Virus record (IMG/VR): IMGVR_UViG_3300044624_001881
Location: 293-64,292 of that record
Strand: one strand, 5' to 3'
DNA length: 64,000 bases
Origin: a virus
Taxonomy: Duplodnaviria > Caudoviricetes
Part shown: in pieces, positions 1 through 64,000 of the stretch
Numbering within the stretch: position 1 is the first letter of the stretch
Layout: each line of letters begins with the position of its first letter
The notes under the pieces: generated by a model
What the model was told of the DNA's origin: nothing
Database searches by the model: none
The model's input: the letters and a program-made list of their open reading frames with translations, nothing else
Program-made: the position numbers and the translations under genes

Positions 1-863
1 TAAGTACCGGTCTTGGTACTGTTAAAGTTATTGGTAATCCTGGCGCAACAGGAGATGCTATACTTAATAATACTGTTTTTAAAATATTGCCGAGAATTAA
101 AATAACTGGCGATGGCTCTGGTGCGATTGCTATACCTAACATGGTAGGTGAAAGAATTGATTCTATAACAATTGTAGAACCTGGATCTGATTATAACAAT
201 GCGCTAGCTCAGGTTGTAGACCCGCTTTACAATTTTGATCCAGACGATCCTCTATCTATTGACGTGAGAGCAGTCTTAAGACCTGTTTTATCTCCAAAGG
301 GCGGACACAATTATAATCTTATTGATGAGATGCATTGCAGACACGTTCTTCTTTACGGTTACATCACAGAAACAGACAATAATCAAATCGGTGCGACGAA
401 TACATATTCTTTAATTGGAATAGTGAAGAACCCAGAATTTACTGAAGACCCAGAGACGGCTAACACAGCTTCTCCTGATGTCTTTGATAATAGAATAGCA
501 ATCGTTACAAACGATTATCAAAAAGCAGTAGTAGATACAAGACTCGTTCAGTTAGATGTAAATAACGAAATTACTTTCTCAGGCAAAGTTCATCAAGTAG
601 ATGAAACGTCTAATACTGTATATCTTTCTGAATACATGGGGCCGTATGCTAACGCAGCAAATAATGATATATCATTTAATCCTGCTACGGTTTTAAGAAA
701 TGAAACCGGCCAATTAATTCAAATAAATAGTCCGACAGCTAATAATGTAATTGAGTCAAGATATACACAGAGATCTGGTACAGTTTACTTCATGGAAGAT
801 TTTTTCCCATTGTCCAGATCTAGAACTTCACGCGAAGAGTATAAACTGGTATTAGAATTTTAA
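1..863 (+). CDS. gp8: Baseplate wedge subunit, T4 gp8-like (5' part lies outside the window)
   Basis: The frame is open from position 3 to the stop at 863. It has the SPKGGH motif and the C-terminal 'SGTVYFMEDFFPLSRSRTSREEYKLVLEF' typical of gp8 in cyanophage-like T4 phages, and lies directly upstream of the VrlC-like gene. Confidence 0.7.
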   Translation, partial: STGLGTVKVIGNPGATGDAILNNTVFKILPRIKITGDGSGAIAIPNMVGERIDSITIVEPGSDYNNALAQVVDPLYNFDPDDPLSIDVRAVLRPVLSPKGGHNYNLIDEMHCRHVLLYGYITETDNNQIGATNTYSLIGIVKNPEFTEDPETANTASPDVFDNRIAIVTNDYQKAVVDTRLVQLDVNNEITFSGKVHQVDETSNTVYLSEYMGPYANAANNDISFNPATVLRNETGQLIQINSPTANNVIESRYTQRSGTVYFMEDFFPLSRSRTSREEYKLVLEF

Positions 864-877
864 GGAAACCCAGATAG

Positions 878-3800
878 ATGCCTATTAATACAGATCTAAA
901 TATTGCACCGTATTTTGATGATTTTGATTTAGAGAAACAGTTTTATAAAATTCTGTTTAAACCAGCTTATGCGGTTCAAGCTCGCGAGCTTACGCAATTA
1001 CAAACTATTCTTCAAAACCAAATTGAACAATTTGGAGATAATGTTTACAAAGAAGGCAGTATTATCAAGGGCTGTAACTTTACGAATCTAAATGGATTAC
1101 AGTACGTAAAGCTCGTAGATAAAACTGGGTTTGATGTAGAATCTTATATTAGCGGGCCAGACACAGATATTATCAGTGGTGTAGAAACTGCTATTGACGT
1201 TGTTTACGAAGTAGAAGGTGTAAACTCTTTACTTAAAGCTAATATTGTTTCGGCTGCTCGTGGCTTTGAAACTCGTCCACCTAATTTAAATACATTCTTT
1301 ATTAATTACCTCACAACAAACGAAACGAGTTCATATAAACAATTCATTCCTGGTGAAAGCCTTAGAATTAATCGTTACAAATACAATGGTTCAACTCTTT
1401 ATAGTACAGAATTAAATATTGAAAGCATTAACGTAACTCTTCAGTCTAGCCCAACCGGAAAATCTTTCGGTATTCAAGCTGCCGCAGGTGTGGTTTTCCA
1501 AAAAGGTCATTTTCTTTTTGCTGATGCTCAAACACTCGTGGTATCGAAATACACAGATCAACCTAATAACGTTTCTGTGGGTTATGAGACAAGAGAATCT
1601 CTTATTACAGCGCTTCAAGATAACGATCTCTATGATAATGCAAACGGCTCAAATAACGAAAATGCGCCTGGTGCCGACAGACTTAAGTTAGTTCCAGTTC
1701 TTGTTGCAAAAGATACAGCTGCTGGAAATATCGACAAAGATTTCTTCACTCTGATTCGTTACCAGAATGGTTCAGCAGTTCTTTTAAGAGACGTCTCTCA
1801 GTTTAACGCTATTGGTGAAGAACTCGCTAAGAGAACTTACGAGGAATCTGGAGACTATATCTTAAAAGATTTCGTCGTACATACTGATCGCCGTGGAGCA
1901 GATCTAAAGGCTTTAGTAGGAACTGGTACTGCATATGTAAAAGGTTACAGAGTAGAAAATAGAGGCGAATTAGATTTTACTATTGACCCAATTTCAAACA
2001 CAGAAATTGAACAGAATGAAGCTGTTTCCTTTGATTATGGCTCATACGTAGATACAGTTAATATAAGTGGTACTGTAGATGTAACTTACGGAACTGCAGA
2101 CCTATTAGCGAGTGATGGATCTACGAAAATAGGCGAAGCTATCGTTAGAAATATTACACCTTCAAGAGTTTATTTGTTCGGTGTAACTATGACAGCGAAC
2201 AACGTCACATTCAACGATGTCAACTACATTTCTTCTACTAGTGGAACAATCGAAGTAGCTAATAACAGTGTGTTAAAAGATACTTCAAAAACTACAGTTA
2301 TATTTGATACTGGTGCAAGATATACAAAACAAGTAACAGACATCGCGATTCCAGTTCGTACATCAGTAAGTGCTTCAGTTTCTAACAATTCAATCGTACT
2401 AAACGCAGGTTCTGTTTTAGGCGCTAACGAAGACTTTGGTGTTGATAACGACGATATGGTGTTTGTTGATGCTACAAATACACAGATTCCAATTTTAAGT
2501 TATGGTACAAGTTTAGCAAACAGCGTATTAACAATTAATTTAGCTTCTGGATCATCTCCAGCCGGTGAATTGTACTTTAATAAGAGAATACAATCAGCAA
2601 CCCCATATAATAAAATTGCGGCTACACCTTTCATTAAAGTGACTTACAATACATCTAAAACAAAATATAGCTTAGGATTCCCAGACGTATATGCGATAGA
2701 AGATATCTATGATTCTGTTGGCACTAGATATACAGATAGTTTCCGTTTAAAGACAAACCAAAAAGATAGCTATTACGACATATCTTATATGGAATATATT
2801 CCTGGTCGTCCACAGCCATCAAATGGTACTTTAACTATTAAACTCAACGTGTTCCAGATTAATGCTTCTACAGGTAAGTATTTCTTTACAATTAATAGCT
2901 ATCCAATTGATGATGTAACAGATCCTTTACCAGCAGGAAAAATTAGATCTAATCAAGTCCCAGTTTATGTTGCTACAAACAAGAAGCCATATAATCTAAG
3001 AGATTGTTTTGATTTTAGACCATATGCAGATAAAGATGCGTTAGCAAACTATACTGCAAGTGCTGGATCAGCACCGACTATTACAGCTTTAGCAGATTCA
3101 ACTACGCCTACATTCTCAGGTACAGACTATTTAATTCCAGCTCTTAATCAGTATGGCATTACTGATATCGAACACTATCTTTCAAGAATAGATTGCATTA
3201 CTGTAGACTCTTATGGTAACTTTACAATTGTTAATGGTACTGAATCAAGTATTCCGGCTCCACCAAAGGTTGGGCCTGACCAACTTGTTATATCTGAAAT
3301 TACTGTTCCAGGTTATCCAGCTCTATCGAAGCAAGAATCGATTCAACAAAATAAATTTGAATATGCTGTAAAAGCAAAAGCTCAAGGTGTAAAAAATTAC
3401 ACTATGAGAGACATTGCAAAAATTGAGAAAAAGGTTAATAGTCTAGAATATTACATCAGTCTAAATCAGTTAGAGCAAGATGTAGAAAATCTTCTTATCA
3501 CAGATGAAAACGGTCTTACTAGATTTAAAAATGGATATATCGTAGATCCTTTCAACGATATTAAACTTGGAAATCTTCAAGATGCTTCATTCAGCGCAGC
3601 TGTTCATTTTGATAAGAAAATATTAACTCCGTCTCTCAAAACGTTCCCTCTTGATCTAAAATACAAGTCATCAACTTCTGCTACTATTTTTCCAAGCACA
3701 AGCGCGCCTGAAGTTGCGTCTCTTAGCAGAAATGCTTATGAGTCTCTTCTATCTCAAGACTACGCGACCGGCTTTAGAAACTGCGTAAGTAACTTCTGGA

Positions 3801-6226
3801 AGTACGACGGTGTTGGTGCTCTATCGCCAAACCACGACTTTGCTCACGACACGACTACGAACCCAGTTACTCTTGACATAGACTTAGCGACACCATTTAG
3901 AGATTTCGTCGAAAATCTGCAGCAGTTTGTTCCTATGACAGGAACATCGACTGAGATTGTTGGTGAATGGGCTGCGCGTCAGCGTAGATGGACTGCAGGA
4001 TTAATTGAGCAAACAACAACTGATACATTAGTAATTAATGAGACAACTAGCTCTCAACTAGTTGGTGATTTTGTTTCAAACATTGAATTCAGCCCATATA
4101 TGAGATCGAGAGATATAAAAATCTTTATGTCTGGTTTAAGACCAGATACTCGCCACTATTTCTTCTTTGACGCTGTTGATGTTAATGTTCATGTAACACC
4201 AGGTACTCCTAGCAGCACTTTAAGAGATATACAAAAGTTTGGTGTAGCCGGCAGCGCGGTGACAACAGATGAAAACGGTGTGCTTAGAGCAGTGTTTACT
4301 CTTCCAAGAGAAACTTTCTTTGTCGGTGAAAGAGTGTTGACTGTTTCTGACGTAGATCAGTACAGCAGTATTTCATCGGGTGGAACATCTGGTGGTTCTC
4401 TAAAATATCACGCGTATAATATTTCTATAGAAAAATCATCATTAACTGCAACTACAAGAATACCAGACACTGATATCGATACAGTAGTAACTACACGAAA
4501 TCTACCAAGACGTCGTCGTGGTTTTGACCCACTAGCTCAAACATTCTTCATTAAAGAAGGTATGGGTCAAGGATCTAATAGTGTATTTGCTGGAAAAGTA
4601 GATCTTTACTTCAAGAGAAAAAGCGATATCAACGGTGTAACAATTATGCTTAGAGAAGTAGATAACGGTTATCCTGCTCCGGAAATTCTTTCTTTCTCGA
4701 AGATTCACCTCACTCCTGCACAAGTAAATACTTCTGATGATGCTACTGCGGTTACCGAAGTTTTCTTTGATGCACCAGTTAGACTTGACACAGAAAAAGA
4801 ATACTGTGTAGTAATTCAGCCAGACGCGAACGATCCTAATTATCTAGTTTACACTTCTAAAGTTGGTGGAGTAGACTTAACAGTAGGTGCAGAAACAGAA
4901 GGACAGCCAGTTGTACAAGACTGGGGTGACGGTGTTCTCTTTACTTCTACAAATAACAGAGCATGGCAGTCATACCAAGATGAAGACTTAAAGTTTACAA
5001 TTTACAGACATGACTTTAACGCTTCAACTGGATCAGTTACACTTACAAATTCCGATCACGAATTTATCACGCTTTCTAATTGGACCGGAAGATTTAATTT
5101 AGGTGAATTTGTATATCAAACAACCGGGTCAGCCTCAACAATAAGCATGGTATTAGGTTCTAGCGTAATTACGGGATCTGGTGTAGACTTTGCAAGTATA
5201 TATTCTGCCGGAGATTATATTCTTGTTGCTAACTCTGCAGCTACAAGACGTGAATTACTCAGAATTGCAAGCATTGATAGTTCTACTACAATGACAGTAA
5301 CAAAACCAATTTCGTTCGTTATAACAAACGGAACAGGCACACCTGCTGTGGTTGGAGAGATAACTTATTACAACATAGTTGAACCAAATAATGTACATCT
5401 CAAAGATAGTTCTGCTACTGCATCTAAAAAATTCACAGTAGGTTCTACTATCAGAGGATTTACTTCTGGAACCACGGGCGTCATTGGAAGCATTGATGAT
5501 ATTAACTTAAGTTATGTTCAACCAATTATCATGAAAACGAACGATTCCATTACGACCACGACTTTAGACGGAACATTTGTAGACCCATCAAACGTTATTA
5601 ATAGCTATAACACACCTCTTCAATTTGGTGATAATAATTTCTTCACTAATAAGGGTGTTATTCTTTACAGTAAATCAAATGACCCAACAAGACTTAAGCC
5701 TTTCGACATAAATGTTAGAATGGCGAATAGATCAAATAGCACTTCAACTCCTATCGTAGATTTAGAAACTGCTACGCTACTAGCTTATCAATTTAAAGCT
5801 ACAAATAGCGCGGCAACAACTTCTAAGTATATCTCGAAGACTATTGAACTTGCGGCAGATCTTGACGCAGAAGATATGGAAGTAATTCTAACAGGTCATC
5901 GTCCAAACGGAACGGACATTAAAGTGTACATTAAGCCACAAAATGCTTATGACAGCGCTAATTTTGAAACCAATGGTTGGATCGAATTAGAATTGTTTAG
6001 TGGTGTTGGTGTATTCTGCTCTACAACAAACCCTGATGACTACAGAGAATATAGATATCGCGTAGCTGATGCTAACAAAGATGTTAACGGGATTTTAACT
6101 TATACTAATACAACAACCGGAGTATTCTCGGGTTATAGAAAGTTTGCTATTCGAATTGACCTATTAGCTTCAAGTATCAATATCGTTCCAACTGTTAAAG
6201 ATTATAGAGGAATTGCACTAACATGA
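878..6226 (+). CDS. Large baseplate/virion structural protein, VrlC/DUF4815-like (1782 aa)
   Basis: N-terminus 'DLNIAPYFDDFD..KQFYKILFKPAYAVQARELTQLQTILQNQIEQFG', internal 'RTYEESGDY', 'RFKNGYIVDPF', 'DPLAQTFF' and 'EDLKF' motifs. AAGGA RBS upstream. Confidence 0.8.
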   Translation: MPINTDLNIAPYFDDFDLEKQFYKILFKPAYAVQARELTQLQTILQNQIEQFGDNVYKEGSIIKGCNFTNLNGLQYVKLVDKTGFDVESYISGPDTDIISGVETAIDVVYEVEGVNSLLKANIVSAARGFETRPPNLNTFFINYLTTNETSSYKQFIPGESLRINRYKYNGSTLYSTELNIESINVTLQSSPTGKSFGIQAAAGVVFQKGHFLFADAQTLVVSKYTDQPNNVSVGYETRESLITALQDNDLYDNANGSNNENAPGADRLKLVPVLVAKDTAAGNIDKDFFTLIRYQNGSAVLLRDVSQFNAIGEELAKRTYEESGDYILKDFVVHTDRRGADLKALVGTGTAYVKGYRVENRGELDFTIDPISNTEIEQNEAVSFDYGSYVDTVNISGTVDVTYGTADLLASDGSTKIGEAIVRNITPSRVYLFGVTMTANNVTFNDVNYISSTSGTIEVANNSVLKDTSKTTVIFDTGARYTKQVTDIAIPVRTSVSASVSNNSIVLNAGSVLGANEDFGVDNDDMVFVDATNTQIPILSYGTSLANSVLTINLASGSSPAGELYFNKRIQSATPYNKIAATPFIKVTYNTSKTKYSLGFPDVYAIEDIYDSVGTRYTDSFRLKTNQKDSYYDISYMEYIPGRPQPSNGTLTIKLNVFQINASTGKYFFTINSYPIDDVTDPLPAGKIRSNQVPVYVATNKKPYNLRDCFDFRPYADKDALANYTASAGSAPTITALADSTTPTFSGTDYLIPALNQYGITDIEHYLSRIDCITVDSYGNFTIVNGTESSIPAPPKVGPDQLVISEITVPGYPALSKQESIQQNKFEYAVKAKAQGVKNYTMRDIAKIEKKVNSLEYYISLNQLEQDVENLLITDENGLTRFKNGYIVDPFNDIKLGNLQDASFSAAVHFDKKILTPSLKTFPLDLKYKSSTSATIFPSTSAPEVASLSRNAYESLLSQDYATGFRNCVSNFWKYDGVGALSPNHDFAHDTTTNPVTLDIDLATPFRDFVENLQQFVPMTGTSTEIVGEWAARQRRWTAGLIEQTTTDTLVINETTSSQLVGDFVSNIEFSPYMRSRDIKIFMSGLRPDTRHYFFFDAVDVNVHVTPGTPSSTLRDIQKFGVAGSAVTTDENGVLRAVFTLPRETFFVGERVLTVSDVDQYSSISSGGTSGGSLKYHAYNISIEKSSLTATTRIPDTDIDTVVTTRNLPRRRRGFDPLAQTFFIKEGMGQGSNSVFAGKVDLYFKRKSDINGVTIMLREVDNGYPAPEILSFSKIHLTPAQVNTSDDATAVTEVFFDAPVRLDTEKEYCVVIQPDANDPNYLVYTSKVGGVDLTVGAETEGQPVVQDWGDGVLFTSTNNRAWQSYQDEDLKFTIYRHDFNASTGSVTLTNSDHEFITLSNWTGRFNLGEFVYQTTGSASTISMVLGSSVITGSGVDFASIYSAGDYILVANSAATRRELLRIASIDSSTTMTVTKPISFVITNGTGTPAVVGEITYYNIVEPNNVHLKDSSATASKKFTVGSTIRGFTSGTTGVIGSIDDINLSYVQPIIMKTNDSITTTTLDGTFVDPSNVINSYNTPLQFGDNNFFTNKGVILYSKSNDPTRLKPFDINVRMANRSNSTSTPIVDLETATLLAYQFKATNSAATTSKYISKTIELAADLDAEDMEVILTGHRPNGTDIKVYIKPQNAYDSANFETNGWIELELFSGVGVFCSTTNPDDYREYRYRVADANKDVNGILTYTNTTTGVFSGYRKFAIRIDLLASSINIVPTVKDYRGIALT

Positions 6227-6405
6227 TGCTTCAAAGAGATCCACACTCACATGCTGTTATTAATAACGATGCTCAAGCTCTAAATAAATACAAGCAGGAG
6301 CGTGCTCTTTATAAAAAAGTAGAAGTTTTAACGAGAGAACTTGTTATAATAAAAGAAACAGTTGTTCGTATTTGCGAAAAATTAGACAAGATAGAGAAGA
6401 GTTGA
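6223..6405 (+). CDS. Small conserved-type phage protein with coiled-coil C-terminus (60 aa)
   Basis: ATGA overlap with the upstream stop. 'RDPHSHAVINND' start resembles the small gene that follows VrlC-like genes in T4-like phages. Confidence 0.6.
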   Translation: MMLQRDPHSHAVINNDAQALNKYKQERALYKKVEVLTRELVIIKETVVRICEKLDKIEKS

Positions 6406-6406
6406 T

Positions 6407-7624
6407 ATGTCAAAACCAAGTATTCAAAACATTACGGTAACTCAAACATTTCAAAACTGGTTTGATAAAACCAATGAAATGGTTGACATTTTTCGCGATC
6501 AAGTAGTTACTGCTTCTGTTTCAGGAGACACAACAACTGGAAACGCAACTCTTTTAGGATCATTTACTGCTAATACTCTCATAGCATCCAATATACTAGA
6601 AGCAGATAGCGTAACATCAGTAACGACCGGTGGAACTATTCAATACAGTTCACCAATTAGCATTACAGGAACAAGTGATCCAGTAGTAGCAACTTTTAAC
6701 TACGCTAGTGGCGGTGGTCGTACTCGATATACTAACGGTGCTATTTCTTGGGACATCGGTATGGAAGATTCTACCAATGGTAGATTTATTATGAATACAG
6801 GTATAACCTCTCCAGAATTTGCTCTTTCTACTCAAGGTGTTCTTGAAGTTCCAAGTATCATTACATCTTCTGACGTTGTGATAGGTGCTAATCTAGATGT
6901 TACTGGTGTGATAACTGGCGACATTTCTGCTAATAACATTACCGTAAGCGGCGTTTTAGCCGGCACTCTTACAGGTAATCTAATTGGAGACGTATTTGCT
7001 CCGAACGGAACTACAAAAGTTCTTGAAAATGGCAATGGCACAACCATCCCAGCTACTTTTACTGGCAACGTTAATGGTACTGTAAGTTCGTTAACTAACC
7101 ATACTACAAATAGTCTTACTGAAGGAACGAATAATCTCTATTTTACTACAGCAAGAGCACGAGGAGCTTTATCTGCTGGAACTGGTGTTACATATAGTGC
7201 TACTGGCACCAATGCTGGACAAATTTCTATCGGTCAAACTGTTGCAACAACTTCTAATGTAACATTCAAATCTATTGTTGTTAATGGCGGCACCGGTACT
7301 GAATCTACCGGCACAATTGTAGCCACTGGAAATATTACAGCTTTCGGTACTATTTCAGATATCACGATGAAGGAAAATATCAACCCTATTGAAAATGCTC
7401 TCGAAAAAATTTCTAAGCTTGGAGGTTATACTTTCAATTATAAAGGTGACGACACACCTATGACGGGTGTTATGGCTCAAGAACTTATGAACGTTCTTCC
7501 AGGTGTAGTGTATGAGGTTGAGGATCCAAAGTCAGGCGAAACTGTATACGCGGTTCGACACGGAAACATAATCGGTCTTTTAATCGAAGCCATCAAGGAA
7601 TTAAAAGAGCAAATAGTAAAATAA
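6407..7624 (+). CDS. Fibre protein with C-terminal intramolecular chaperone (peptidase S74-like)
   Basis: N-terminal 'TQTFQNWFDKTNEM', a Gly/Thr/Asn-rich shaft, 'LTEGTNNLYFTTARAR', and C-terminal 'SDITMKENI..ALEKI..GVMAQEL..LLIEAIKEL'. Confidence 0.8.
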   Translation: MSKPSIQNITVTQTFQNWFDKTNEMVDIFRDQVVTASVSGDTTTGNATLLGSFTANTLIASNILEADSVTSVTTGGTIQYSSPISITGTSDPVVATFNYASGGGRTRYTNGAISWDIGMEDSTNGRFIMNTGITSPEFALSTQGVLEVPSIITSSDVVIGANLDVTGVITGDISANNITVSGVLAGTLTGNLIGDVFAPNGTTKVLENGNGTTIPATFTGNVNGTVSSLTNHTTNSLTEGTNNLYFTTARARGALSAGTGVTYSATGTNAGQISIGQTVATTSNVTFKSIVVNGGTGTESTGTIVATGNITAFGTISDITMKENINPIENALEKISKLGGYTFNYKGDDTPMTGVMAQELMNVLPGVVYEVEDPKSGETVYAVRHGNIIGLLIEAIKELKEQIVK

Positions 7625-7664
7625 AGTATTGCCTTATAGTTAATGTCTTACTATCTTGACTTAT

Positions 7665-7672
7665 TATAAATA
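7665..7672 (+). promoter_or_regulatory. T4-type late promoter (TATAAATA)
   Basis: Exact TATAAATA in the intergenic region, 31 nt before the 7704 start. Confidence 0.8.
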
Positions 7673-7703
7673 AAGAAAATAAAACTAGCAAGGGTAATAA
7701 AGA

Positions 7704-10700
7704 ATGTCAAAGATTTCAGAATTAGGTCCGATAAAAGGCGCGAATACTAGAACTGAAGACCTTTTCGTTATAGTTAACCTAATTCAAGGTGATGATGGTA
7801 CTAAAAACATCACTCGTAAAGAATTAGTTCAAGCTATTCAATATGAAATCTTCGATAGAATTACGATCACCGGCGGCTCTATCTCTAACGTCGTAATGTT
7901 TAACTCAACATTAAACGACGTTACAATCAATTCTTCTGATTTTAATAACGGTAATATCGATAACAGCGCAATCGATGGGTCTACAATCGTAGATTCTGAT
8001 TTCTCTGATGGTACTGGTAACAACAACATCTTTACCAATACAATCGTAGACCAATCCCAGATTCTAAATAGTACTGCAAACAACATGCAGATTACCAATT
8101 CTGATTTCTCAGAAGGCACTGGTAATAACGTAATACTTACAAATTCACAGGTCGACTTCTCGTTATTCAATCAAGTAACGATTGAGGGCGGTACTGCAAA
8201 TAACCTTATCCTTACAAATATCACAATTGACGAGCTTATTCTTGAAGATGCTCTTATCTCGAATAGCACAATCATTACTACAAGTTTCTCGAATGGAACT
8301 ATCTACGACACCGGAATTTCAAATAGCACGATAATTGATACAGATCTTGATAATGTAGATATCACGAATTCTCGTTTCGCGAATGGTGAAGTTTCAAACA
8401 CTGAGATCACTAATTCTAACTTTGCTAATGGTAATATTATTGCAACAAACATCGTAGAATCTGATTTCTCTGATGGAACCGGCAATAATAATATCTTTAC
8501 AAACACCACTATAGATCAAAGTACTATCACTAATTCTATACTTGCAAATTCTGCATTCCAAGGTACGATGAGCAATGTTGTTGCTGAAAATCTACAGATT
8601 ACAAGCTCATCTGCAGACGGTTTAGCACAAACAAGATCAACTTTTGATGGCGGTTTAGTCACCGATTCTGATATTAAAGAATCAAGAATTGCTAATTCAA
8701 CGATTGAAAATTCTACGCTTATTGACTTTGATATGGATCTTAAGAAGGTATTTGAAGCTCCTATCGACGAAGATAGTTATTTTGCTCTAAAGAATGTTAA
8801 AACCGGCGACACAGAGAAGATGACTTATCGTCAGCTTTATGACGAGGTTTCAAGAAAAACAGCAAGTGCTCTTAAGGTTTATGTCGCGTCAGATGGGGAT
8901 GATAGAAACGATGGTACAGTTCTCAAGCCAGTTCGTACACTTAAGCGTGCTGAAGAACTTGCTTTAGAAAAAGCAGGAGGATCGTATAATCGTAACGATC
9001 TCAACAACGCAGTGCACATCTCAGTAGGTCCTGGCACTTACTATGTTGATGAACCAATTGCTCTTCCAGATGATTGTTCTATGACGTCAACAGGCGGTCA
9101 GTATGCTACAGTAATTCAAAAGCTTCCTGGTTGGGAACGCACAAACGGTGTTCTAGTTGGGTCTGGTTGCTATGTTCAAGGTTTCTCATATATGAACTTT
9201 GAAGTAGACAACTTCGACCAGCCTGAAGGTGGATTTGCTATTGCATATCGCCCAGGCGCTCTACTAAGACGTTCACCGTATATTCGTGACTCAACCCAGC
9301 TTTCAAACTTCAACCGCCTAGACGTTGAACCACCACTTAACCCATTTAACTCAAAGGGTACTATCCTTGACCTTGGCCAAGAATTCTACCTTGAGCCAGG
9401 ACACAGCGCTCAATCTCAATTCGAGGTCGATGACGAGATTACGTTCTCAAGTGGTGCAAGTGGTTATGTTTCTTATGTAGCAGATATTGATTCAAATCGT
9501 CAAATCTATGTTCGCAACCTTAAAGGTAATGTTAAACCAGGCGATTTGTTATACGCTCAGCGCGGCGGAACAGGTACAGTTCAAAGTATCGGAATCGACG
9601 ACTTCCCGAACAGACTAGTTGGTCGTGGTGGCGGTTGCGTACTTTGCGATAGAGCACTACTTGATACAGACTCACTCTATACATATTTACTTTGCTTCGG
9701 TTTCACACCTCGTACACAAAATGGTACTGGTTACGTTGCTAAGAACGGTGCCGGTATTAACGGTATCGGTTCTCTTTCGATCTTTACTCGTCAAGCGTTC
9801 TTTGCTCTTGACGGTGGTCAAATGACTCTGAACAACTCAGGTTCACAGTTTGGTGACATCTCAATGCGTGCTCGCGGTAACACAGTTATCATTAGACCTG
9901 CTAATGCGAATCAAAGCAATCTTCTTTCTAATACTTCATTCTCAGATGATATTGAAGCAAGCAAAGAAGAAATTATCGATGATATGATCGAGTACCTAAC
10001 CTCAAACACTACATCAGGTGGTTTAGGTTACCAAGGTTATAACGCAGACAAATGCTTCCGTGATACAGGTATTATCGTTGACAATACAGGTTATGACGTA
10101 GCTACAAATGGTAACTATTGGGGTCGCCTAAACGGTATCACATATCGTTCACCAATCTCATATGTAGTTGTTAACGAACAGCTTAATGAAACCGTTGGTT
10201 CTATCGAGCATCTAAAAGAGTCTATGGACTTCATCTTTGAAAATTCAACATCAGAAGTTAGAGACAGAGTAAGTGTTTCTCTTAACGAGACACTTAATGT
10301 TCTACAAAATGGCGAAGAATTTGCAAACAACATTATCTTCACTGATACTGGCAATGGTCCTGCTACTGCAGCACGCGAGCTTGTACAAGACAACCGCGAG
10401 TTCATTATCGAAGAATTTATCGATTGGCTAGATAACAATGAAGAATTCTATGCATACGACAGCACTAAGTGCAAGCGCGATGTAAGAGAGTTTATTCTTC
10501 CTGCGGTTAAGTATGATACAATGCTTGATACAAACTACAACTCTGTAACTGCTGGTAATGCTTATTACTTCAAAGCAGCTAAGAATGTAATTGGTGCTCA
10601 GCGCGAAGAAACAGTTGCTGCTTATGAAAGACTACGTAAGACAACTGACGAGATCGTTGAACCAATTTCTTCGAGATTTGCAGTAGAAGCATACGAGAAG

Positions 10701-13700
10701 TTTAATGAAATTATCAACATCCTTAAAATGGAAGGTGATAAGTACACTCCAACTGCCGCAACTTATAATACCTCAACCGGCGAATTCGTAATTACTATCG
10801 GTTCACATGACTTAGAAGTTGGAAGATATGTTCTTCTTTCTCCAGAGTCATTTACATTCTCTTGTGCAACAGACGGTAACGTGCTAGAATTTAAGCACCC
10901 AAGAAGAACAGATCCTGCTTTCAAATCAGCTCTTCCAATTGTCGCAAAAACACTTACAACCATTACTGTGAACGTTGGTTCAACTGGATATAACGGAGCT
11001 CATACTCTTGTAGAAGTTGCAAATGACGCGGTAGTTGTTCTTGGTTCTGCAATTGAATTCAGCGATAACGTATCTATCGACGAAGACAGAAGAAATGCTC
11101 GTAAGCAACTTCAAATCAACCGCGAGTTCATCCAAAACTATATGATGGACTGGGCTGATAACGAGTGGTTCTTCTATGACAGCAAGAAGTGCCAACGCGA
11201 TATGAAAAATTATATCGTACCTGCTGTTCTAAGAGACATGCAAACTGGTACAAACTTTAACTCAATTCAATCTGGTATCGCTTATCGTTCAGGTATTGCA
11301 AGAGTTGCAGTAAACGAGCAGCTTACAGAAACAATTGGTGCTATCGATTTCTTAAGACAAGAAACAGCAAACACTGTTTCTGATCCAGTCGTTATCCAAA
11401 GAATCGATGATGGCTTCAACGAAATCATTAATATTGCAAGAAACAACAGCAAGAAATACACACCAACAGGCGCTACATATGATCCAGTAACCGGTATCAT
11501 GGTAGTTACAATCGGTTCTCATGACTTCCAACTTGGTGATACTATTATTATCGAGAAAGAAAGCATTACATTCTCTTGCCCAGATGGCGCAACTCCTGTA
11601 AATATTTCGCATCCAAGAGAAACGGATCCTGCGTTTAATACAGCGCTGCCAATTCTTGCAAAAACACTAACTACTATTACCGTAAACGTCGGTGATGCCG
11701 GCGGTTATACTGGTGTCCATACCTTCGTAAGCGCTACAACAAACGCTATTCGCGAAGCAGACATTTACGATGGTAAGTTTACACCATTAGATGCGACTTA
11801 TAATCCTATCAGTGGTGACATGACAATTACGATTGGTCAGCATAATCTGCCAGTCGGTAAGTGGATTTCATTTGCAGATTCATCTATCACATTCTCTTGC
11901 ACTAACACTGTTACAAGCTCTACAGTAGAAATCACCCACCCAAGATCGACAGAACCAGCATTTAGACAACCAGTTAGAATCACTGGTGTTACATCTAATT
12001 CAATTACTGTAAACGTAGGTAACGCCAACGGTTACACTGAAGAGCACACATTTGTAAGTGCTTTAGTTGATAGTATCGACACAAACGCTATCTACTGGAC
12101 AGATCCTGCTAAGATCGATTCCTTCTACACACCAACAGATGCAACATACAATCCTACATCCGGTGATATGGTTATCACTCTTGGTGAAGGCCATGGATTT
12201 ACAACCGATGATCATATCGAGTTTAAACCACAAAGCATTGTATTTAGTTGTGCAAACGGAGCTTCTATAGAAGAAATTTCTCATCCACGTATTGGTGAAC
12301 CAAATTACCAGATGCCTCTTGAGATTACAGCAATTTCAAGCACATCAATTACTGTAAACCCAGGTTCTGCAAACGGGTACGCGAATACTCATACCTTCGT
12401 AAGCGCTGAAGAAGGTGCCGTAGTTAAGATGCCTTCAGGTGTTACTCGTGAAGGTAAAATTGCAGCTATGAAGCTTCAAGAAAATAAGTCATTCTTACAA
12501 GACGAAGTTGATGCTTGGATTAGAGATAACTACTTCGTTTATAAAGAAGATCTATGCGCAAGAGACACTGGTCTAATTCTTGACGCAGTTCGTCGTGATA
12601 TGGCAACCGGTGCAAATGTTAATTCAGTATTCGCAGGTTTAGCTTATCGTTCAGGTAACGCAAGTGCTACTGAAGTTGTTACAAACCAACTTACAGAAAC
12701 AGTAGGTGCTATCACTTGGCTTAAAGGACAAATCCAAGTTATTACTAGCGGAACTGGCGAAACAAGAGCTAATGCGGCGTTTGATGAAATTATCGACATC
12801 ATGCAAAACGGTGTCGGCGCTGCCGATGCTATCGTGTTTGGAACATCATATGTTTCAGAAGATGCTCTAAGAGCAAAAGAAGCCCTTCAAGCAAACAAAG
12901 CATTCTTGCAAGCAGAAGTTACTTCTTGGATCTCAAACACTCACCCAACTCTAACATACGATGTTGCAGATTGTGAGAGAGACCTTGGCTACTTTATCGA
13001 TGCTATCTCATGGGATATTCAGCATGGTTCAAACGCAGCAACACTGAAGAATGCAAGACTTTACTTCGATAACGCAGTAGGTGTTCTTGCTGAAGAAGAA
13101 AAGCCAATTACTGCAGAAGCTTATAAGCATATTGGTAAACTTGCAGGAATGATTGTAAGAGAAGAAGCGGTAACACCAGAATCTCTTCTAACTCAAACAT
13201 TCAATGCTTCAAGTAACGCTTTAACACCAACGACTGCTTCATACGATCCAGTAACAGGTGTTATGATTGTTACGATCCCTTCGCATGGCTTAGAAGTTGG
13301 TGAATATGTAGTAATTGACCAAGAAAGCATTACATTCTCTTGCCCAGATGGTGGAACCCCTGTAAATATTTCTCACCCAAGAGAAACAGACCCATACTTC
13401 AATACACCAATCCACGTCGATGCGGTTACATTAAACACTATTACTCTGCAAGTTGGAAACGCTGGTGGATATACTGGAGCCCATACATTCGTAAGTGCTG
13501 ATGCAGATTCAATTAGACCATCTGTAAGTCCATCAGTTGCTCAAGAAGTTGTTAACCTATTCGAAGCAATCGGTAACATTGTTCTAGAAGATGACTTTGT
13601 AGAAACATTCACAAATGCAGGTTATGGAACTGGAATTCCTCAGATCAAAGAACCAACTCTTGTTGGAACTGGATATGACTCAGCTATCAATGCTCAGTAC

Positions 13701-16700
13701 GAGAGAATTTCTGGTGCAACAGTTAAGTATCAAAGAGAAATCATCGACTTCATTCGTGAAGAATACAACGGTCTTGGCTTCGATACAGATCTTTGCTACA
13801 GAGATACCGGTCTCATCGTAGACGCAATTACTGAAGATATGGAATACGGTGGTGATGGAGCAGCTACAAACGCTGCAGCATTCTACTTCAACAATGCAGT
13901 AAGCATTCTTCCATACGAGCAAAGAGAACCAACAAGACTAGCATTTGAGCACCTAGCCGATGTTATTGAAGATGTTGTTCAAGGTATTGTAGTAACACCT
14001 ACAACAGGTAATACTACAACCCAGATCACTTCTGGACTCACCTCAGATGCTGCTACAGGACTTAGAGCTAAGACCCTTACTAACATTATATCATCTACTG
14101 TAGATAACAGACTGGTCATTCCAGACTATGCTGGTTCGCTTGATATTGGACAACAGACTCCAGAACCTCTGCCATCTGCTGATCCAGATACGTTACCTGC
14201 TATCGAACCAAGCAGAACATTTGCTCGTAAGTCTCTACAAAAGAACAAAGCGTTTATTCAAAACGAAGTTGTTGCCTTTATCAACGACAAATACTTCGTT
14301 TACAATGAAGATAAATGTGCAAGAGACTCGGCTTATATTCTAGATGCAGTAAGAAGAGATGTTCAAACTGGCGCTGATTACAACTCAAGAATCGCTGGTA
14401 AAGCTTACAGATCAGGAACTATCGGTTCAAACGTTGTAATAAACGATCAACTTGCAGAAACAGTAGAAGCAATCAAGTTCATCAAGAAAGATGTAGAAGC
14501 TGTATTAACCGGAACTGCTCTTGTAAGAGCAACTACTGCGTTTAACAACATAATCGCAGCGATGGTTGATGATTATAATACTGACACAGCAAACTACAAT
14601 TTTGGAACTGCTACCATCTCAACAAACGCGACAAACGCTCGTGTTGGTCTGCAATTAAACAGAGACTTCTTAAAAGCTGAAGCGATCGCTTACATTACTG
14701 TAAATTACCCATCACTAGTTTATAATACAGCTAAGTGCGCAAGAGATATCGGCATTATGGTTGATGCGATTTCTTACGACATCACACACGGCAGCAACGT
14801 TGCTATCCGTGATGTTTCAAGACTATACTTCGAGAATGGAAATCCAGTATTACCAGCAGATCAAAGAATTCCAACAGCAGCTGTGTTTAACCGCATTGCT
14901 ACAGTTGCAGAATTGGCTCTTCTAAAGCAGCCTATTACTAAGTCAGTTGGCAACGCTCTTAATCCTTCTACAGCGTTTGGAACCGTTAATCCATCAACAG
15001 CTCAAATTGCTCAGAATCTGTTTGAAATCTTAGCTAATGTAATCTCAGCGAATTCTCTAGTAAATATGCCAGCGGCAATAGAAGCTACATCAACTGTAGT
15101 AGATGCTACTGGTTATAGCTACGACGCAGAAGCTGCTCTAATCGAAGGTCGTAAGACTTCTATTCAATCAAGTATCAACGAATATCTACAAAACACATTC
15201 GATTATCTTGAGTATAATCAAGTTAAGTGCCGCAGAGATGTTGGTTATATGGTTGACGCGATTTCACACGACATTCAATACGGTGGCAACGCTGCTATGT
15301 GGAATGCTGCACAGATCTACTTTGTAAACATGACAAACCTACTTCCACTTGATCAAAGAGATGCGACAAGAGAAGCATTTACAAGAATGGCTAACGTGAT
15401 CCATGACGTTATTCGCAATGTTGCAGTCGTAAAATCGCCAGGAAACTCTTCAGTACAAGATACATCAAACCTCACAGCTAGAAGAGAGATTGCTGCTGAA
15501 GCAAAAGCTCTTGGCCTAATGGTTGCAAACATTGCTGACGATAACAACCCAGATAATCTACCATCACGCTTCGAGCCACAAACAGCTTGGATGCCAGCTA
15601 TCGTTAAGACTGAAAAAGATAAAGTCGATAATGCTCTAGAAACTCTAGTAACAAGCATGATTAACTTCATCTCTACAGAATACAACGGTATCAGTTATCC
15701 AAAAGAAAAGTGCCGCAGAGATGTTGGTATCATCGTCGACGCCCTATCTTACGACGTTCAGTATCGCACAAACTATGCTACAAGACTTTGCGCGAATATG
15801 TACTTCGACAATGCAATAAGCGTTCTTCCATTCGATCAAAGAATTCAAACTGCTGACTTCTATGTAACAATGGCTGAATTAGTAAAAGATGTTATTAGAG
15901 AGCTTGCTGTCGGACAAGATGTTACAGGTTCACCTGCTACTGCAGTTGAAGCTGAATGGGCTGCAGACATGATTCGTATCATCGAAGAGGCAATTCGTAG
16001 AGATAGTCTAGATGCTCTACCAGAACTTATCGAACCAGATACTTCATGGGTAGCTGCAGCTGAAATAGCTGCCGGTGAAGCAATCGACGCTCAACTCAAC
16101 GAGCTTGGAGATGATGTAACACAGTTCTTAAGAGACAACTTCACTATCGTCGATTACAGCAAAGCAAAATGCCGTCGTGACTCAGGTTATATTCTAGATG
16201 CTATGTCTTGGGATCTTAACTATGGTGGTAACCTTGCTTCAAGATGGAATGCTGACTTCTACTACTGGAATAACCAACTTCGTATTCCAGAAAATACAAG
16301 AGAAGCAACAGCGAAATCTTATCGTAAACTTGGTGAGATTGTAAGCAAGGTTGTAACTGGAAGCTATCCAGGACAGCTACTTCGCCCAGAACTTGGCGGC
16401 GAAGCACAATCAACTCAAGCTTATGATCTTGGATTGATCTTCTATAATGCACTGTTCTACAATACACCAAAAGCTCTTGGCCCGACAATTAAGCCAAACT
16501 TCGAGTGGGAAGAAGATCAACAGTTTAGATTCGCTAAGGATATTCTAAGCAATAATAAGGCAAAGCTACAACGTGAAGTTCAGAGATTTATTACTTCTGA
16601 ATATAAGTTTATCGATCTACCAAAAACTTATCGCGATGCTGGTAACCTACTTAAGATCCTACAGAACGATATTAAAGATGAGTCTGGTCGTCCAGGTGGA

Positions 16701-17453
16701 TACAATCTTCCAGGTGGTCCAGTCAGCACAGGATCTGATAGAGCAACTAGATCATTTGTTGGTGCGTTGTTTAACATCAATGCTCAACACGTGTTCCCAG
16801 TGTTTAACCCACCATCATCGTTTGCTAACTGGCGCAGACTGAAATTTAAAGGAACTGTTGCAAACTCTACTGCAAGAGATGCATTAACAAACAAGAAGCG
16901 TTGGGACTCATACATTATTCCGATAAATAACAGTGGAAACCGTTATGTAGGTGAAATCTGGTACTGGACTGGTACAACATGGGCGTCTGCTGGACAGAAT
17001 AATACTGATCTTCTAGATTCCTTTGTTGGTGCGTGGGAGCGTATCAGAGATTACATAAATAACAATGTAGCAACACAAATTGTACAAAGAACAATGATAA
17101 CTGAACTCATCGACAACGTGCTTATTGATAGTGTTATTAGACCGGATTTCCTAGTATTCGGTTCGCTAGTTGAATCTATCGCTCACCAGTTTAACGGTGC
17201 GTCGGCAGGTGTTAACAGAAACGCACTACCACTAAACTTCAGAAACGTAGGTGCAGCAATTGGTGCAAATGCGTCGGTTCTATCTGAAAACGGTGGACGT
17301 ATTAGATGGTCGGGTTCTGACGAATTAAATAACCAGTACTTCGCAAGAGGTCTAAAAATTAATGGTAGAACCGGTCGTATCGAAGGTCGTCCGTTTACAT
17401 CATCGGTGAGAAAACTAGCAAGAAGAGCATCTAACTCAAGGGCATCACTATAA
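7704..17453 (+). CDS. Giant repetitive virion structural protein (3249 aa)
   Basis: Uninterrupted ORF under a late promoter. Contains an Asn/Ser/Ile-rich beta-helix-like N-terminal region, a 'YVASDGDDRNDG' beta-helix-type domain, 11 CxRD helical repeats and 5 'P..A.Y...(T/S)G...HPR' beta modules. Confidence 0.75.
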   Translation: MSKISELGPIKGANTRTEDLFVIVNLIQGDDGTKNITRKELVQAIQYEIFDRITITGGSISNVVMFNSTLNDVTINSSDFNNGNIDNSAIDGSTIVDSDFSDGTGNNNIFTNTIVDQSQILNSTANNMQITNSDFSEGTGNNVILTNSQVDFSLFNQVTIEGGTANNLILTNITIDELILEDALISNSTIITTSFSNGTIYDTGISNSTIIDTDLDNVDITNSRFANGEVSNTEITNSNFANGNIIATNIVESDFSDGTGNNNIFTNTTIDQSTITNSILANSAFQGTMSNVVAENLQITSSSADGLAQTRSTFDGGLVTDSDIKESRIANSTIENSTLIDFDMDLKKVFEAPIDEDSYFALKNVKTGDTEKMTYRQLYDEVSRKTASALKVYVASDGDDRNDGTVLKPVRTLKRAEELALEKAGGSYNRNDLNNAVHISVGPGTYYVDEPIALPDDCSMTSTGGQYATVIQKLPGWERTNGVLVGSGCYVQGFSYMNFEVDNFDQPEGGFAIAYRPGALLRRSPYIRDSTQLSNFNRLDVEPPLNPFNSKGTILDLGQEFYLEPGHSAQSQFEVDDEITFSSGASGYVSYVADIDSNRQIYVRNLKGNVKPGDLLYAQRGGTGTVQSIGIDDFPNRLVGRGGGCVLCDRALLDTDSLYTYLLCFGFTPRTQNGTGYVAKNGAGINGIGSLSIFTRQAFFALDGGQMTLNNSGSQFGDISMRARGNTVIIRPANANQSNLLSNTSFSDDIEASKEEIIDDMIEYLTSNTTSGGLGYQGYNADKCFRDTGIIVDNTGYDVATNGNYWGRLNGITYRSPISYVVVNEQLNETVGSIEHLKESMDFIFENSTSEVRDRVSVSLNETLNVLQNGEEFANNIIFTDTGNGPATAARELVQDNREFIIEEFIDWLDNNEEFYAYDSTKCKRDVREFILPAVKYDTMLDTNYNSVTAGNAYYFKAAKNVIGAQREETVAAYERLRKTTDEIVEPISSRFAVEAYEKFNEIINILKMEGDKYTPTAATYNTSTGEFVITIGSHDLEVGRYVLLSPESFTFSCATDGNVLEFKHPRRTDPAFKSALPIVAKTLTTITVNVGSTGYNGAHTLVEVANDAVVVLGSAIEFSDNVSIDEDRRNARKQLQINREFIQNYMMDWADNEWFFYDSKKCQRDMKNYIVPAVLRDMQTGTNFNSIQSGIAYRSGIARVAVNEQLTETIGAIDFLRQETANTVSDPVVIQRIDDGFNEIINIARNNSKKYTPTGATYDPVTGIMVVTIGSHDFQLGDTIIIEKESITFSCPDGATPVNISHPRETDPAFNTALPILAKTLTTITVNVGDAGGYTGVHTFVSATTNAIREADIYDGKFTPLDATYNPISGDMTITIGQHNLPVGKWISFADSSITFSCTNTVTSSTVEITHPRSTEPAFRQPVRITGVTSNSITVNVGNANGYTEEHTFVSALVDSIDTNAIYWTDPAKIDSFYTPTDATYNPTSGDMVITLGEGHGFTTDDHIEFKPQSIVFSCANGASIEEISHPRIGEPNYQMPLEITAISSTSITVNPGSANGYANTHTFVSAEEGAVVKMPSGVTREGKIAAMKLQENKSFLQDEVDAWIRDNYFVYKEDLCARDTGLILDAVRRDMATGANVNSVFAGLAYRSGNASATEVVTNQLTETVGAITWLKGQIQVITSGTGETRANAAFDEIIDIMQNGVGAADAIVFGTSYVSEDALRAKEALQANKAFLQAEVTSWISNTHPTLTYDVADCERDLGYFIDAISWDIQHGSNAATLKNARLYFDNAVGVLAEEEKPITAEAYKHIGKLAGMIVREEAVTPESLLTQTFNASSNALTPTTASYDPVTGVMIVTIPSHGLEVGEYVVIDQESITFSCPDGGTPVNISHPRETDPYFNTPIHVDAVTLNTITLQVGNAGGYTGAHTFVSADADSIRPSVSPSVAQEVVNLFEAIGNIVLEDDFVETFTNAGYGTGIPQIKEPTLVGTGYDSAINAQYERISGATVKYQREIIDFIREEYNGLGFDTDLCYRDTGLIVDAITEDMEYGGDGAATNAAAFYFNNAVSILPYEQREPTRLAFEHLADVIEDVVQGIVVTPTTGNTTTQITSGLTSDAATGLRAKTLTNIISSTVDNRLVIPDYAGSLDIGQQTPEPLPSADPDTLPAIEPSRTFARKSLQKNKAFIQNEVVAFINDKYFVYNEDKCARDSAYILDAVRRDVQTGADYNSRIAGKAYRSGTIGSNVVINDQLAETVEAIKFIKKDVEAVLTGTALVRATTAFNNIIAAMVDDYNTDTANYNFGTATISTNATNARVGLQLNRDFLKAEAIAYITVNYPSLVYNTAKCARDIGIMVDAISYDITHGSNVAIRDVSRLYFENGNPVLPADQRIPTAAVFNRIATVAELALLKQPITKSVGNALNPSTAFGTVNPSTAQIAQNLFEILANVISANSLVNMPAAIEATSTVVDATGYSYDAEAALIEGRKTSIQSSINEYLQNTFDYLEYNQVKCRRDVGYMVDAISHDIQYGGNAAMWNAAQIYFVNMTNLLPLDQRDATREAFTRMANVIHDVIRNVAVVKSPGNSSVQDTSNLTARREIAAEAKALGLMVANIADDNNPDNLPSRFEPQTAWMPAIVKTEKDKVDNALETLVTSMINFISTEYNGISYPKEKCRRDVGIIVDALSYDVQYRTNYATRLCANMYFDNAISVLPFDQRIQTADFYVTMAELVKDVIRELAVGQDVTGSPATAVEAEWAADMIRIIEEAIRRDSLDALPELIEPDTSWVAAAEIAAGEAIDAQLNELGDDVTQFLRDNFTIVDYSKAKCRRDSGYILDAMSWDLNYGGNLASRWNADFYYWNNQLRIPENTREATAKSYRKLGEIVSKVVTGSYPGQLLRPELGGEAQSTQAYDLGLIFYNALFYNTPKALGPTIKPNFEWEEDQQFRFAKDILSNNKAKLQREVQRFITSEYKFIDLPKTYRDAGNLLKILQNDIKDESGRPGGYNLPGGPVSTGSDRATRSFVGALFNINAQHVFPVFNPPSSFANWRRLKFKGTVANSTARDALTNKKRWDSYIIPINNSGNRYVGEIWYWTGTTWASAGQNNTDLLDSFVGAWERIRDYINNNVATQIVQRTMITELIDNVLIDSVIRPDFLVFGSLVESIAHQFNGASAGVNRNALPLNFRNVGAAIGANASVLSENGGRIRWSGSDELNNQYFARGLKINGRTGRIEGRPFTSSVRKLARRASNSRASL

Positions 17454-17875
17454 TGGCTATTACAACTATCGTAACATCTCAGTCGCCAGACGCTAAACCG
17501 GTAGCTAAATCTTTTACTTTAACTACCAACTGGCAAACAATGATCGAAGTTCCAAACTATGAAGTACCTGAACTTGTGTTTGGTGGTTCAACTACGATCG
17601 AACCTGGTGTTGGTGAAGTTATTTCACCTCTCATGCTCTGTAACTTTACAGCAAACACTGTAGCAGTTGATGTTAGAACTTACAGATATGTAGAAAACGA
17701 CACATTTTTTATTGTAAGAAATTTACAAATCCCAGGTTTTGATACAATTCCTTTACCGCTTAACGGTCAATTCTTTAAGTCCGGTGATTTATTAGAAATT
17801 AAAGCAGATACAAACCTATCTGTTGACGCTACGTTATCATTTACTCTTGGACAAGCTGAGGAGGATGACGTATAA
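17453..17875 (+). CDS. Small virion-associated protein (140 aa)
   Basis: Start overlaps the upstream stop (TAATG) and its stop overlaps the next start. Sequence is beta-rich. Confidence 0.6.
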   Translation: MAITTIVTSQSPDAKPVAKSFTLTTNWQTMIEVPNYEVPELVFGGSTTIEPGVGEVISPLMLCNFTANTVAVDVRTYRYVENDTFFIVRNLQIPGFDTIPLPLNGQFFKSGDLLEIKADTNLSVDATLSFTLGQAEEDDV

Positions 17876-20800
17876 TGCCATTTCGTTCTTTAGGTGGTAG
17901 CCGAATCATTGGATCTGGTGTTCCTCAACCAACACCGATCACATTAGATCCAGCACCGTATTTAGGCTCTTTAGTTTATGGACAAGACGGACGCGTTTAC
18001 GCTTCTAATGGTACTGCCTGGGTCGATATAGGTTCAGGTGCTGTTGGTCCTCAAGGTATTCAAGGTACTACTGGTGTTCAAGGTTTACAAGGTGATTACG
18101 GCCCTGGATTTACTATCGTTGGTTCTGTAGCTAACGTAGACACAGGAGGCGACCCACAAGCTACTCTTAATACTGCCTTTCCTACTGCAAGCATAGGCGA
18201 TGGTGTTATCGATGAAACAGATGATGAGCTTTGGGTTTATGTTGGATCGAGTGTTTGGGTAAATATCGGTTCATTCCGTGGTGTACAAGGTTTTACCGGT
18301 ATACAAGGTATTCAAGGTAATCAAGGTACAATCGGTGAAGAAGGTATTCAAGGTTCTCGTGGTTTCCGCGGAAACCAAGGCATTCAAGGTTTTCAAGGAA
18401 CTACTGGTATCCAAGGAACACAAGGCATTCAAGGTTTTCAAGGGCCGCAAGGTACCCGTGGTCTTCAAGGTGTTCAAGGTACCCGTGGTATTCAGGGCTT
18501 CAGAGGTATCCAAGGCACGCGTGGTCTTCAGGGAGTTCAAGGCGACCAAGGTCTACAAGGCGATACCGGTATTCAAGGTATAGCCGGTGATTTCGGAGGT
18601 CTTTCTTACGACTTTACATATAGCAATGTTACTACAGATGCGGATCCTGGAACTGGTAACGTTCGCTTTAGTAGCACAAACCTTGCTTCTTCTGGTCTTG
18701 TCATGTATATTGACGACCAAGATGATGGTGGAGTACAAGTAACTGATGGTATTATGACTGAACTAGCAGGTGTTGCCGGCTCGGTCAAAGGTTACATGAA
18801 AATTGTAAATGGTGCTAACATCTACGATCAAGCAACATTTAGAATTGACTCTAACTTAGTAGACGCAACAGGTTATTGGAAAGTAGATGTAACTCTAATT
18901 AATGGTGTTACGTCATTTACTAATGGTACTGATTTTAGAATTTCATTTGTAAGAAACGGTGAGCAAGGTATTCAAGGACCTCGTGGTTTTCAAGGCGTTC
19001 AAGGAACACGCGGTATTCAAGGCAACACTGGTATACAAGGCGATCAGGGACTACAAGGTATTCAGGGACCTCGTGGTATTCAAGGTACCCGCGGTATTCA
19101 GGGTATTCAAGGACCTCGTGGTTTCCAAGGCGTACAAGGTACACGCGGTATTCAAGGCAATACTGGTATCCAAGGTGAGCAAGGTCTGCAGGGTGATACT
19201 GGTATTCAAGGTACTACCGGTATTCAAGGTTCAAGAGGTGTTCAAGGTCTTTTAGGTGATACTGGTTCTCAAGGAACTCAAGGTTTTCAAGGTACAAGAG
19301 GAATACAAGGAGTTCAAGGGGTTGCTGGTTCTTACGGCGGCGCTGCATTTGAATATAATTACTCCCCTGATATTACTCCAACTGCTCCAGCAAGTGGTGT
19401 TTTAAAGCTTAACTCATCTACCGTAACATCAGCAACTATTATTAGACTATCAGACACTGATGCTTTTGGAAGTAATATTGAAACTTTCTTAAGAACTCTT
19501 GATCTTTCTTCAAGCGCTCTTAAAGCTTATATTAAAGTTACTTCTATCCAAAATCCGCAAAATTTCTTATTGTATTCTCTGAATAGCTTAACAGAAGCAT
19601 CTACATCGTTCAACTTCTCGGTAACATACTTATCAAAGTCACCTGCCGCAGACGCTGCTTATTTTACAACTAATCCAGACATAGTTGTTTCATTCACTGT
19701 GACTGGTGATCAAGGTGTACAAGGCTTCCAAGGCTTCCAAGGTGCTACAGGTATACAAGGTGATCTAGGTATTCAAGGACCAACCGGTGCTGGCACTCAA
19801 GGTATTCAGGGTATTCAAGGTGATCTTGGATTCCAAGGTGTACAAGGTTTCCCAGGACCAATCGGACCTCAAGGCATTCAAGGTGTAGAAGGTTCACAAG
19901 GTACTGGTGGTTTACAAGGATCTACTGGTGGATTTGGTGGTATTACTTTTGATTACACTTGGAGCACAAATACTGTAGCAACAGATCCTGGTGTAGGTTT
20001 CCTTAAAGTTAATAACGCATTAGTTCCTTCTGCAACAGCGCTGTACATAGATGATAGAGACGATAACTTTGTCGATATTCAACCGTTCCTTAGAACTATT
20101 GATGACTCTACAAGTCCAATCAAAGGCCACTTTAAAATTACTGCTAAAGCTGATCCAGCTGATTTCGCTATTTTCTCTATCAACTCTCTTGTAGAAAATG
20201 CAGGTTACTTTACAGTTAGCTGTTCTCATGTTTCTGGTACTGAAACTGCTTCGTTCCCGAATAACTATGACGTTACTATTACGTTCTCAAGAACTGGTGA
20301 TATCGGCCCTGCCGGTCCACAAGGAACAAGAGGTATTCAAGGCTTTACGGGTATTCAAGGTAATAATGGAGAAGGTGCACAAGGTATCCAAGGACCTAGA
20401 GGTCCACAAGGTACAAGAGGTTCTCAAGGTACTGCCGGTTTCGTTGGTGGATCTGGTATTCAAGGCTTCAGAGGTTTCCAGGGTTTCCAAGGCATTCAAG
20501 GTCTAGCTGGTAACGATGGGCAAGAAGGTTCTCAGGGCGCTCAAGGTATTATCGGTCCTCAAGGTGTTCAAGGTGAATCTGGTGCGCAAGGTGTGCAGGG
20601 TGAACGTGGTTTAGATGGTACAGGCGCTGCAGGTATTCAAGGCTTTAGAGGTTTCCAAGGCTTTACTGGAGCAGGTATCCAAGGTTTACAAGGTATTCAG
20701 GGTAATCTAGGATTCCAAGGTGCTAATGGTTCTGGTAACCAAGGCACACGAGGCCCGCAAGGTTTTATCGGTGACGATGGTTTCCAAGGTGTGCAAGGAC

Positions 20801-21963
20801 CAGCTGGTTCTGGTAACCAAGGTACATTCGGTATTCAGGGCCCACAAGGTCCAAATGGTCCTCAAGGTATATCTGGAGAAGGCAACCAAGGTACACAAGG
20901 TTTCCAAGGAGCTGCTGGTATCGGTGACGAAGGTCTTCAAGGTGTTCAAGGCTTCCGTGGTTTCCAAGGTATTACCGGTAGTTTTGGTGGAATTGGTTTA
21001 CAGGGTACAAGAGGTTTCCAAGGTTATTATGGATTCCAAGGCGCTACTGGACTTGGTGTTCAGGGTATTCAAGGTAGACGTGGTGTTCAAGGTGACCTTG
21101 GTGTTCAAGGTTTCCCAGGTGCTGGTGCACAGGGTATTCAAGGTTTCCAAGGTACTGCAGGTATTCAAGGTGGCTTTGGTTATCAGGGTACACAAGGTAT
21201 GCAGGGCTTTGGTAACGAAGGATCTGTTAAGAACCTACAAAACATCCACACTTCGAATCTTCAAACAACTGCGATGTTTATCACGTTTGTTGAAGGTGGC
21301 GCTACTGAAAGACCACTTCTCGCTACTCTTGGTCCAAACCCAGGAGGAGAAAGTAACTTCTATTATACCGGAGCTGCTGACGAGTTAAGTGTAGAAAACA
21401 TTAACGTAGGTGGAAACATTACTGTTGGAGGTACTGTATCTGCAGCTGGTATTTCTGGTATAACAGACGATCTAGTCATACCTGCTGATGTGGCCGTAGC
21501 TTACGACAATAGCGAACTTGTTAGAATGTTCTATGAAGGAGCAACTACTAGATTCACTATCGATACTGATATTTCAGTGGTAAGTAGTATTAGAATTGAC
21601 AACAAAACTTCTGGCGCAGCAATATTTACATTCAACGTAGCTACCGGTGAATTTATTGCAACCGGTGATGTTACTACAAACTCTGACGCTCGTCTAAAAG
21701 AAAACGTGATTAATATTGATAACGCTCTAGATAAAGTTATGAATATGAGAGGCGTTTACTTTAATAAGATCGATAATCCAGATGTTAGAAAAATTGGTCT
21801 TATCGCTCAAGAAGTAGAATCTGTAATCCCAGAAGCAGTTTCCACTGACAGCGAAGGAGATAAGATTAAGAGTGTTGCATATGGCAGCTTAATTGGTCTT
21901 CTCATCGAGGCAATTAAAGATCTGAATGAAAAAGTTGATCACATCAAGGACTTCAAGGTTTAA
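17875..21963 (+). CDS. Collagen-like (Gly-X-Gln) fibre protein with C-terminal peptidase S74-like chaperone (1362 aa)
   Basis: Long GIQ/GFQ/GVQ/GTR triplet runs interrupted by three related globular domains. C-terminal 'SDARLKENV..IGLIAQEVE..P..V..SVAYG.LIGLLIEAIKDL'. Confidence 0.85.
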   Translation: MPFRSLGGSRIIGSGVPQPTPITLDPAPYLGSLVYGQDGRVYASNGTAWVDIGSGAVGPQGIQGTTGVQGLQGDYGPGFTIVGSVANVDTGGDPQATLNTAFPTASIGDGVIDETDDELWVYVGSSVWVNIGSFRGVQGFTGIQGIQGNQGTIGEEGIQGSRGFRGNQGIQGFQGTTGIQGTQGIQGFQGPQGTRGLQGVQGTRGIQGFRGIQGTRGLQGVQGDQGLQGDTGIQGIAGDFGGLSYDFTYSNVTTDADPGTGNVRFSSTNLASSGLVMYIDDQDDGGVQVTDGIMTELAGVAGSVKGYMKIVNGANIYDQATFRIDSNLVDATGYWKVDVTLINGVTSFTNGTDFRISFVRNGEQGIQGPRGFQGVQGTRGIQGNTGIQGDQGLQGIQGPRGIQGTRGIQGIQGPRGFQGVQGTRGIQGNTGIQGEQGLQGDTGIQGTTGIQGSRGVQGLLGDTGSQGTQGFQGTRGIQGVQGVAGSYGGAAFEYNYSPDITPTAPASGVLKLNSSTVTSATIIRLSDTDAFGSNIETFLRTLDLSSSALKAYIKVTSIQNPQNFLLYSLNSLTEASTSFNFSVTYLSKSPAADAAYFTTNPDIVVSFTVTGDQGVQGFQGFQGATGIQGDLGIQGPTGAGTQGIQGIQGDLGFQGVQGFPGPIGPQGIQGVEGSQGTGGLQGSTGGFGGITFDYTWSTNTVATDPGVGFLKVNNALVPSATALYIDDRDDNFVDIQPFLRTIDDSTSPIKGHFKITAKADPADFAIFSINSLVENAGYFTVSCSHVSGTETASFPNNYDVTITFSRTGDIGPAGPQGTRGIQGFTGIQGNNGEGAQGIQGPRGPQGTRGSQGTAGFVGGSGIQGFRGFQGFQGIQGLAGNDGQEGSQGAQGIIGPQGVQGESGAQGVQGERGLDGTGAAGIQGFRGFQGFTGAGIQGLQGIQGNLGFQGANGSGNQGTRGPQGFIGDDGFQGVQGPAGSGNQGTFGIQGPQGPNGPQGISGEGNQGTQGFQGAAGIGDEGLQGVQGFRGFQGITGSFGGIGLQGTRGFQGYYGFQGATGLGVQGIQGRRGVQGDLGVQGFPGAGAQGIQGFQGTAGIQGGFGYQGTQGMQGFGNEGSVKNLQNIHTSNLQTTAMFITFVEGGATERPLLATLGPNPGGESNFYYTGAADELSVENINVGGNITVGGTVSAAGISGITDDLVIPADVAVAYDNSELVRMFYEGATTRFTIDTDISVVSSIRIDNKTSGAAIFTFNVATGEFIATGDVTTNSDARLKENVINIDNALDKVMNMRGVYFNKIDNPDVRKIGLIAQEVESVIPEAVSTDSEGDKIKSVAYGSLIGLLIEAIKDLNEKVDHIKDFKV
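18277..21210 (+). repeat. Collagen-type Gly-X-Y coding repeats (ggtattcaa/caaggt)
   Basis: Several blocks of imperfect 9-bp-period repeats encoding G-X-Q triplets. Confidence 0.85.
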
Positions 21964-21990
21964 TGATTTAGATCTAGTATGAATCAAAAT

Positions 21991-22020
21991 GGGGAGCGCT
22001 TTAGTGCTCCCTTATTTTTT
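21991..22020 (+). terminator. Intrinsic (rho-independent) terminator
   Basis: GGGAGCGC-TTTA-GTGCTCCC hairpin followed by TTATTTTTT, just after the collagen-fibre stop. Confidence 0.8.
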
Positions 22021-22036
22021 GTTCAGTTTTACCTAT

Positions 22037-22044
22037 TATAAATA
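22037..22044 (+). promoter_or_regulatory. T4-type late promoter (TATAAATA)
   Basis: Exact TATAAATA 25 nt upstream of the 22070 start. Confidence 0.8.
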
Positions 22045-22069
22045 AAGATAAAATAAGAAGAGATTTAAA

Positions 22070-22396
22070 ATGGGATCAAGAGCAAATATTTACATAGACC
22101 AAGGCGGCGATTTTAGAATTACTGTTGAACTCTTTGATGAGAACGATTTAGATCTTCCTATTAGTTCTTACAATTTTTATGCAGATATGAAAAAGATGTA
22201 CTCTTCAAAAAGAGCCGCAGAATTCGAAATACAAAAATCAAACAATGACATCACTCTTGTGCTATCATCAGATATTACTGCTACTTTGACTCCTGGAAAA
22301 TACGAGTACGATGTCCTAATGAGAAAGCCTACTGGAGAGATGTCCAAAATCGTTGAAGGGCTAGCGTTCGTTATTCCAACCGTTACGGAGGTATAA
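22070..22396 (+). CDS. Small conserved T4-like virion/fibre adaptor protein (108 aa)
   Basis: Pattern 'ANIYIDQG.DF...L.L....TA.L.PGKYEYDV....KIVEG...V.PTVT', common in T4-like phage structural regions. Confidence 0.7.
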   Translation: MGSRANIYIDQGGDFRITVELFDENDLDLPISSYNFYADMKKMYSSKRAAEFEIQKSNNDITLVLSSDITATLTPGKYEYDVLMRKPTGEMSKIVEGLAFVIPTVTEV

Positions 22397-25300
22397 TGAG
22401 CATTAAAGTCAGAGTCGGCCAAACACAAAACGTAAGAATTGTAGCGGCTGGAGAAAAAAGACCCGTTATTGTTCCGGATTCAGTTGTTCTCGGATTAGAT
22501 ACTATTGGAAATTATATTAGCCGCATCGATGGTGGTGCTGGGATTATCGTATTTCCAGAAGATAATATTGAAACAGCGAATATAGTAATTTCTCATGCGA
22601 GTACTTCTTCTGAAGTAAGCTCTAATAATAATGTATTAACATTCTTTAGAAATATAGACATAGATCAATTTGGTCATGTCACATCATTCTATAATACATC
22701 ATTTAATCCAAGTAACTTCTTAGCTAATTCTTCTGTAATTTCAACTCAAGATATTATATTCGGCAATACAGCTATTACACTTGGTGATAGCGTATCAGAT
22801 CTTACTGGTTTTAATCTATTAAGCGCTGTTAGTTTAGATGTTCAAAATATAACAAATAGCGCTAATACGTCTATAGACTTTAATGAGCAAAGATTATCTA
22901 ATGTTCTAGAACCTATAGACTCAAGAGACGTAGTTAACAAAGCTTGGCTTGATTTTGAGCTTGATAGAATTCAAGAAACAGTAAAAGTTGTTGCTGATCC
23001 AATTGCGCCAACCGACGCTGCAAATAAAAGATACGTAGATAATTTAGTTCAAGGTCTTCGTGTAAGACCATCGGCCCTTGCAGCTACAACTGCTGATCTT
23101 GGTGCTACATTTAACGTTGGTAACACAACATTTGCATCAACACTTACAATTTCTCCGAGAGCTTTCCTTTATGTTGATGATGTTACAGCTTGGGAAGTTG
23201 GGTCAAATCTTCTTGTAAAAGATCAAATAAATCCAATTCAAAATGGTAGCTACGATCTTATTCAAAAAGGTAGTGCTAACACCGAATGGGTATTTCAGAG
23301 AAGTTTCTGGTCTAATGAAAATGCAGAAGTTCCTGGTTCATATGAGTTTGTAACTGATGGTACAGAAAATGCTGGAACCGGTTGGGTTATAACTGTAGCA
23401 GATGCTTCTACATTTGTATTAAACACAGATGCTATTAATTGGGTTCAATTCCAAGGTGAAGGAACTTTCACTGCTGGAACAGGTTTAACTCTTAACGGAA
23501 CACAATTTAACGTTAACGAGACTCAAACATTCTCTCAGATTAATCCAGCGAATACTGTTCTTACAGTTTCTGGTTCTGGGGCTCTAAGACTTCCTCTTGG
23601 AAATTCTTCATCGCGACCAGTAGCTTCTGCTGGTATGGTTCGTTTTAATTCTCAAGACGGACAATTTGAAGGGTACGATGGTATCGCTTGGGCTGGTCTT
23701 GGTGGCGTAATTGACGTAGACCAAGATACAAAAATACTTGCAGAAAATAGTCCTGGTGCCGATAACGATCAACTTAAATTCTATGCTGGTGGTAATTTAG
23801 TAGCTACTTTCGGCGTAAGCAGCGTCTTGTTACAAAGCAATGTAATCATCGGTGATACTTCAGCCGATAAAATAATTGTTAATGGTAATTTTACAAGTAA
23901 TCTTATTCCTGACGCTGACAGAACTTATAGTCTTGGTTCTGAAGGTAAAAATTGGAATAAAGTATATACAGATTCTATAAGAAGTTCTGATGAAGTAGTT
24001 ACACTCGATGTAACTGGTGCGCTTCAGCTACCTTCAGCAAACACATCTTTAAGACCTGTTGGGTCTGGTGGTATGCTTCGCTTCAATAGTGAAGACCAAA
24101 GATTTGAAGGTTATGATGGCACACAATGGGCAGGCCTTGCTGGTTCTGTAATTGACTTAGACAGAAATACTTACATTATTGCTGAGACTTCTGCTGGTGC
24201 AAACAACAACGATCTTGACTTCTGGACCGATGGTGTACATCGTATGCAGATTGATCAAGCTGGTGCTTTAAGATATGGTAGTAATCTTGATAAGCTTATA
24301 ATCTATTATAACACTGGTGAAATTGTTGTCAACGGAAAAGTGTCGTCTGAAGATATTTTATTCCTTGATTCTAACAATTATATCAGTGCTAGCAATAATA
24401 CAATCGGTGACGTAGCAGATCCTGTAAATCAGGGTGATGTTGTTACTCTACGTTATCTTGAGAACACTTTCGAATCAAAGCTCGTAATAGTAGATAATGC
24501 TAACACATATACTACAGATATCGATCTTCTTCAGGGACCAACTCTGAAGATTGGTCGTGGTCTTGAGATAGAAGAAATCTCTTCTGCAAACAACTCGTTT
24601 AAGATTGGTCTTGATGCGCCAATGGCTGGCTCAACAGGCATATATGGTAATGATAACTTCGTTCCTCGTATTAGAATTACTGAAGACGGTCGTATTGATT
24701 TTGCTACAGAAATTCCTATTGAACTTGTTGCTAACGCTATTCCTGACTTTACAGAAACATCACGTGATATTATTGGTCTTATGTTTACAAGCGGTGTCCA
24801 CGAGGGCATTATCGTTGTAAACGACGACGCTAATGATAGAATGAATCTTCTAGCTAGAAACTTCAATATTTCTCTAGGTGGTGCTCTTTCTGGCAGTGCT
24901 GAAGTTAATCGTCTTTCAAACACTACAATTAACGCTGCTATTACTGCTAATTATGTTGGAAATATTGGAACTTCTGCAAACAGCGGAATCATAGTTTCAT
25001 ATACACCAGCTCCTGATGCAAACGCTTCTATAACATTAGATTTTGCTCAATTAAACAACGTCTATCTGCCGTTAACTGGAGGCACACTAACTGGAGACAT
25101 TAGAGCTCCTCGATTTGTAGACTCTGCTAATACTCAATTTTTCGTAGACCCGGCTGGTACTTCGAGAATTAACTCTGTTACAGTTGGTTTTGGACAATCA
25201 TTCTCACAAATAGATATGAAAGATGGAGCTTCGTCTTCTTCTTTCCTTTACGCTACTGGCGGTAAGATTGGTTTCCTTGATAATACATTTAACTTTGCGT

Positions 25301-26232
25301 CTTATTCAGAAAGATCTACCGGTGACTGGTATGTTCCTAATGGTGACGTAAGAGCAGAAAGATTTATTGACCACGACGCTCCGACTTATCTGTTACACCC
25401 AGGTGGAACTGGTACTTACTTACATTCTGTTGAAGTTCAAAATACATTGCAAGGTGGTAATATTGCCATCAACACAAATACAATTTCTTCGACAACCGGC
25501 GGTATTATTATTAATTCGGCGAATGGCGTAATCAATGTAAGTAATGATAGAATTGAAAATCTAGCAGATCCAGTAAACGTCCAAGACGCTGCAACGAAAG
25601 CATATGTTGATGCGGTAGCTCAAGGACTAAGAGTTATTCCTTCTGCTCTTGCTGCAACTACTACAGATCTGGGCGCTACTTATAATAACTTGGCTGGAAC
25701 ACTTACAATACCAGCAACAGCAACTCTCAATATTGATGGCGTAACTACGTGGTCTCTCGGAAGTAGATTGCTTGTTAAGAATCAAGGAAGCGCAATTCAA
25801 AACGGTTCTTATGAACTTACACAAGTTGGTAATGGATCTACTACTTGGATATTCACTCGTGGATCATATTTTAATCAGACATCTGAGATTCCTGGTGCGT
25901 TCCAATTCGTAACAGACGGTACACAAAATAGAAGTACTGGCTGGGTTGCAACAGTAACTGACGCTGAAACATTTGTTCTCGGTACTAATGATATCGTTTG
26001 GTATCAATTCTCTGGTGCTGGTACATACACAGCTGGAACCGGTTTAACGCTTGACGGAGTAGAATTCTCAATCACAAGTCCACAGTTTACTCTTATTGGA
26101 GAATCTGGGGCAAACACTGATATATCATTAGGTGGAACACTTACAATCGAAGGCACAGCCGGAGTAAATACTACGATCTCTGCCGGAAAAGTTTCTATCG
26201 CTGTTGATGAATTAGATGGCGGAACATTCTAA
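22396..26232 (+). CDS. Tail fibre-like structural protein (1278 aa)
   Basis: 'DAANKRYVD/DAATKAYVD' fibre motifs, duplicated 'LP.GN...RP....GM.RFNS....FEGYDG..W' modules, C-terminal 'LDGGTF'. Confidence 0.75.
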   Translation: MSIKVRVGQTQNVRIVAAGEKRPVIVPDSVVLGLDTIGNYISRIDGGAGIIVFPEDNIETANIVISHASTSSEVSSNNNVLTFFRNIDIDQFGHVTSFYNTSFNPSNFLANSSVISTQDIIFGNTAITLGDSVSDLTGFNLLSAVSLDVQNITNSANTSIDFNEQRLSNVLEPIDSRDVVNKAWLDFELDRIQETVKVVADPIAPTDAANKRYVDNLVQGLRVRPSALAATTADLGATFNVGNTTFASTLTISPRAFLYVDDVTAWEVGSNLLVKDQINPIQNGSYDLIQKGSANTEWVFQRSFWSNENAEVPGSYEFVTDGTENAGTGWVITVADASTFVLNTDAINWVQFQGEGTFTAGTGLTLNGTQFNVNETQTFSQINPANTVLTVSGSGALRLPLGNSSSRPVASAGMVRFNSQDGQFEGYDGIAWAGLGGVIDVDQDTKILAENSPGADNDQLKFYAGGNLVATFGVSSVLLQSNVIIGDTSADKIIVNGNFTSNLIPDADRTYSLGSEGKNWNKVYTDSIRSSDEVVTLDVTGALQLPSANTSLRPVGSGGMLRFNSEDQRFEGYDGTQWAGLAGSVIDLDRNTYIIAETSAGANNNDLDFWTDGVHRMQIDQAGALRYGSNLDKLIIYYNTGEIVVNGKVSSEDILFLDSNNYISASNNTIGDVADPVNQGDVVTLRYLENTFESKLVIVDNANTYTTDIDLLQGPTLKIGRGLEIEEISSANNSFKIGLDAPMAGSTGIYGNDNFVPRIRITEDGRIDFATEIPIELVANAIPDFTETSRDIIGLMFTSGVHEGIIVVNDDANDRMNLLARNFNISLGGALSGSAEVNRLSNTTINAAITANYVGNIGTSANSGIIVSYTPAPDANASITLDFAQLNNVYLPLTGGTLTGDIRAPRFVDSANTQFFVDPAGTSRINSVTVGFGQSFSQIDMKDGASSSSFLYATGGKIGFLDNTFNFASYSERSTGDWYVPNGDVRAERFIDHDAPTYLLHPGGTGTYLHSVEVQNTLQGGNIAINTNTISSTTGGIIINSANGVINVSNDRIENLADPVNVQDAATKAYVDAVAQGLRVIPSALAATTTDLGATYNNLAGTLTIPATATLNIDGVTTWSLGSRLLVKNQGSAIQNGSYELTQVGNGSTTWIFTRGSYFNQTSEIPGAFQFVTDGTQNRSTGWVATVTDAETFVLGTNDIVWYQFSGAGTYTAGTGLTLDGVEFSITSPQFTLIGESGANTDISLGGTLTIEGTAGVNTTISAGKVSIAVDELDGGTF

Positions 26233-26263
26233 CCTTTATAGGTTTTAAAGAGAGGACATAGAT

Positions 26264-28474
26264 ATGTCAACAACAATTAAGCTGCGCAGAAGCGCAGTTC
26301 CTGGACGTGTACCTACTACGTCACAGTTAGAACTCGGCGAAATTGCAATCAACACCGCCGACGGTAAATTATATTTCAAAAGATACGACCCAGGTTCAAA
26401 CACTGAATCTATCGTTGATATGTCCGCAGATCTTAACGCAAACGCAATTCTTGATCTTATCAAAGGAGTTGACGGCGCTAACTCTGGTTTAGACGCTGAC
26501 CTTCTTGATGGCCAACATGGAAGTTATTACTTAGATTATAATAACTTCGTTAACGTTCCTCCAGCGTCATTCGATCTTACATTAACCGGTAAAGTAACTG
26601 GTACTGCGTTTTCAAACACCGGCGTAATGACTCTTGCAACCGAGCTAGCGAACACTGGAGTGACCGCTGGTGAGTATGGTTCTGCTTCCTTAGTACCAAT
26701 CATTACTATAGATGAGGATGGCCGTATCACTTCTGCGAACACTGTGTCGGTGGCTGGTGTTGATAATACTTACTGGACAGTTGCTAACAATACATTCACT
26801 ATAGAAACTGCTGATGGCGGAGCCTATAATACTGTAATTGAAGATTTTACTGATATCACAGTAAATGATCTAACTGCAAACAACATCATAGTAAATGGAT
26901 TAGTCGATGGCCGTGACATTGCAGCAGACGGTGCAAAGCTCGATTTACTTGAAGATGGTTTAGATCTTACATTAACTGGAAAAGTTACAGGTTTTGCATC
27001 TTCTAACACTGGTGTAATGACTCTAGAAACAGAACTTGCGAATACTGGCGTTACAGCTGGCACATATGGTTCTTCTACTGCAATTCCTGTTATTACTGTT
27101 GATGAAGATGGTAGATTAACTTCTGCAAATACAACACCGGTTGCAGGGGTGGACGATTTTACATACTCAGCTGCAAATAATACGATTACCTTAGAAACTG
27201 GTGATGGTTCTGTATTTAATGTTAAAACTGAAACAATTGTTGGATTAACCGGTAAAGTTACTGGAACTGCGACTTCATCTTCTGGTTCTTTAAGCATAAC
27301 TACAGAACTTGCAAACACCGGTGTCACAGCTGGCACATATGGTTCTTCTACTGCAATTCCGATTATTACTATTGATGAAGACGGTCGTATTACATTAGCA
27401 AATACAGCTTCTGTTGCCGGTGTTGATGATTTTTTCTGGACTTCATCGAATAATACTCTCATTCTACAAACTGGAGATGGAAGTTCTTATTTAGTTCCAA
27501 TAGAAACATTTACAGACATTGAAGTAAATGATCTCACTGCTAACAACATTATAGTTTCTGGACTCGTAGATGGCCGTGATGTTTCTGCTGATGGTTCTAA
27601 ACTCGATGGAATTGAATCAGGAGCAACAGCAGATCAGACAGCGTCTGAGATTCTATCATTACTTCTTACTGTAGATGGTGCAGGAACTGGTTTAGATGCA
27701 GATTTGCTTGACGGTCAACATGCTAGTGATATCATTGCTGCTGCTTCGTCTGCTGCAGCAGCGAATGTTGGAAATGGAAACGTGCAAATTTCAAGTGGTT
27801 CGGGACTTACCGGTTCTGGATCGTTTAATCTTAATGATTTTTCTAACACTACTATTACACTTTCACACGCAGATACTTCTTCTGTCACAGATGTAAACAA
27901 TAGTAATGGAAATGTAATTCAAGATATTACTTTTGATACGTTCGGCCACGTATTAACTATCGGATCTGTTGATTTAGACGGTAGATATTATACAGAAACT
28001 GAAATAGATGCTAATTTCTACACTAAAACTCAATTAGACGCCGGTCAACTCGATAACAGATACTATACTGAGACCGAATCTGATAGTAGATTTGTAAATA
28101 CAGCTGGCGATACTATGACCGGCGAGTTGACTGTTAATGCTTTGATTTCTCAAGAGCATTCATCATTTGTTTCAGCAACTTCTACAAAAACTTCTACTTC
28201 GCAAAGTGTTCTTTATGCGTTTCCATTTGCTACGTATAGTGCAGCAGAAGTGATTATTACAGCCAACCAAAGTACTAATAGACATGTTACAAAGCTATTA
28301 ATAACTCATGACGGAACTACTGCGATCGCAACAGAATATGGTACAGTCTTTACAAATGCCGAATTGGCTTCATACAACATAACAATTTCAGCCTCTGTAT
28401 TGCAAATTCTAGTGACACCAGCTTCAGCAAGTTCAACAACATTTAAGATAGTTGGTACTCTTATTAAAGTATAA
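26264..28474 (+). CDS. Tail fibre protein (736 aa)
   Basis: N-terminal 'IKLRRSAVPGRVPTTSQLELGEIAINTADGKLYFK' fibre-attachment-type domain, two 'GLDADLLDGQH' motifs, three 'ELANTGVTAG.YGS...IP.IT.DEDGR.T.AN' repeats, 'RYYTETE' repeats. AGAGGA RBS. Confidence 0.8.
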   Translation: MSTTIKLRRSAVPGRVPTTSQLELGEIAINTADGKLYFKRYDPGSNTESIVDMSADLNANAILDLIKGVDGANSGLDADLLDGQHGSYYLDYNNFVNVPPASFDLTLTGKVTGTAFSNTGVMTLATELANTGVTAGEYGSASLVPIITIDEDGRITSANTVSVAGVDNTYWTVANNTFTIETADGGAYNTVIEDFTDITVNDLTANNIIVNGLVDGRDIAADGAKLDLLEDGLDLTLTGKVTGFASSNTGVMTLETELANTGVTAGTYGSSTAIPVITVDEDGRLTSANTTPVAGVDDFTYSAANNTITLETGDGSVFNVKTETIVGLTGKVTGTATSSSGSLSITTELANTGVTAGTYGSSTAIPIITIDEDGRITLANTASVAGVDDFFWTSSNNTLILQTGDGSSYLVPIETFTDIEVNDLTANNIIVSGLVDGRDVSADGSKLDGIESGATADQTASEILSLLLTVDGAGTGLDADLLDGQHASDIIAAASSAAAANVGNGNVQISSGSGLTGSGSFNLNDFSNTTITLSHADTSSVTDVNNSNGNVIQDITFDTFGHVLTIGSVDLDGRYYTETEIDANFYTKTQLDAGQLDNRYYTETESDSRFVNTAGDTMTGELTVNALISQEHSSFVSATSTKTSTSQSVLYAFPFATYSAAEVIITANQSTNRHVTKLLITHDGTTAIATEYGTVFTNAELASYNITISASVLQILVTPASASSTTFKIVGTLIKV

Positions 28475-28477
28475 ATA
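28470..28477 (+). promoter_or_regulatory. T4-type late promoter (TATAAATA) overlapping the upstream stop codon
   Basis: Exact TATAAATA, 36 nt before the GTG start at 28514. Confidence 0.75.
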
Positions 28478-28513
28478 ACATAAAATAAGAAGCCAATCTG
28501 GGGAGAGTGAACC

Positions 28514-31500
28514 GTGGCGAACGATAAAAAGTTTATAGTCAAAAATGGCCTTTTGACTCAACAAACAGTAGTAATTGGTAGCGCAACCGACAATGGAGTA
28601 AACAAACTTCAGGTTACAGGCAGCTCTATTTTTACTCAGAGTACTTCTGCAACACCTACTATTAGCATCACTAATACTGGTGGCACGAGTAACTCAATTA
28701 TCGCTCAATTTACAGGTGACTCAGATAGTCTTCGAATCTTAAACATTGGTACTGGCGATTATGCCATTGTAAACTCTCAACAAAATAATGGGATTCGCTT
28801 CTACGATGACACGGCTGGTGTAGAAATTCTCTACAACGGTTCTGTAGATGTTGCTTTCAATTCAACAGGCATTGATTTTAAGCGCCAACCAACATACAAC
28901 GGTTCGGTTTTCTGGAATGCTAATAACGATGGATCGGGATCTGGTCTTGACGCAGACTTACTTGATGGCATAGATTCTCTTAGATTCTTACGTTCTGATG
29001 AAGATGATACATTTAACGGTAATCTCACCATCACAGGTAATCTTACTGTTTCTGGTAATACGACTACAGTTAACACAGAAACTATTCTTCTTGCTGATAA
29101 CATTATCACTCTCAATAGCAATTACACAGGTTCTACTCCATCAGAAAATGCTGGTATTGAAGTAGAACGTGGAACACTTACAAATTCTTCTTTAGTTTGG
29201 GATGAAACTAACGATTGGTGGAAACTCATTTCAGTTGGAACTGATCTCGGTAGAATTATTACTACCGCTGATGAAGGTTCTGGTAATGGATTCGATGCTG
29301 ACACAGTTGATGGTCTACAAGCAGCTCAGTTCCTACGTTCTGACGCTAATGATACTGCCACTGGAGATATTATTTTTCAAGGAACAATTACGGTCGGTAA
29401 TAATACTGCTGCCGGTGCTACCATTATTATGGATGGGGAAGCCGGTAATAGATATATCTTTTCAAATAATAACGAAATTGGCTTCCTTAACTCTGCTTTT
29501 GCATATGCGGCGTACTCAGACGGTTCGAATAACTGGAGAGTTTTAAACGATACTTATGCTAAAAGATTTATCGATTCAGATAATAACACTTATCTCTTAG
29601 ATCCAGCTTCAACTTCAGTTCTCAATATTATTGATCTCGAAGGTCAAATCCGTCACAACGGTGACACCGATACGTATCTAAATTTCAACGCAGCAGATTC
29701 ATTTGAAGTAAGAACCGGGGGCTCTCAAAGATTAACAGTAACTAACACAGCTGTTACTGCGATAAATCAAATGCGCTCACCGATTTACTATGATAATGAC
29801 GATATTACATATTACGGTGATTTTGCTGGAAATTCAAGATTAAATGATATTACTCTTGTTGGCGAGATTATCGCAGATGGCGACACGAATACTTATCTTG
29901 ATTTTAACGCAGAAGACAGTTTTCAGGTTGTAACTGGAGGTACAGCAAGATTAACAGTAAGTAATACTGCAGTTACTGCTTCAGTAAATATGGTTGCTCC
30001 ACAATTTGTTGATAGTAGCGATAATGCTTATTACGGTGATTTTGCTTCTACTTCTGTAATGAATAACATTTCTCTTGAAGGAAATCTTCAACACAACGGT
30101 GACACCGATACTTACATCACATTCCCAGCCTTAAATCAAATTGGCTTTTATACTGCGTCAACAGAAAGATTTCTTATCACCGACACTTATGCTCAATCTT
30201 CAAACGATTTAAGAGCTCCAAGATTTGTTGATAGTGCTAACTTTAATAAGTTTGCAGACCCAGCTGGAACTTCAGAATTCAACTCAGCAAACTTCTATAG
30301 CGGTGCTGCTAACAACTCAGTAAACATTGGTATTGGTGCTACTGAAAGATTTAATATCGATATAACTGATGGTCAAGGATTTATTCGTTATATTCAAGAC
30401 GAAACAGATACCACAGATCATTCAGTTAATTTCCAGATTATTTCTACAAGCACAGGTTTAAACAGATTCAATTTCAATAAGAATATTGATGTTGGTTCTA
30501 ACAGTGTAACAGGTGCCTTTGGTGTATTCTCTTCTGGTGTTTACGCTCCTGTTTTCTATGATAATGATAACGAACTTTTCTATGCAGACTTTAATAACAC
30601 AGACGTTTCTATTAGAGTTGCTGGCGAGATTATTGCGGGTGATGGATCGTTAACCACACCGACGTTCTCATTCGTTTCAGATCCAAACACAGGTATGTAT
30701 CGTTTCGCTGCAGACACTATTGGATTCTCTGCAGGTGGCAACGACGAGTTTAGAATCTACACGACTTACGCACAAGCTGTTGGTCAGATGCGTGCTCCTA
30801 TCTATTACGATAGTGATAACACTGCGTATTACGGTGATTTCGCAAGCTCATCTGTGATGAATACAATTGGAATTGATTCCGATCTTTTCCATAATGGTGA
30901 TACTGATACTAAGCTTTCATTCAATACAGATTCAATTACGTTAACAACTGCTAACGTAGTAAGATTAACAGCAAACACAACTGCTCTTACATCATCTCTT
31001 AATACTTATGCTCCTCGTTTCTACACAGATGATTATCTAGTACACGTAGGAGATGAAAATACTTACGTTGGATTTGATGCTAATGATACATTCGGTGTTT
31101 GGACTAATGGCGCGAATAGATTAAGTATTACTACTACTGCCATTACCGGTTCTGTAAACTTTGTCGGACCAAGATTTGTAGATAGTGATAATAATGCTTA
31201 TTACGCAGAACCAGCTTCTTCGTCAGTATTTAATACTCTAGGAATTGATTCAGATCTATTCCACAACGGTGATACTGATACTAAGCTTGCTTTCGCAACA
31301 GACTCTATTGCTCTTAACACCGCTGGTGCTACAAGACTTACCGCTAATAACACCGGCGTTTATACAACAAATCTATATTCATCAGGTGTTGTTGACGCTG
31401 TAACTGCTGTATATGCTCCTATCTATTATGATAAAGACAACAACAGCTATTACGCAGATTTTGCAAATACCGGTACTTCTATTGTTGCTGCTGGTAAAAT

Positions 31501-34500
31501 TGCTGTAGGAAAAACTTCTGCCTCAGCTATGGTAGATGTTAATATTGCTACCGCTATGGGAGCAAATCCATATGCTGCCGGTAATCAATATATTAAACTT
31601 GGTGACGCTAGTGTAGTAGACTTCTCTATCGCTGGCGATAACTTAAGAAATATTTGGGGTATTATAGAAAGCTCTGCGCAATTTGTATTTGCGGATTCTG
31701 CAGCTACAATTCTTCTTTCTATGGATGCTACTGCAGGTGATGTTATTGTTGGAGACCAGACAGCTCAATACGCAACATCAGATGGAGTGCCAACTTTTGT
31801 AGGTGCGCTGGACGCAAATAAGCTTCATGTAAATGGTTCTGTTCAACTTAACGGAATCAACAACGCGATCTCAATCTATGCTGCAGACGCTGGCAACACA
31901 GCCATTAGCTCAGCAACATTCCTTGCTGTTAACGAACTAGGATTTAGTGGTGGTGGCGGGTTCTATATGAACGACACCACAAACATTAGAGTAAAAAATA
32001 ACAAAACTCTTACATCTACTGGTGATTTCCAGGCAGCCCGTTTTGTTGATGTAAGCGACACAAACTATTTTGTAGATCCAGCTAGTACCTCAGTAATGAA
32101 TCGTATCGGTATTGATGATTATATTCAACATAACGGTGATACAGATAATTACTTCGGTTTTGCTGCTAATGATACATTCCGTGTCTTTACAGGAAACACT
32201 CAGCGTCTAAACGTTGATAATGACTCTGCAGATTTTGCTGTAGATGTATATGCTCCTCGTTACTTTGATTCAGCTAACAGCTCTTATTATGTAGATCCAG
32301 CATCGACATCTATTATGTCAAGAATCGATATTGACGATTACATTCGTCATAGAGGTGATGAAAACAATTACTTCGGTTTTGAAGCTAACGATACATTCCG
32401 TGTCTTCACTAGTGGTACACAAAGATTTAATGTAGACGACAACTCTGCAGATTTTGCTGTAGATGTATATGCTCCTCGTTATTTTGATAGCAATAATAAT
32501 ACTTTTGTAGGCGACTTTGCTGGTACATCAGTATTTGCTCGTGTTACTATGCCGCAAAATACTGTTGGTGTATCTTTCTCTGGAAACTCAAACGTTCCAG
32601 ACTATTACATCGGTCAAACAACCGGTGATACCGACGCTTGGAAAATTTATGGCGAAAGCCCATCAGGAACTGATACTGCTAGCTTAATCATTGCAGTAGA
32701 AGGTGATAGAGATGCTAACGAGCAGATTAGATTTAGATTTAAGAACTCTACAACGTTTGCTACAACCGATGCTCTAGTTGCATACCACGATTATGTTCAA
32801 GCTACAACAAGCTTCCGTGCTCCTATCTTTGAAGATAGCAATAACACCGCATTCTATATAGATCCTGCATCTATATCTGTTACGAACACAATGAGAGCAA
32901 ATCAGTTCCAAATTGATGGCTCTACTTATATTATCGATTCACCAGCTGGCGAGTATGGTTCTATTCGTGTAGAAGGTGCTGTAGATGGAACATGGGCTGG
33001 TTACGCAATTCGTGACGACTGGGTCTTCATGGCTGATGGCGCTACAAATGCTGGTATCTATAATGATACAGATAACGAGTGGGCGATTCAATTCATTCGT
33101 AACGGCGGAACAGATTTACTTTTCGACGGTATTAAACAAGCTGAAACAGAGAATGGCCATTTCTTAGCAACTAACCAAATGAGAGCACCAATTTATTATG
33201 CTCCAAGCAGCACGTCATATTGGTTAGATCTCGACGTAGCAAGCGGTACTGACGCTTTAAGAATACCTAGTCAGATCAATCGCTTGAATTTTACAGCAGA
33301 CAGTGGTTCTACAAATAACTTCCTTGTTGCTCAAGATCAAAACCATTTTGTTTGGACTCCTGTTACAAACTGGGGTATCTTCTGGGCTACAAACTCTACT
33401 GCGGCTTATCGTCATACTCCGTTTGTAGATAATATGATTACGTTCGTAGGTGCAGGAACTGTTCGTGCAGCTATTGATCTAGATAATGGTAACGCGTACT
33501 TCCAAGGTGAAGTAACAGCCTCTAACTTTAGAATTAGTGGCGGTAACGAAGATCTTGGTATTCTTAAAACATACGGATCTGGTCTTGCAGATACGAAGAT
33601 GTTTGATGGCACCGAGTACTGGGAAAAGCGTGTTATTCAAGCCATGCAAGGTGTTGAAGACAGCGCAACTACAGTAACTGCAGAATATGTAAAGAATAAC
33701 AATGGTCCGTTTGCTTCTACATATGCTTTAAGAACAGATCAATATAGAACCTTTGACTCTGATTATATTCCGGTTGAACCAGGTGAACAAATTTATGGTG
33801 AAATCGCTGCAAGATATATTTCGGGATCTGGTGGTCTTGTATATATGGGAATTCGTCGTTACGATAAAGACAAACTTCCTATTACATCAAACGATGGTAT
33901 TGAATATTTCGTTGTTAGTGCCAATAACTTAACAGACACTAACTGGGTAACATTTAGCGGTCATACAACAATTCCAACGACACACACTCCGTTCAACGGT
34001 TCCGATGGCGGGGGATGTAAGTATGTTCGTGTGATTGTTCTTATGAACTATCCAAATGGAACTGGCCCTGCTCTACGTGAATACGGTCCTCCGGTTCTAA
34101 AGAGAACAAACCATCTAAGTAATGCGCAGTTCCAAAACGTTACAGTGAATGGAAACGCCAGTGTTACTGGAACTGTAACTGGTACTCAGTTTATCGACGC
34201 AAACAATAACGCGTATTACGTCGACCCAGCTAGCACCTCTCTAATGAATGAAATCCATGTTGATGAATATATTCGTCATAATGGTGATACAGACAGTTTC
34301 CTTAGATTCATAGGTGAAGATGACGTGCAGCTTGTAGCTGGTGGTCGTCAGATGCTTCGTATGACTGAAGGAACAGATCCTGATAGATTAAGATTTGTAA
34401 CTGACACGAACTGGACCGATTCTGACGGTGACTGGAACATGTCTCGCGACATCACGGTTGGTAGAACAGGTACTGCTGTTACTGATTTTAGAGCGCCAAT

Positions 34501-37500
34501 CTTCTATGATAGCGCTAATACAACGTTCTATGGTGATTTCGCTTCGACATCACAATTAAACCAACTTATTCTAACTAACGCAGAACCACTTCGTTTTACT
34601 ACTACATCAACTGCTCTATTCGACTATGAAGGTGCTTCTCTAAACGTTCCATTCAATATGCAAAATACAGGTGGTACTGTATCAGACGGTTCAGCAGATG
34701 GTGTTCTTCAGTTAACAAGAATAAACCATAACAATGCTTCAACTACTGCCGGTGCTGGTCTTTACTTCCAACTTAAGGATAGCGCAGGGACTCTAAGAGA
34801 GTACGCCGGTATCTATGGTCGCAAGACTGTTGCTGGAATTGGCGGCGGTGAACTTGTATTCATGAACTATGCAAGAAATGAATTAGCTTACTTAAACAGC
34901 GGGTTCTTCAGACATACGACAGATGTAAGAGCTCCTCTATTCTCTGATAGTAATGATACTGCGTTCTTTATGGATCCAGCTAGCACTTCTGTAACTAACA
35001 TCGTGAGAGCGAATCAGCTTCAACTTGATGGTTCTACTTATCTTATCGACACTGCTTCTGGTGATTATGGTTCAATTCAAGTAAGTGGAAATAAAAATGG
35101 TTGGGCTGGCTATTCTATTAATGGCCAATGGAACTTCATGTCAAGTGGACCTGGTAATGCTGGTATCTACAACGACACTGATAACGAATGGGCTATTTTA
35201 GCAGCACAAAACTCAGATGTTCAGATTTACTTTGATGGTACATGGGAAGAAAGATCTCGTTCTGGATATATGGAAGCTCGTGGTGCTTATTACGCTCCTA
35301 TCTTCTATGATTCAGATAACACAACTTATAGAATTGATGGTAATGGTACTTCAAGACTTCTAACACTTAACGTTGATAACGTAATTGGCGGTAGTGTTAA
35401 CGGATATTCTACAACTCTTCTCTTTACCGATAATAGAACTATTTCTCCAAGCGAAGATCCAGCTGGTAGAATGAGATTTGGTTTCACCTCTTGGAACAAT
35501 AATAACACTTCGCCATATGCTGATTATCTACATCTAAGATCTTATACAGACGCCACAGGTGGATCTGATAATCTTGTGATGTTTAGAAAAGATGCTATCG
35601 GTATGCGCATCTGGCAGCAAACTTGGGGTAGTGCTACTGCGTATGCTACAGTTAGAAACGTAGCTATTTACAATGAAAACCCAGGAGCTTCAAACGATCT
35701 TTATGCTTCTATCTTCTACGATTCAAATGACACTGCATTCAGAGTTGATCCAAACAGTGTTTCTACTATTAGACAGATGCGTGTTGCTGCTCCGGTTCAA
35801 GCAGCTGATTATCTAAATGCTGCTATCGAAGTTAGAGAATTCAACTACGGTGGAGCGCAGACTGACGTTTACGCTACTGCTCCTAGAATAGCTTTCCATT
35901 GGAGTGGTAGAGTTGCAAGTCAAATTGCGATGGCGTCTGATGGTGAAATTCGTATTCTAAATAACCCAGGTACTGCTACAGAAGCATTTAGAGCTTCGAA
36001 CATTACAGCAGAAAGCGCTCTTTATAGCCAAATATTCTATGATAGCAATAATACTGCAAGATTTGTAGATCCGGCATCTACGTCCCAAATGAACCAAATT
36101 GTTATCAATGGTCAATCAACAATGGCGACACAGCCAGCATTGGTTGCTAGCAACTTTGGCCACGGCATTTATGGTCTGTACGATCCAACCAGATACCAAC
36201 ACGTATGGAGTATGGGTACTGCTTATAACCTTCCAGCAGACGGTCTAAGCACAGGCGCAACAGCAGGAAATCTATACGGTTTAGCTTGGGCTTTTAACCC
36301 GAACCATTCAGTTGCCGGAACAAACGTTCAAGCAAAAGCAGGCCTGAACCATCAGCTTCTTCTTATTCAAAATGGTACTACTACTTTTGCTGCCGGTTCT
36401 GGAATGTGGACTTCTGGTATTGCAACCAGCACAAACAGTTTCCGTGCTCCTATCTTCTATGATACCGACGACACTGCTTTTTACTTCAACGGCGCTACAT
36501 TAAACGACACACGTTTCGAAGGTGTTAATGCCAGAACAAAAGCAATGATGGGTCTTTCTGGGCAAACAAGATCTAGCGCAGAATTATACTCAGCAAGACC
36601 TAGAAACACGGCCGATCAAAACTACTGGACGGGCGCAATGGGTTGGTCCACTGTTGATATGAACACCGTCGCAGACTGGGGTTGTGGTTTCATTGATTCT
36701 TCTGGTAACCCAGGTAACCAACCAGCCGGCACTTCACACTGGGTGGGTGTTCAAGCTTTACATTTTACTGACGGATCTACTCGTTACGGTTGGCAGATGG
36801 TTGGCGGACCAATTGGTAACCTTAGATTTAGAAATACTTGGCCAAGTTTCCAAGCCTGGAGAACGATTCCAGTTCTTGATATTAATAACAATAACGGCGG
36901 GGCTATGTACGCTGGTATTTACTACGACTCTGACGATACCGCGTTTTATTGTGATCCAACTGGATTTACTAACCTAAACACTGGTGTACGTGCAACTGAC
37001 TTCTATGCACGTGATTGGTTCCGTAATGATAATGCTGGTGAAGGTCATTATAACCAAGCAACAGGTGTTCATTCTTATTCTAGAAACGCGAATGAATGGA
37101 GACTAGCAGGTAACAATAGCGCTAACGCTATGAACCTTCGTGGTTTAGCTAACTATGATGCAGTGAGCCGCTTCTGGATTCATGGTGCTACAGACGGATA
37201 CCAAGGTTTCTTAAACGATGCAGGCCAGTGGGTTCTTCGCATCACTCACGCCGACGGATTTTCTCCTGGTATTCGTTTCCAAGAAGAAGCTAACGAAACT
37301 TGGACCGGCAACCCAGGTTCTGATGTTGGTAAGATTGAATACCATGCTAACCGTTTCTACATCGCATCAGGTGCAAACTCTGATCGTATCGTTCAGTTTA
37401 GAAGAGATGGTACTGACGTATCATTCATTGGTAACGACGGTGTGTTTAACGGTACTGCAACATCTGCTCGCTACGCTGACCTTGCAGAACGTTATGAAGC

Positions 37501-37852
37501 AGACGCGATCTATGAAGCAGGTGTTGTTCTTGGTATCGGTGGTGACAAAGAAGTTACTCTATATCAACCAGGTATGCCACTCGCTGGAGCTGTCTCTGTT
37601 AAGCCAGGTTATCGCATGAACGATAAAGATTATGGAAACGATAATTCTATCGAAGCTAAAATGAACCCATTCGTTGCTCTTAAAGGTCGTATTCCAGTTA
37701 AGATTAATGGTTCGGCTAAGAAAGGACAGTGGATTGTTGCAGATAAAGATGGTAAGGGTCGTGCTGTAGATTACGGAAGTGATGTAAATAAGCACGAAAT
37801 TATCGGTGTTGCTATCGGCAATGGTGAAGGCGAAGTAGAAGTAAAGATCTAA
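28514..37852 (+). CDS. Very long modular tail fibre / receptor-binding protein (3112 aa)
   Basis: GTG start after GGGGAGAG. 'DADLLDG' motif, many 'RAP.FYDS.NT.(F/Y)..DPAS.S' and 'HNGDTDT' shaft repeats, and C-terminal 'ARYADLAERYEAD..YEAG.V..IGG..EV...VALKGRIPVK' autocleaving-chaperone-like domain. Confidence 0.8.
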   Translation: MANDKKFIVKNGLLTQQTVVIGSATDNGVNKLQVTGSSIFTQSTSATPTISITNTGGTSNSIIAQFTGDSDSLRILNIGTGDYAIVNSQQNNGIRFYDDTAGVEILYNGSVDVAFNSTGIDFKRQPTYNGSVFWNANNDGSGSGLDADLLDGIDSLRFLRSDEDDTFNGNLTITGNLTVSGNTTTVNTETILLADNIITLNSNYTGSTPSENAGIEVERGTLTNSSLVWDETNDWWKLISVGTDLGRIITTADEGSGNGFDADTVDGLQAAQFLRSDANDTATGDIIFQGTITVGNNTAAGATIIMDGEAGNRYIFSNNNEIGFLNSAFAYAAYSDGSNNWRVLNDTYAKRFIDSDNNTYLLDPASTSVLNIIDLEGQIRHNGDTDTYLNFNAADSFEVRTGGSQRLTVTNTAVTAINQMRSPIYYDNDDITYYGDFAGNSRLNDITLVGEIIADGDTNTYLDFNAEDSFQVVTGGTARLTVSNTAVTASVNMVAPQFVDSSDNAYYGDFASTSVMNNISLEGNLQHNGDTDTYITFPALNQIGFYTASTERFLITDTYAQSSNDLRAPRFVDSANFNKFADPAGTSEFNSANFYSGAANNSVNIGIGATERFNIDITDGQGFIRYIQDETDTTDHSVNFQIISTSTGLNRFNFNKNIDVGSNSVTGAFGVFSSGVYAPVFYDNDNELFYADFNNTDVSIRVAGEIIAGDGSLTTPTFSFVSDPNTGMYRFAADTIGFSAGGNDEFRIYTTYAQAVGQMRAPIYYDSDNTAYYGDFASSSVMNTIGIDSDLFHNGDTDTKLSFNTDSITLTTANVVRLTANTTALTSSLNTYAPRFYTDDYLVHVGDENTYVGFDANDTFGVWTNGANRLSITTTAITGSVNFVGPRFVDSDNNAYYAEPASSSVFNTLGIDSDLFHNGDTDTKLAFATDSIALNTAGATRLTANNTGVYTTNLYSSGVVDAVTAVYAPIYYDKDNNSYYADFANTGTSIVAAGKIAVGKTSASAMVDVNIATAMGANPYAAGNQYIKLGDASVVDFSIAGDNLRNIWGIIESSAQFVFADSAATILLSMDATAGDVIVGDQTAQYATSDGVPTFVGALDANKLHVNGSVQLNGINNAISIYAADAGNTAISSATFLAVNELGFSGGGGFYMNDTTNIRVKNNKTLTSTGDFQAARFVDVSDTNYFVDPASTSVMNRIGIDDYIQHNGDTDNYFGFAANDTFRVFTGNTQRLNVDNDSADFAVDVYAPRYFDSANSSYYVDPASTSIMSRIDIDDYIRHRGDENNYFGFEANDTFRVFTSGTQRFNVDDNSADFAVDVYAPRYFDSNNNTFVGDFAGTSVFARVTMPQNTVGVSFSGNSNVPDYYIGQTTGDTDAWKIYGESPSGTDTASLIIAVEGDRDANEQIRFRFKNSTTFATTDALVAYHDYVQATTSFRAPIFEDSNNTAFYIDPASISVTNTMRANQFQIDGSTYIIDSPAGEYGSIRVEGAVDGTWAGYAIRDDWVFMADGATNAGIYNDTDNEWAIQFIRNGGTDLLFDGIKQAETENGHFLATNQMRAPIYYAPSSTSYWLDLDVASGTDALRIPSQINRLNFTADSGSTNNFLVAQDQNHFVWTPVTNWGIFWATNSTAAYRHTPFVDNMITFVGAGTVRAAIDLDNGNAYFQGEVTASNFRISGGNEDLGILKTYGSGLADTKMFDGTEYWEKRVIQAMQGVEDSATTVTAEYVKNNNGPFASTYALRTDQYRTFDSDYIPVEPGEQIYGEIAARYISGSGGLVYMGIRRYDKDKLPITSNDGIEYFVVSANNLTDTNWVTFSGHTTIPTTHTPFNGSDGGGCKYVRVIVLMNYPNGTGPALREYGPPVLKRTNHLSNAQFQNVTVNGNASVTGTVTGTQFIDANNNAYYVDPASTSLMNEIHVDEYIRHNGDTDSFLRFIGEDDVQLVAGGRQMLRMTEGTDPDRLRFVTDTNWTDSDGDWNMSRDITVGRTGTAVTDFRAPIFYDSANTTFYGDFASTSQLNQLILTNAEPLRFTTTSTALFDYEGASLNVPFNMQNTGGTVSDGSADGVLQLTRINHNNASTTAGAGLYFQLKDSAGTLREYAGIYGRKTVAGIGGGELVFMNYARNELAYLNSGFFRHTTDVRAPLFSDSNDTAFFMDPASTSVTNIVRANQLQLDGSTYLIDTASGDYGSIQVSGNKNGWAGYSINGQWNFMSSGPGNAGIYNDTDNEWAILAAQNSDVQIYFDGTWEERSRSGYMEARGAYYAPIFYDSDNTTYRIDGNGTSRLLTLNVDNVIGGSVNGYSTTLLFTDNRTISPSEDPAGRMRFGFTSWNNNNTSPYADYLHLRSYTDATGGSDNLVMFRKDAIGMRIWQQTWGSATAYATVRNVAIYNENPGASNDLYASIFYDSNDTAFRVDPNSVSTIRQMRVAAPVQAADYLNAAIEVREFNYGGAQTDVYATAPRIAFHWSGRVASQIAMASDGEIRILNNPGTATEAFRASNITAESALYSQIFYDSNNTARFVDPASTSQMNQIVINGQSTMATQPALVASNFGHGIYGLYDPTRYQHVWSMGTAYNLPADGLSTGATAGNLYGLAWAFNPNHSVAGTNVQAKAGLNHQLLLIQNGTTTFAAGSGMWTSGIATSTNSFRAPIFYDTDDTAFYFNGATLNDTRFEGVNARTKAMMGLSGQTRSSAELYSARPRNTADQNYWTGAMGWSTVDMNTVADWGCGFIDSSGNPGNQPAGTSHWVGVQALHFTDGSTRYGWQMVGGPIGNLRFRNTWPSFQAWRTIPVLDINNNNGGAMYAGIYYDSDDTAFYCDPTGFTNLNTGVRATDFYARDWFRNDNAGEGHYNQATGVHSYSRNANEWRLAGNNSANAMNLRGLANYDAVSRFWIHGATDGYQGFLNDAGQWVLRITHADGFSPGIRFQEEANETWTGNPGSDVGKIEYHANRFYIASGANSDRIVQFRRDGTDVSFIGNDGVFNGTATSARYADLAERYEADAIYEAGVVLGIGGDKEVTLYQPGMPLAGAVSVKPGYRMNDKDYGNDNSIEAKMNPFVALKGRIPVKINGSAKKGQWIVADKDGKGRAVDYGSDVNKHEIIGVAIGNGEGEVEVKI
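32223..32481 (+). repeat. Exact 40-bp direct repeat within a 219-bp (73-codon) tandem module duplication
   Basis: actctgcagattttgctgtagatgtatatgctcctcgtta occurs at 32223-32262 and at 32442-32481. Confidence 0.85.
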
Positions 37853-38425
37853 TCAGTCGTCATTATATAGAAACAAATCTACTGGAAGAGCTATACGAAG
37901 AGTCGAGTCGTATCTTCTGACATGATGATAAAGGAAACCTGGGAAAATTATTACATCACCAGTTTGCGGCATGTGTACTGTTGGTTTAAACTGTGGTTGA
38001 AACTCTAACGTGTACCCACGGTTCGCGTTAGTTCGAGGATCACTGAAAACAATTTCTCCTCCTCTATCATCATGCTCTGCCATAATATAGAAAACTGCTA
38101 TAAATGGTGAGCCTGCATGGTTATGTGTATCCATACTATAGCCACTGCTATTTCCGGTAAGCCATGATTTGAACTTGAAATCATAGTCGTATAGACTTAT
38201 CCCGTATATTTTATCAAGATATTCAGCAAACTTTTCTTCAGCTAATTCTTTTAGTCGAGGAATCTTATGTATGATAACTGAAGCTTCGTCATCGCCAGGT
38301 GAAGTAACAACCTCGTTCGACATAACTCCAGTTAATATAGTTTCACAATCTTCTTTACTAATCTTTGACAAATATACTGTAGTCGGGTAAAGATTAGTGA
38401 ATCCTAAATCCAATCTCTTCATCAT
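37853..38425 (-). CDS. Putative 2OG-Fe(II) oxygenase (phage-type double-stranded beta-helix, HxH...H)
   Basis: 'SW.......MDTHNH....AVFY......GGEIVF.DPR...GDVIIFPGFLYHHV......RIAL' pattern. Confidence 0.8.
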   Translation of the reverse strand: MMKRLDLGFTNLYPTTVYLSKISKEDCETILTGVMSNEVVTSPGDDEASVIIHKIPRLKELAEEKFAEYLDKIYGISLYDYDFKFKSWLTGNSSGYSMDTHNHAGSPFIAVFYIMAEHDDRGGEIVFSDPRTNANRGYTLEFQPQFKPTVHMPQTGDVIIFPGFLYHHVRRYDSTLRIALPVDLFLYNDD

Positions 38426-38792
38426 AATATTCCTTTACGTCTGGTACCATGCCAGTCATTTTTAATGGCAGTTCAATGTCTCTTAAAATTTTGTTGTATG
38501 TTTCTTGATCTTCTTCATATGTTTTAAAATATGGATCATTGCCAGCAAGCAACATTGGATCTTTAAGAAGCTCTATTAAATCTTCATTATAATCTTCGGA
38601 TATCCAACTTGCATAGCATACTGCTACGAAATAACTCTTCGCCGGATATATCCATTGATCTACTTTTTCATGAAAATGACGGATGATATCGTTGTAATCG
38701 TCGCTCATGACAACATCGACTTCGTTTAGATCGTCTCGATATTCATGATTAAGTCTATGATATATCTCTTGTTTAATTTTCCACTCTTGCAT
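38394..38792 (-). CDS. Hypothetical protein in the radical SAM operon (132 aa)
   Basis: Overlaps both neighbours in the operon. Acidic and helical, with 'WIYPAKSYFVAVCYASW'. Confidence 0.65.
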   Translation of the reverse strand: MQEWKIKQEIYHRLNHEYRDDLNEVDVVMSDDYNDIIRHFHEKVDQWIYPAKSYFVAVCYASWISEDYNEDLIELLKDPMLLAGNDPYFKTYEEDQETYNKILRDIELPLKMTGMVPDVKEYYDEEIGFRIH

Positions 38793-39684
38793 TTCTATAC
38801 CAATCTAAAAGTCCTTTATAACCGTTGCAACTATTTTCAAGATTATCAACATAACGATAATGCTCGGTTAAACAATTACCATAATACTTGCACTGCTTAC
38901 AAATGTCGCTAATAGTTTCTTTTTCTTTTTGAGTCCATTGGATATATTCATCCCATGATTCTAGCTCTAAGAAATATTCTTTATCATATTTATCGAACTC
39001 AAGTACACCAAATTTTCCATTCGGTGTTATGTAAATATGATTATCAGAGAAAGCGTTATACACACCTTCGTATGAATCTCGAATTCTATCTTCATTTATA
39101 AAATGAAACTTTTTCGGAGTAAAAGCTGTTAACCATTTTATAACAAAGTTTTCATAATCTTTATGTGTAACATTATATGAATTCGCTTGGTTTATAGAAT
39201 ATGGTTTAATTTCAACTGAGTCTATAGAAGAACACGTGTTTAACATATTAATCATCTCTTCTACATCCATCTCAAGAACTTGAGGTGAAGCAAGTATCAA
39301 TACTGCGATAGGAACTGGAGACATGAGCATATTTTTATAAACGAGCTCAGACTTTTCTCGTGCAGCAAAGTCATATGACACTGAGAGATACATGTCTTCT
39401 TCGTAAAATCCTTCATGTATCATAGAGTAATTCGTTATCACGTTGATCTCTCCATCGTAATGTTTACGAATTACATCTTTCATTGAATAGAAGTAATCTT
39501 TCTTGAGCGCACCAATCTCACCACCATAAAGATCGATGTGTTCTATAGAAGGAACTTGGCTTAACAGTTCATCGAGTCTGTCTAATTCTATCTTCTTTGT
39601 ATCACGAAGTTGTGATTCGGTCAGATAACAAAAGCTACAATTAAAGTTGCAGAAGTAAGAGGGGTTGATACTTACTGTGTACAT
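38773..39684 (-). CDS. Radical SAM protein with partial C-terminal Cys-rich (SPASM-like) extension
   Basis: CNFNCSFC (CX3CX2C), 'LYGGE', and C-terminal 'CKQCKYYGNC...SC'. Confidence 0.85.
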   Translation of the reverse strand: MYTVSINPSYFCNFNCSFCYLTESQLRDTKKIELDRLDELLSQVPSIEHIDLYGGEIGALKKDYFYSMKDVIRKHYDGEINVITNYSMIHEGFYEEDMYLSVSYDFAAREKSELVYKNMLMSPVPIAVLILASPQVLEMDVEEMINMLNTCSSIDSVEIKPYSINQANSYNVTHKDYENFVIKWLTAFTPKKFHFINEDRIRDSYEGVYNAFSDNHIYITPNGKFGVLEFDKYDKEYFLELESWDEYIQWTQKEKETISDICKQCKYYGNCLTEHYRYVDNLENSCNGYKGLLDWYRNARVEN

Positions 39685-40709
39685 GATTCATCCACATATG
39701 GAGTTGGTTCTAAATTGATACCATTAGCTCTAATAATCTCTGGTGCAAGTTGTTTCATATGTCGGCAGTGATCTTCAACCATACCAAAATTCTTTAAATC
39801 TTTTACTGTCTTTCTACAACCGTTGCATATCTCAAACATTGGACATGTAAAGCAAGATTTTTTTAACGACAACAAATTTAAATCATCAGTTAATGGTGTA
39901 GAGAACCCGCCAGCCATCTCATATTCAAAGTCTATAGCTTTATCACGATCATCACCAAATGACCCACACGAATAGTAATCACCTTCAGGATTTATATTAC
40001 GTATGGTAGAATCGCATGTACGACTTTGCGGGCATATAGTATTTTTACCACTTAAACGTTTTAACATTTGTTGAGTGTTAAATTCCCAAGGAGCTAAACC
40101 AGCTTTCCAGATCTCAACATATTTTTCATAGATCTTCGATAGTCTATACGGCTTATCTTGATCTCCGCTTGCCATAGCGTAGTTAACTTTACATATCACA
40201 TTCATTCTTTTTGCTAATTCAACTGTTTGAATAACAGTATCTTCGTTTTCTTCAGTGATAACCGCAAGAAACGTAGGACGATATCCGATGTGTTCAAGCA
40301 TAGCATTAGAAGCATTCCAAAAATCTTCTTCACTAAATACAGAATAATCGCCTTTAAGTCTACCATTCCCGTACTGAAAAGAAGTTGCAATACCTACACG
40401 TGGATGCAAGAACAATGGTTTCCACTTTGCTATATTCTTATAGAAAGGCCAAAGGTTTGTGGTGAGTGATACTGTAGCAGGATAATCGTTATCTTCGAGA
40501 TGCTTAATGAGTCTCCAGTAATAAGCTGGACTCATCATTAATGGGTCACCACCATTTACGATGATAGTGTTTGTGTTTGGGTATCTTTTGAGAAAACGAA
40601 AGACGCGCTCAAGATCAAGTTGGGATGTGTGTTCTTCTGATATCTTTGTTGATGAGCAGAAAGTACACTTGAAGTTACACACTTCAGTGGGCTTAATAAT
40701 TAAATCCAT
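39672..40709 (-). CDS. Radical SAM/SPASM-domain protein (peptide/protein maturase-like)
   Basis: 'IIKPTEVCNFKCTFC', 'NGGDPL', and SPASM-type 'CPQSRTC..INPEGDYYSC' and 'CFTCPMFEICNGC..HC'. Confidence 0.9.
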   Translation of the reverse strand: MDLIIKPTEVCNFKCTFCSSTKISEEHTSQLDLERVFRFLKRYPNTNTIIVNGGDPLMMSPAYYWRLIKHLEDNDYPATVSLTTNLWPFYKNIAKWKPLFLHPRVGIATSFQYGNGRLKGDYSVFSEEDFWNASNAMLEHIGYRPTFLAVITEENEDTVIQTVELAKRMNVICKVNYAMASGDQDKPYRLSKIYEKYVEIWKAGLAPWEFNTQQMLKRLSGKNTICPQSRTCDSTIRNINPEGDYYSCGSFGDDRDKAIDFEYEMAGGFSTPLTDDLNLLSLKKSCFTCPMFEICNGCRKTVKDLKNFGMVEDHCRHMKQLAPEIIRANGINLEPTPYVDESCTQ

Positions 40710-41015
40710 TTATATATCAGCGTTAGGTTTATCTTTGCCATACTTGTAATTACATTCTCTAAAATATTGTGTCTTATCAATAGAATCAACACCTTCAATT
40801 TCACATAACCTACGATTAATAATACGAATCTCTTCTTTGAGAATCTGACCGTATGGTTCCATAACTTGAATCATATCCATATACATTTTATATTTCACGG
40901 GATCATTCTGAAAATCGTGCATTTTAGTGATCCAAACGTTGTATATTTCTGCGCACAGATCTCTTTCATCACCAAGATCTTTTTTCTTTTTTAATAGAGA
41001 TTCAATCTCGGTCAT
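40710..41015 (-). CDS. Hypothetical helical protein (101 aa)
   Basis: Sits inside the operon, overlapping the upstream gene and abutting the downstream gene. Confidence 0.6.
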   Translation of the reverse strand: MTEIESLLKKKKDLGDERDLCAEIYNVWITKMHDFQNDPVKYKMYMDMIQVMEPYGQILKEEIRIINRRLCEIEGVDSIDKTQYFRECNYKYGKDKPNADI

Positions 41016-41529
41016 CTTCTAATCCTACACTATAATCAAAGCTAGCAAGTCTACGAGTGATTTTTGTTGACTCTGCTCTATGCCAGAATCCACGACAGTT
41101 ATTCACCATAAAAAGATCTCCAGCTTGTGGATAGAATTGAGCAGTTTCTTCTCTACCATCTTCATTATACCATTTAAAGTTAATTGATCCGCCGGTCTCA
41201 GGTTTTTGTGTATCAAAGTAATACAAGAAGAATACGTCATATCCTTCAAACATATCTGTGTGCCAACCTTGGTTGTCGGCATCAACTCCGTCCCAAACTA
41301 GAAATTTATTATACTTTGCGTCTGGCCATTCGGGAAGAATATACTTTGTTGTTATATACTGAGCAAACGTGTACATTCGCTTAGTCAGTTCTGGACTAAC
41401 ATCCTTCTCACCGTTATCACGGGCACGCTCTTCAACATTAAGAAGTCTAAATTCAGATATATTTATTAGGTCAAGAGCTCCTGGTTCACTTAACTTAACA
41501 AAACCTTTGGTGTAGATATCTTTAATCAT
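41002..41529 (-). CDS. 2OG-Fe(II) oxygenase
   Basis: 'GWHTD' (HxD), 'GGSI.F', 'P..GDL', 'FWHRAE' (distal His), 'RRLASF' (2OG-binding Arg). Confidence 0.8.
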   Translation of the reverse strand: MIKDIYTKGFVKLSEPGALDLINISEFRLLNVEERARDNGEKDVSPELTKRMYTFAQYITTKYILPEWPDAKYNKFLVWDGVDADNQGWHTDMFEGYDVFFLYYFDTQKPETGGSINFKWYNEDGREETAQFYPQAGDLFMVNNCRGFWHRAESTKITRRLASFDYSVGLEDDRD

Positions 41530-43274
41530 GCTGCGCTCTCGACATAAAGTTGTTTAAATAATTCAGATATTATGATTGGCTTATATTTAGATAATAGGTT
41601 ATTAATAGTTTGATTTCTAAGTACACCATCTAATCTTTTAATGTTTTTAGAAGGAGTGTTTGGATTTAATATATCAGCGATCTCGTTGTGTATCGGTTGA
41701 AAATCATTAAGAGAAGAGATTATACCGTAACACATTTTACCAAAATTGCTAGGTGTTGTGTCGTTTTCAAACAAATGATATATTTCTTTTAATAGTGTAT
41801 TACCAGCGATATTCATAAACCACATTTCACACATATCTGCATAACTATAAGAATAACAAGAGGAAATTGTTTTAAATCTATTTCTTTTTGATTTATAGAA
41901 ACTTAACTGATTATCAACACCTTCTTCATCGATAAGATCTGTATATACTTCAACTAATTGAATATTATACTTCTTAATGTAGTCTGGTTTTGTTAAATCT
42001 GAATCTGGCAAAAACATGTAGTCATGTCTAAAGCTACTCCAAGATTTAAAGTTCCATAAGATATCGAATTCTCTATAGAAATCATCTTTAGTACTTCCAG
42101 GCATTCCTAAAATTAATTCTAATGCTGGGACTGGGTATCCTTGCTCGTGGCATTTCTTATTAATATGTTCACTTAATTTTAGTTTATCTTCTAATTTTAA
42201 GTCAACTCTTGCAGCGACTTTCATTGCTTCTTCACTAACACTTTGAAGACTAACAGTTGGTACAACACTGATATATGACGTACCTTCATTAGTTTTTGCT
42301 AAATACTCGCCGTCGCCATGTGCAAGTATAAAACCAACTTCTTTTTTGGTAATGGCACTGCTATGTATTTCAGGACCAGTTCCAACGACATTAAAACACG
42401 CGTCAACAAGGCTGATTCGTCTGGCTAGATCTTTACTTTTCATCGTGCTAATGTCAGTTAGATTAGCCTTATTATCATACGCAAATTTAAAGATTTCCAT
42501 ATCTCGTTCAACAAAAGCACCAAAGTTTGCATCCGTAAGATACATATCTCTAAAGCCAGCATCTCTAAGTGCAAGTATATCTTGCTTTACTATATCAGTT
42601 GGCTTTTTATATACCTTTGAACCAATACCTCCGCCCCACTCGCAGAAGCTGCAGCTGTATGGACATCCTCTTGTAGTTTCTAAGATACAAAACGGTTCAA
42701 GATAATTGCTCTGTGCATAAGTTCTTGTTTCTTTTAAGTAATCAAAGTGTTCACTATATACACTGTAGTCTTGCATAAACTGAGGGCAAGTCTTTTTACT
42801 ATTAAGCTCCCACGACAAATCTTCTCGGCGAGGCTGCTTATTATTCTCAAAATAAGAATCTATTAAATCTTTTACAAACTCTTCTCCAGGCTTAGTCGGC
42901 TTTAATATAAAGTCGTATGCTGGTCTAGAGTTTAAAAATTCAGGATCGTTTGTGCCGATCTGCGGGCCACCCAATACACAAATGGCATTTGGATTGATTT
43001 GTTTGACTAGAGAACACAATGAGTCGCATATATCGTAATTCCAGATATAGCTTGAGAATAAAAAGATGTCTGCATCCTTTACTTCTTCGTGTATATCTTC
43101 AATTGATTCATAAGCATTAAATTTATATGGTGCTGGGATCCAATTGACTTGATCATTGAACTTACCATATCTTTTATAATGACTCTGAAACATTAAATAC
43201 GCAGCGTTATTTGCTAAACACCAATCAGCATGTGGCGGGTTTATAAACGCAATATTAATTTTTTGATTTAACAT
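41526..43274 (-). CDS. Cobalamin (B12)-binding-domain radical SAM enzyme (class B methyltransferase-like)
   Basis: N-terminal Rossmann-like 'IAFINPP..FSSYIWN..VLGGPQ', then 'ETTRGCPYSCSFCEWG', 'DANFG' and 'ELILGMPG'. The ORF track starts at 43304; the ATG at 43274 is the more likely start. Confidence 0.85.
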   Translation of the reverse strand: MLNQKINIAFINPPHADWCLANNAAYLMFQSHYKRYGKFNDQVNWIPAPYKFNAYESIEDIHEEVKDADIFLFSSYIWNYDICDSLCSLVKQINPNAICVLGGPQIGTNDPEFLNSRPAYDFILKPTKPGEEFVKDLIDSYFENNKQPRREDLSWELNSKKTCPQFMQDYSVYSEHFDYLKETRTYAQSNYLEPFCILETTRGCPYSCSFCEWGGGIGSKVYKKPTDIVKQDILALRDAGFRDMYLTDANFGAFVERDMEIFKFAYDNKANLTDISTMKSKDLARRISLVDACFNVVGTGPEIHSSAITKKEVGFILAHGDGEYLAKTNEGTSYISVVPTVSLQSVSEEAMKVAARVDLKLEDKLKLSEHINKKCHEQGYPVPALELILGMPGSTKDDFYREFDILWNFKSWSSFRHDYMFLPDSDLTKPDYIKKYNIQLVEVYTDLIDEEGVDNQLSFYKSKRNRFKTISSCYSYSYADMCEMWFMNIAGNTLLKEIYHLFENDTTPSNFGKMCYGIISSLNDFQPIHNEIADILNPNTPSKNIKRLDGVLRNQTINNLLSKYKPIIISELFKQLYVESAA

Positions 43275-44265
43275 ACCTAAACGTCTCTTTAAAAACACAT
43301 TCACCTAGATCTCTTTTTATCTTAGAGTAATCATTCTTTATGAAGCATGTAAATGGACACTTTTTATAGAATTCGCACTCGAAGCAATTATATTTATTAA
43401 TAAATTTCTCGACAATTGCACCAGAGAACAAATCATTCGAGGATGGATTTTTAAGGAATAATGAACCAGAACACCCTGTTGGTACAGGACCAGTTGGTAA
43501 CATAGTATAACTGTTACCTCTAGTACATGACATCTTATTAGTTGGATTATCTTCAGTAAAGTATGCTATATTTATGCAGTCAGGATAGTTATCAACGAGA
43601 TGCTTGTAGAATGATAACATTTCTGTTTCACTGGGCATTAAAGCTTCAGAAGTATCAACTGCAGGAATAAGCGAGTCAAAATCGCAAGGAAAACGTTGAT
43701 AAAGATAATCAAAATACTTATCGCCATTGATAATGGCTTTCATGCTCTGTTTTGTTGCAACGCAGCTAATCATTCGAATACGATCACTTAACAAAACTAC
43801 ATTCTGTTTAAATTTCTCGAATTGTTGCTGGTTAAATCTTCCAGTAGGATCGTACGACACAGACACAATATAATCATGCTCTTCTAAGAATGATTTGATG
43901 GCGTCTACGTTGTCAAACAATAGATTAGTAATAAAATTGGCTTCAACAAATTTATCACCAGAAATTTTATTGCGAATATCTACTATAAACTGTTGATAGA
44001 TATCAAGAAAACCTCGGTCTATCCAACGATCTTGGAATAGTTCTCCACCCATTAAGTGTATCTTAAAATGTGTTGATCTTTTATTGCTGTTGATCCAAGC
44101 GGCAATGTTATCAGCCTTAGCTAAGATTTCTTCTCTGCTAGCTCCGACAATTGAGTTGTGGTCTTGAGGACAGAATACACATGCTAAATTGCAGTGTTCA
44201 AATAAGCATACGACTATTTCAGCATAATTAATGACCTTTTGGTCAATCAAATTGTATATACTCAC
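43255..44265 (-). CDS. Radical SAM protein with SPASM-like Cys-rich C-terminus
   Basis: 'HCNLACVFC', 'LMGGELF', 'SCTRG..TGC' and 'CFECEFYKKCPFTC..EC'. Confidence 0.85.
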   Translation of the reverse strand: MSIYNLIDQKVINYAEIVVCLFEHCNLACVFCPQDHNSIVGASREEILAKADNIAAWINSNKRSTHFKIHLMGGELFQDRWIDRGFLDIYQQFIVDIRNKISGDKFVEANFITNLLFDNVDAIKSFLEEHDYIVSVSYDPTGRFNQQQFEKFKQNVVLLSDRIRMISCVATKQSMKAIINGDKYFDYLYQRFPCDFDSLIPAVDTSEALMPSETEMLSFYKHLVDNYPDCINIAYFTEDNPTNKMSCTRGNSYTMLPTGPVPTGCSGSLFLKNPSSNDLFSGAIVEKFINKYNCFECEFYKKCPFTCFIKNDYSKIKRDLGECVFKETFRYVKSKN

Positions 44266-44744
44266 TTTATTGCCGGAATTGTAAACTCGAATGATAAGAG
44301 TCTTCTAGGACCACTAAGATGGGTTGCTCTATGCTGAAACTTTTTATTTTGATTTAACCATACAAACTGATTCTTGTTAGGATATATTTTAAATTCCTCA
44401 GTCGGTGTTTTAATCTCAATAGAATTACCATGTAGCTCGCCATCATCGAGATATATTAAAAAATTGCTATTGAATTCTTCATTGCTATCATTGTGCCAAT
44501 CACTGGACATGTTATCTACACCGGTCCACATACCTCGTTCACCAATAGAATATTCGTCAAATAATGATGAAACATACTTTTTAGCTACATGTCGATGCAA
44601 TATATCAAGCAACTCTACAGCTTCTTCTTCAAGCTCTGCTTCACCATTATTACAATCAGGAAATTCAAATTTTTTAAATAAGAATGCTGCGTCTAATGTT
44701 AAAAAATCACTTGTAAATCCATTAATTAAAAAATTATTAATCAT
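44262..44744 (-). CDS. 2OG-Fe(II) oxygenase (paralogue of 41002-41529)
   Basis: 'W.GVD....DWHND..NFLIYLD..FQHRA....RRLLSFEF' aligns by eye with 'WDGVD..GWHTD..FFLYYFD..FWHRAE..RRLASFDY'. Confidence 0.75.
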   Translation of the reverse strand: MINNFLINGFTSDFLTLDAAFLFKKFEFPDCNNGEAELEEEAVELLDILHRHVAKKYVSSLFDEYSIGERGMWTGVDNMSSDWHNDSNEEFNSNFLIYLDDGELHGNSIEIKTPTEEFKIYPNKNQFVWLNQNKKFQHRATHLSGPRRLLSFEFTIPAIK

Positions 44745-44746
44745 TA

Positions 44747-45916
44747 TTACCTCAATGTATACTTAAAAAGTATTTCCTTATTTTCGTAATTTTGTAAAAG
44801 ATGATCGACAAAATATGTATTAACAGATCCTAAATCGATTGCATAAAATGCGCCAGCTGCATGATTGTGATGATGAAGTTCGTACTCTATAATCTTTTTC
44901 ATGTTTTCTACACTGATGATATCACTATCAGCAAAGAATGGAATAAAATCAAACTTATCAATTTCAGATCTTAAAACTGTATACCACTGCTCATCCGTCC
45001 AAACAGTACCAGTAACAATACTGTATTGTCTTAATACAGGTATGTCTGCAGCAGTAAAGTTGCGAAGATTAATAGTGCTAGTAGCAGAAGGAGCGTACAT
45101 AGAGGTTTTAGTAGTTCCCCAAACGTTTACTCTACACATTACTTCTATCATAGGTGCTGGGTCATTCGCCATATCATAGAAGTTGTCAAAAGTATACGGC
45201 CCGTTTTGAACTTGAAGAAGCTGCTGAAAAACCGGCTTTTGAAAATGAACAAGAAGAATTTCTTTGTGTTCGTAAAGAAACTTTTCTAAATCTTTTTTTA
45301 CTAAAGGTGACATCGATATTGCTAAGGCCTGTGCGTATCTTTCGTCGTACAAATACGAGGCTAATAAAAACTCAACACTTAGCATTGGTCTAATTGAATC
45401 GATAAACGAGTCAAAATTATCGCCAGTTGGAAGAGGATCTTGCGAATAACAGGTTAGGAATTTAGCTTCTTCTAACTGCCATGTTTCAGATATGCCATTA
45501 GCAAATCTTTGAGTGGCTGACATTCGGCTATTAACAAAGTTCTTTTCTTTAAACATGTGAGATTTAAAAAATTTCCAAGCGTCTGTATCAGAAGCATTCG
45601 GTAAAATTAATTTAAGCCATTGGCTGGCTAGATGATAATAAGAATCGTAATCGCAATATATGTAAAAAGGTCGCGAGTTTAATTCACTGCATTCTTTTGC
45701 TGCTATTAACAAATCTGTGAACGAAGCGTATGGAGCACCTTCTCCGAATAGTTCACCTACTGATTTAACAGAAGCTAAGATTTTTCCATAAAATACAACA
45801 GCTAAATCTTCATACGCATCAATACCACCGTTTTCTTGTGAGACTATAATACGATTTTGACTCATGCTTATCTTTTCATCAAAATCAAGATATATTTTAT
45901 TGAACAGGTGGAACAT
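44747..45916 (-). CDS. Hypothetical protein in the radical SAM operon (389 aa)
   Basis: Long ORF overlapping the upstream gene by 20 nt. No motif recognised. Confidence 0.7.
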   Translation of the reverse strand: MFHLFNKIYLDFDEKISMSQNRIIVSQENGGIDAYEDLAVVFYGKILASVKSVGELFGEGAPYASFTDLLIAAKECSELNSRPFYIYCDYDSYYHLASQWLKLILPNASDTDAWKFFKSHMFKEKNFVNSRMSATQRFANGISETWQLEEAKFLTCYSQDPLPTGDNFDSFIDSIRPMLSVEFLLASYLYDERYAQALAISMSPLVKKDLEKFLYEHKEILLVHFQKPVFQQLLQVQNGPYTFDNFYDMANDPAPMIEVMCRVNVWGTTKTSMYAPSATSTINLRNFTAADIPVLRQYSIVTGTVWTDEQWYTVLRSEIDKFDFIPFFADSDIISVENMKKIIEYELHHHNHAAGAFYAIDLGSVNTYFVDHLLQNYENKEILFKYTLR

Positions 45917-46631
45917 TTTCTAACTCCTGAATTTCTTTTTGAATTTCTAATAGTGATGTTGCAACACTAGCGTCATATTGTTCCTTAGTCACGATTCCAT
46001 TTGCTATACCCCAAGTTAAAAGGAACATGGGATTATTTTCATTAGCCCAGTACGAATAAAGATTCTGTCCTTTAAACATGTATTCGTTAAAGTACTTAGA
46101 ATAATATATTATATTTTCTTCCTTTATGTTTTCATAAAAGCTATAAAATTCTTCGTGCTTTAACAAGCTAACAAAATTGATACCTTCTGTAGAGTCGGTG
46201 TCATTAGTTGGTAGGCTTATAATCTGTTCTTTAATAGAATCATCATTGATGCAGTACATATTAAAAAGTATTAGAGAGTCTAATTTCTCTATCCACGAAT
46301 CTAACAAGTGACCATACTTTTCTACAACAGTGGGAGTAAAATTTTCTTTAAGACCTTTACGTTGTAATAGCATGTCGATTACTCTATATTCTAATGATGG
46401 AATATTAACAATATGAGTAAACTTTAGATAAGCTTCAACCATATCAAATAACGAATCATTTGTATCATATAAAATGTCGCAAGGAAGATCAAGATTACCT
46501 AGATATATTAATAGCTTTTCACCCTTAATATCAGAAATACCGTAGTCTATAATATACTTAGTGTCTTTGTCTTGAAAATAAAGTTTCAGGTCTTCAATAC
46601 CAATTGGTGCTTTTGTTGTAATAACATTCAT
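45897..46631 (-). CDS. Hypothetical protein in the radical SAM operon (244 aa)
   Basis: AGGA RBS. Directly follows the CH-repeat protein. No motif recognised. Confidence 0.7.
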   Translation of the reverse strand: MNVITTKAPIGIEDLKLYFQDKDTKYIIDYGISDIKGEKLLIYLGNLDLPCDILYDTNDSLFDMVEAYLKFTHIVNIPSLEYRVIDMLLQRKGLKENFTPTVVEKYGHLLDSWIEKLDSLILFNMYCINDDSIKEQIISLPTNDTDSTEGINFVSLLKHEEFYSFYENIKEENIIYYSKYFNEYMFKGQNLYSYWANENNPMFLLTWGIANGIVTKEQYDASVATSLLEIQKEIQELENVPPVQ

Positions 46632-46643
46632 AATATAGATTCC

Positions 46644-47285
46644 TTATCTGCGGCCGCGAGACACATGGCAGTTGTTATGGCAAGAAGCATGACAAACGTT
46701 CACTTGCTGTGTATGAACGGTTGCTCGAGCAGTGTTATACGCGGTTCTTAAATTTGTGAAGAATGCTTCTAGATTTGCGGTGTTAATTAGAGAAACACCG
46801 TCATTTGCTATACCAGTAGATACGGTTCCAGCAAGGCCTTGTAAATAAGATGTATTTAAATTTGAAACGTTAGTACTGTCACGAATAATGCCGGGTCCTT
46901 GTCCAGTAATAGGGCCCAAGTCTGTTCTTACGTTGTTTCCTGTGCCATTACCAGTAGGACGAGGAGTAATAAACCCGGTTCCAGTAATAAACAGAATAGC
47001 TCTCATATTACGAATACGTGTAAAAGTTGCTGTTTCAGTTCTTAAAACGTTTATAATTGTAGAGGCGGTAATTAGACCAGTTGGCCCGCCTATGCTAGTT
47101 CCGTTAATACCTATGCCTTTACCGCTAGCGTTTCCACCAAAGATGTTTGGAAAATATCCTGAGTAAACATCGAATGGAAAAGCGCCGCTGTGCCACACAA
47201 TTCCAGCATTTGCACTAGCTACGACGTAATCGGCAAATCTATCTACAATGTTTTGTGCGTTAATGTTATTTGTAAGTACTGCCAT
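46644..47285 (-). CDS. Putative modification substrate: virion-like Gly/Asn/Thr-rich protein with C-terminal (CHxx)3-RGRR tail
   Basis: 213 aa. Its only three Cys lie in the terminal 'CHASCHNNCHVSRGRR'. Located directly after a radical SAM/SPASM gene. Confidence 0.7.
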   Translation of the reverse strand: MAVLTNNINAQNIVDRFADYVVASANAGIVWHSGAFPFDVYSGYFPNIFGGNASGKGIGINGTSIGGPTGLITASTIINVLRTETATFTRIRNMRAILFITGTGFITPRPTGNGTGNNVRTDLGPITGQGPGIIRDSTNVSNLNTSYLQGLAGTVSTGIANDGVSLINTANLEAFFTNLRTAYNTARATVHTQQVNVCHASCHNNCHVSRGRR

Positions 47286-48306
47286 TTATCTCTTCATCCA
47301 ATCTTAGCATAAGTAATTTAGGTGCCGGACAAACATCGCCTTCCCATTCTAATTGATGACAATCCCCACCGCAATATTTATACATTGGACATTGATAACA
47401 ACGTGGATCGCGGCTGAGCTCGCTAGCGATTATTTGGCACCTTTTCGGTGAATTTATTATTTCTTTAGCAGAATTATTTATATGTCCATAGACCTCTTCT
47501 GGTGCTGCATTAGGACATCCCGAGATGCCGCCATCAGCATTAATGGTAAACAATTTCTGTTCACAGTCTCTACAGAAAGTACCACCCTTTGTAAATCCAG
47601 TTTCAAACTTTGAGTACACGTTCTCAAGAAATCCATTATGAAACCATTCACGAGCACCATACTCTTCTGTTTGTTCATGTAACTTTACGAACCAATGTTG
47701 AAGTTCTATATTCGTTGGAAAAACAAACAGGTTTTTCTTAGCATATCCGTTTGATGTAACACGTTCTAGATCTAATTCTTGAACACCAAGACTCTTTGCA
47801 TACTTTAAAATTTCTATTGGTTCCATCGATACGGCGTCTTTTGTAAGAGATACAAAAAGCTTTATCGTGTAGCCTCTATCAATTAAAAATCTTACGTTAT
47901 CTTCAAATAGTTGTCTTTGTTTCTCATTAGCAAAACGAATCTTAGGATCCCAAGAAGTACCAATTCTTTTCTGTAATACATTATCCATAAAATCTAGTTT
48001 ATCTTCAGTGAGCTTGTAAACTAGATTTGTTGTTGCGCCATATGTTGAATCATTCCAAACGTCTTTTGTAAGATCATAGAATTTTCTCATGTCTTCTATC
48101 TTAGCGAGAAAAGGTTCTCCACCATGATATTCAAAATGACATGTTGCTTCAGGTCTTATTTGCTTTACTTCGTTTACCCATCGAGCAACATTTTCCGGAT
48201 CGAAATAGATTTTCTTTCCGTTTTTACCAGAAGTAAAACAATGAGAGCAATCTAAGTTACAGGTCTCAGTTGTTTTGATATAAAATACTAGATTGTTTTG
48301 AATCAT
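47266..48306 (-). CDS. Radical SAM/SPASM-domain protein (peptide/protein maturase-like)
   Basis: 'YIKTTETCNLDCSHC', 'YHGGEPFL', 'CRDC..TINADGGISGC' and 'CYQCPMYKYCGGDC..C'. Confidence 0.9.
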   Translation of the reverse strand: MIQNNLVFYIKTTETCNLDCSHCFTSGKNGKKIYFDPENVARWVNEVKQIRPEATCHFEYHGGEPFLAKIEDMRKFYDLTKDVWNDSTYGATTNLVYKLTEDKLDFMDNVLQKRIGTSWDPKIRFANEKQRQLFEDNVRFLIDRGYTIKLFVSLTKDAVSMEPIEILKYAKSLGVQELDLERVTSNGYAKKNLFVFPTNIELQHWFVKLHEQTEEYGAREWFHNGFLENVYSKFETGFTKGGTFCRDCEQKLFTINADGGISGCPNAAPEEVYGHINNSAKEIINSPKRCQIIASELSRDPRCYQCPMYKYCGGDCHQLEWEGDVCPAPKLLMLRLDEEINGSTYK

Positions 48307-48713
48307 TATTGACCTACAGAAAGAATAACAGATCTATATAGATTTGTAGCTTCATGAGGAGTACCCTGTGGAATAAAAATATGTTCCCCTTCAGAAATAA
48401 TCATTTGCTCTCCGTCAACATTCATAGTCTTAGTACCTTCAATACAATAAATAGTAACATCACAGGTATCCTCGTGAACGCCAAATGATTTAGCTCCTTC
48501 TGGAGAAATAAAACAGTGAACTGTGTTCGGATAAAACTCATTAGTTACCCGTTCTATGTCTTCTATTTTTACGGTTTTAGTATTTTCTGCTATATAAAAA
48601 ATAGCTTTGTTCTTATCTATAGGATGATCTAAACCATCATCATCTATAACAAAACACTTAAAATCTATTGTAGAATATTCGATATATTCTAATATTTTAT
48701 TCAAAGTTATCAT
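48306..48713 (-). CDS. JmjC/cupin-fold Fe(II)/2OG-type hydroxylase-like protein (135 aa)
   Basis: 'SFGVHEDTCDV.IY..EGTK' (HxD plus Lys) and 'GE.IFIPQGTPHEA' (distal His), the pattern of YcfD/NO66-like JmjC cupins. Confidence 0.7.
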   Translation of the reverse strand: MITLNKILEYIEYSTIDFKCFVIDDDGLDHPIDKNKAIFYIAENTKTVKIEDIERVTNEFYPNTVHCFISPEGAKSFGVHEDTCDVTIYCIEGTKTMNVDGEQMIISEGEHIFIPQGTPHEATNLYRSVILSVGQ

Positions 48714-48747
48714 ATAAAACTCACAGGTTTAGTCTTCATCATGTTAG

Positions 48748-48755
48748 TATTTATT
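48748..48755 (-). promoter_or_regulatory. Candidate late promoter variant (AATAAATA) for the minus-strand radical SAM operon
   Basis: Plus-strand tatttatt lies 34 nt upstream of the cupin start. The same AATAAATA variant precedes + strand late genes at 53816 and 56543. Confidence 0.5.
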
Positions 48756-48837
48756 CTTCGGACCTTGTAGCAGAAACCTATTATCCAAAAATAATAAATA
48801 CCAAGTAGAATGAGAGCTTTCATAAAAGGCAACGTCA

Positions 48838-48845
48838 TATAAATA
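48838..48845 (+). promoter_or_regulatory. T4-type late promoter (TATAAATA)
   Basis: Exact match upstream of the 48880 start. A second AATAAATA lies at 48793-48800. Confidence 0.75.
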
Positions 48846-48879
48846 GATCTATTATCTAACTCATAACATGGAGATAAAC

Positions 48880-49248
48880 ATGGCTTTTACATATAATTGG
48901 TCAGTTACAAGTCTTAAAGTAAAAGACGAAGTAAATGCTGACGGAGAAACACTCCAAAATGCTGTTGTCCAAACATATTGGAAAGTAGTTGGTACAGATA
49001 GCAATGGTAATACTGGTGAGTTCTCGGGTGCTACACCATTCAGCGCAGCTAACGTTCCAGCTGGTTCGTTTGTAGCTTTTGCTGATCTTACAGAAGAAAC
49101 AGTTCTCAACTGGATTAAAAACGTTGTTAATGGTGATCCTTCTTACAAGGCTCACATCGACAGCCAACTTCAAAGACGTATTGATGCTGAAGTATCTGTT
49201 GAAAAGTCTGGCGCAGCTCTTCCTTGGGCCGTTCCTGGCTCGGAATAA
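48880..49248 (+). CDS. Small phage protein, tail-fibre-associated type
   Basis: GGAG RBS before the ATG at 48880 (ORF track starts at 48868). Pattern 'TYNWSV.SL...NAVVQTYW...G...F..FADLTEETVLNWI....LPW'. Confidence 0.7.
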   Translation: MAFTYNWSVTSLKVKDEVNADGETLQNAVVQTYWKVVGTDSNGNTGEFSGATPFSAANVPAGSFVAFADLTEETVLNWIKNVVNGDPSYKAHIDSQLQRRIDAEVSVEKSGAALPWAVPGSE

Positions 49249-49264
49249 TTAAGGATATTTTAAA

Positions 49265-49597
49265 GTGAATTACACTTGGCAAATTTTAAGTCTTGGTCTT
49301 AAAGATCAAATCAACCAAGATGGTGAACTTCTTCAAGATGCAATTGTTTTTGTTCACTGGAAAAAAATTGCTGAAGATGCGAATGGTAGCAGAGCAAGTT
49401 ATCTTGGAAAGACTGAACTTTCTGCAGCTAACGTGTCTGCCGAATCCTTTATCAATCTAAATGTAGTAGCTAAAGAAGATGTAATAGATTGGATAGAAAA
49501 CAGTCTTACAGCTTCGCAAAGAAACAGCATTGAAAATATTCTATTGAAGAAAATTGAAAAAAGTAAGCTAAAAAAATACACCCCATCTTGGGGATAA
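49265..49597 (+). CDS. Paralogue of the preceding small protein (110 aa)
   Basis: 'YTWQILSLGLKDQINQDGELLQDAIVFVHW..LSAANVSAESFI..DVIDWI..PSW' aligns with 48880-49248. AAGGA RBS, GTG start. Confidence 0.7.
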   Translation: MNYTWQILSLGLKDQINQDGELLQDAIVFVHWKKIAEDANGSRASYLGKTELSAANVSAESFINLNVVAKEDVIDWIENSLTASQRNSIENILLKKIEKSKLKKYTPSWG

Positions 49598-49632
49598 ATA
49601 ATCTTACTGAATAACTATATTATGGAGTTGTT

Positions 49633-50667
49633 ATGCACGATCTGTATATGGGTGGTCTAGCGAATTATGCGCTAAAGAGAGGCGGCTCTATTCATCCGAT
49701 AATTATACCAAAAAGTGTTCTTGGAAACGAGACTGGTATAATGAATCCCTCGATTTTTCTACACAACGGAAAAATTCTGGTTAATGTCCGCCACGTTAAC
49801 TACATTCTATACCACAGCGAAGGTAAAAAATTTCCGCACCAGTGGGGTCCTTTGGTGTACATTCATCCAGAAAATGATGTAGCTTTAAAGACTCACAATG
49901 TCATGTGTGAGCTTGATGAAAATCTCAATCTTAAATCTGCCGGCCGAGTAAACATGGTTCTTGATACAGAGCCTACGTGGAACTTTGTTGGACTTGAAGA
50001 CGCAAGACTCTTTTCTTGGAATGATAAACTTTATATGTGCGGTGTTCGTAGAGACTGCTACGATGATAAAGGTAAAGGCCGAATGGAGATGGCTGAGATT
50101 GATTTTATAGATGGTGAGTGGAGAGAGATTTCTCGTAATCCAATTCCAGCACCAGGAGATGACTCAAGCTATTGTGAAAAGAACTGGATGCCTATTCTCG
50201 ATATGCCATTTCACTTTGTAAAATGGTGTAATCCAATGCAAGTTGTGCATTATGATATTGAGAATAGAAAAACTACAAATGTTTATTTAGATGAAGGCGA
50301 AAGAAAAGCATATCCAAAGGATTTTCGTGGTGGCTCTCAGGTAATTCGTATTAATGAAAATCAAAGAATGGCTTTCATTCATGAAACAAATCTATTAAGA
50401 GATCCGTTTGGTAGAAAAGATGGAGACTATGCTCATCGCGTTCTTATCTGGGATAACGATTGGAATTTAATTCATGCTTCGAAACCGTTTCATTTCCTTG
50501 GCACATACTACGATCACGTAACAAATACCGATTATAATATTGAATTTGTTACTGGAATAGCTATTCATGGAAATAATATTCTCGTTTCTTTTGGTTTCCA
50601 AGATAACGCCTCGTTTATTCTTCGTATTCCGCAAAATGTATTTGTTGATTTTCTATCTAAAGGGTAA
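49633..50667 (+). CDS. Five-bladed beta-propeller glycosidase/phosphorylase-like protein (GH130-like)
   Basis: 'MNPSI', 'GLEDARLF', 'EKNWMP', 'RGGS' and 'IEFVTG..SFGFQD' motifs. GGAG RBS. Confidence 0.65.
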   Translation: MHDLYMGGLANYALKRGGSIHPIIIPKSVLGNETGIMNPSIFLHNGKILVNVRHVNYILYHSEGKKFPHQWGPLVYIHPENDVALKTHNVMCELDENLNLKSAGRVNMVLDTEPTWNFVGLEDARLFSWNDKLYMCGVRRDCYDDKGKGRMEMAEIDFIDGEWREISRNPIPAPGDDSSYCEKNWMPILDMPFHFVKWCNPMQVVHYDIENRKTTNVYLDEGERKAYPKDFRGGSQVIRINENQRMAFIHETNLLRDPFGRKDGDYAHRVLIWDNDWNLIHASKPFHFLGTYYDHVTNTDYNIEFVTGIAIHGNNILVSFGFQDNASFILRIPQNVFVDFLSKG

Positions 50668-50670
50668 GAC

Positions 50671-51903
50671 ATGATTTTTAAAAATATGAATCTTTTGAAT
50701 GACGTTGTTTTAGATTACACTAATCCAGAAAAAATTTACAAGCTTGCAAGAGAATATGATAGTTTAGAACAAGGTTCAGCTGCTTTTAGCTTTTATCTTC
50801 GTGCTGCAGACATGTCTTCTGGAGAAACTTACTACGATAAGTGGCTTCAATATAAATGTTTGATTCTCAGTGCTTTCATCTATGATAGAAATTTAAATAG
50901 AGGTCATAGTGTAGTAGGTCTGCTTAAGATGGCTATTGAGACTATGCCGGATAGACCTGAAGCTTATTATTTTCTAGCTAAATACTTCCAAGGTAAACAC
51001 GAATGGCGTGATAGTATGATGCTTTCTAAGATAGGAATAGAATGCTCAGAATACAAAGATATGGATGATGATTTAAACTATCCTGGAATAGAAGCTCTTA
51101 AACTTCTTTATGCTCGAGCAAAATGGAAGTCGGATGGTAGAGATGATTCGAGAAATCTAGCATTCGATTTAAAATATAAGAACACACTTACACCAGATCT
51201 TGATCAAGAAGTTACTGAATTACTGCAACAACACGGTTATCCAAGTACTTTTCCGTACTCGCATGACGATAAAAAAAGATATAAGTTCTCGTTTAGAGGT
51301 TTAGATTCTATCGGTAAAAATTATTCTCGTCATTTCCAAGATATGTTTGTTCTTTCTGCTCTTGATGGTAAAGACAACGGAACATTTGTTGAGATTGGTT
51401 CTGGACATCCAACACTTTTTAGTAATACAAAGCTTCTTGAAGAGTTTGGTTGGAAGGGAATTTCTATTGACAATTCAGAAAGAATGAGTCATGTATTTTC
51501 TCGCGAAAGAACTACATCTATGATTATGGCTGATGCTGCAAGCTTAGATTATAATTCTCTTTTCAAACAACAATGTTTAGAAGAACATACTGACTTCTTA
51601 AGAATTAACGCTGAACATGCGTCTCTTGACGCGTTAAAGAGAATTCCGTTTAATAAGTACTCGTTTTCTGTTATTCAATTCCAGCATAATGCATGTTGGT
51701 GGGGACCAGAATTTAGAGAAGAATCAAGAAAAATATTAAGTAAGATTGGTTACGTTCTCTTTGTTCCAGACGTTGCTGTAGATGAACAGAACAATTATGA
51801 AGATTGGTGGGTATATCCTTCTATAGCAGCAGCTAAGAAAAATATGAAGGGTAAAAACGGAATTAATTTTGCTTGGAATTATATGATGAAGGAGTTATCA
51901 TGA
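50671..51903 (+). CDS. TPR-repeat protein fused to an FkbM-like SAM-dependent methyltransferase domain
   Basis: N-terminal helical repeats ('AIETMPDRPEAYYFLAKY'). C-terminal 'YSRHFQDMFVL...GTFVEIGSG...SNTKLLEEFGWKGISID...FEDWW-like (YEDWWV)'. Confidence 0.65.
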   Translation: MIFKNMNLLNDVVLDYTNPEKIYKLAREYDSLEQGSAAFSFYLRAADMSSGETYYDKWLQYKCLILSAFIYDRNLNRGHSVVGLLKMAIETMPDRPEAYYFLAKYFQGKHEWRDSMMLSKIGIECSEYKDMDDDLNYPGIEALKLLYARAKWKSDGRDDSRNLAFDLKYKNTLTPDLDQEVTELLQQHGYPSTFPYSHDDKKRYKFSFRGLDSIGKNYSRHFQDMFVLSALDGKDNGTFVEIGSGHPTLFSNTKLLEEFGWKGISIDNSERMSHVFSRERTTSMIMADAASLDYNSLFKQQCLEEHTDFLRINAEHASLDALKRIPFNKYSFSVIQFQHNACWWGPEFREESRKILSKIGYVLFVPDVAVDEQNNYEDWWVYPSIAAAKKNMKGKNGINFAWNYMMKELS

Positions 51904-52655
51904 GAGTAGTAGTTGTTACCGGCGGATTCGATCCACTTCATTCTGGTCACATAGCTTATTTTAAAGCTGCTAAAGAGCTTGGTGATATTCTTTGTGTAGG
52001 AGTTAATAGCGACAATTGGTTAACTCGTAAAAAGGGTAAACCATTCATGCCATTCGAAGAAAGAAAAAACATTGTTGAAAACATTAAATGTGTAGGTAAT
52101 GCTTTTGGTTTTAATGATGACGATGGTTCTGCTATTGAAGCTATTCGTCACATAAAAAATATGTTTCCTCGTAATTCAGAAATTGTCTTCGCAAACGGTG
52201 GAGACCGCACAAAAGATAATATTCCCGAAATGGTATTCGATGATGTTGAATTTGTTTTTGGAGTTGGTGGAGAGGATAAGAAGAATAGCTCTTCTTGGAT
52301 TCTATCAAACTGGGATAAACCAACTACACAGAGATCATGGGGTAAGTACAGAGACTTAGATAAAAATGGTCATTGGAAAGTAAAAGAACTTTCTATTGAT
52401 GTTGGTAAATCTTTAAGCGATCAGAGACACTTTAAACGTTCAGAACATTGGCACATTGTAGATGGTGCTCTTGAAATGAATCTTGAGTTTGATAATGGAT
52501 ACAAAACTTCTAAGGTTTATAAAACCGGTGAGAGCATTGATATTCCTATGCTTTCTTGGCATAAAGCTGTTAACGTTGGTACTACTCCAGTTAAAGTAAT
52601 TGAAGTCTGGATGGGTACTGAACTATCTGAGGAAGATATTGAAAGAAGAACATAG
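51900..52655 (+). CDS. Cytidylyl/nucleotidyltransferase (HxGH, RfaE/TagD-like) fused to a mannose-6-phosphate-isomerase-type cupin
   Basis: 'VVTGGFDPLHSGH', 'GVNSD..L.RKKG', 'FANGGDR', 'KNSSS', then 'RSWGKY..VKEL....LS.QRHFKRSEHW..WH..IEVW.G..L.EEDIER'. ATG at 51900 with GGAG RBS and ATGA overlap. Confidence 0.85.
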   Translation: MRVVVVTGGFDPLHSGHIAYFKAAKELGDILCVGVNSDNWLTRKKGKPFMPFEERKNIVENIKCVGNAFGFNDDDGSAIEAIRHIKNMFPRNSEIVFANGGDRTKDNIPEMVFDDVEFVFGVGGEDKKNSSSWILSNWDKPTTQRSWGKYRDLDKNGHWKVKELSIDVGKSLSDQRHFKRSEHWHIVDGALEMNLEFDNGYKTSKVYKTGESIDIPMLSWHKAVNVGTTPVKVIEVWMGTELSEEDIERRT

Positions 52656-52680
52656 TATTAATTTGTAGAGCCATAAGGCT

Positions 52681-52708
52681 ATTATATCCATGCTGCGATA
52701 GGTGTCAA
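52681..52708 (-). promoter_or_regulatory. Consensus sigma70-type promoter TTGACA-N16-TATAAT, pointing leftwards (antisense to late genes)
   Basis: Minus strand reads aaaaaaacag-TTGACA-cctatcgcagcatgga-TATAAT-agcctt-ATG, with an A-tract upstream of the -35 box. Confidence 0.65.
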
Positions 52709-52717
52709 CTGTTTTTT

Positions 52718-52725
52718 TATAAATA
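52718..52725 (+). promoter_or_regulatory. T4-type late promoter (TATAAATA)
   Basis: Exact match 30 nt before the 52756 start, which has an AAGGAG RBS. Confidence 0.8.
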
Positions 52726-52755
52726 TTCAGAAAATATATCACAAAGGAGATATCA

Positions 52756-53163
52756 ATGGCTTTTAAATTATCTGTAACAGCCAGAAATGCAACTCTACAA
52801 GCTCTTGAAGACCATGTAGGTAATAATGCTATTCTTACCATCTCGACTGGTACTCCTCCACTCAATTGTGCAGCAGCTAACACTGGAACGGTTCTTGCTT
52901 CTATGACTCTACCAGACGATTGGTTAGGAGAACCATCTAATGGAAACGTTAACCTCTCAGGTAGTTGGCAAGATCTTTCAGCAGATGCTTCAGGTACTGC
53001 TGGACATTTTAGACTTTTTAATAATGCAGGCACCACATGCCACATGCAAGGTAATATTACAGCTACTGGCTTAGGTGGCGATATGCAACTCGACAATACA
53101 AACATCGCAGTTGGCCAGCAAATTAACATCACTTCGTTCTCAATCACCGCAGGTGGCGAATAA
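52756..53163 (+). CDS. Small virion structural protein (135 aa)
   Basis: Late promoter and strong RBS. 'ADASGTAGHFRL...GGDMQLDNTNI..GQ.I.ITSF' is a pattern seen in phage tail-associated proteins. Confidence 0.65.
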   Translation: MAFKLSVTARNATLQALEDHVGNNAILTISTGTPPLNCAAANTGTVLASMTLPDDWLGEPSNGNVNLSGSWQDLSADASGTAGHFRLFNNAGTTCHMQGNITATGLGGDMQLDNTNIAVGQQINITSFSITAGGE

Positions 53164-53184
53164 CAAAAGAGCGAGTAAAAGCTC

Positions 53185-53766
53185 ATGTCAGCAAATGCAG
53201 AGTTTTCTACGACATTAGACTATGAGTTCGTCGGCGATGGAATCGTATTCGTAGTAGGACAATCTTCTAATAGTTTAGATTATCTTTTTAATTCTAATGT
53301 AAAAAATCTAATTAAAGCAGAATCCTCAAATAACTTTTTTGGTTTTGAGTTTTCTTCTGTTATAGAATTACCAACGATTCTAGCATCAGCGAACTTATCA
53401 TTTGATTTTTCTTTTTCATCTACAGCAGAATTTGGTGTTCAAAGAAGATTAACAGCTAATACTCGTATAGAGTTTACACAGTCTGCTGAAGGTAATTTAC
53501 CTGTTAGAGCATCTTTAAGTTATCCATTCGAATTTTCTGTACAAAGTTCTGCAACACAATTTTCATTAGGCACTGCAAACTTATCGTTTGATTTCTCTGT
53601 TGATTCAAATGTTTTAAATTATTCTTTACACGTCTATGATAGAATAGGAAAGAATGAAGTAGAATTAGTAACATATGAATTTAATGATATCGAAATTTTA
53701 AATGAAAACAATTTCATAGAGATAATCGATTCCGGTAGAAATGAAGCAAAAATACTGTCTTACTAA
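53185..53766 (+). CDS. Hypothetical Ser/Phe/Asn-rich protein (193 aa)
   Basis: ORF in a late operon, with the internal repeat 'ANLSFDFS' twice. Confidence 0.55.
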   Translation: MSANAEFSTTLDYEFVGDGIVFVVGQSSNSLDYLFNSNVKNLIKAESSNNFFGFEFSSVIELPTILASANLSFDFSFSSTAEFGVQRRLTANTRIEFTQSAEGNLPVRASLSYPFEFSVQSSATQFSLGTANLSFDFSVDSNVLNYSLHVYDRIGKNEVELVTYEFNDIEILNENNFIEIIDSGRNEAKILSY

Positions 53767-53783
53767 ACCGTATCTTTTCAGAG

Positions 53784-53815
53784 AAAGAGGCTATAGATTT
53801 ATAGTCTCTTTTTTT
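53784..53815 (+). terminator. Intrinsic terminator
   Basis: AGAGGCTATA-GATT-TATAGTCTCT hairpin (one G-U pair) followed by a T run. Confidence 0.7.
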
Positions 53816-53845
53816 AATAAATAAAAGAAAAATACTCGGAGAAAA

Positions 53846-54184
53846 ATGATGACGGCTACCTTTTACATAAAACAAAATGATACAGCCCCGTCTTTAGAAG
53901 TTGCTCTTAAAGGTTCTAACGGTAGAGCAAGAACTTTAGAAAACGCTTCTTCTGTAAGATTTCATATGTCAAAAGAGAATAACGGCGGTAACGCTATTAC
54001 TAATGGTGTTTGTGTAATTACAAATGCAACAAAGGGTATTGTTTCTTATCCTTGGCAAGCGGGTGATACCGCAAATACTGGAACATATGACGCAGAATTT
54101 GAGGTGTTATATAGTAACGGCCAGAATGAAACGTTTCCAAACTCTGCTTTTATTAAAGTAATCATTAGAGAAGAGTTGGCGTAA
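53846..54184 (+). CDS. BppU-N-like Ig-fold virion adaptor protein (112 aa)
   Basis: 'FYIKQNDTAPSL..L...G...L..ASSVRF.M....G.VSY.WQAGDTA.TGTY.AEFEV.Y.NG..ETFP'. AATAAATA at 53816-53823 upstream. Confidence 0.6.
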   Translation: MMTATFYIKQNDTAPSLEVALKGSNGRARTLENASSVRFHMSKENNGGNAITNGVCVITNATKGIVSYPWQAGDTANTGTYDAEFEVLYSNGQNETFPNSAFIKVIIREELA

Positions 54185-54195
54185 GGGGAAAACAC

Positions 54196-54939
54196 ATGGC
54201 ACAGCCAACGACTAGAGAAGAATTTAAAGAATATATCTTAAGAAAAATTGGTGCACCAGTAATTCAGGTTAACGTGTCTGATGAACAGGTAGATGACCGT
54301 GTAGATGAAGCTATTTCTTTTTGGAGAGATTATCACTATAACGGAAGCCAATTAATTTATCTTAAGCACCAAATTACTCAAGAAGATTCTGATCGTGGAT
54401 ACATTAATCTTCCACAGAATATTCTTGGTATTCAAAAGATTTTTGATCTTGATACTTCAATTTCTACTGGTACAGGTATCTTTAACGTTCAGTATCAATT
54501 TGTATTGAACAATCTCAACGATATTACTGGATATAGTATTCAGAACTATTGGATGACTATGTCTCATTTAGAGTTCTTACAAGAATGGCTTGTTGGCCGC
54601 CCTCTTATTCGTTATAATAAACACGTAAATAAACTTTACATCGACGCAGACAAGTCTTCATGGAGAGTTGGCTCTTACATCGTTGTTGAAGCTTACGATA
54701 TTATAGATCCAGACGCTTATTCAGATGTATGGGCTGATAGATGGCTTCAGAATTACGCATCAGTTTTAGTAAGAGAGCAATGGGGTCTTAACCTTACTAA
54801 GTTTACTAACATGCAGCTCGTCGGCGGTGTTTCATTTAATGGCGAACAAATTCTAAACGATGCAAGAGCCGAGCGTCAAGCTATGGAAGAAGATGCTATA
54901 AGAAGTCTACAACCTCTGACATACAACTTTATTGGATAA
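54196..54939 (+). CDS. gp13: Neck protein gp13
   Basis: 'P.TREEFKEYILRKIGAPVIQVNVSDEQVDDRVDEA..DYHYNGS' and 'QWGLNLTKF..MQLVGGVSFNG'. Gene order 13-14-15. Confidence 0.9.
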   Translation: MAQPTTREEFKEYILRKIGAPVIQVNVSDEQVDDRVDEAISFWRDYHYNGSQLIYLKHQITQEDSDRGYINLPQNILGIQKIFDLDTSISTGTGIFNVQYQFVLNNLNDITGYSIQNYWMTMSHLEFLQEWLVGRPLIRYNKHVNKLYIDADKSSWRVGSYIVVEAYDIIDPDAYSDVWADRWLQNYASVLVREQWGLNLTKFTNMQLVGGVSFNGEQILNDARAERQAMEEDAIRSLQPLTYNFIG

Positions 54940-54942
54940 ATC

Positions 54943-55629
54943 ATGGCGACTAATGTTTTCTTTAGAAATTATGACAACGTATACGAGCAGAATCTAATTG
55001 ACGATCTAGTGATCGAGTCAATTCAGATCTATGGTATTGACGTCATATATCTATCTAGAACTCTAGAAGGAGTGGATAGAATTCTAAATGAAGACGATAT
55101 GCCACTATACGAAAAATATTACGAGTTTGAAACTTACGTTAGAAACGTTGATAGTTTTGAAGGCGAGGGAGACTTCCTAAGCAAGTTTGGTCTGCAGATT
55201 CGTGATCAAATGACTCTTACAGTTGCTATCAGAACTTTCGAAAGATTTGTTACTCGCAATGATCAAGAAAAGATTAGACCTCTCGAAGGTGATATTATTT
55301 GGTTACCTCTAAATCAAAAGATGTACGAGATTAAATTCGTAGAGCATGAAAGTGTGTTTTATCAATCTGGTTCTCTTCAAGTTTATGACATGCGTTGCGA
55401 GTTACTTGAATATTCTAACCAGAGATTCGACACTGGCCGCCCAGAAATTGATCAATATTTTGACGACATGACTACTGTTATGACAGCAAACACTGGAGTG
55501 AATACACTTACTAAGCTAGCAAATACTGATCCTATTGCTGATAACCTATTCTTTGAACAAGAAGCTGATGGAATTATCGATTTCTCTGAAATAGATCCAT
55601 TCAGTGAAAATATTACAATACAGGATTAA
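54943..55629 (+). CDS. gp14: Neck protein gp14
   Basis: 'EQNLIDDLVIESIQIYGIDV.Y', 'FLSKFGLQIRD', 'RPLEGDII', 'FEIKFVE-like' and 'DFSEIDPF'. Confidence 0.9.
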   Translation: MATNVFFRNYDNVYEQNLIDDLVIESIQIYGIDVIYLSRTLEGVDRILNEDDMPLYEKYYEFETYVRNVDSFEGEGDFLSKFGLQIRDQMTLTVAIRTFERFVTRNDQEKIRPLEGDIIWLPLNQKMYEIKFVEHESVFYQSGSLQVYDMRCELLEYSNQRFDTGRPEIDQYFDDMTTVMTANTGVNTLTKLANTDPIADNLFFEQEADGIIDFSEIDPFSENITIQD

Positions 55630-55632
55630 CAG

Positions 55633-56547
55633 ATGGCCATAGCAAATTATTTTTATAATCAAACTACAAGAAGATATGTAGCTCTTTTTGGTAATCTGTT
55701 CAATCAGCTTACGATTGAGAGAAGCACTAATGATGGTTCTGTTACACAAAAAATGATAGTGCCTCTGTCGTATGCTCCATTTCAAAAGGTTCTTGCTCGT
55801 ATTACACAGGATCCAGATCTTTTAAACAGTCGCAGACCCGCTATTACTTTACCAAGAATGTCGTTTGAAATTACAAGTATGCAGTATGATCCTGCTCGTA
55901 AACTTGCATCTACAAGAAAAGTAAGAAAAGAGAATAAGCCAGAAACAGATGGTGAAAGATCTTTTGTTTACAATCCTGTGCCTTATAACATTGATTTTTC
56001 GCTTTATATCATGACTAAGTATGCAGAAGATGCTACTAAAATCATGGAACAAATTCTGCCTTTCTTTACACCAGACTGGACAGTCACAGCACGTATGATT
56101 GATGATTTAGATCCTATTGATATACCTATTGTTTTAAATAGTGTTAGCACAGAAGAATTATACGAAGGTGACTTTATTGAGCGTCAGACCGTTCTTTATA
56201 CACTCACTTTCACTTTAAAGGGTTGGTATTTTGGTCCCGAAAAAGAAAGAAAAGTAATCAAGTTTATCGATACAAGATACGCAACTACGACTGCTGCGAA
56301 CGCTGCGTTTGAAGAAACTGTTGAAATATATCCTATCGACATGGCAAATACTTCTATTGAGTGGTTTGATATAGAATTCGATGACGACTGGGTTGTAAGT
56401 ACAAATTATGTAAATCAAAACGGTGCTCTTGAACCATTCTTACTTGACATCGTAACAAGCAATACTGATCTAGAAACATCTAACGATGAGAACATTGATC
56501 TTCAAGACGGTTATGCTATAGATGATTTAAATACTCCTCAACAATAA
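55633..56547 (+). CDS. gp15: Tail sheath stabilizer and completion protein gp15
   Basis: 'YFYNQTTRRYVALFGNLFN', 'VPLSYAP.QK', 'TLPRMSFEI..YDPARK', 'PVPYN' and 'EQILPFFTP'. Confidence 0.9.
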   Translation: MAIANYFYNQTTRRYVALFGNLFNQLTIERSTNDGSVTQKMIVPLSYAPFQKVLARITQDPDLLNSRRPAITLPRMSFEITSMQYDPARKLASTRKVRKENKPETDGERSFVYNPVPYNIDFSLYIMTKYAEDATKIMEQILPFFTPDWTVTARMIDDLDPIDIPIVLNSVSTEELYEGDFIERQTVLYTLTFTLKGWYFGPEKERKVIKFIDTRYATTTAANAAFEETVEIYPIDMANTSIEWFDIEFDDDWVVSTNYVNQNGALEPFLLDIVTSNTDLETSNDENIDLQDGYAIDDLNTPQQ

Positions 56548-56579
56548 ATAAATTAAACATTTATAGGAATAAAATTAAA

Positions 56580-59500
56580 ATGGTACAAATTCTACAACAC
56601 AGAAGAAATACAACTGTTGGTCTACAATCTGAGCTTGGATCAGTTGGTGAGATTATTATTGATACAACCAAAAATACAGTAGTCGTGATGGATGGCGCAA
56701 CTAATGGCGGCACTCCTTTAGCAAAAGCTTCTGATATTCCGACAGATGTTAGTGATTTAACTGATACTGAAGGTTTACTTGGTGGTGGTACTGCTTCCTT
56801 AGGTGCATTTAAGATTGAAGGTAACATACTAGGAACTATTGGTGAAGGCAACGGTTGGGGTGGATCTAGCATGGGCTTGTCTCCAGATGGAGAAGGTTAT
56901 ACATGGATCAATATTCCCAACAATGCTACTGCCGCAGGTGGTGGATCATTACAAATTGGTAACACTTCCGACACAGGTGGTGGTATCCAACTATTGACAA
57001 ACGGTGGGAATTGGACTTTCCGTAATGACGGGGGCCTAACAGCCCCAGGAGATATTACAACAGGTACCATTGGTGGTAGATTTATTCAAGACTGCGATGA
57101 TGGTGCTACAGCTATGCGCTGGATAAATGTCAATCAAGGCAGCAGCACTACACAACTTATCCGTGCTTACACAGGTGATCCTAAACTGGATACAGAAGTT
57201 GAGCGAGCACAGATTAAATTAAACTGGAATGTGACCGAAGATAAAAGTGGGTTGACTATTAGAACATTCGATCGATCTGATGCAAACAATACAATAGATC
57301 ACGATTGGCTATTTAAAGGCGACGGTATTTTACAACTACCAGCAGGTGGCGACATTGTAGACGCCGCAGGTAATAGTGTACTTAACCCAGTAAATACAGT
57401 TAACCCACTATACATAATGGCTAATGTGGATGGTAACATTTCAACTAGTATAGATGGTACAACCTGGTCATCAGCAATAGATACTGGAATCAGCGTCGGT
57501 ACAGTTGCAATTGGACCAAATAAAATTGTTTATACTCGTAGTGATGTTAATGGCGATAATCTAAGCACCGGGTTATATTCAACTTCACGATCATCTGTTC
57601 CACCAACATTGATTGAAGGTACTAACGGTAATCCAGGCGGTGATTTATACTGGTTGAATGTGGAGTACTTCCAAGGGGCAACTTATCCTTGGGTTGCAGT
57701 TGGTTATCAAGACTCAGATTTAAAGCGACCAACTTTAATATATTCAAGCGATGGTATTACTTGGGATTTTGCTAATATCGATCTAGAATCAGTATATAAT
57801 GCATCTAACTTAGAATTCACAGACGTTGCATATGGTAATGGTTATTATGTGATTACAGCAAGAGGTGATACTAACTCTGGTGGTATCTGGGTCACTCAGG
57901 ATCTAACTCAAACCATAGCTGTGTCGACTAATCAATTAACAGGCATTGACGCTAACTTTAAGTTCATCGAATATTTTAGTGAAGTTGGTGGATTCCACAA
58001 ATGGAATGCAATTGCAACTAATAATCAATGGTGGGCAACATCAGACAATAATCCATCGGCATATGAAGAATGGTCTAATCTTTTTACTGCGGATGGTTTG
58101 TCTGGAATGATTGAAGAAGAAACCGGTTTAGCAAATATCACTGTTGAAGAATTTGCTTCTGGACAAATTAACGGCAATTCGTATTGGATGGCAAGCACTG
58201 GCTCCGGTCATATCATCTGGTGGCCAAATGCTCCAGTTGGTCCATTCGTTTCTATTCCGCAACCATATACTGGCACCGTAACTGGTATTACAGATTCAGC
58301 AAATGCTACAATAACTTTTACCGGTCAAGGGTTTAATGCGATTGGTGAAAAGTTCGTTATATCTGGATCAAGTGTAGAAGCATATAATGGCACATATTAT
58401 ATTGGCGCAGACGGTGTAATGTTCACCGACGCTGGGATGACAACTCCGTTTGACTCATCTGCTATAGAATTTGAATTTACTGGAACTGCAACTCTTACTT
58501 GGAGTCATGGTACATACATTGACTCATTGGGTTTTGGAAACAATGCGTTCTTTGCTGGTAATGACGACGAAGAAATCTTCAAAGGTCAATTTGGCGAAGG
58601 TCTATATTGGACAAAGGTTGACGATAAGAACAACAGCCTAGAGTATTGGAACGACTTTGCATATTATCCAGAGTTTGGTTACGGCACTAGTAATGAATTA
58701 ACCAACGGTGGACAAACACTTACATTAGAAAACAACGGTACCGTAACATTGCCTGCAGGCGGCACCATCACGGAAGCTATTGTTACTAACAATCCTACGA
58801 TCCAACTCACTCCAGCAAGCCCAGACGTGGCCAGCCAGAAGTTGGTGATTAAGGGTGGTGGCAATTACACTGCTAACAACAATGGCATAGCACTGAACTG
58901 GTATATAATTAATCCTATAGTTGGTGATACTGTTGAAATCTACGTTTATTCAGAAGCAAACGCCAATTCAACACTCTACTGGTGGATCTATCCAGAGAAT
59001 GCTAATACAGCAACTCCAGAATCAGGAACAGTATTTATAAATGAAGGCGGCGGAGGTAACACCGCAATTAGTTTTGTAGTAGACAATGACGACTATGAAT
59101 TTACAGTGCGTGTATCACCTGTCGACAACCAGTACGATTCTGCTAATACTGGCGTTGAGACATTAGTGTTCAATGAGGCTGCACCTAGTTTTGGCGATCA
59201 CCACTTACATTTGACCACTGGCGACTTGAATGAAACCAGCATCTTTTTAGGTACTGATAACCATAACGTTCGCACAACTGTTGATGGCGGTATTGAAATA
59301 AACACATATCTATATCCAAGCGGGGGCGGCAGCGGCACGTGGATTTTCGATAACGACGGTAATTTAGAATTACCAACCGGTGGTGTAATTGGCCCGTATG
59401 GTATGGGATGGACCGGTATCACTAATGGTAATACTGGAACTCCAATAAGTATATCATATCTATCTAATGCTGACGGAAGTGAACTATCTTCTGTTGGTTT

Positions 59501-59930
59501 GTCTGGCGGCATTGAAGGGGGACAAGTATATATCAGCGCGGGTACTGCAAATACTTCAAATCAATGGATCTTTGGTGAAAATGGTAGTTTAACGTTCCCA
59601 GATACAACAGCACAAACTACCGCGTATTTAGAAGGTGAGCATGTATTCGAAGTAAATGTCGGCTCAACAACATACGAGCCAGTAACAATAGGATATAATC
59701 TTTTAACGATTATTGGAGCGACTGGTTATACATCAAGTGACGCGGTGTCCATCGTATTGCCGCAAGGTCGTCCAGGACAAAAATTGGTACTACTTCAATT
59801 ATACAATCCTGCCACTGTTACGGTGAACCCAGGTCCTTTTGAATCGATTTTGAGTGTTGCGATACCGGCGGAGTTTATATACAGTGCATATGACGGCGCT
59901 TGGATCCCGTTATATGGAATTGCTCCATAA
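56580..59930 (+). CDS. Large mosaic fibre/decoration-like protein inserted between gp15 and gp16 (1116 aa)
   Basis: N-terminal 'LQHRRNTT....G..GEIIIDTTKNTVVVMDGATNGGTPLA' (fibre-anchor/Mtd_N-like), repeated 'W.F..DG.L..P.G' motifs and 'S.DG.TW' propeller-type motifs. Confidence 0.7.
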   Translation: MVQILQHRRNTTVGLQSELGSVGEIIIDTTKNTVVVMDGATNGGTPLAKASDIPTDVSDLTDTEGLLGGGTASLGAFKIEGNILGTIGEGNGWGGSSMGLSPDGEGYTWINIPNNATAAGGGSLQIGNTSDTGGGIQLLTNGGNWTFRNDGGLTAPGDITTGTIGGRFIQDCDDGATAMRWINVNQGSSTTQLIRAYTGDPKLDTEVERAQIKLNWNVTEDKSGLTIRTFDRSDANNTIDHDWLFKGDGILQLPAGGDIVDAAGNSVLNPVNTVNPLYIMANVDGNISTSIDGTTWSSAIDTGISVGTVAIGPNKIVYTRSDVNGDNLSTGLYSTSRSSVPPTLIEGTNGNPGGDLYWLNVEYFQGATYPWVAVGYQDSDLKRPTLIYSSDGITWDFANIDLESVYNASNLEFTDVAYGNGYYVITARGDTNSGGIWVTQDLTQTIAVSTNQLTGIDANFKFIEYFSEVGGFHKWNAIATNNQWWATSDNNPSAYEEWSNLFTADGLSGMIEEETGLANITVEEFASGQINGNSYWMASTGSGHIIWWPNAPVGPFVSIPQPYTGTVTGITDSANATITFTGQGFNAIGEKFVISGSSVEAYNGTYYIGADGVMFTDAGMTTPFDSSAIEFEFTGTATLTWSHGTYIDSLGFGNNAFFAGNDDEEIFKGQFGEGLYWTKVDDKNNSLEYWNDFAYYPEFGYGTSNELTNGGQTLTLENNGTVTLPAGGTITEAIVTNNPTIQLTPASPDVASQKLVIKGGGNYTANNNGIALNWYIINPIVGDTVEIYVYSEANANSTLYWWIYPENANTATPESGTVFINEGGGGNTAISFVVDNDDYEFTVRVSPVDNQYDSANTGVETLVFNEAAPSFGDHHLHLTTGDLNETSIFLGTDNHNVRTTVDGGIEINTYLYPSGGGSGTWIFDNDGNLELPTGGVIGPYGMGWTGITNGNTGTPISISYLSNADGSELSSVGLSGGIEGGQVYISAGTANTSNQWIFGENGSLTFPDTTAQTTAYLEGEHVFEVNVGSTTYEPVTIGYNLLTIIGATGYTSSDAVSIVLPQGRPGQKLVLLQLYNPATVTVNPGPFESILSVAIPAEFIYSAYDGAWIPLYGIAP

Positions 59931-59963
59931 TATTTTTTAATTTATATTTCAAATGGTGATTAA

Positions 59964-60401
59964 ATGAATGACGATAAAATTGCTTCGGCTTTAGGTTTAA
60001 GGCCTCTCGCAGAAGTAAGAGAAGATGAAGAAAAAAATCTTCCTGTTGAGTTTGAAGAAGTGGCACCTCCTGCTGTTATTTCAGAAGATGAAGACGAGAA
60101 TATTCAAGACCTAGAAACTGCTCGACAAAATATTAAAAGTATTATTAATACAGGTGAAGACGCACTAACTGAAATATTATCTGTAGCAAAACAATCAAAC
60201 TCTGCTCGAGCTTTCGAAGTAGTTTCTACTATGATGAAAACATTACTTGACGCAAACAAAGATTTTGTAGATATTTCTACTAAAAAGAAATTTGCAAAAG
60301 AAGAAACAGCTGCGCCAAAACAAGAACAGAATATTACAAACAACAACTTGATAATCTCTACGGCAGATTTATTGAAAATGATTAAGGGTAGCGATGTCTG
60401 A
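59964..60401 (+). CDS. gp16: Terminase small subunit gp16
   Basis: 'D.ETARQNI..II..G..AL......A.QS.SARAFEV...MKTL..AN' and 'NNNLIISTADLLKMI'. Directly upstream of gp17. Confidence 0.85.
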   Translation: MNDDKIASALGLRPLAEVREDEEKNLPVEFEEVAPPAVISEDEDENIQDLETARQNIKSIINTGEDALTEILSVAKQSNSARAFEVVSTMMKTLLDANKDFVDISTKKKFAKEETAAPKQEQNITNNNLIISTADLLKMIKGSDV

Positions 60402-61980
60402 CGGATACTTAGGAAATACCCATCTTAAAAAGGTAGCAGAACAAATTGAGTGGACTCCAGATCTTTTAAGGGAGTACATGCGTTGTGCTGAAGACCCAGA
60501 ATATTTTGCTAGAACTTATATTAAAATTGTACACGTCGATAGAGGTCTTGTTCCTTTTGAAATGTACGATTATCAGAAAGACATCGCTCATAAGATTTTT
60601 AATAACCGCCGTGTAGCGGTTCTTACTGCTCGTCAGTCTGGTAAGACAACCACGGCTGTTGCTGTGATTCTTCACTATATTTTGTTCAATGAGTTTAAGA
60701 CTGTAGCCATCCTTGCGAATAAGGGAGATGCTGCTAGAGAGGTGCTTGCTCGTATTAAGTTAGCCTATGAAGCTTTACCGAAGTGGCTCCAGCAGGGCAT
60801 AGAAGAATGGAACAAGGGCAATATAGCACTTGAGAATGGTTGTGCTGTTCTTGCTGGTACAACTACTTCATCTGCTATTCGTGGTAAATCTGTTAACTTC
60901 CTTTATCTTGACGAAGTCGCGTTCATCGAAGGATATGATGAATTCTTCGCATCAGTTTATCCTACTATTTCTTCTGGTGAAACTACGAAACTTCTTATGA
61001 CTTCTACACCAAACGGTCTTAACCACTTCTGGAAGACATGTAAAGGCGCTGAAGAAGGAACAAACGGTTATCAATATGTTAAAGTTATGTGGTATGATGT
61101 TCCTGGGCGAGATGAAAAATGGCGTAAAGAAACCATCGAATCGCTTGATCACGATGAAGAAAAGTTTAACCAAGAATATTGCTGTGAATTCCTTGGATCT
61201 TCTGGTACACTTATTTCTGGTTCTAAGCTTAAACAACTCGCGCCAGATATTCCTATTTTGCAAAGTGAAGGCTTAACACAGTATGAAAGACCTATTGGTA
61301 ATCATCAGTACGTTATTACTGCTGACGTCGCAAGAGGTAAAGGTTTAGACTACTCTACATTTAACGTTATTGATATTACTACAATGCCATATAAACAAGT
61401 TGCCACGTTTAGAGATAACTTTATTGGTCCTATTGATTTTGCTTCTGTTTTGTTCAGAGTTGGTACTATGTACAACACAGCTGGAATACTTGTAGAAATT
61501 AACGACATCGGTGGACAAGTTGCTGATGTTCTAATCATCGATTACGGGTATGATAACATTCTTTATACTCAGAACTCAGGAAGAAGTGGCAAGGTTCTTT
61601 CTGGCGGTTTTGGAAAAAATATTGATAATGGAATAAGAACTACAACCGGCGTAAAAGGTACTGGTTGTTCGATGCTTAAAATGCTTATTGAGCAAGACCA
61701 ACTTATTATTAGAGACTTTGATACCATCTTTGAATTAAGTCGTTTTTCTAAGAAGAAAAATTCTTTTGAAGCAGAATCTGGATTCCATGACGATCTTGTT
61801 ATGAATTTAGTTTTATTCGCGTGGATGACAGAACAAGCCTATTTCAAAGATATGACGGACATAAATACATTAATAAAATTAAGAGAAAAAACCGAAGAAC
61901 AAATTGAAGAAGATTTATTACCGTTTGGATTTATAGATGTTGGAGACGACTCTTATGAAGACGACGGACTGAGGCTATGA
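60394..61980 (+). CDS. gp17: Terminase large subunit gp17
   Basis: 'YLGN..LK', Walker A 'ARQSGKTT', Walker B 'LYLDEVAF', 'TSTPNGLNHF', nuclease 'ADVARGKGLDYS' and 'HDDLVM'. Confidence 0.95.
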   Translation: MSDGYLGNTHLKKVAEQIEWTPDLLREYMRCAEDPEYFARTYIKIVHVDRGLVPFEMYDYQKDIAHKIFNNRRVAVLTARQSGKTTTAVAVILHYILFNEFKTVAILANKGDAAREVLARIKLAYEALPKWLQQGIEEWNKGNIALENGCAVLAGTTTSSAIRGKSVNFLYLDEVAFIEGYDEFFASVYPTISSGETTKLLMTSTPNGLNHFWKTCKGAEEGTNGYQYVKVMWYDVPGRDEKWRKETIESLDHDEEKFNQEYCCEFLGSSGTLISGSKLKQLAPDIPILQSEGLTQYERPIGNHQYVITADVARGKGLDYSTFNVIDITTMPYKQVATFRDNFIGPIDFASVLFRVGTMYNTAGILVEINDIGGQVADVLIIDYGYDNILYTQNSGRSGKVLSGGFGKNIDNGIRTTTGVKGTGCSMLKMLIEQDQLIIRDFDTIFELSRFSKKKNSFEAESGFHDDLVMNLVLFAWMTEQAYFKDMTDINTLIKLREKTEEQIEEDLLPFGFIDVGDDSYEDDGLRL

Positions 61981-62007
61981 ACTTGTTCTAGATAAATATG
62001 GCGTTTT

Positions 62008-62015
62008 TATAAATA
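62008..62015 (+). promoter_or_regulatory. T4-type late promoter (TATAAATA)
   Basis: Exact match 51 nt upstream of the tail sheath start. Confidence 0.8.
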
Positions 62016-62066
62016 GAAACAGTGAATACAAATAAAAAGCGTTTCTAATTAATAGAGGAGAAAAAC

Positions 62067-64000
62067 ATGGCTTTTTCCGTAAGTCCTTCTGTCATTGTTC
62101 GTGAAGTGGACGCATCACAGACGGTGCCAGCCGTAGCGACTCCTCCAGCGGCAATGGCTGGGGTTTTCAAATGGGGTCCAACTAACGAACCAATCTTAAT
62201 CACTTCTGAAAATGAACTCGTAAACCGTTTCGGTAAGCCTTCCGATACTAACTATGAGACATTTTTCACTGCTGCAGATTATCTGTCGTACTCAAACGCT
62301 CTATACGTTGTGCGTGCAGATGACGGATCTGTAACAGCTAATTCAACTATAATAGATCAAACGTTCGATGGAAACAACGTTCTTATTGAAGACAACAGTT
62401 TCTATGGAGCTTTCTCAGCAAAATATCCAGGCTCTCTAGGTAATGCTCTTGAGGTTGCATGGGTTACTGCTACAGGTTTTTCTTCAGATCTTATTGATGT
62501 TGGTGATATTCCTACAAACAAAATTTCAAACACTAGCGTTAATCAAACGATAGAATTCAATAGCAGCAACTTGGCTTTTGAAGTTTCTAATACTGCACCA
62601 ATCGCAAGTCTACCAGCTATCGGCGATATTCTTGTTATCGGTAACAGCAGTGTTGGTTATCAAGAATTACAGGTTTCTTTCATCGATGAAACAGCTCTTG
62701 AAGAAACTTTTGGTACTGGCAACTCGGCAGTAACAGTCACTGTTGGCTATCGTTACGACGTGAACTTTACAAAGAAATATACTCTTGCAGAAAATATGCT
62801 AGAAGATCTTTCTATCACAAAGAAATGGCAGTATGCTTCAATGTTTGCTAAAGCTCCTTCTGCTGGCCATATTCACGTTGCTGTTATCGATAAGACTGGT
62901 ACTATTACAGGTGCTGCAAATACAATTGTCGAAAGATTCGATAACCTTTCTACTACTGTTGGAGCTACTCTTCCACAGGGAACAACTAATTACTATGCTA
63001 ATGTAATTGATAACTTCTCTTCTTGGGTTAAACTAGCTAACACAGCTCCAATTTCAACAGCAAGCTCGTCAATGGCCGTGTATGAAACGATGACCGGTGG
63101 TACTGATGCTACTACAGAAACAAGTGCTACACTTTCTGCGCTTGGCTTCGCTTGGGATACTCTTAAGAACGGAAACGAGATTGACATCTCCTTTGTTATT
63201 CTTGGCAAGAGCGATGATGCTGCTACAAGAGCTAACTACGTTATCGCGAATCTTTGCGAATCAAGAAAAGATTGCGTAGCATTTATCTCGCCTTCTAAAG
63301 AAGCAGTTGTTGACGAACTTAAGACAAACTCAAAACTTACAAACGTAATTGCTCACCGTAACAAGATCCAACCAACGTCATACGCGTTCATGGATAGCGG
63401 ATACAAGTATCGTTACGATAAATATAACGACGTTTATCGTTACACACCGCTTAATGGTGATATGGCTGGCCTTGCTTCAAGAGTAGAAGCATGGGAATCA
63501 CCGGCTGGATACAGAAAAGGTATAATCAAGAACGTTGTAAAGCTAGCTTTCAACCCAAGCAAACCACAAAGAGACCAACTCTACGCTGCGGATATCAACC
63601 CAGTTATGTCCCAAATTGGTCAAGGTATTGTTCTATTCGGTGATAAGACAATGCTTGGTGTTACAAGCGCGTTTGATCGTATTAACGTACGTAGACTATT
63701 CATCGCGGTTGAAAAATCTATTGCAACTGCTGCTGAAAGCTTCCTATTCGAGTTTAATGACGAGTTCACACAAACTCAGTTTAGAAACATAGTCGACCCG
63801 TTCCTACGTGATATTCAAGGACGTCGTGGCATCATTGATTATAGAGTTGTTTCCGACTCTACTGTGAATACTCCTGAAATCATCGATCAAAACAAATTCC
63901 GTGCAAACATCTTCATTAAACCAGCACGTTCTATAAATGTTATCGAACTAACATTCGTAGCAACAAGAACTGGTGTTGAGTTTGACGAAATTGTTGGTCA
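62067..64000 (+). CDS. gp18: Tail sheath protein gp18 (runs off the window end; absent from the ORF track)
   Basis: AGAGGAG RBS. Translation by hand gives MAFSVSPSVIVREVD...AGVFKWGP...ELVNRFGKP..NYETFFTAADYLSYSNALYVVRA; later 'GYKYRYDKYNDVYRY.PLNGD.AGL', 'GDKT', 'AFDRINVRRLF' and 'IKPARSINVIELTFVATRTGVEF.E'. Confidence 0.95.
   Translation, partial: MAFSVSPSVIVREVDASQTVPAVATPPAAMAGVFKWGPTNEPILITSENELVNRFGKPSDTNYETFFTAADYLSYSNALYVVRADDGSVTANSTIIDQTFDGNNVLIEDNSFYGAFSAKYPGSLGNALEVAWVTATGFSSDLIDVGDIPTNKISNTSVNQTIEFNSSNLAFEVSNTAPIASLPAIGDILVIGNSSVGYQELQVSFIDETALEETFGTGNSAVTVTVGYRYDVNFTKKYTLAENMLEDLSITKKWQYASMFAKAPSAGHIHVAVIDKTGTITGAANTIVERFDNLSTTVGATLPQGTTNYYANVIDNFSSWVKLANTAPISTASSSMAVYETMTGGTDATTETSATLSALGFAWDTLKNGNEIDISFVILGKSDDAATRANYVIANLCESRKDCVAFISPSKEAVVDELKTNSKLTNVIAHRNKIQPTSYAFMDSGYKYRYDKYNDVYRYTPLNGDMAGLASRVEAWESPAGYRKGIIKNVVKLAFNPSKPQRDQLYAADINPVMSQIGQGIVLFGDKTMLGVTSAFDRINVRRLFIAVEKSIATAAESFLFEFNDEFTQTQFRNIVDPFLRDIQGRRGIIDYRVVSDSTVNTPEIIDQNKFRANIFIKPARSINVIELTFVATRTGVEFDEIVG

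Follow-up and report, generated by a model that had tools for sequence, protein, structure and literature searches.

A near-invariant Cys-His tail encoded in a radical SAM gene cassette of large phages: a candidate substrate for protein maturation

The maturation of peptides and proteins by radical SAM enzymes is known in bacteria and archaea. The phage DNA analyzed here, a stretch of 64,000 nucleotides (the window), encodes five radical SAM enzymes and, within the same gene cassette, a protein of 213 amino acids that ends in three Cys-His units. This raises the question whether its C-terminal tail is the target of the enzymes encoded next to it. An earlier note on this DNA had proposed that a virion-like protein with a folded body carries a modified tail, and this interpretation was partly supported by the present analysis. 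Judged from the sequence features described below, we put the probability at roughly 55% that this protein, in the following called CH-tail protein, is a dedicated substrate comparable to HxsA or the triceptides, with a tail that the cassette's radical SAM enzymes crosslink or otherwise modify.

The CH-tail protein and its conserved C-terminus

Translation of the open reading frame at positions 46644-47285 confirmed the description given in the earlier note, i.e., a protein of 213 amino acids with three cysteines, each followed by a histidine, and RGRR as its end. The C-terminal sequence is VCHASCHNNCHVSRGRR. Cysteines are present exclusively at residues 198, 202, and 206, ahead of RGRR, and therefore all three lie within codons 46647-46694. 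Histidines 199, 203, and 207 directly adjoin them and belong to three H-x-S/N units (H199-x-S201, H203-x-N205, H207-x-S209). The composition is also as described, namely rich in threonine (12.2%), glycine (12.2%), asparagine (11.3%), and isoleucine (8.9%), with few acidic residues (D+E, 8/213). The net charge is +6, and the CH-tail protein is the sole net-basic protein of the cassette. The start of its gene is located within a 20-nt overlap with the 3' end of the upstream rSAM1 gene (47266-48306).

A profile search retrieved 608 cluster representatives at E≤1e-3 (clusters at 50% identity); in the material searched here the family members stem from phage and viral entries and from a small number of MAG contigs. 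Scans of the 213-aa protein against Pfam and NCBIfam gave no family match (NCBIfam: 0 families at E≤0.01), and the sole PHROG match, phrog_35144, covers residues 186-213. The pattern considered in the earlier note, a constant tail on a changing body, is indeed found in the homologs. The exact terminus CHxxCHxxCHxxRxRR is present in 137 of 150 sequences among the matches listed (of the 608 representatives), and also in 122 of 123 sequences that comprise the results of a word-indexed search and three named phages. The identity of the body is merely 45-55% within the close group, and for the relatives in RSL2 and Atu_ph07 similarity is recognizable only over the last 48-73 residues. A megablast search of positions 43000-49000 against isolate phages yielded no match. 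Position 4 of repeats 1, 2, and 3 is Ser in 129, 107, and 120 of the 137 listed representatives, respectively, and otherwise, less often, Asn. At position 3 of repeat 3 the six commonest residues, which cover 128/137, are G (63), S (41), N (14), T (4), R (3), and D (3).

All six Cys/His codons are preserved in 80/80 viral loci. In these loci the Cys codons (TGT/TGC) and the His codons (CAT/CAC) differ synonymously, and Ser is written as TCN as well as AGY. This pattern places the conservation of the tail at the protein level, where selection acts. The (CH..)x3 motif is far above chance: it was found in 83 of 2914 open reading frames of at least 60 aa in 83 loci (L001-L083), and 83/83 are orthologs of the CH-tail gene.

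In the AlphaFold2 model of the CH-tail protein (pLDDT 81.4, pTM 0.75) confidence is high for the body and low for the last approximately 14 residues, which fits the earlier idea of a folded "leader" that carries the tail. The predicted helices include H74-90 and H169-187, and the two segments that had been named helical lie within them. In the model the tail comes after the final beta-strand, which, together with its low confidence, agrees with a flexible and accessible end. The designation "virion-like" and the likeness to the neighboring fiber proteins were not supported; the body models as a compact globular alpha/beta domain that is not fiber-like and has no clear match to a known fold. 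Foldseek searches with the model against the PDB gave nothing at E≤0.001 (best E 1.1), and a wide VIA-align search had a best Z of 4.7 and no clear fold match. The BFVD matches comprised solely members of the family and three larger proteins from one uncultured myovirus, and the ESM Atlas contained no usable match for the CH-tail protein and only a non-hit of 0.75 for p244.

The gene cassette and its linkage to the tail

The CH-tail gene belongs to a cassette with a conserved gene order (Table 1). The gene for a JmjC-like cupin is followed by those for rSAM1, the CH-tail protein, p244, and p389, and then by three more radical SAM genes and p132. The B12-binding radical SAM enzyme and the 2OG oxygenases are variable additions. 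Cassettes encode four to seven Fe-S enzymes, and in the window no intergenic gap exceeds approximately 12 nt.

Table 1. Features of the cassette and its surroundings in the window. Counts out of 63 refer to the loci that extend 9 kb or more downstream.
Feature	Position	Strand	Remarks
Cupin, JmjC-like, 135 aa	48306-48713	-	Cupin_2 39.4 bits, JmjC_2 30.3 bits; invariant H80-x-D82...H120 triad
rSAM1, radical SAM/SPASM, 346 aa	47266-48306	-	PF04055 30.0 bits (cut-off 29.5), phrog_1802
CH-tail gene	46644-47285	-	ATG start, 213 aa; variable body (predicted globular) and conserved C-terminal helix, strand, and tail
Tail, V197-R213	46647-46697	-	V-(C-H-x-S/N)x3-R-x-R-R; stop codon at 46644-46646
p244, acidic	45897-46631	-	Directly downstream of CH-tail gene; phrog_20767
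p389, acidic	44747-45916	-	Core member; 62/63 loci
2OG-Fe(II) oxygenase-like, 160 aa	44262-44744	-	Variable; PF13640 21 bits, under cut-off; 26/63 loci
rSAM2, 336 aa	43255-44265	-	Core; phrog_1802; CxxxCxxC and Cys-rich C-terminus; 63/63 loci
B12-binding radical SAM (methyltransferase-like), 592 aa	41526-43304	-	Variable; PF02310, PF04055, NF033712 107.9 bits; 31/63 loci
2OG-Fe(II) oxygenase-like, 175 aa	41002-41529	-	Variable; 38/63 loci
p101	40710-41015	-	Variable; 13/63 loci
rSAM3, SPASM-like, 345 aa	39672-40709	-	Core; PF04055 44.2 bits; 61/63 loci
rSAM4, 303 aa	38773-39684	-	Core; PF04055 30.5 bits; 63/63 loci
p132, acidic	38394-38792	-	Core; phrog_20737; 60/63 loci
2OG-FeII_Oxy_5 protein, 190 aa	37853-38425	-	PF13759 41.4 bits; 51/63 loci
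C-terminal domain of 3112-aa fiber (approximately residues 2963-3112)	37400-37852	+	phrog_19602, tail fiber

The tie between the tail and radical SAM genes, which had been put forward from the window alone, holds across loci. The rSAM1 gene is located immediately 5' of the CH-tail gene in 71/75 loci, often with an overlap, and rSAM2, rSAM3, and rSAM4 accompany it in 63, 61, and 63 of 63 loci. The cupin gene is present in 72 of the 74 loci with room for it, and the p244 gene adjoins the CH-tail gene in 72/75. The linkage was also followed in the reverse direction. A search seeded with rSAM1, which has 364 relatives in viral contigs, revealed an exact tail at most 1.5 kb downstream in 69 of 78 loci with room, and further tails within 1.8 kb in two loci and at 2.2 kb in one. 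The other six of the 78 loci have the order cupin, rSAM1, rSAM3, rSAM4, and their rSAM1 gene has no adjoining CH-tail gene. Five of these exceptional records were searched, and the CH-tail gene was found elsewhere in the same record in three; in the one that was worked out it lies 5.7 kb upstream of rSAM1. The remaining two, both short fragments, gave no CH-tail match. Therefore, the link is to the cassette and not strictly to rSAM1. Among isolate phages, all 15 records with an rSAM1 ortholog are from tail-carrying phages (this number includes one RefSeq duplicate, which was not checked separately).

The rSAM1 SPASM domain scores above the cut-off (TIGR04085, 31.3 versus 27 bits), and the cluster-binding CxxxCxxC (C16/C20/C23) as well as eight C-terminal cysteines are all invariant. 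The cluster motif begins at residue 16, without an N-terminal RRE-like extension. As H80, D82, and H120 of the cupin are also kept, the enzymes of the cassette look active from their sequences. Searches with two of the acidic core proteins gave no clear match. p244 was modeled with a pLDDT of 88.4, but fold searches with this model gave no clear match and a PDB profile search gave nothing meaningful; p389 had no match in Pfam, NCBIfam, or PHROG and just two PDB sequence rows (E 0.095 and 0.68).

Two other locations of a modification target were considered. A separate small precursor gene within the cassette was ruled out, because no gap is available and only the CH-tail gene and its orthologs carry the motif among the open reading frames of the loci. 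Fiber proteins that carry the same motif were also ruled out, since in eight large proteins of the window the "CH" dipeptide is absent and H-x-S/N is not enriched.

The cassette is carried by large myoviruses from no fewer than four distant lineages, i.e., T4-like lake phages, Chiangmaivirus, the Atu_ph07/Phosso group, and DT01.

Giant structural genes on the same strand usually precede the cassette. A DUF4815 protein similar to g1782 is encoded in 54/83 loci, a protein that ends in the C-terminal domain of the 3112-aa fiber (g3112) is encoded immediately 5' of the cupin in 38/69, and structural genes are near the CH-tail gene in Atu_ph07, Phosso, DT01, and RSF1. This neighborhood would suit a CH-tail protein that forms an oligomer in the virion or in fiber assembly, with the tails jointly binding a metal ion in the manner of the His motifs of T4 fibers, while the radical SAM enzymes act elsewhere. 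The predicted body, a compact domain rather than a fiber, argues against such a role, and another target of the enzymes would leave the strict pairing of tail and cassette unexplained, so that we regard a purely structural metal site as improbable. The suggestions of the earlier note that the tail binds metal like the tips of T4 gp37, or mimics a metallophore to engage a TonB-dependent receptor, received no support from the present analysis.

Proposed tail modification and alternatives

What the analysis shows is the sequence of the CH-tail protein and how it is conserved, the linkage of the genes, and enzymes with intact catalytic motifs. Because the CHxS tail is near-invariant and is in the nearly constant company of four radical SAM enzymes, the CH-tail protein is probably their substrate. 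That the tail is modified, by which chemistry, and for which role is what we infer in the following scheme. The globular body of approximately 195 residues would be a docking or scaffold domain, and the working part would be the exposed C-terminal (Cys-His-x-Ser/Asn)x3-Arg-x-Arg-Arg. The SPASM-type rSAM1 would abstract hydrogen from side chains of the tail and thereby generate crosslinks, and the three other SPASM/twitch-like radical SAM enzymes would probably act on the tail likewise. The likeliest chemistry would be the formation of three-residue cyclophanes between His-C2 and Ser/Asn-C-beta in each H-x-S/N unit, and/or of Cys thioethers. Hydroxylation or methylation by the JmjC-like cupin, the 2OG oxygenases, and the optional B12-binding radical SAM enzyme may follow. 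The product would most likely stay on the protein and form a rigid appendage that is basic and rich in Cys, and metal binding or a function together with the tail-fiber genes that usually accompany the cassette are candidate roles. A complex prediction of rSAM1 with three 4Fe-4S clusters, SAM, and the CH-tail protein, run without controls, reached 0.28 versus a mark of 0.32 and speaks neither for nor against this scheme.

The same six residues can also be read without any modification. A flexible end with three Cys and three His could bind iron, an Fe-S cluster, or zinc as it is, and the tail could thus supply or stabilize the cluster-rich radical SAM enzymes of the cassette. The five radical SAM enzymes of the window each need one to three [4Fe-4S] clusters, cassettes are rich in Fe-S enzymes, and the CH-tail gene always accompanies them. 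Such a carrier would leave the conserved Ser/Asn at position 4 and the invariant R-x-R-R end unexplained. For Ser/Asn in particular, metal ligation alone is no explanation, and by analogy this position fits the aromatic-X-X motif and the HxS repeats of HxsA. Moreover, the CH-tail protein had no match to IscU, NifU, Nfu, or A-type carriers in Pfam and NCBIfam and, to our knowledge, a spacing of Cys at i, i+4, and i+8 on one short segment is no known cluster-scaffold arrangement. We therefore consider a metal or Fe-S carrier unlikely.

The cassette might also make an unrelated product, e.g., a DNA hypermodification or a small-molecule cofactor, with the CH-tail protein as an accessory subunit. 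Phage radical SAM enzymes are described to participate in thymidine hypermodification (PMC8989533), and DNA repair or metabolism was guessed for the genes of DT01 in the genome report (PMC8541153). The four core radical SAM enzymes have Cys-rich C-termini of the SPASM/twitch type, which are typical of peptide and protein maturases, and no nucleotide-metabolism genes were seen in the cassette, which lies among fiber genes, which makes this explanation very unlikely.

A more far-reaching version of the substrate reading is that the approximately ten genes form a factory in which four SPASM-type radical SAM enzymes and a JmjC-like oxygenase are combined with three further proteins, two of which were modeled without a clear match to a known fold. 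It would make a new, multiply crosslinked Cys/His prosthetic group, a cofactor or metal-binding warhead, on the tail of its carrier, and this group would act together with the giant fibers in adsorption or infection; we regard this as tentative and rather doubtful. If the tail is modified, it would represent a new class of virus-encoded post-translational chemistry, and it would be an easy target for heterologous work, as one small protein with a single defined C-terminal peptide. It would also be a clue to why giant-fiber phages devote approximately 10 kb to Fe-S enzymes.

Comparison with known maturation systems

Several protein-derived cofactors are made by radical SAM/SPASM enzymes, in the pairs QhpC/QhpD, PqqA/PqqE, and MftA/MftC, and in the case of QhpC the product stays on the protein subunit with Cys thioethers. 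The CH-tail cassette resembles these systems in having invariant target residues near the C-terminus, an adjacent SPASM maturase, and extra tailoring of the oxygenase type. However, no sequence relationship to them goes beyond weak matches that are generic for radical SAM enzymes (rSAM2 versus the quinohemoprotein maturase model, 17.3 bits, cut-off 453), and no partner dehydrogenase or peptidase was recognized in the cassette. The anaerobic sulfatase-maturating enzymes (anSMEs) are similar to rSAM1 in size, architecture, and the lack of an N-terminal extension, and they are among its best PDB and NCBIfam matches. The last CH-tail repeat, C-H-x-S-R, has the C-x-x-x-R spacing of their target. 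In contrast, rSAM1 reaches only 42.8 bits (cut-off 349), the CH-tail protein is not a sulfatase, and the motif (C/S)-x-(P/A)-x-R is not matched: most sequences have Gly, Ser, or Asn at position 3 of this repeat, and Pro is not among the six commonest residues there (128/137).

Regularly spaced C-terminal cysteines (C198, C202, C206) and an adjoining radical SAM/SPASM enzyme are shared with sactipeptides and ranthipeptides, but the models of Cys-thioether maturases scored far lower than their cut-offs with rSAM1 (PapB 33.3/340 and TIGR04115 21.3/350, bits/cut-off). The triceptides are similar in the repeated aromatic-X-X units, with His as the aromatic residue, in the C-terminal position within a ribosomal product, and in a SPASM radical SAM enzyme encoded nearby. 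Their synthases, 3-CyFEs such as HtkB, HaaB, and YhhB, produce three-residue cyclophane RiPPs and link His-C2 to the C-beta of residue 3 in HTK, HAA, and HNR (PMC11499958). The differences are considerable. Triceptides are short leader-core peptides with variable cores, while the CH-tail protein is a 213-aa folded protein; indeed, a typical RiPP precursor diversifies, and here an invariant "core" is found on a large folded body. rSAM1 has no N-terminal recognition domain and is under every triceptide synthase cut-off, e.g., YhhB 29.1/445, FxsB 26.6/370, and AmcB 24.9/425 for cyclophane synthase models (bits/cut-off), and ChlB (9gm3) was matched by profile with just E 3.5e-4. As rSAM1 is far under every curated equivalog cut-off and has no RRE-like extension, the chemistry is not assignable by homology.

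A further parallel in design is the HXS system. The likeness to His-Xaa-Ser substrates of radical SAM enzymes that the earlier note had pointed out is supported, as the period of the H-x-S/N units matches both HxsA (PMC13128918) and His triceptides (PMC11499958). HxsA was reported in 2026 as an antiphage effector with HxS repeats that are matured by the radical SAM enzymes HxsB and HxsC, together with HxsD; it is the first HxS-repeat protein known to be matured in this way, and its repeat SHRSS bears a covalent change of +8 Da (PMC13128918). Both systems have protein-borne, tandem, basic-rich His-x-Ser units beside more than one radical SAM/SPASM enzyme. The matured basic tail could hence also serve as an HXS-like effector that binds nucleic acid and blocks DNA entry of competing phages or counters host defense, since DNA binding is described for HxsA with its basic HxS repeats and its two maturases (PMC13128918), and the CH-tail protein alone is net-basic within its cassette. 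Against this, neither HxsA, nor HxsD, nor any PADLOC model was matched, with just weak viperin-type PADLOC matches to generic radical SAM cores. The HxsA family model had no match with the 213-aa protein in the NCBIfam scan, and no HxsD-like partner was found, with p132 and p101 lacking any NCBIfam match. Pfam and NCBIfam scans revealed no peptidoglycan-binding domain, the N-terminus of the CH-tail protein is part of the folded body in the model, and HXS is described as confined almost entirely to Pseudomonadota, mostly Gammaproteobacteria (PMC13128918). An HXS-like effector function is thus most unlikely.

As a substrate for maturation, the CH-tail protein differs from HxsA in an invariant Cys per unit, in the number of exactly three units, and in their location at the extreme C-terminus, followed by RxRR. 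HXS is bacterial, whereas the CH-tail cassette is phage-borne and contains four radical SAM enzymes, the JmjC-like cupin, p244, p389, and p132. The radical SAM enzymes of the cassette score 10-fold under the cut-offs for HxsB and HxsC (rSAM1 versus the HxsB equivalog TIGR03978, 42.8 bits, cut-off 370; rSAM3 and rSAM4 versus the HxsC model TIGR03977, 27.1 and 22.0 bits, cut-off 267.9). In the article text covered by full-text searches the cassette is mentioned only as part of annotation lists in genome papers on jumbo phages, and a description of the tail protein was not found there, so the phage system is probably hitherto undescribed. The finding points to a large phage-borne counterpart of HxsA-type maturation, with a sharper target motif and a richer set of enzymes.

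The CH-tail protein and the conservation of its tail

The best-supported reading of the CH-tail protein is that it serves as the substrate of the cassette, i.e., of the minus-strand block of genes around its own gene, and family-wide sequence evidence makes this plausible. The protein of 213 aa ends with ...QQVNVCHASCHNNCHVSRGRR. Cys residues are found only at positions 198, 202, and 206, in each case with His as the next residue, and the terminus is RGRR. The remainder is rich in Thr, Gly, Asn, Ala, and Ile and contains 8 acidic and 14 basic residues. The earlier note had described the Cys/His positions, the end, and the composition correctly in every part; its observation holds and is far from random. 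The ATG overlaps the final 20 nt of the gene for the radical SAM enzyme rSAM1.

Family scans revealed no Pfam or NCBIfam match, and the sole PHROG match, phrog_35144 (unknown function), covers the last 28 residues only. A word-indexed search yielded 261 relatives (E<=0.01), with all named ones "hypothetical" and no Pfam domain in any. A profile search, which reads every protein and counts representatives of 50%-identity clusters, yielded 608 representatives at E<=1e-3, 265 at <=1e-10, and 90 at <=1e-30. Among the 150 listed of the 608 representatives, CHxxCHxxCHxxRxRR is the exact terminus of 137. The 13 exceptions comprise three with one additional Gly preceding RxRR, two with the variant CHSNHxNTCH, one with two repeats plus GGGG, one with the sequence CHYSCFTSSCHFSRGRR, and six with broken or different ends. 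In the 137 exact tails, Ser occupies position 4 of the repeats 1-3 in 129, 107, and 120 cases, respectively, with mostly Asn in the others, therefore the true repeat unit is C-H-x-S/N. The tail might belong to an unmodified metal or Fe-S carrier that serves the many Fe-S enzymes, but metal binding alone hardly accounts for its conserved Ser/Asn residues and its RxRR end, and a carrier of this kind fits the full pattern less well than a substrate.

All six tail Cys/His positions were retained in 80 of 80 viral loci, in which both Cys codons (TGT/TGC) and both His codons (CAT/CAC) are frequent and TCN as well as AGY codons specify Ser. Because Cys and His are kept while synonymous codons vary, the codon patterns indicate that the tail is under purifying selection as amino acids, and not as a nucleic acid element. 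An HXS-like effector that binds nucleic acids would be another reading of this tail, and it also agrees less well with the full pattern. The triple CH motif occurs 83 times in the 2914 ORFs of the loci L001-L083, always in the CH-tail gene. In a bacterial genome collection, all eight family matches (L084-L091) were MAG contigs from bins of Marinovum, Rickettsiales, Bdellovibrionaceae, and Rhodobacteraceae; these are probably phage contigs that were binned with bacteria.

The family is also present in isolate phages. A tblastn search with the CH-tail protein led to 12 records, with two phages represented twice, namely Pseudomonas phage pPa_SNUABM_DT01, Agrobacterium phage Atu_ph07, the Ralstonia phages RSL2, FLC4-4C, FLC4-5C, FLC4-11C, and RsoM3USA, and the Burkholderia phages FLC6, FLC8, and SURPRISE13. 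One further match (E = 10) was due to chance. The same search with rSAM1 led to 15 records (38-48% identity), the phages just named plus RSF1 and Sinorhizobium phage Phosso; one of the 15 is a RefSeq duplicate of RSF1. The tails of DT01, RSL2, and Atu_ph07 were read directly from the sequence, as were the genes downstream of rSAM1 in RSF1 and Phosso, which end in the identical tail type. In every annotated isolate-phage case the gene order is cupin, rSAM, tail protein.

Gene content and linkage of the cassette

The CH-tail gene is part of a gap-free block of 14 genes (Table). ORFs were called in 80 viral loci, which the family alignment had retrieved, and matched to the window proteins. The resulting presence counts indicate that the cassette core consists of the genes for the JmjC-like cupin, rSAM1, the CH-tail protein, p244, p389, rSAM2, rSAM3, rSAM4, and p132. 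The other genes putatively encode optional tailoring enzymes.

Table. Features of the window and occurrence of cassette genes in viral loci. Denominators are loci with room; 63 refers to the loci with 9 kb or more downstream (p389 and later genes).
Feature	Position (strand)	Match or remark	Loci
Cassette	37853-48713 (-)	gap-free	
1 cupin	48306-48713 (-)	Cupin_2, JmjC_2	72/74
2 rSAM1	47266-48306 (-)	SPASM domain exceeds its cut-off	71/75, directly upstream of CH-tail gene
3 CH-tail protein	46644-47285 (-)		
4 p244	45897-46631 (-)	phrog_20767	72/75, directly downstream of CH-tail gene
5 p389	(-)		62/63
6 2OG oxygenase-like protein	(-)		see last line
7 rSAM2	(-)		63/63
8 B12-binding rSAM	(-)		31/63
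9 second 2OG oxygenase-like protein	(-)		see last line
10 p101	(-)		13/63
11 rSAM3	(-)		61/63
12 rSAM4	(-)		63/63
13 p132	(-)	phrog_20737	60/63
14 2OG-FeII_Oxy_5 protein	(-)	block end 37853	see last line
DUF4815/phrog_358 giant	878-6226 (+)		
405-aa fibre protein	6407-7624 (+)		
1362-aa fibre protein	17875-21963 (+)		
3112-aa fibre, C-terminal domain	37400-37852 (+)	comparison loci L004-L083	
42-aa hydrophobic ORF	48710-48838 (-)	4-nt overlap with cupin start	
DUF7936 paralogues, tandem	48868-49248, 49265-49597 (+)	divergent from cassette	
2OG oxygenases, three types			26/63, 38/63, 51/63

In rSAM1, the CxxxCxxC motif (C16, C20, C23) and eight other Cys are invariant in 39 of 39 aligned sequences, and rSAM2-4 likewise have the motif and Cys-rich C-termini. 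The triad H80-x-D82...H120 and K95 of the cupin are invariant in 28 of 28 sequences. The model of p244 is confident (pLDDT 88.4), and fold searches found no clear counterpart among known folds. p244 is strongly acidic (-19), and its gene and the CH-tail gene often have a few bases in common; p244 could assist the basic CH-tail protein as a partner or chaperone.

The linkage was also seen from the side of rSAM1, with 364 relatives in viral contigs, 80 of which were retained; this set and the CH-tail-seeded set are not independent, because many share contigs. The exact tail was found at most 1.5 kb downstream of rSAM1 in 69 of the 78 loci with room, within 1.8 kb in two more, and at 2.2 kb in one, with three ORFs inserted between. 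In the remaining six the order is cupin, rSAM1, rSAM3, rSAM4, and the CH-tail gene is not beside rSAM1. This permuted cassette (L151, L156, L157, L162, L169, L170) reads ...rSAM2, B12-rSAM, cupin, rSAM1, rSAM3, rSAM4, a 248-aa protein, p132. Five of the six records, all but one of 6.9 kb, were searched. Three of the five contain a CH-tail gene with the same tail elsewhere on the record, in one case about 5.7 kb upstream of rSAM1, and the other two, fragments of 10.6 and 17.9 kb, gave no CH-tail match. Because of these permuted loci, gene order indicates that the CH-tail gene is associated with the whole cassette, and that adjacency to rSAM1 is usual, not obligatory. The cassette might instead make an unrelated product, e.g., a DNA hypermodification, which fits less well with the full pattern than a CH-tail substrate.

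Source phage and fibre-gene neighborhood

The parent viral record has 64,292 bp and an estimated completeness of 29%, and the window covers almost all of it. The large terminase is closest to the Sinorhizobium phages phiN3/phiM12 (57-58% identity), followed by T4-like cyanophages, and the window also encodes a tail sheath protein and many fibre proteins; gene content therefore identifies the window as a piece of a large T4-like myovirus. The region 46500-48400, with rSAM1 and the CH-tail gene, is covered by contigs from four lake-water runs of four studies, with zero base differences.

At most loci the cassette is preceded by two same-strand genes, for a DUF4815 giant and a fibre protein. The giant is present in 54 of 83 loci, and the fibre gene is directly upstream of the cupin gene in 38 of 69, its product matching at the C-terminus the ~150-residue end of the 3112-aa fibre. 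Elsewhere the giant precedes that fibre gene; the window has both in a rearranged layout. The named isolate phages also have large structural genes near the cassette. The link between cassette and fibre genes recurs across genomes, but it is a genomic link only and not evidence of a virion location. A structural metal site of an oligomeric virion protein likewise fits the full pattern less well than a substrate. The 42-aa ORF was not seen conserved in other loci, where a fibre gene occupies its place. The 405-aa and 1362-aa fibre proteins both match C-termini of long-tail-fibre PHROGs and have the ending ...LIGLLIEAIK.L... in common, which suggests a common C-terminal module.

The proposed carrier domain and comparison with known systems

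Members of the close CH-tail group also share an invariant N-terminal helix (Q11, N12, D15, R16, A18, D19), while the middle is variable, with insertions. The RSL2 and Atu_ph07 proteins show recognizable homology to the family profile only in their last 48 and 73 residues, respectively, a stretch made up of the final helix and strand plus the tail. AlphaFold2 (38-row alignment) predicted confidently a compact alpha/beta domain (pLDDT 81.4, pTM 0.75), with the tail directly after the last strand at low confidence. No clear relative was found in the PDB with Foldseek (best E 1.1) or among 48,161 chains with VIA-align (best Z 4.7). The BFVD matches were family members and three longer proteins from a single uncultured myovirus (A0A8S5USJ7, A0A8S5USJ8, A0A8S5USV2; neighboring, 504-660 aa, Foldseek E 1.8e-4 to 4.2e-3), possibly larger relatives of the carrier domain. 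Because of the compact model and these fold searches, the predicted body is not fibre-like. The earlier proposal of a virion-like fibre protein is unsupported, as is that of a metallophore mimic. A constant core on a varying carrier is presumably closer to a cofactor or prosthetic-group pathway than to a diversifying natural product.

The proposal of a candidate substrate is plausible on tail conservation and cassette linkage, while the modification itself is what we infer. rSAM1 fits no characterized family, HxsB, anSME, DynA, DarE, PapB, and YhhB scoring 29-46 bits versus cut-offs of 340-650; because the enzymes cannot be assigned to characterized families, the tail chemistry can only be inferred. 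As rSAM1 lacks a recognition domain at its N-terminus, the tail would need to be presented by the folded body, or by p244 and p389.

In the passages retrieved by a full-text literature search from the genome papers of FLC6, SURPRISE13, RP12/RP31, and DT01, cupin, rSAM, and 2OG genes are merely listed and the tail protein is not mentioned. HxsA contains HxS repeats, and its maturation requires two rSAM enzymes, with a change of +8 Da on SHRSS (PMC13128918). Triceptide synthases crosslink His-C2 with the C-beta of residue 3 in HTK, HAA, and HNR motifs (PMC11499958). The H-x-S/N unit of the CH-tail is the kind of motif on which SPASM radical SAM enzymes act. Judged from the sequences, the CH-tail protein is plausibly a phage-borne, rSAM-matured repeat-motif protein, with a novel Cys-His-x-Ser tail and a novel carrier fold.
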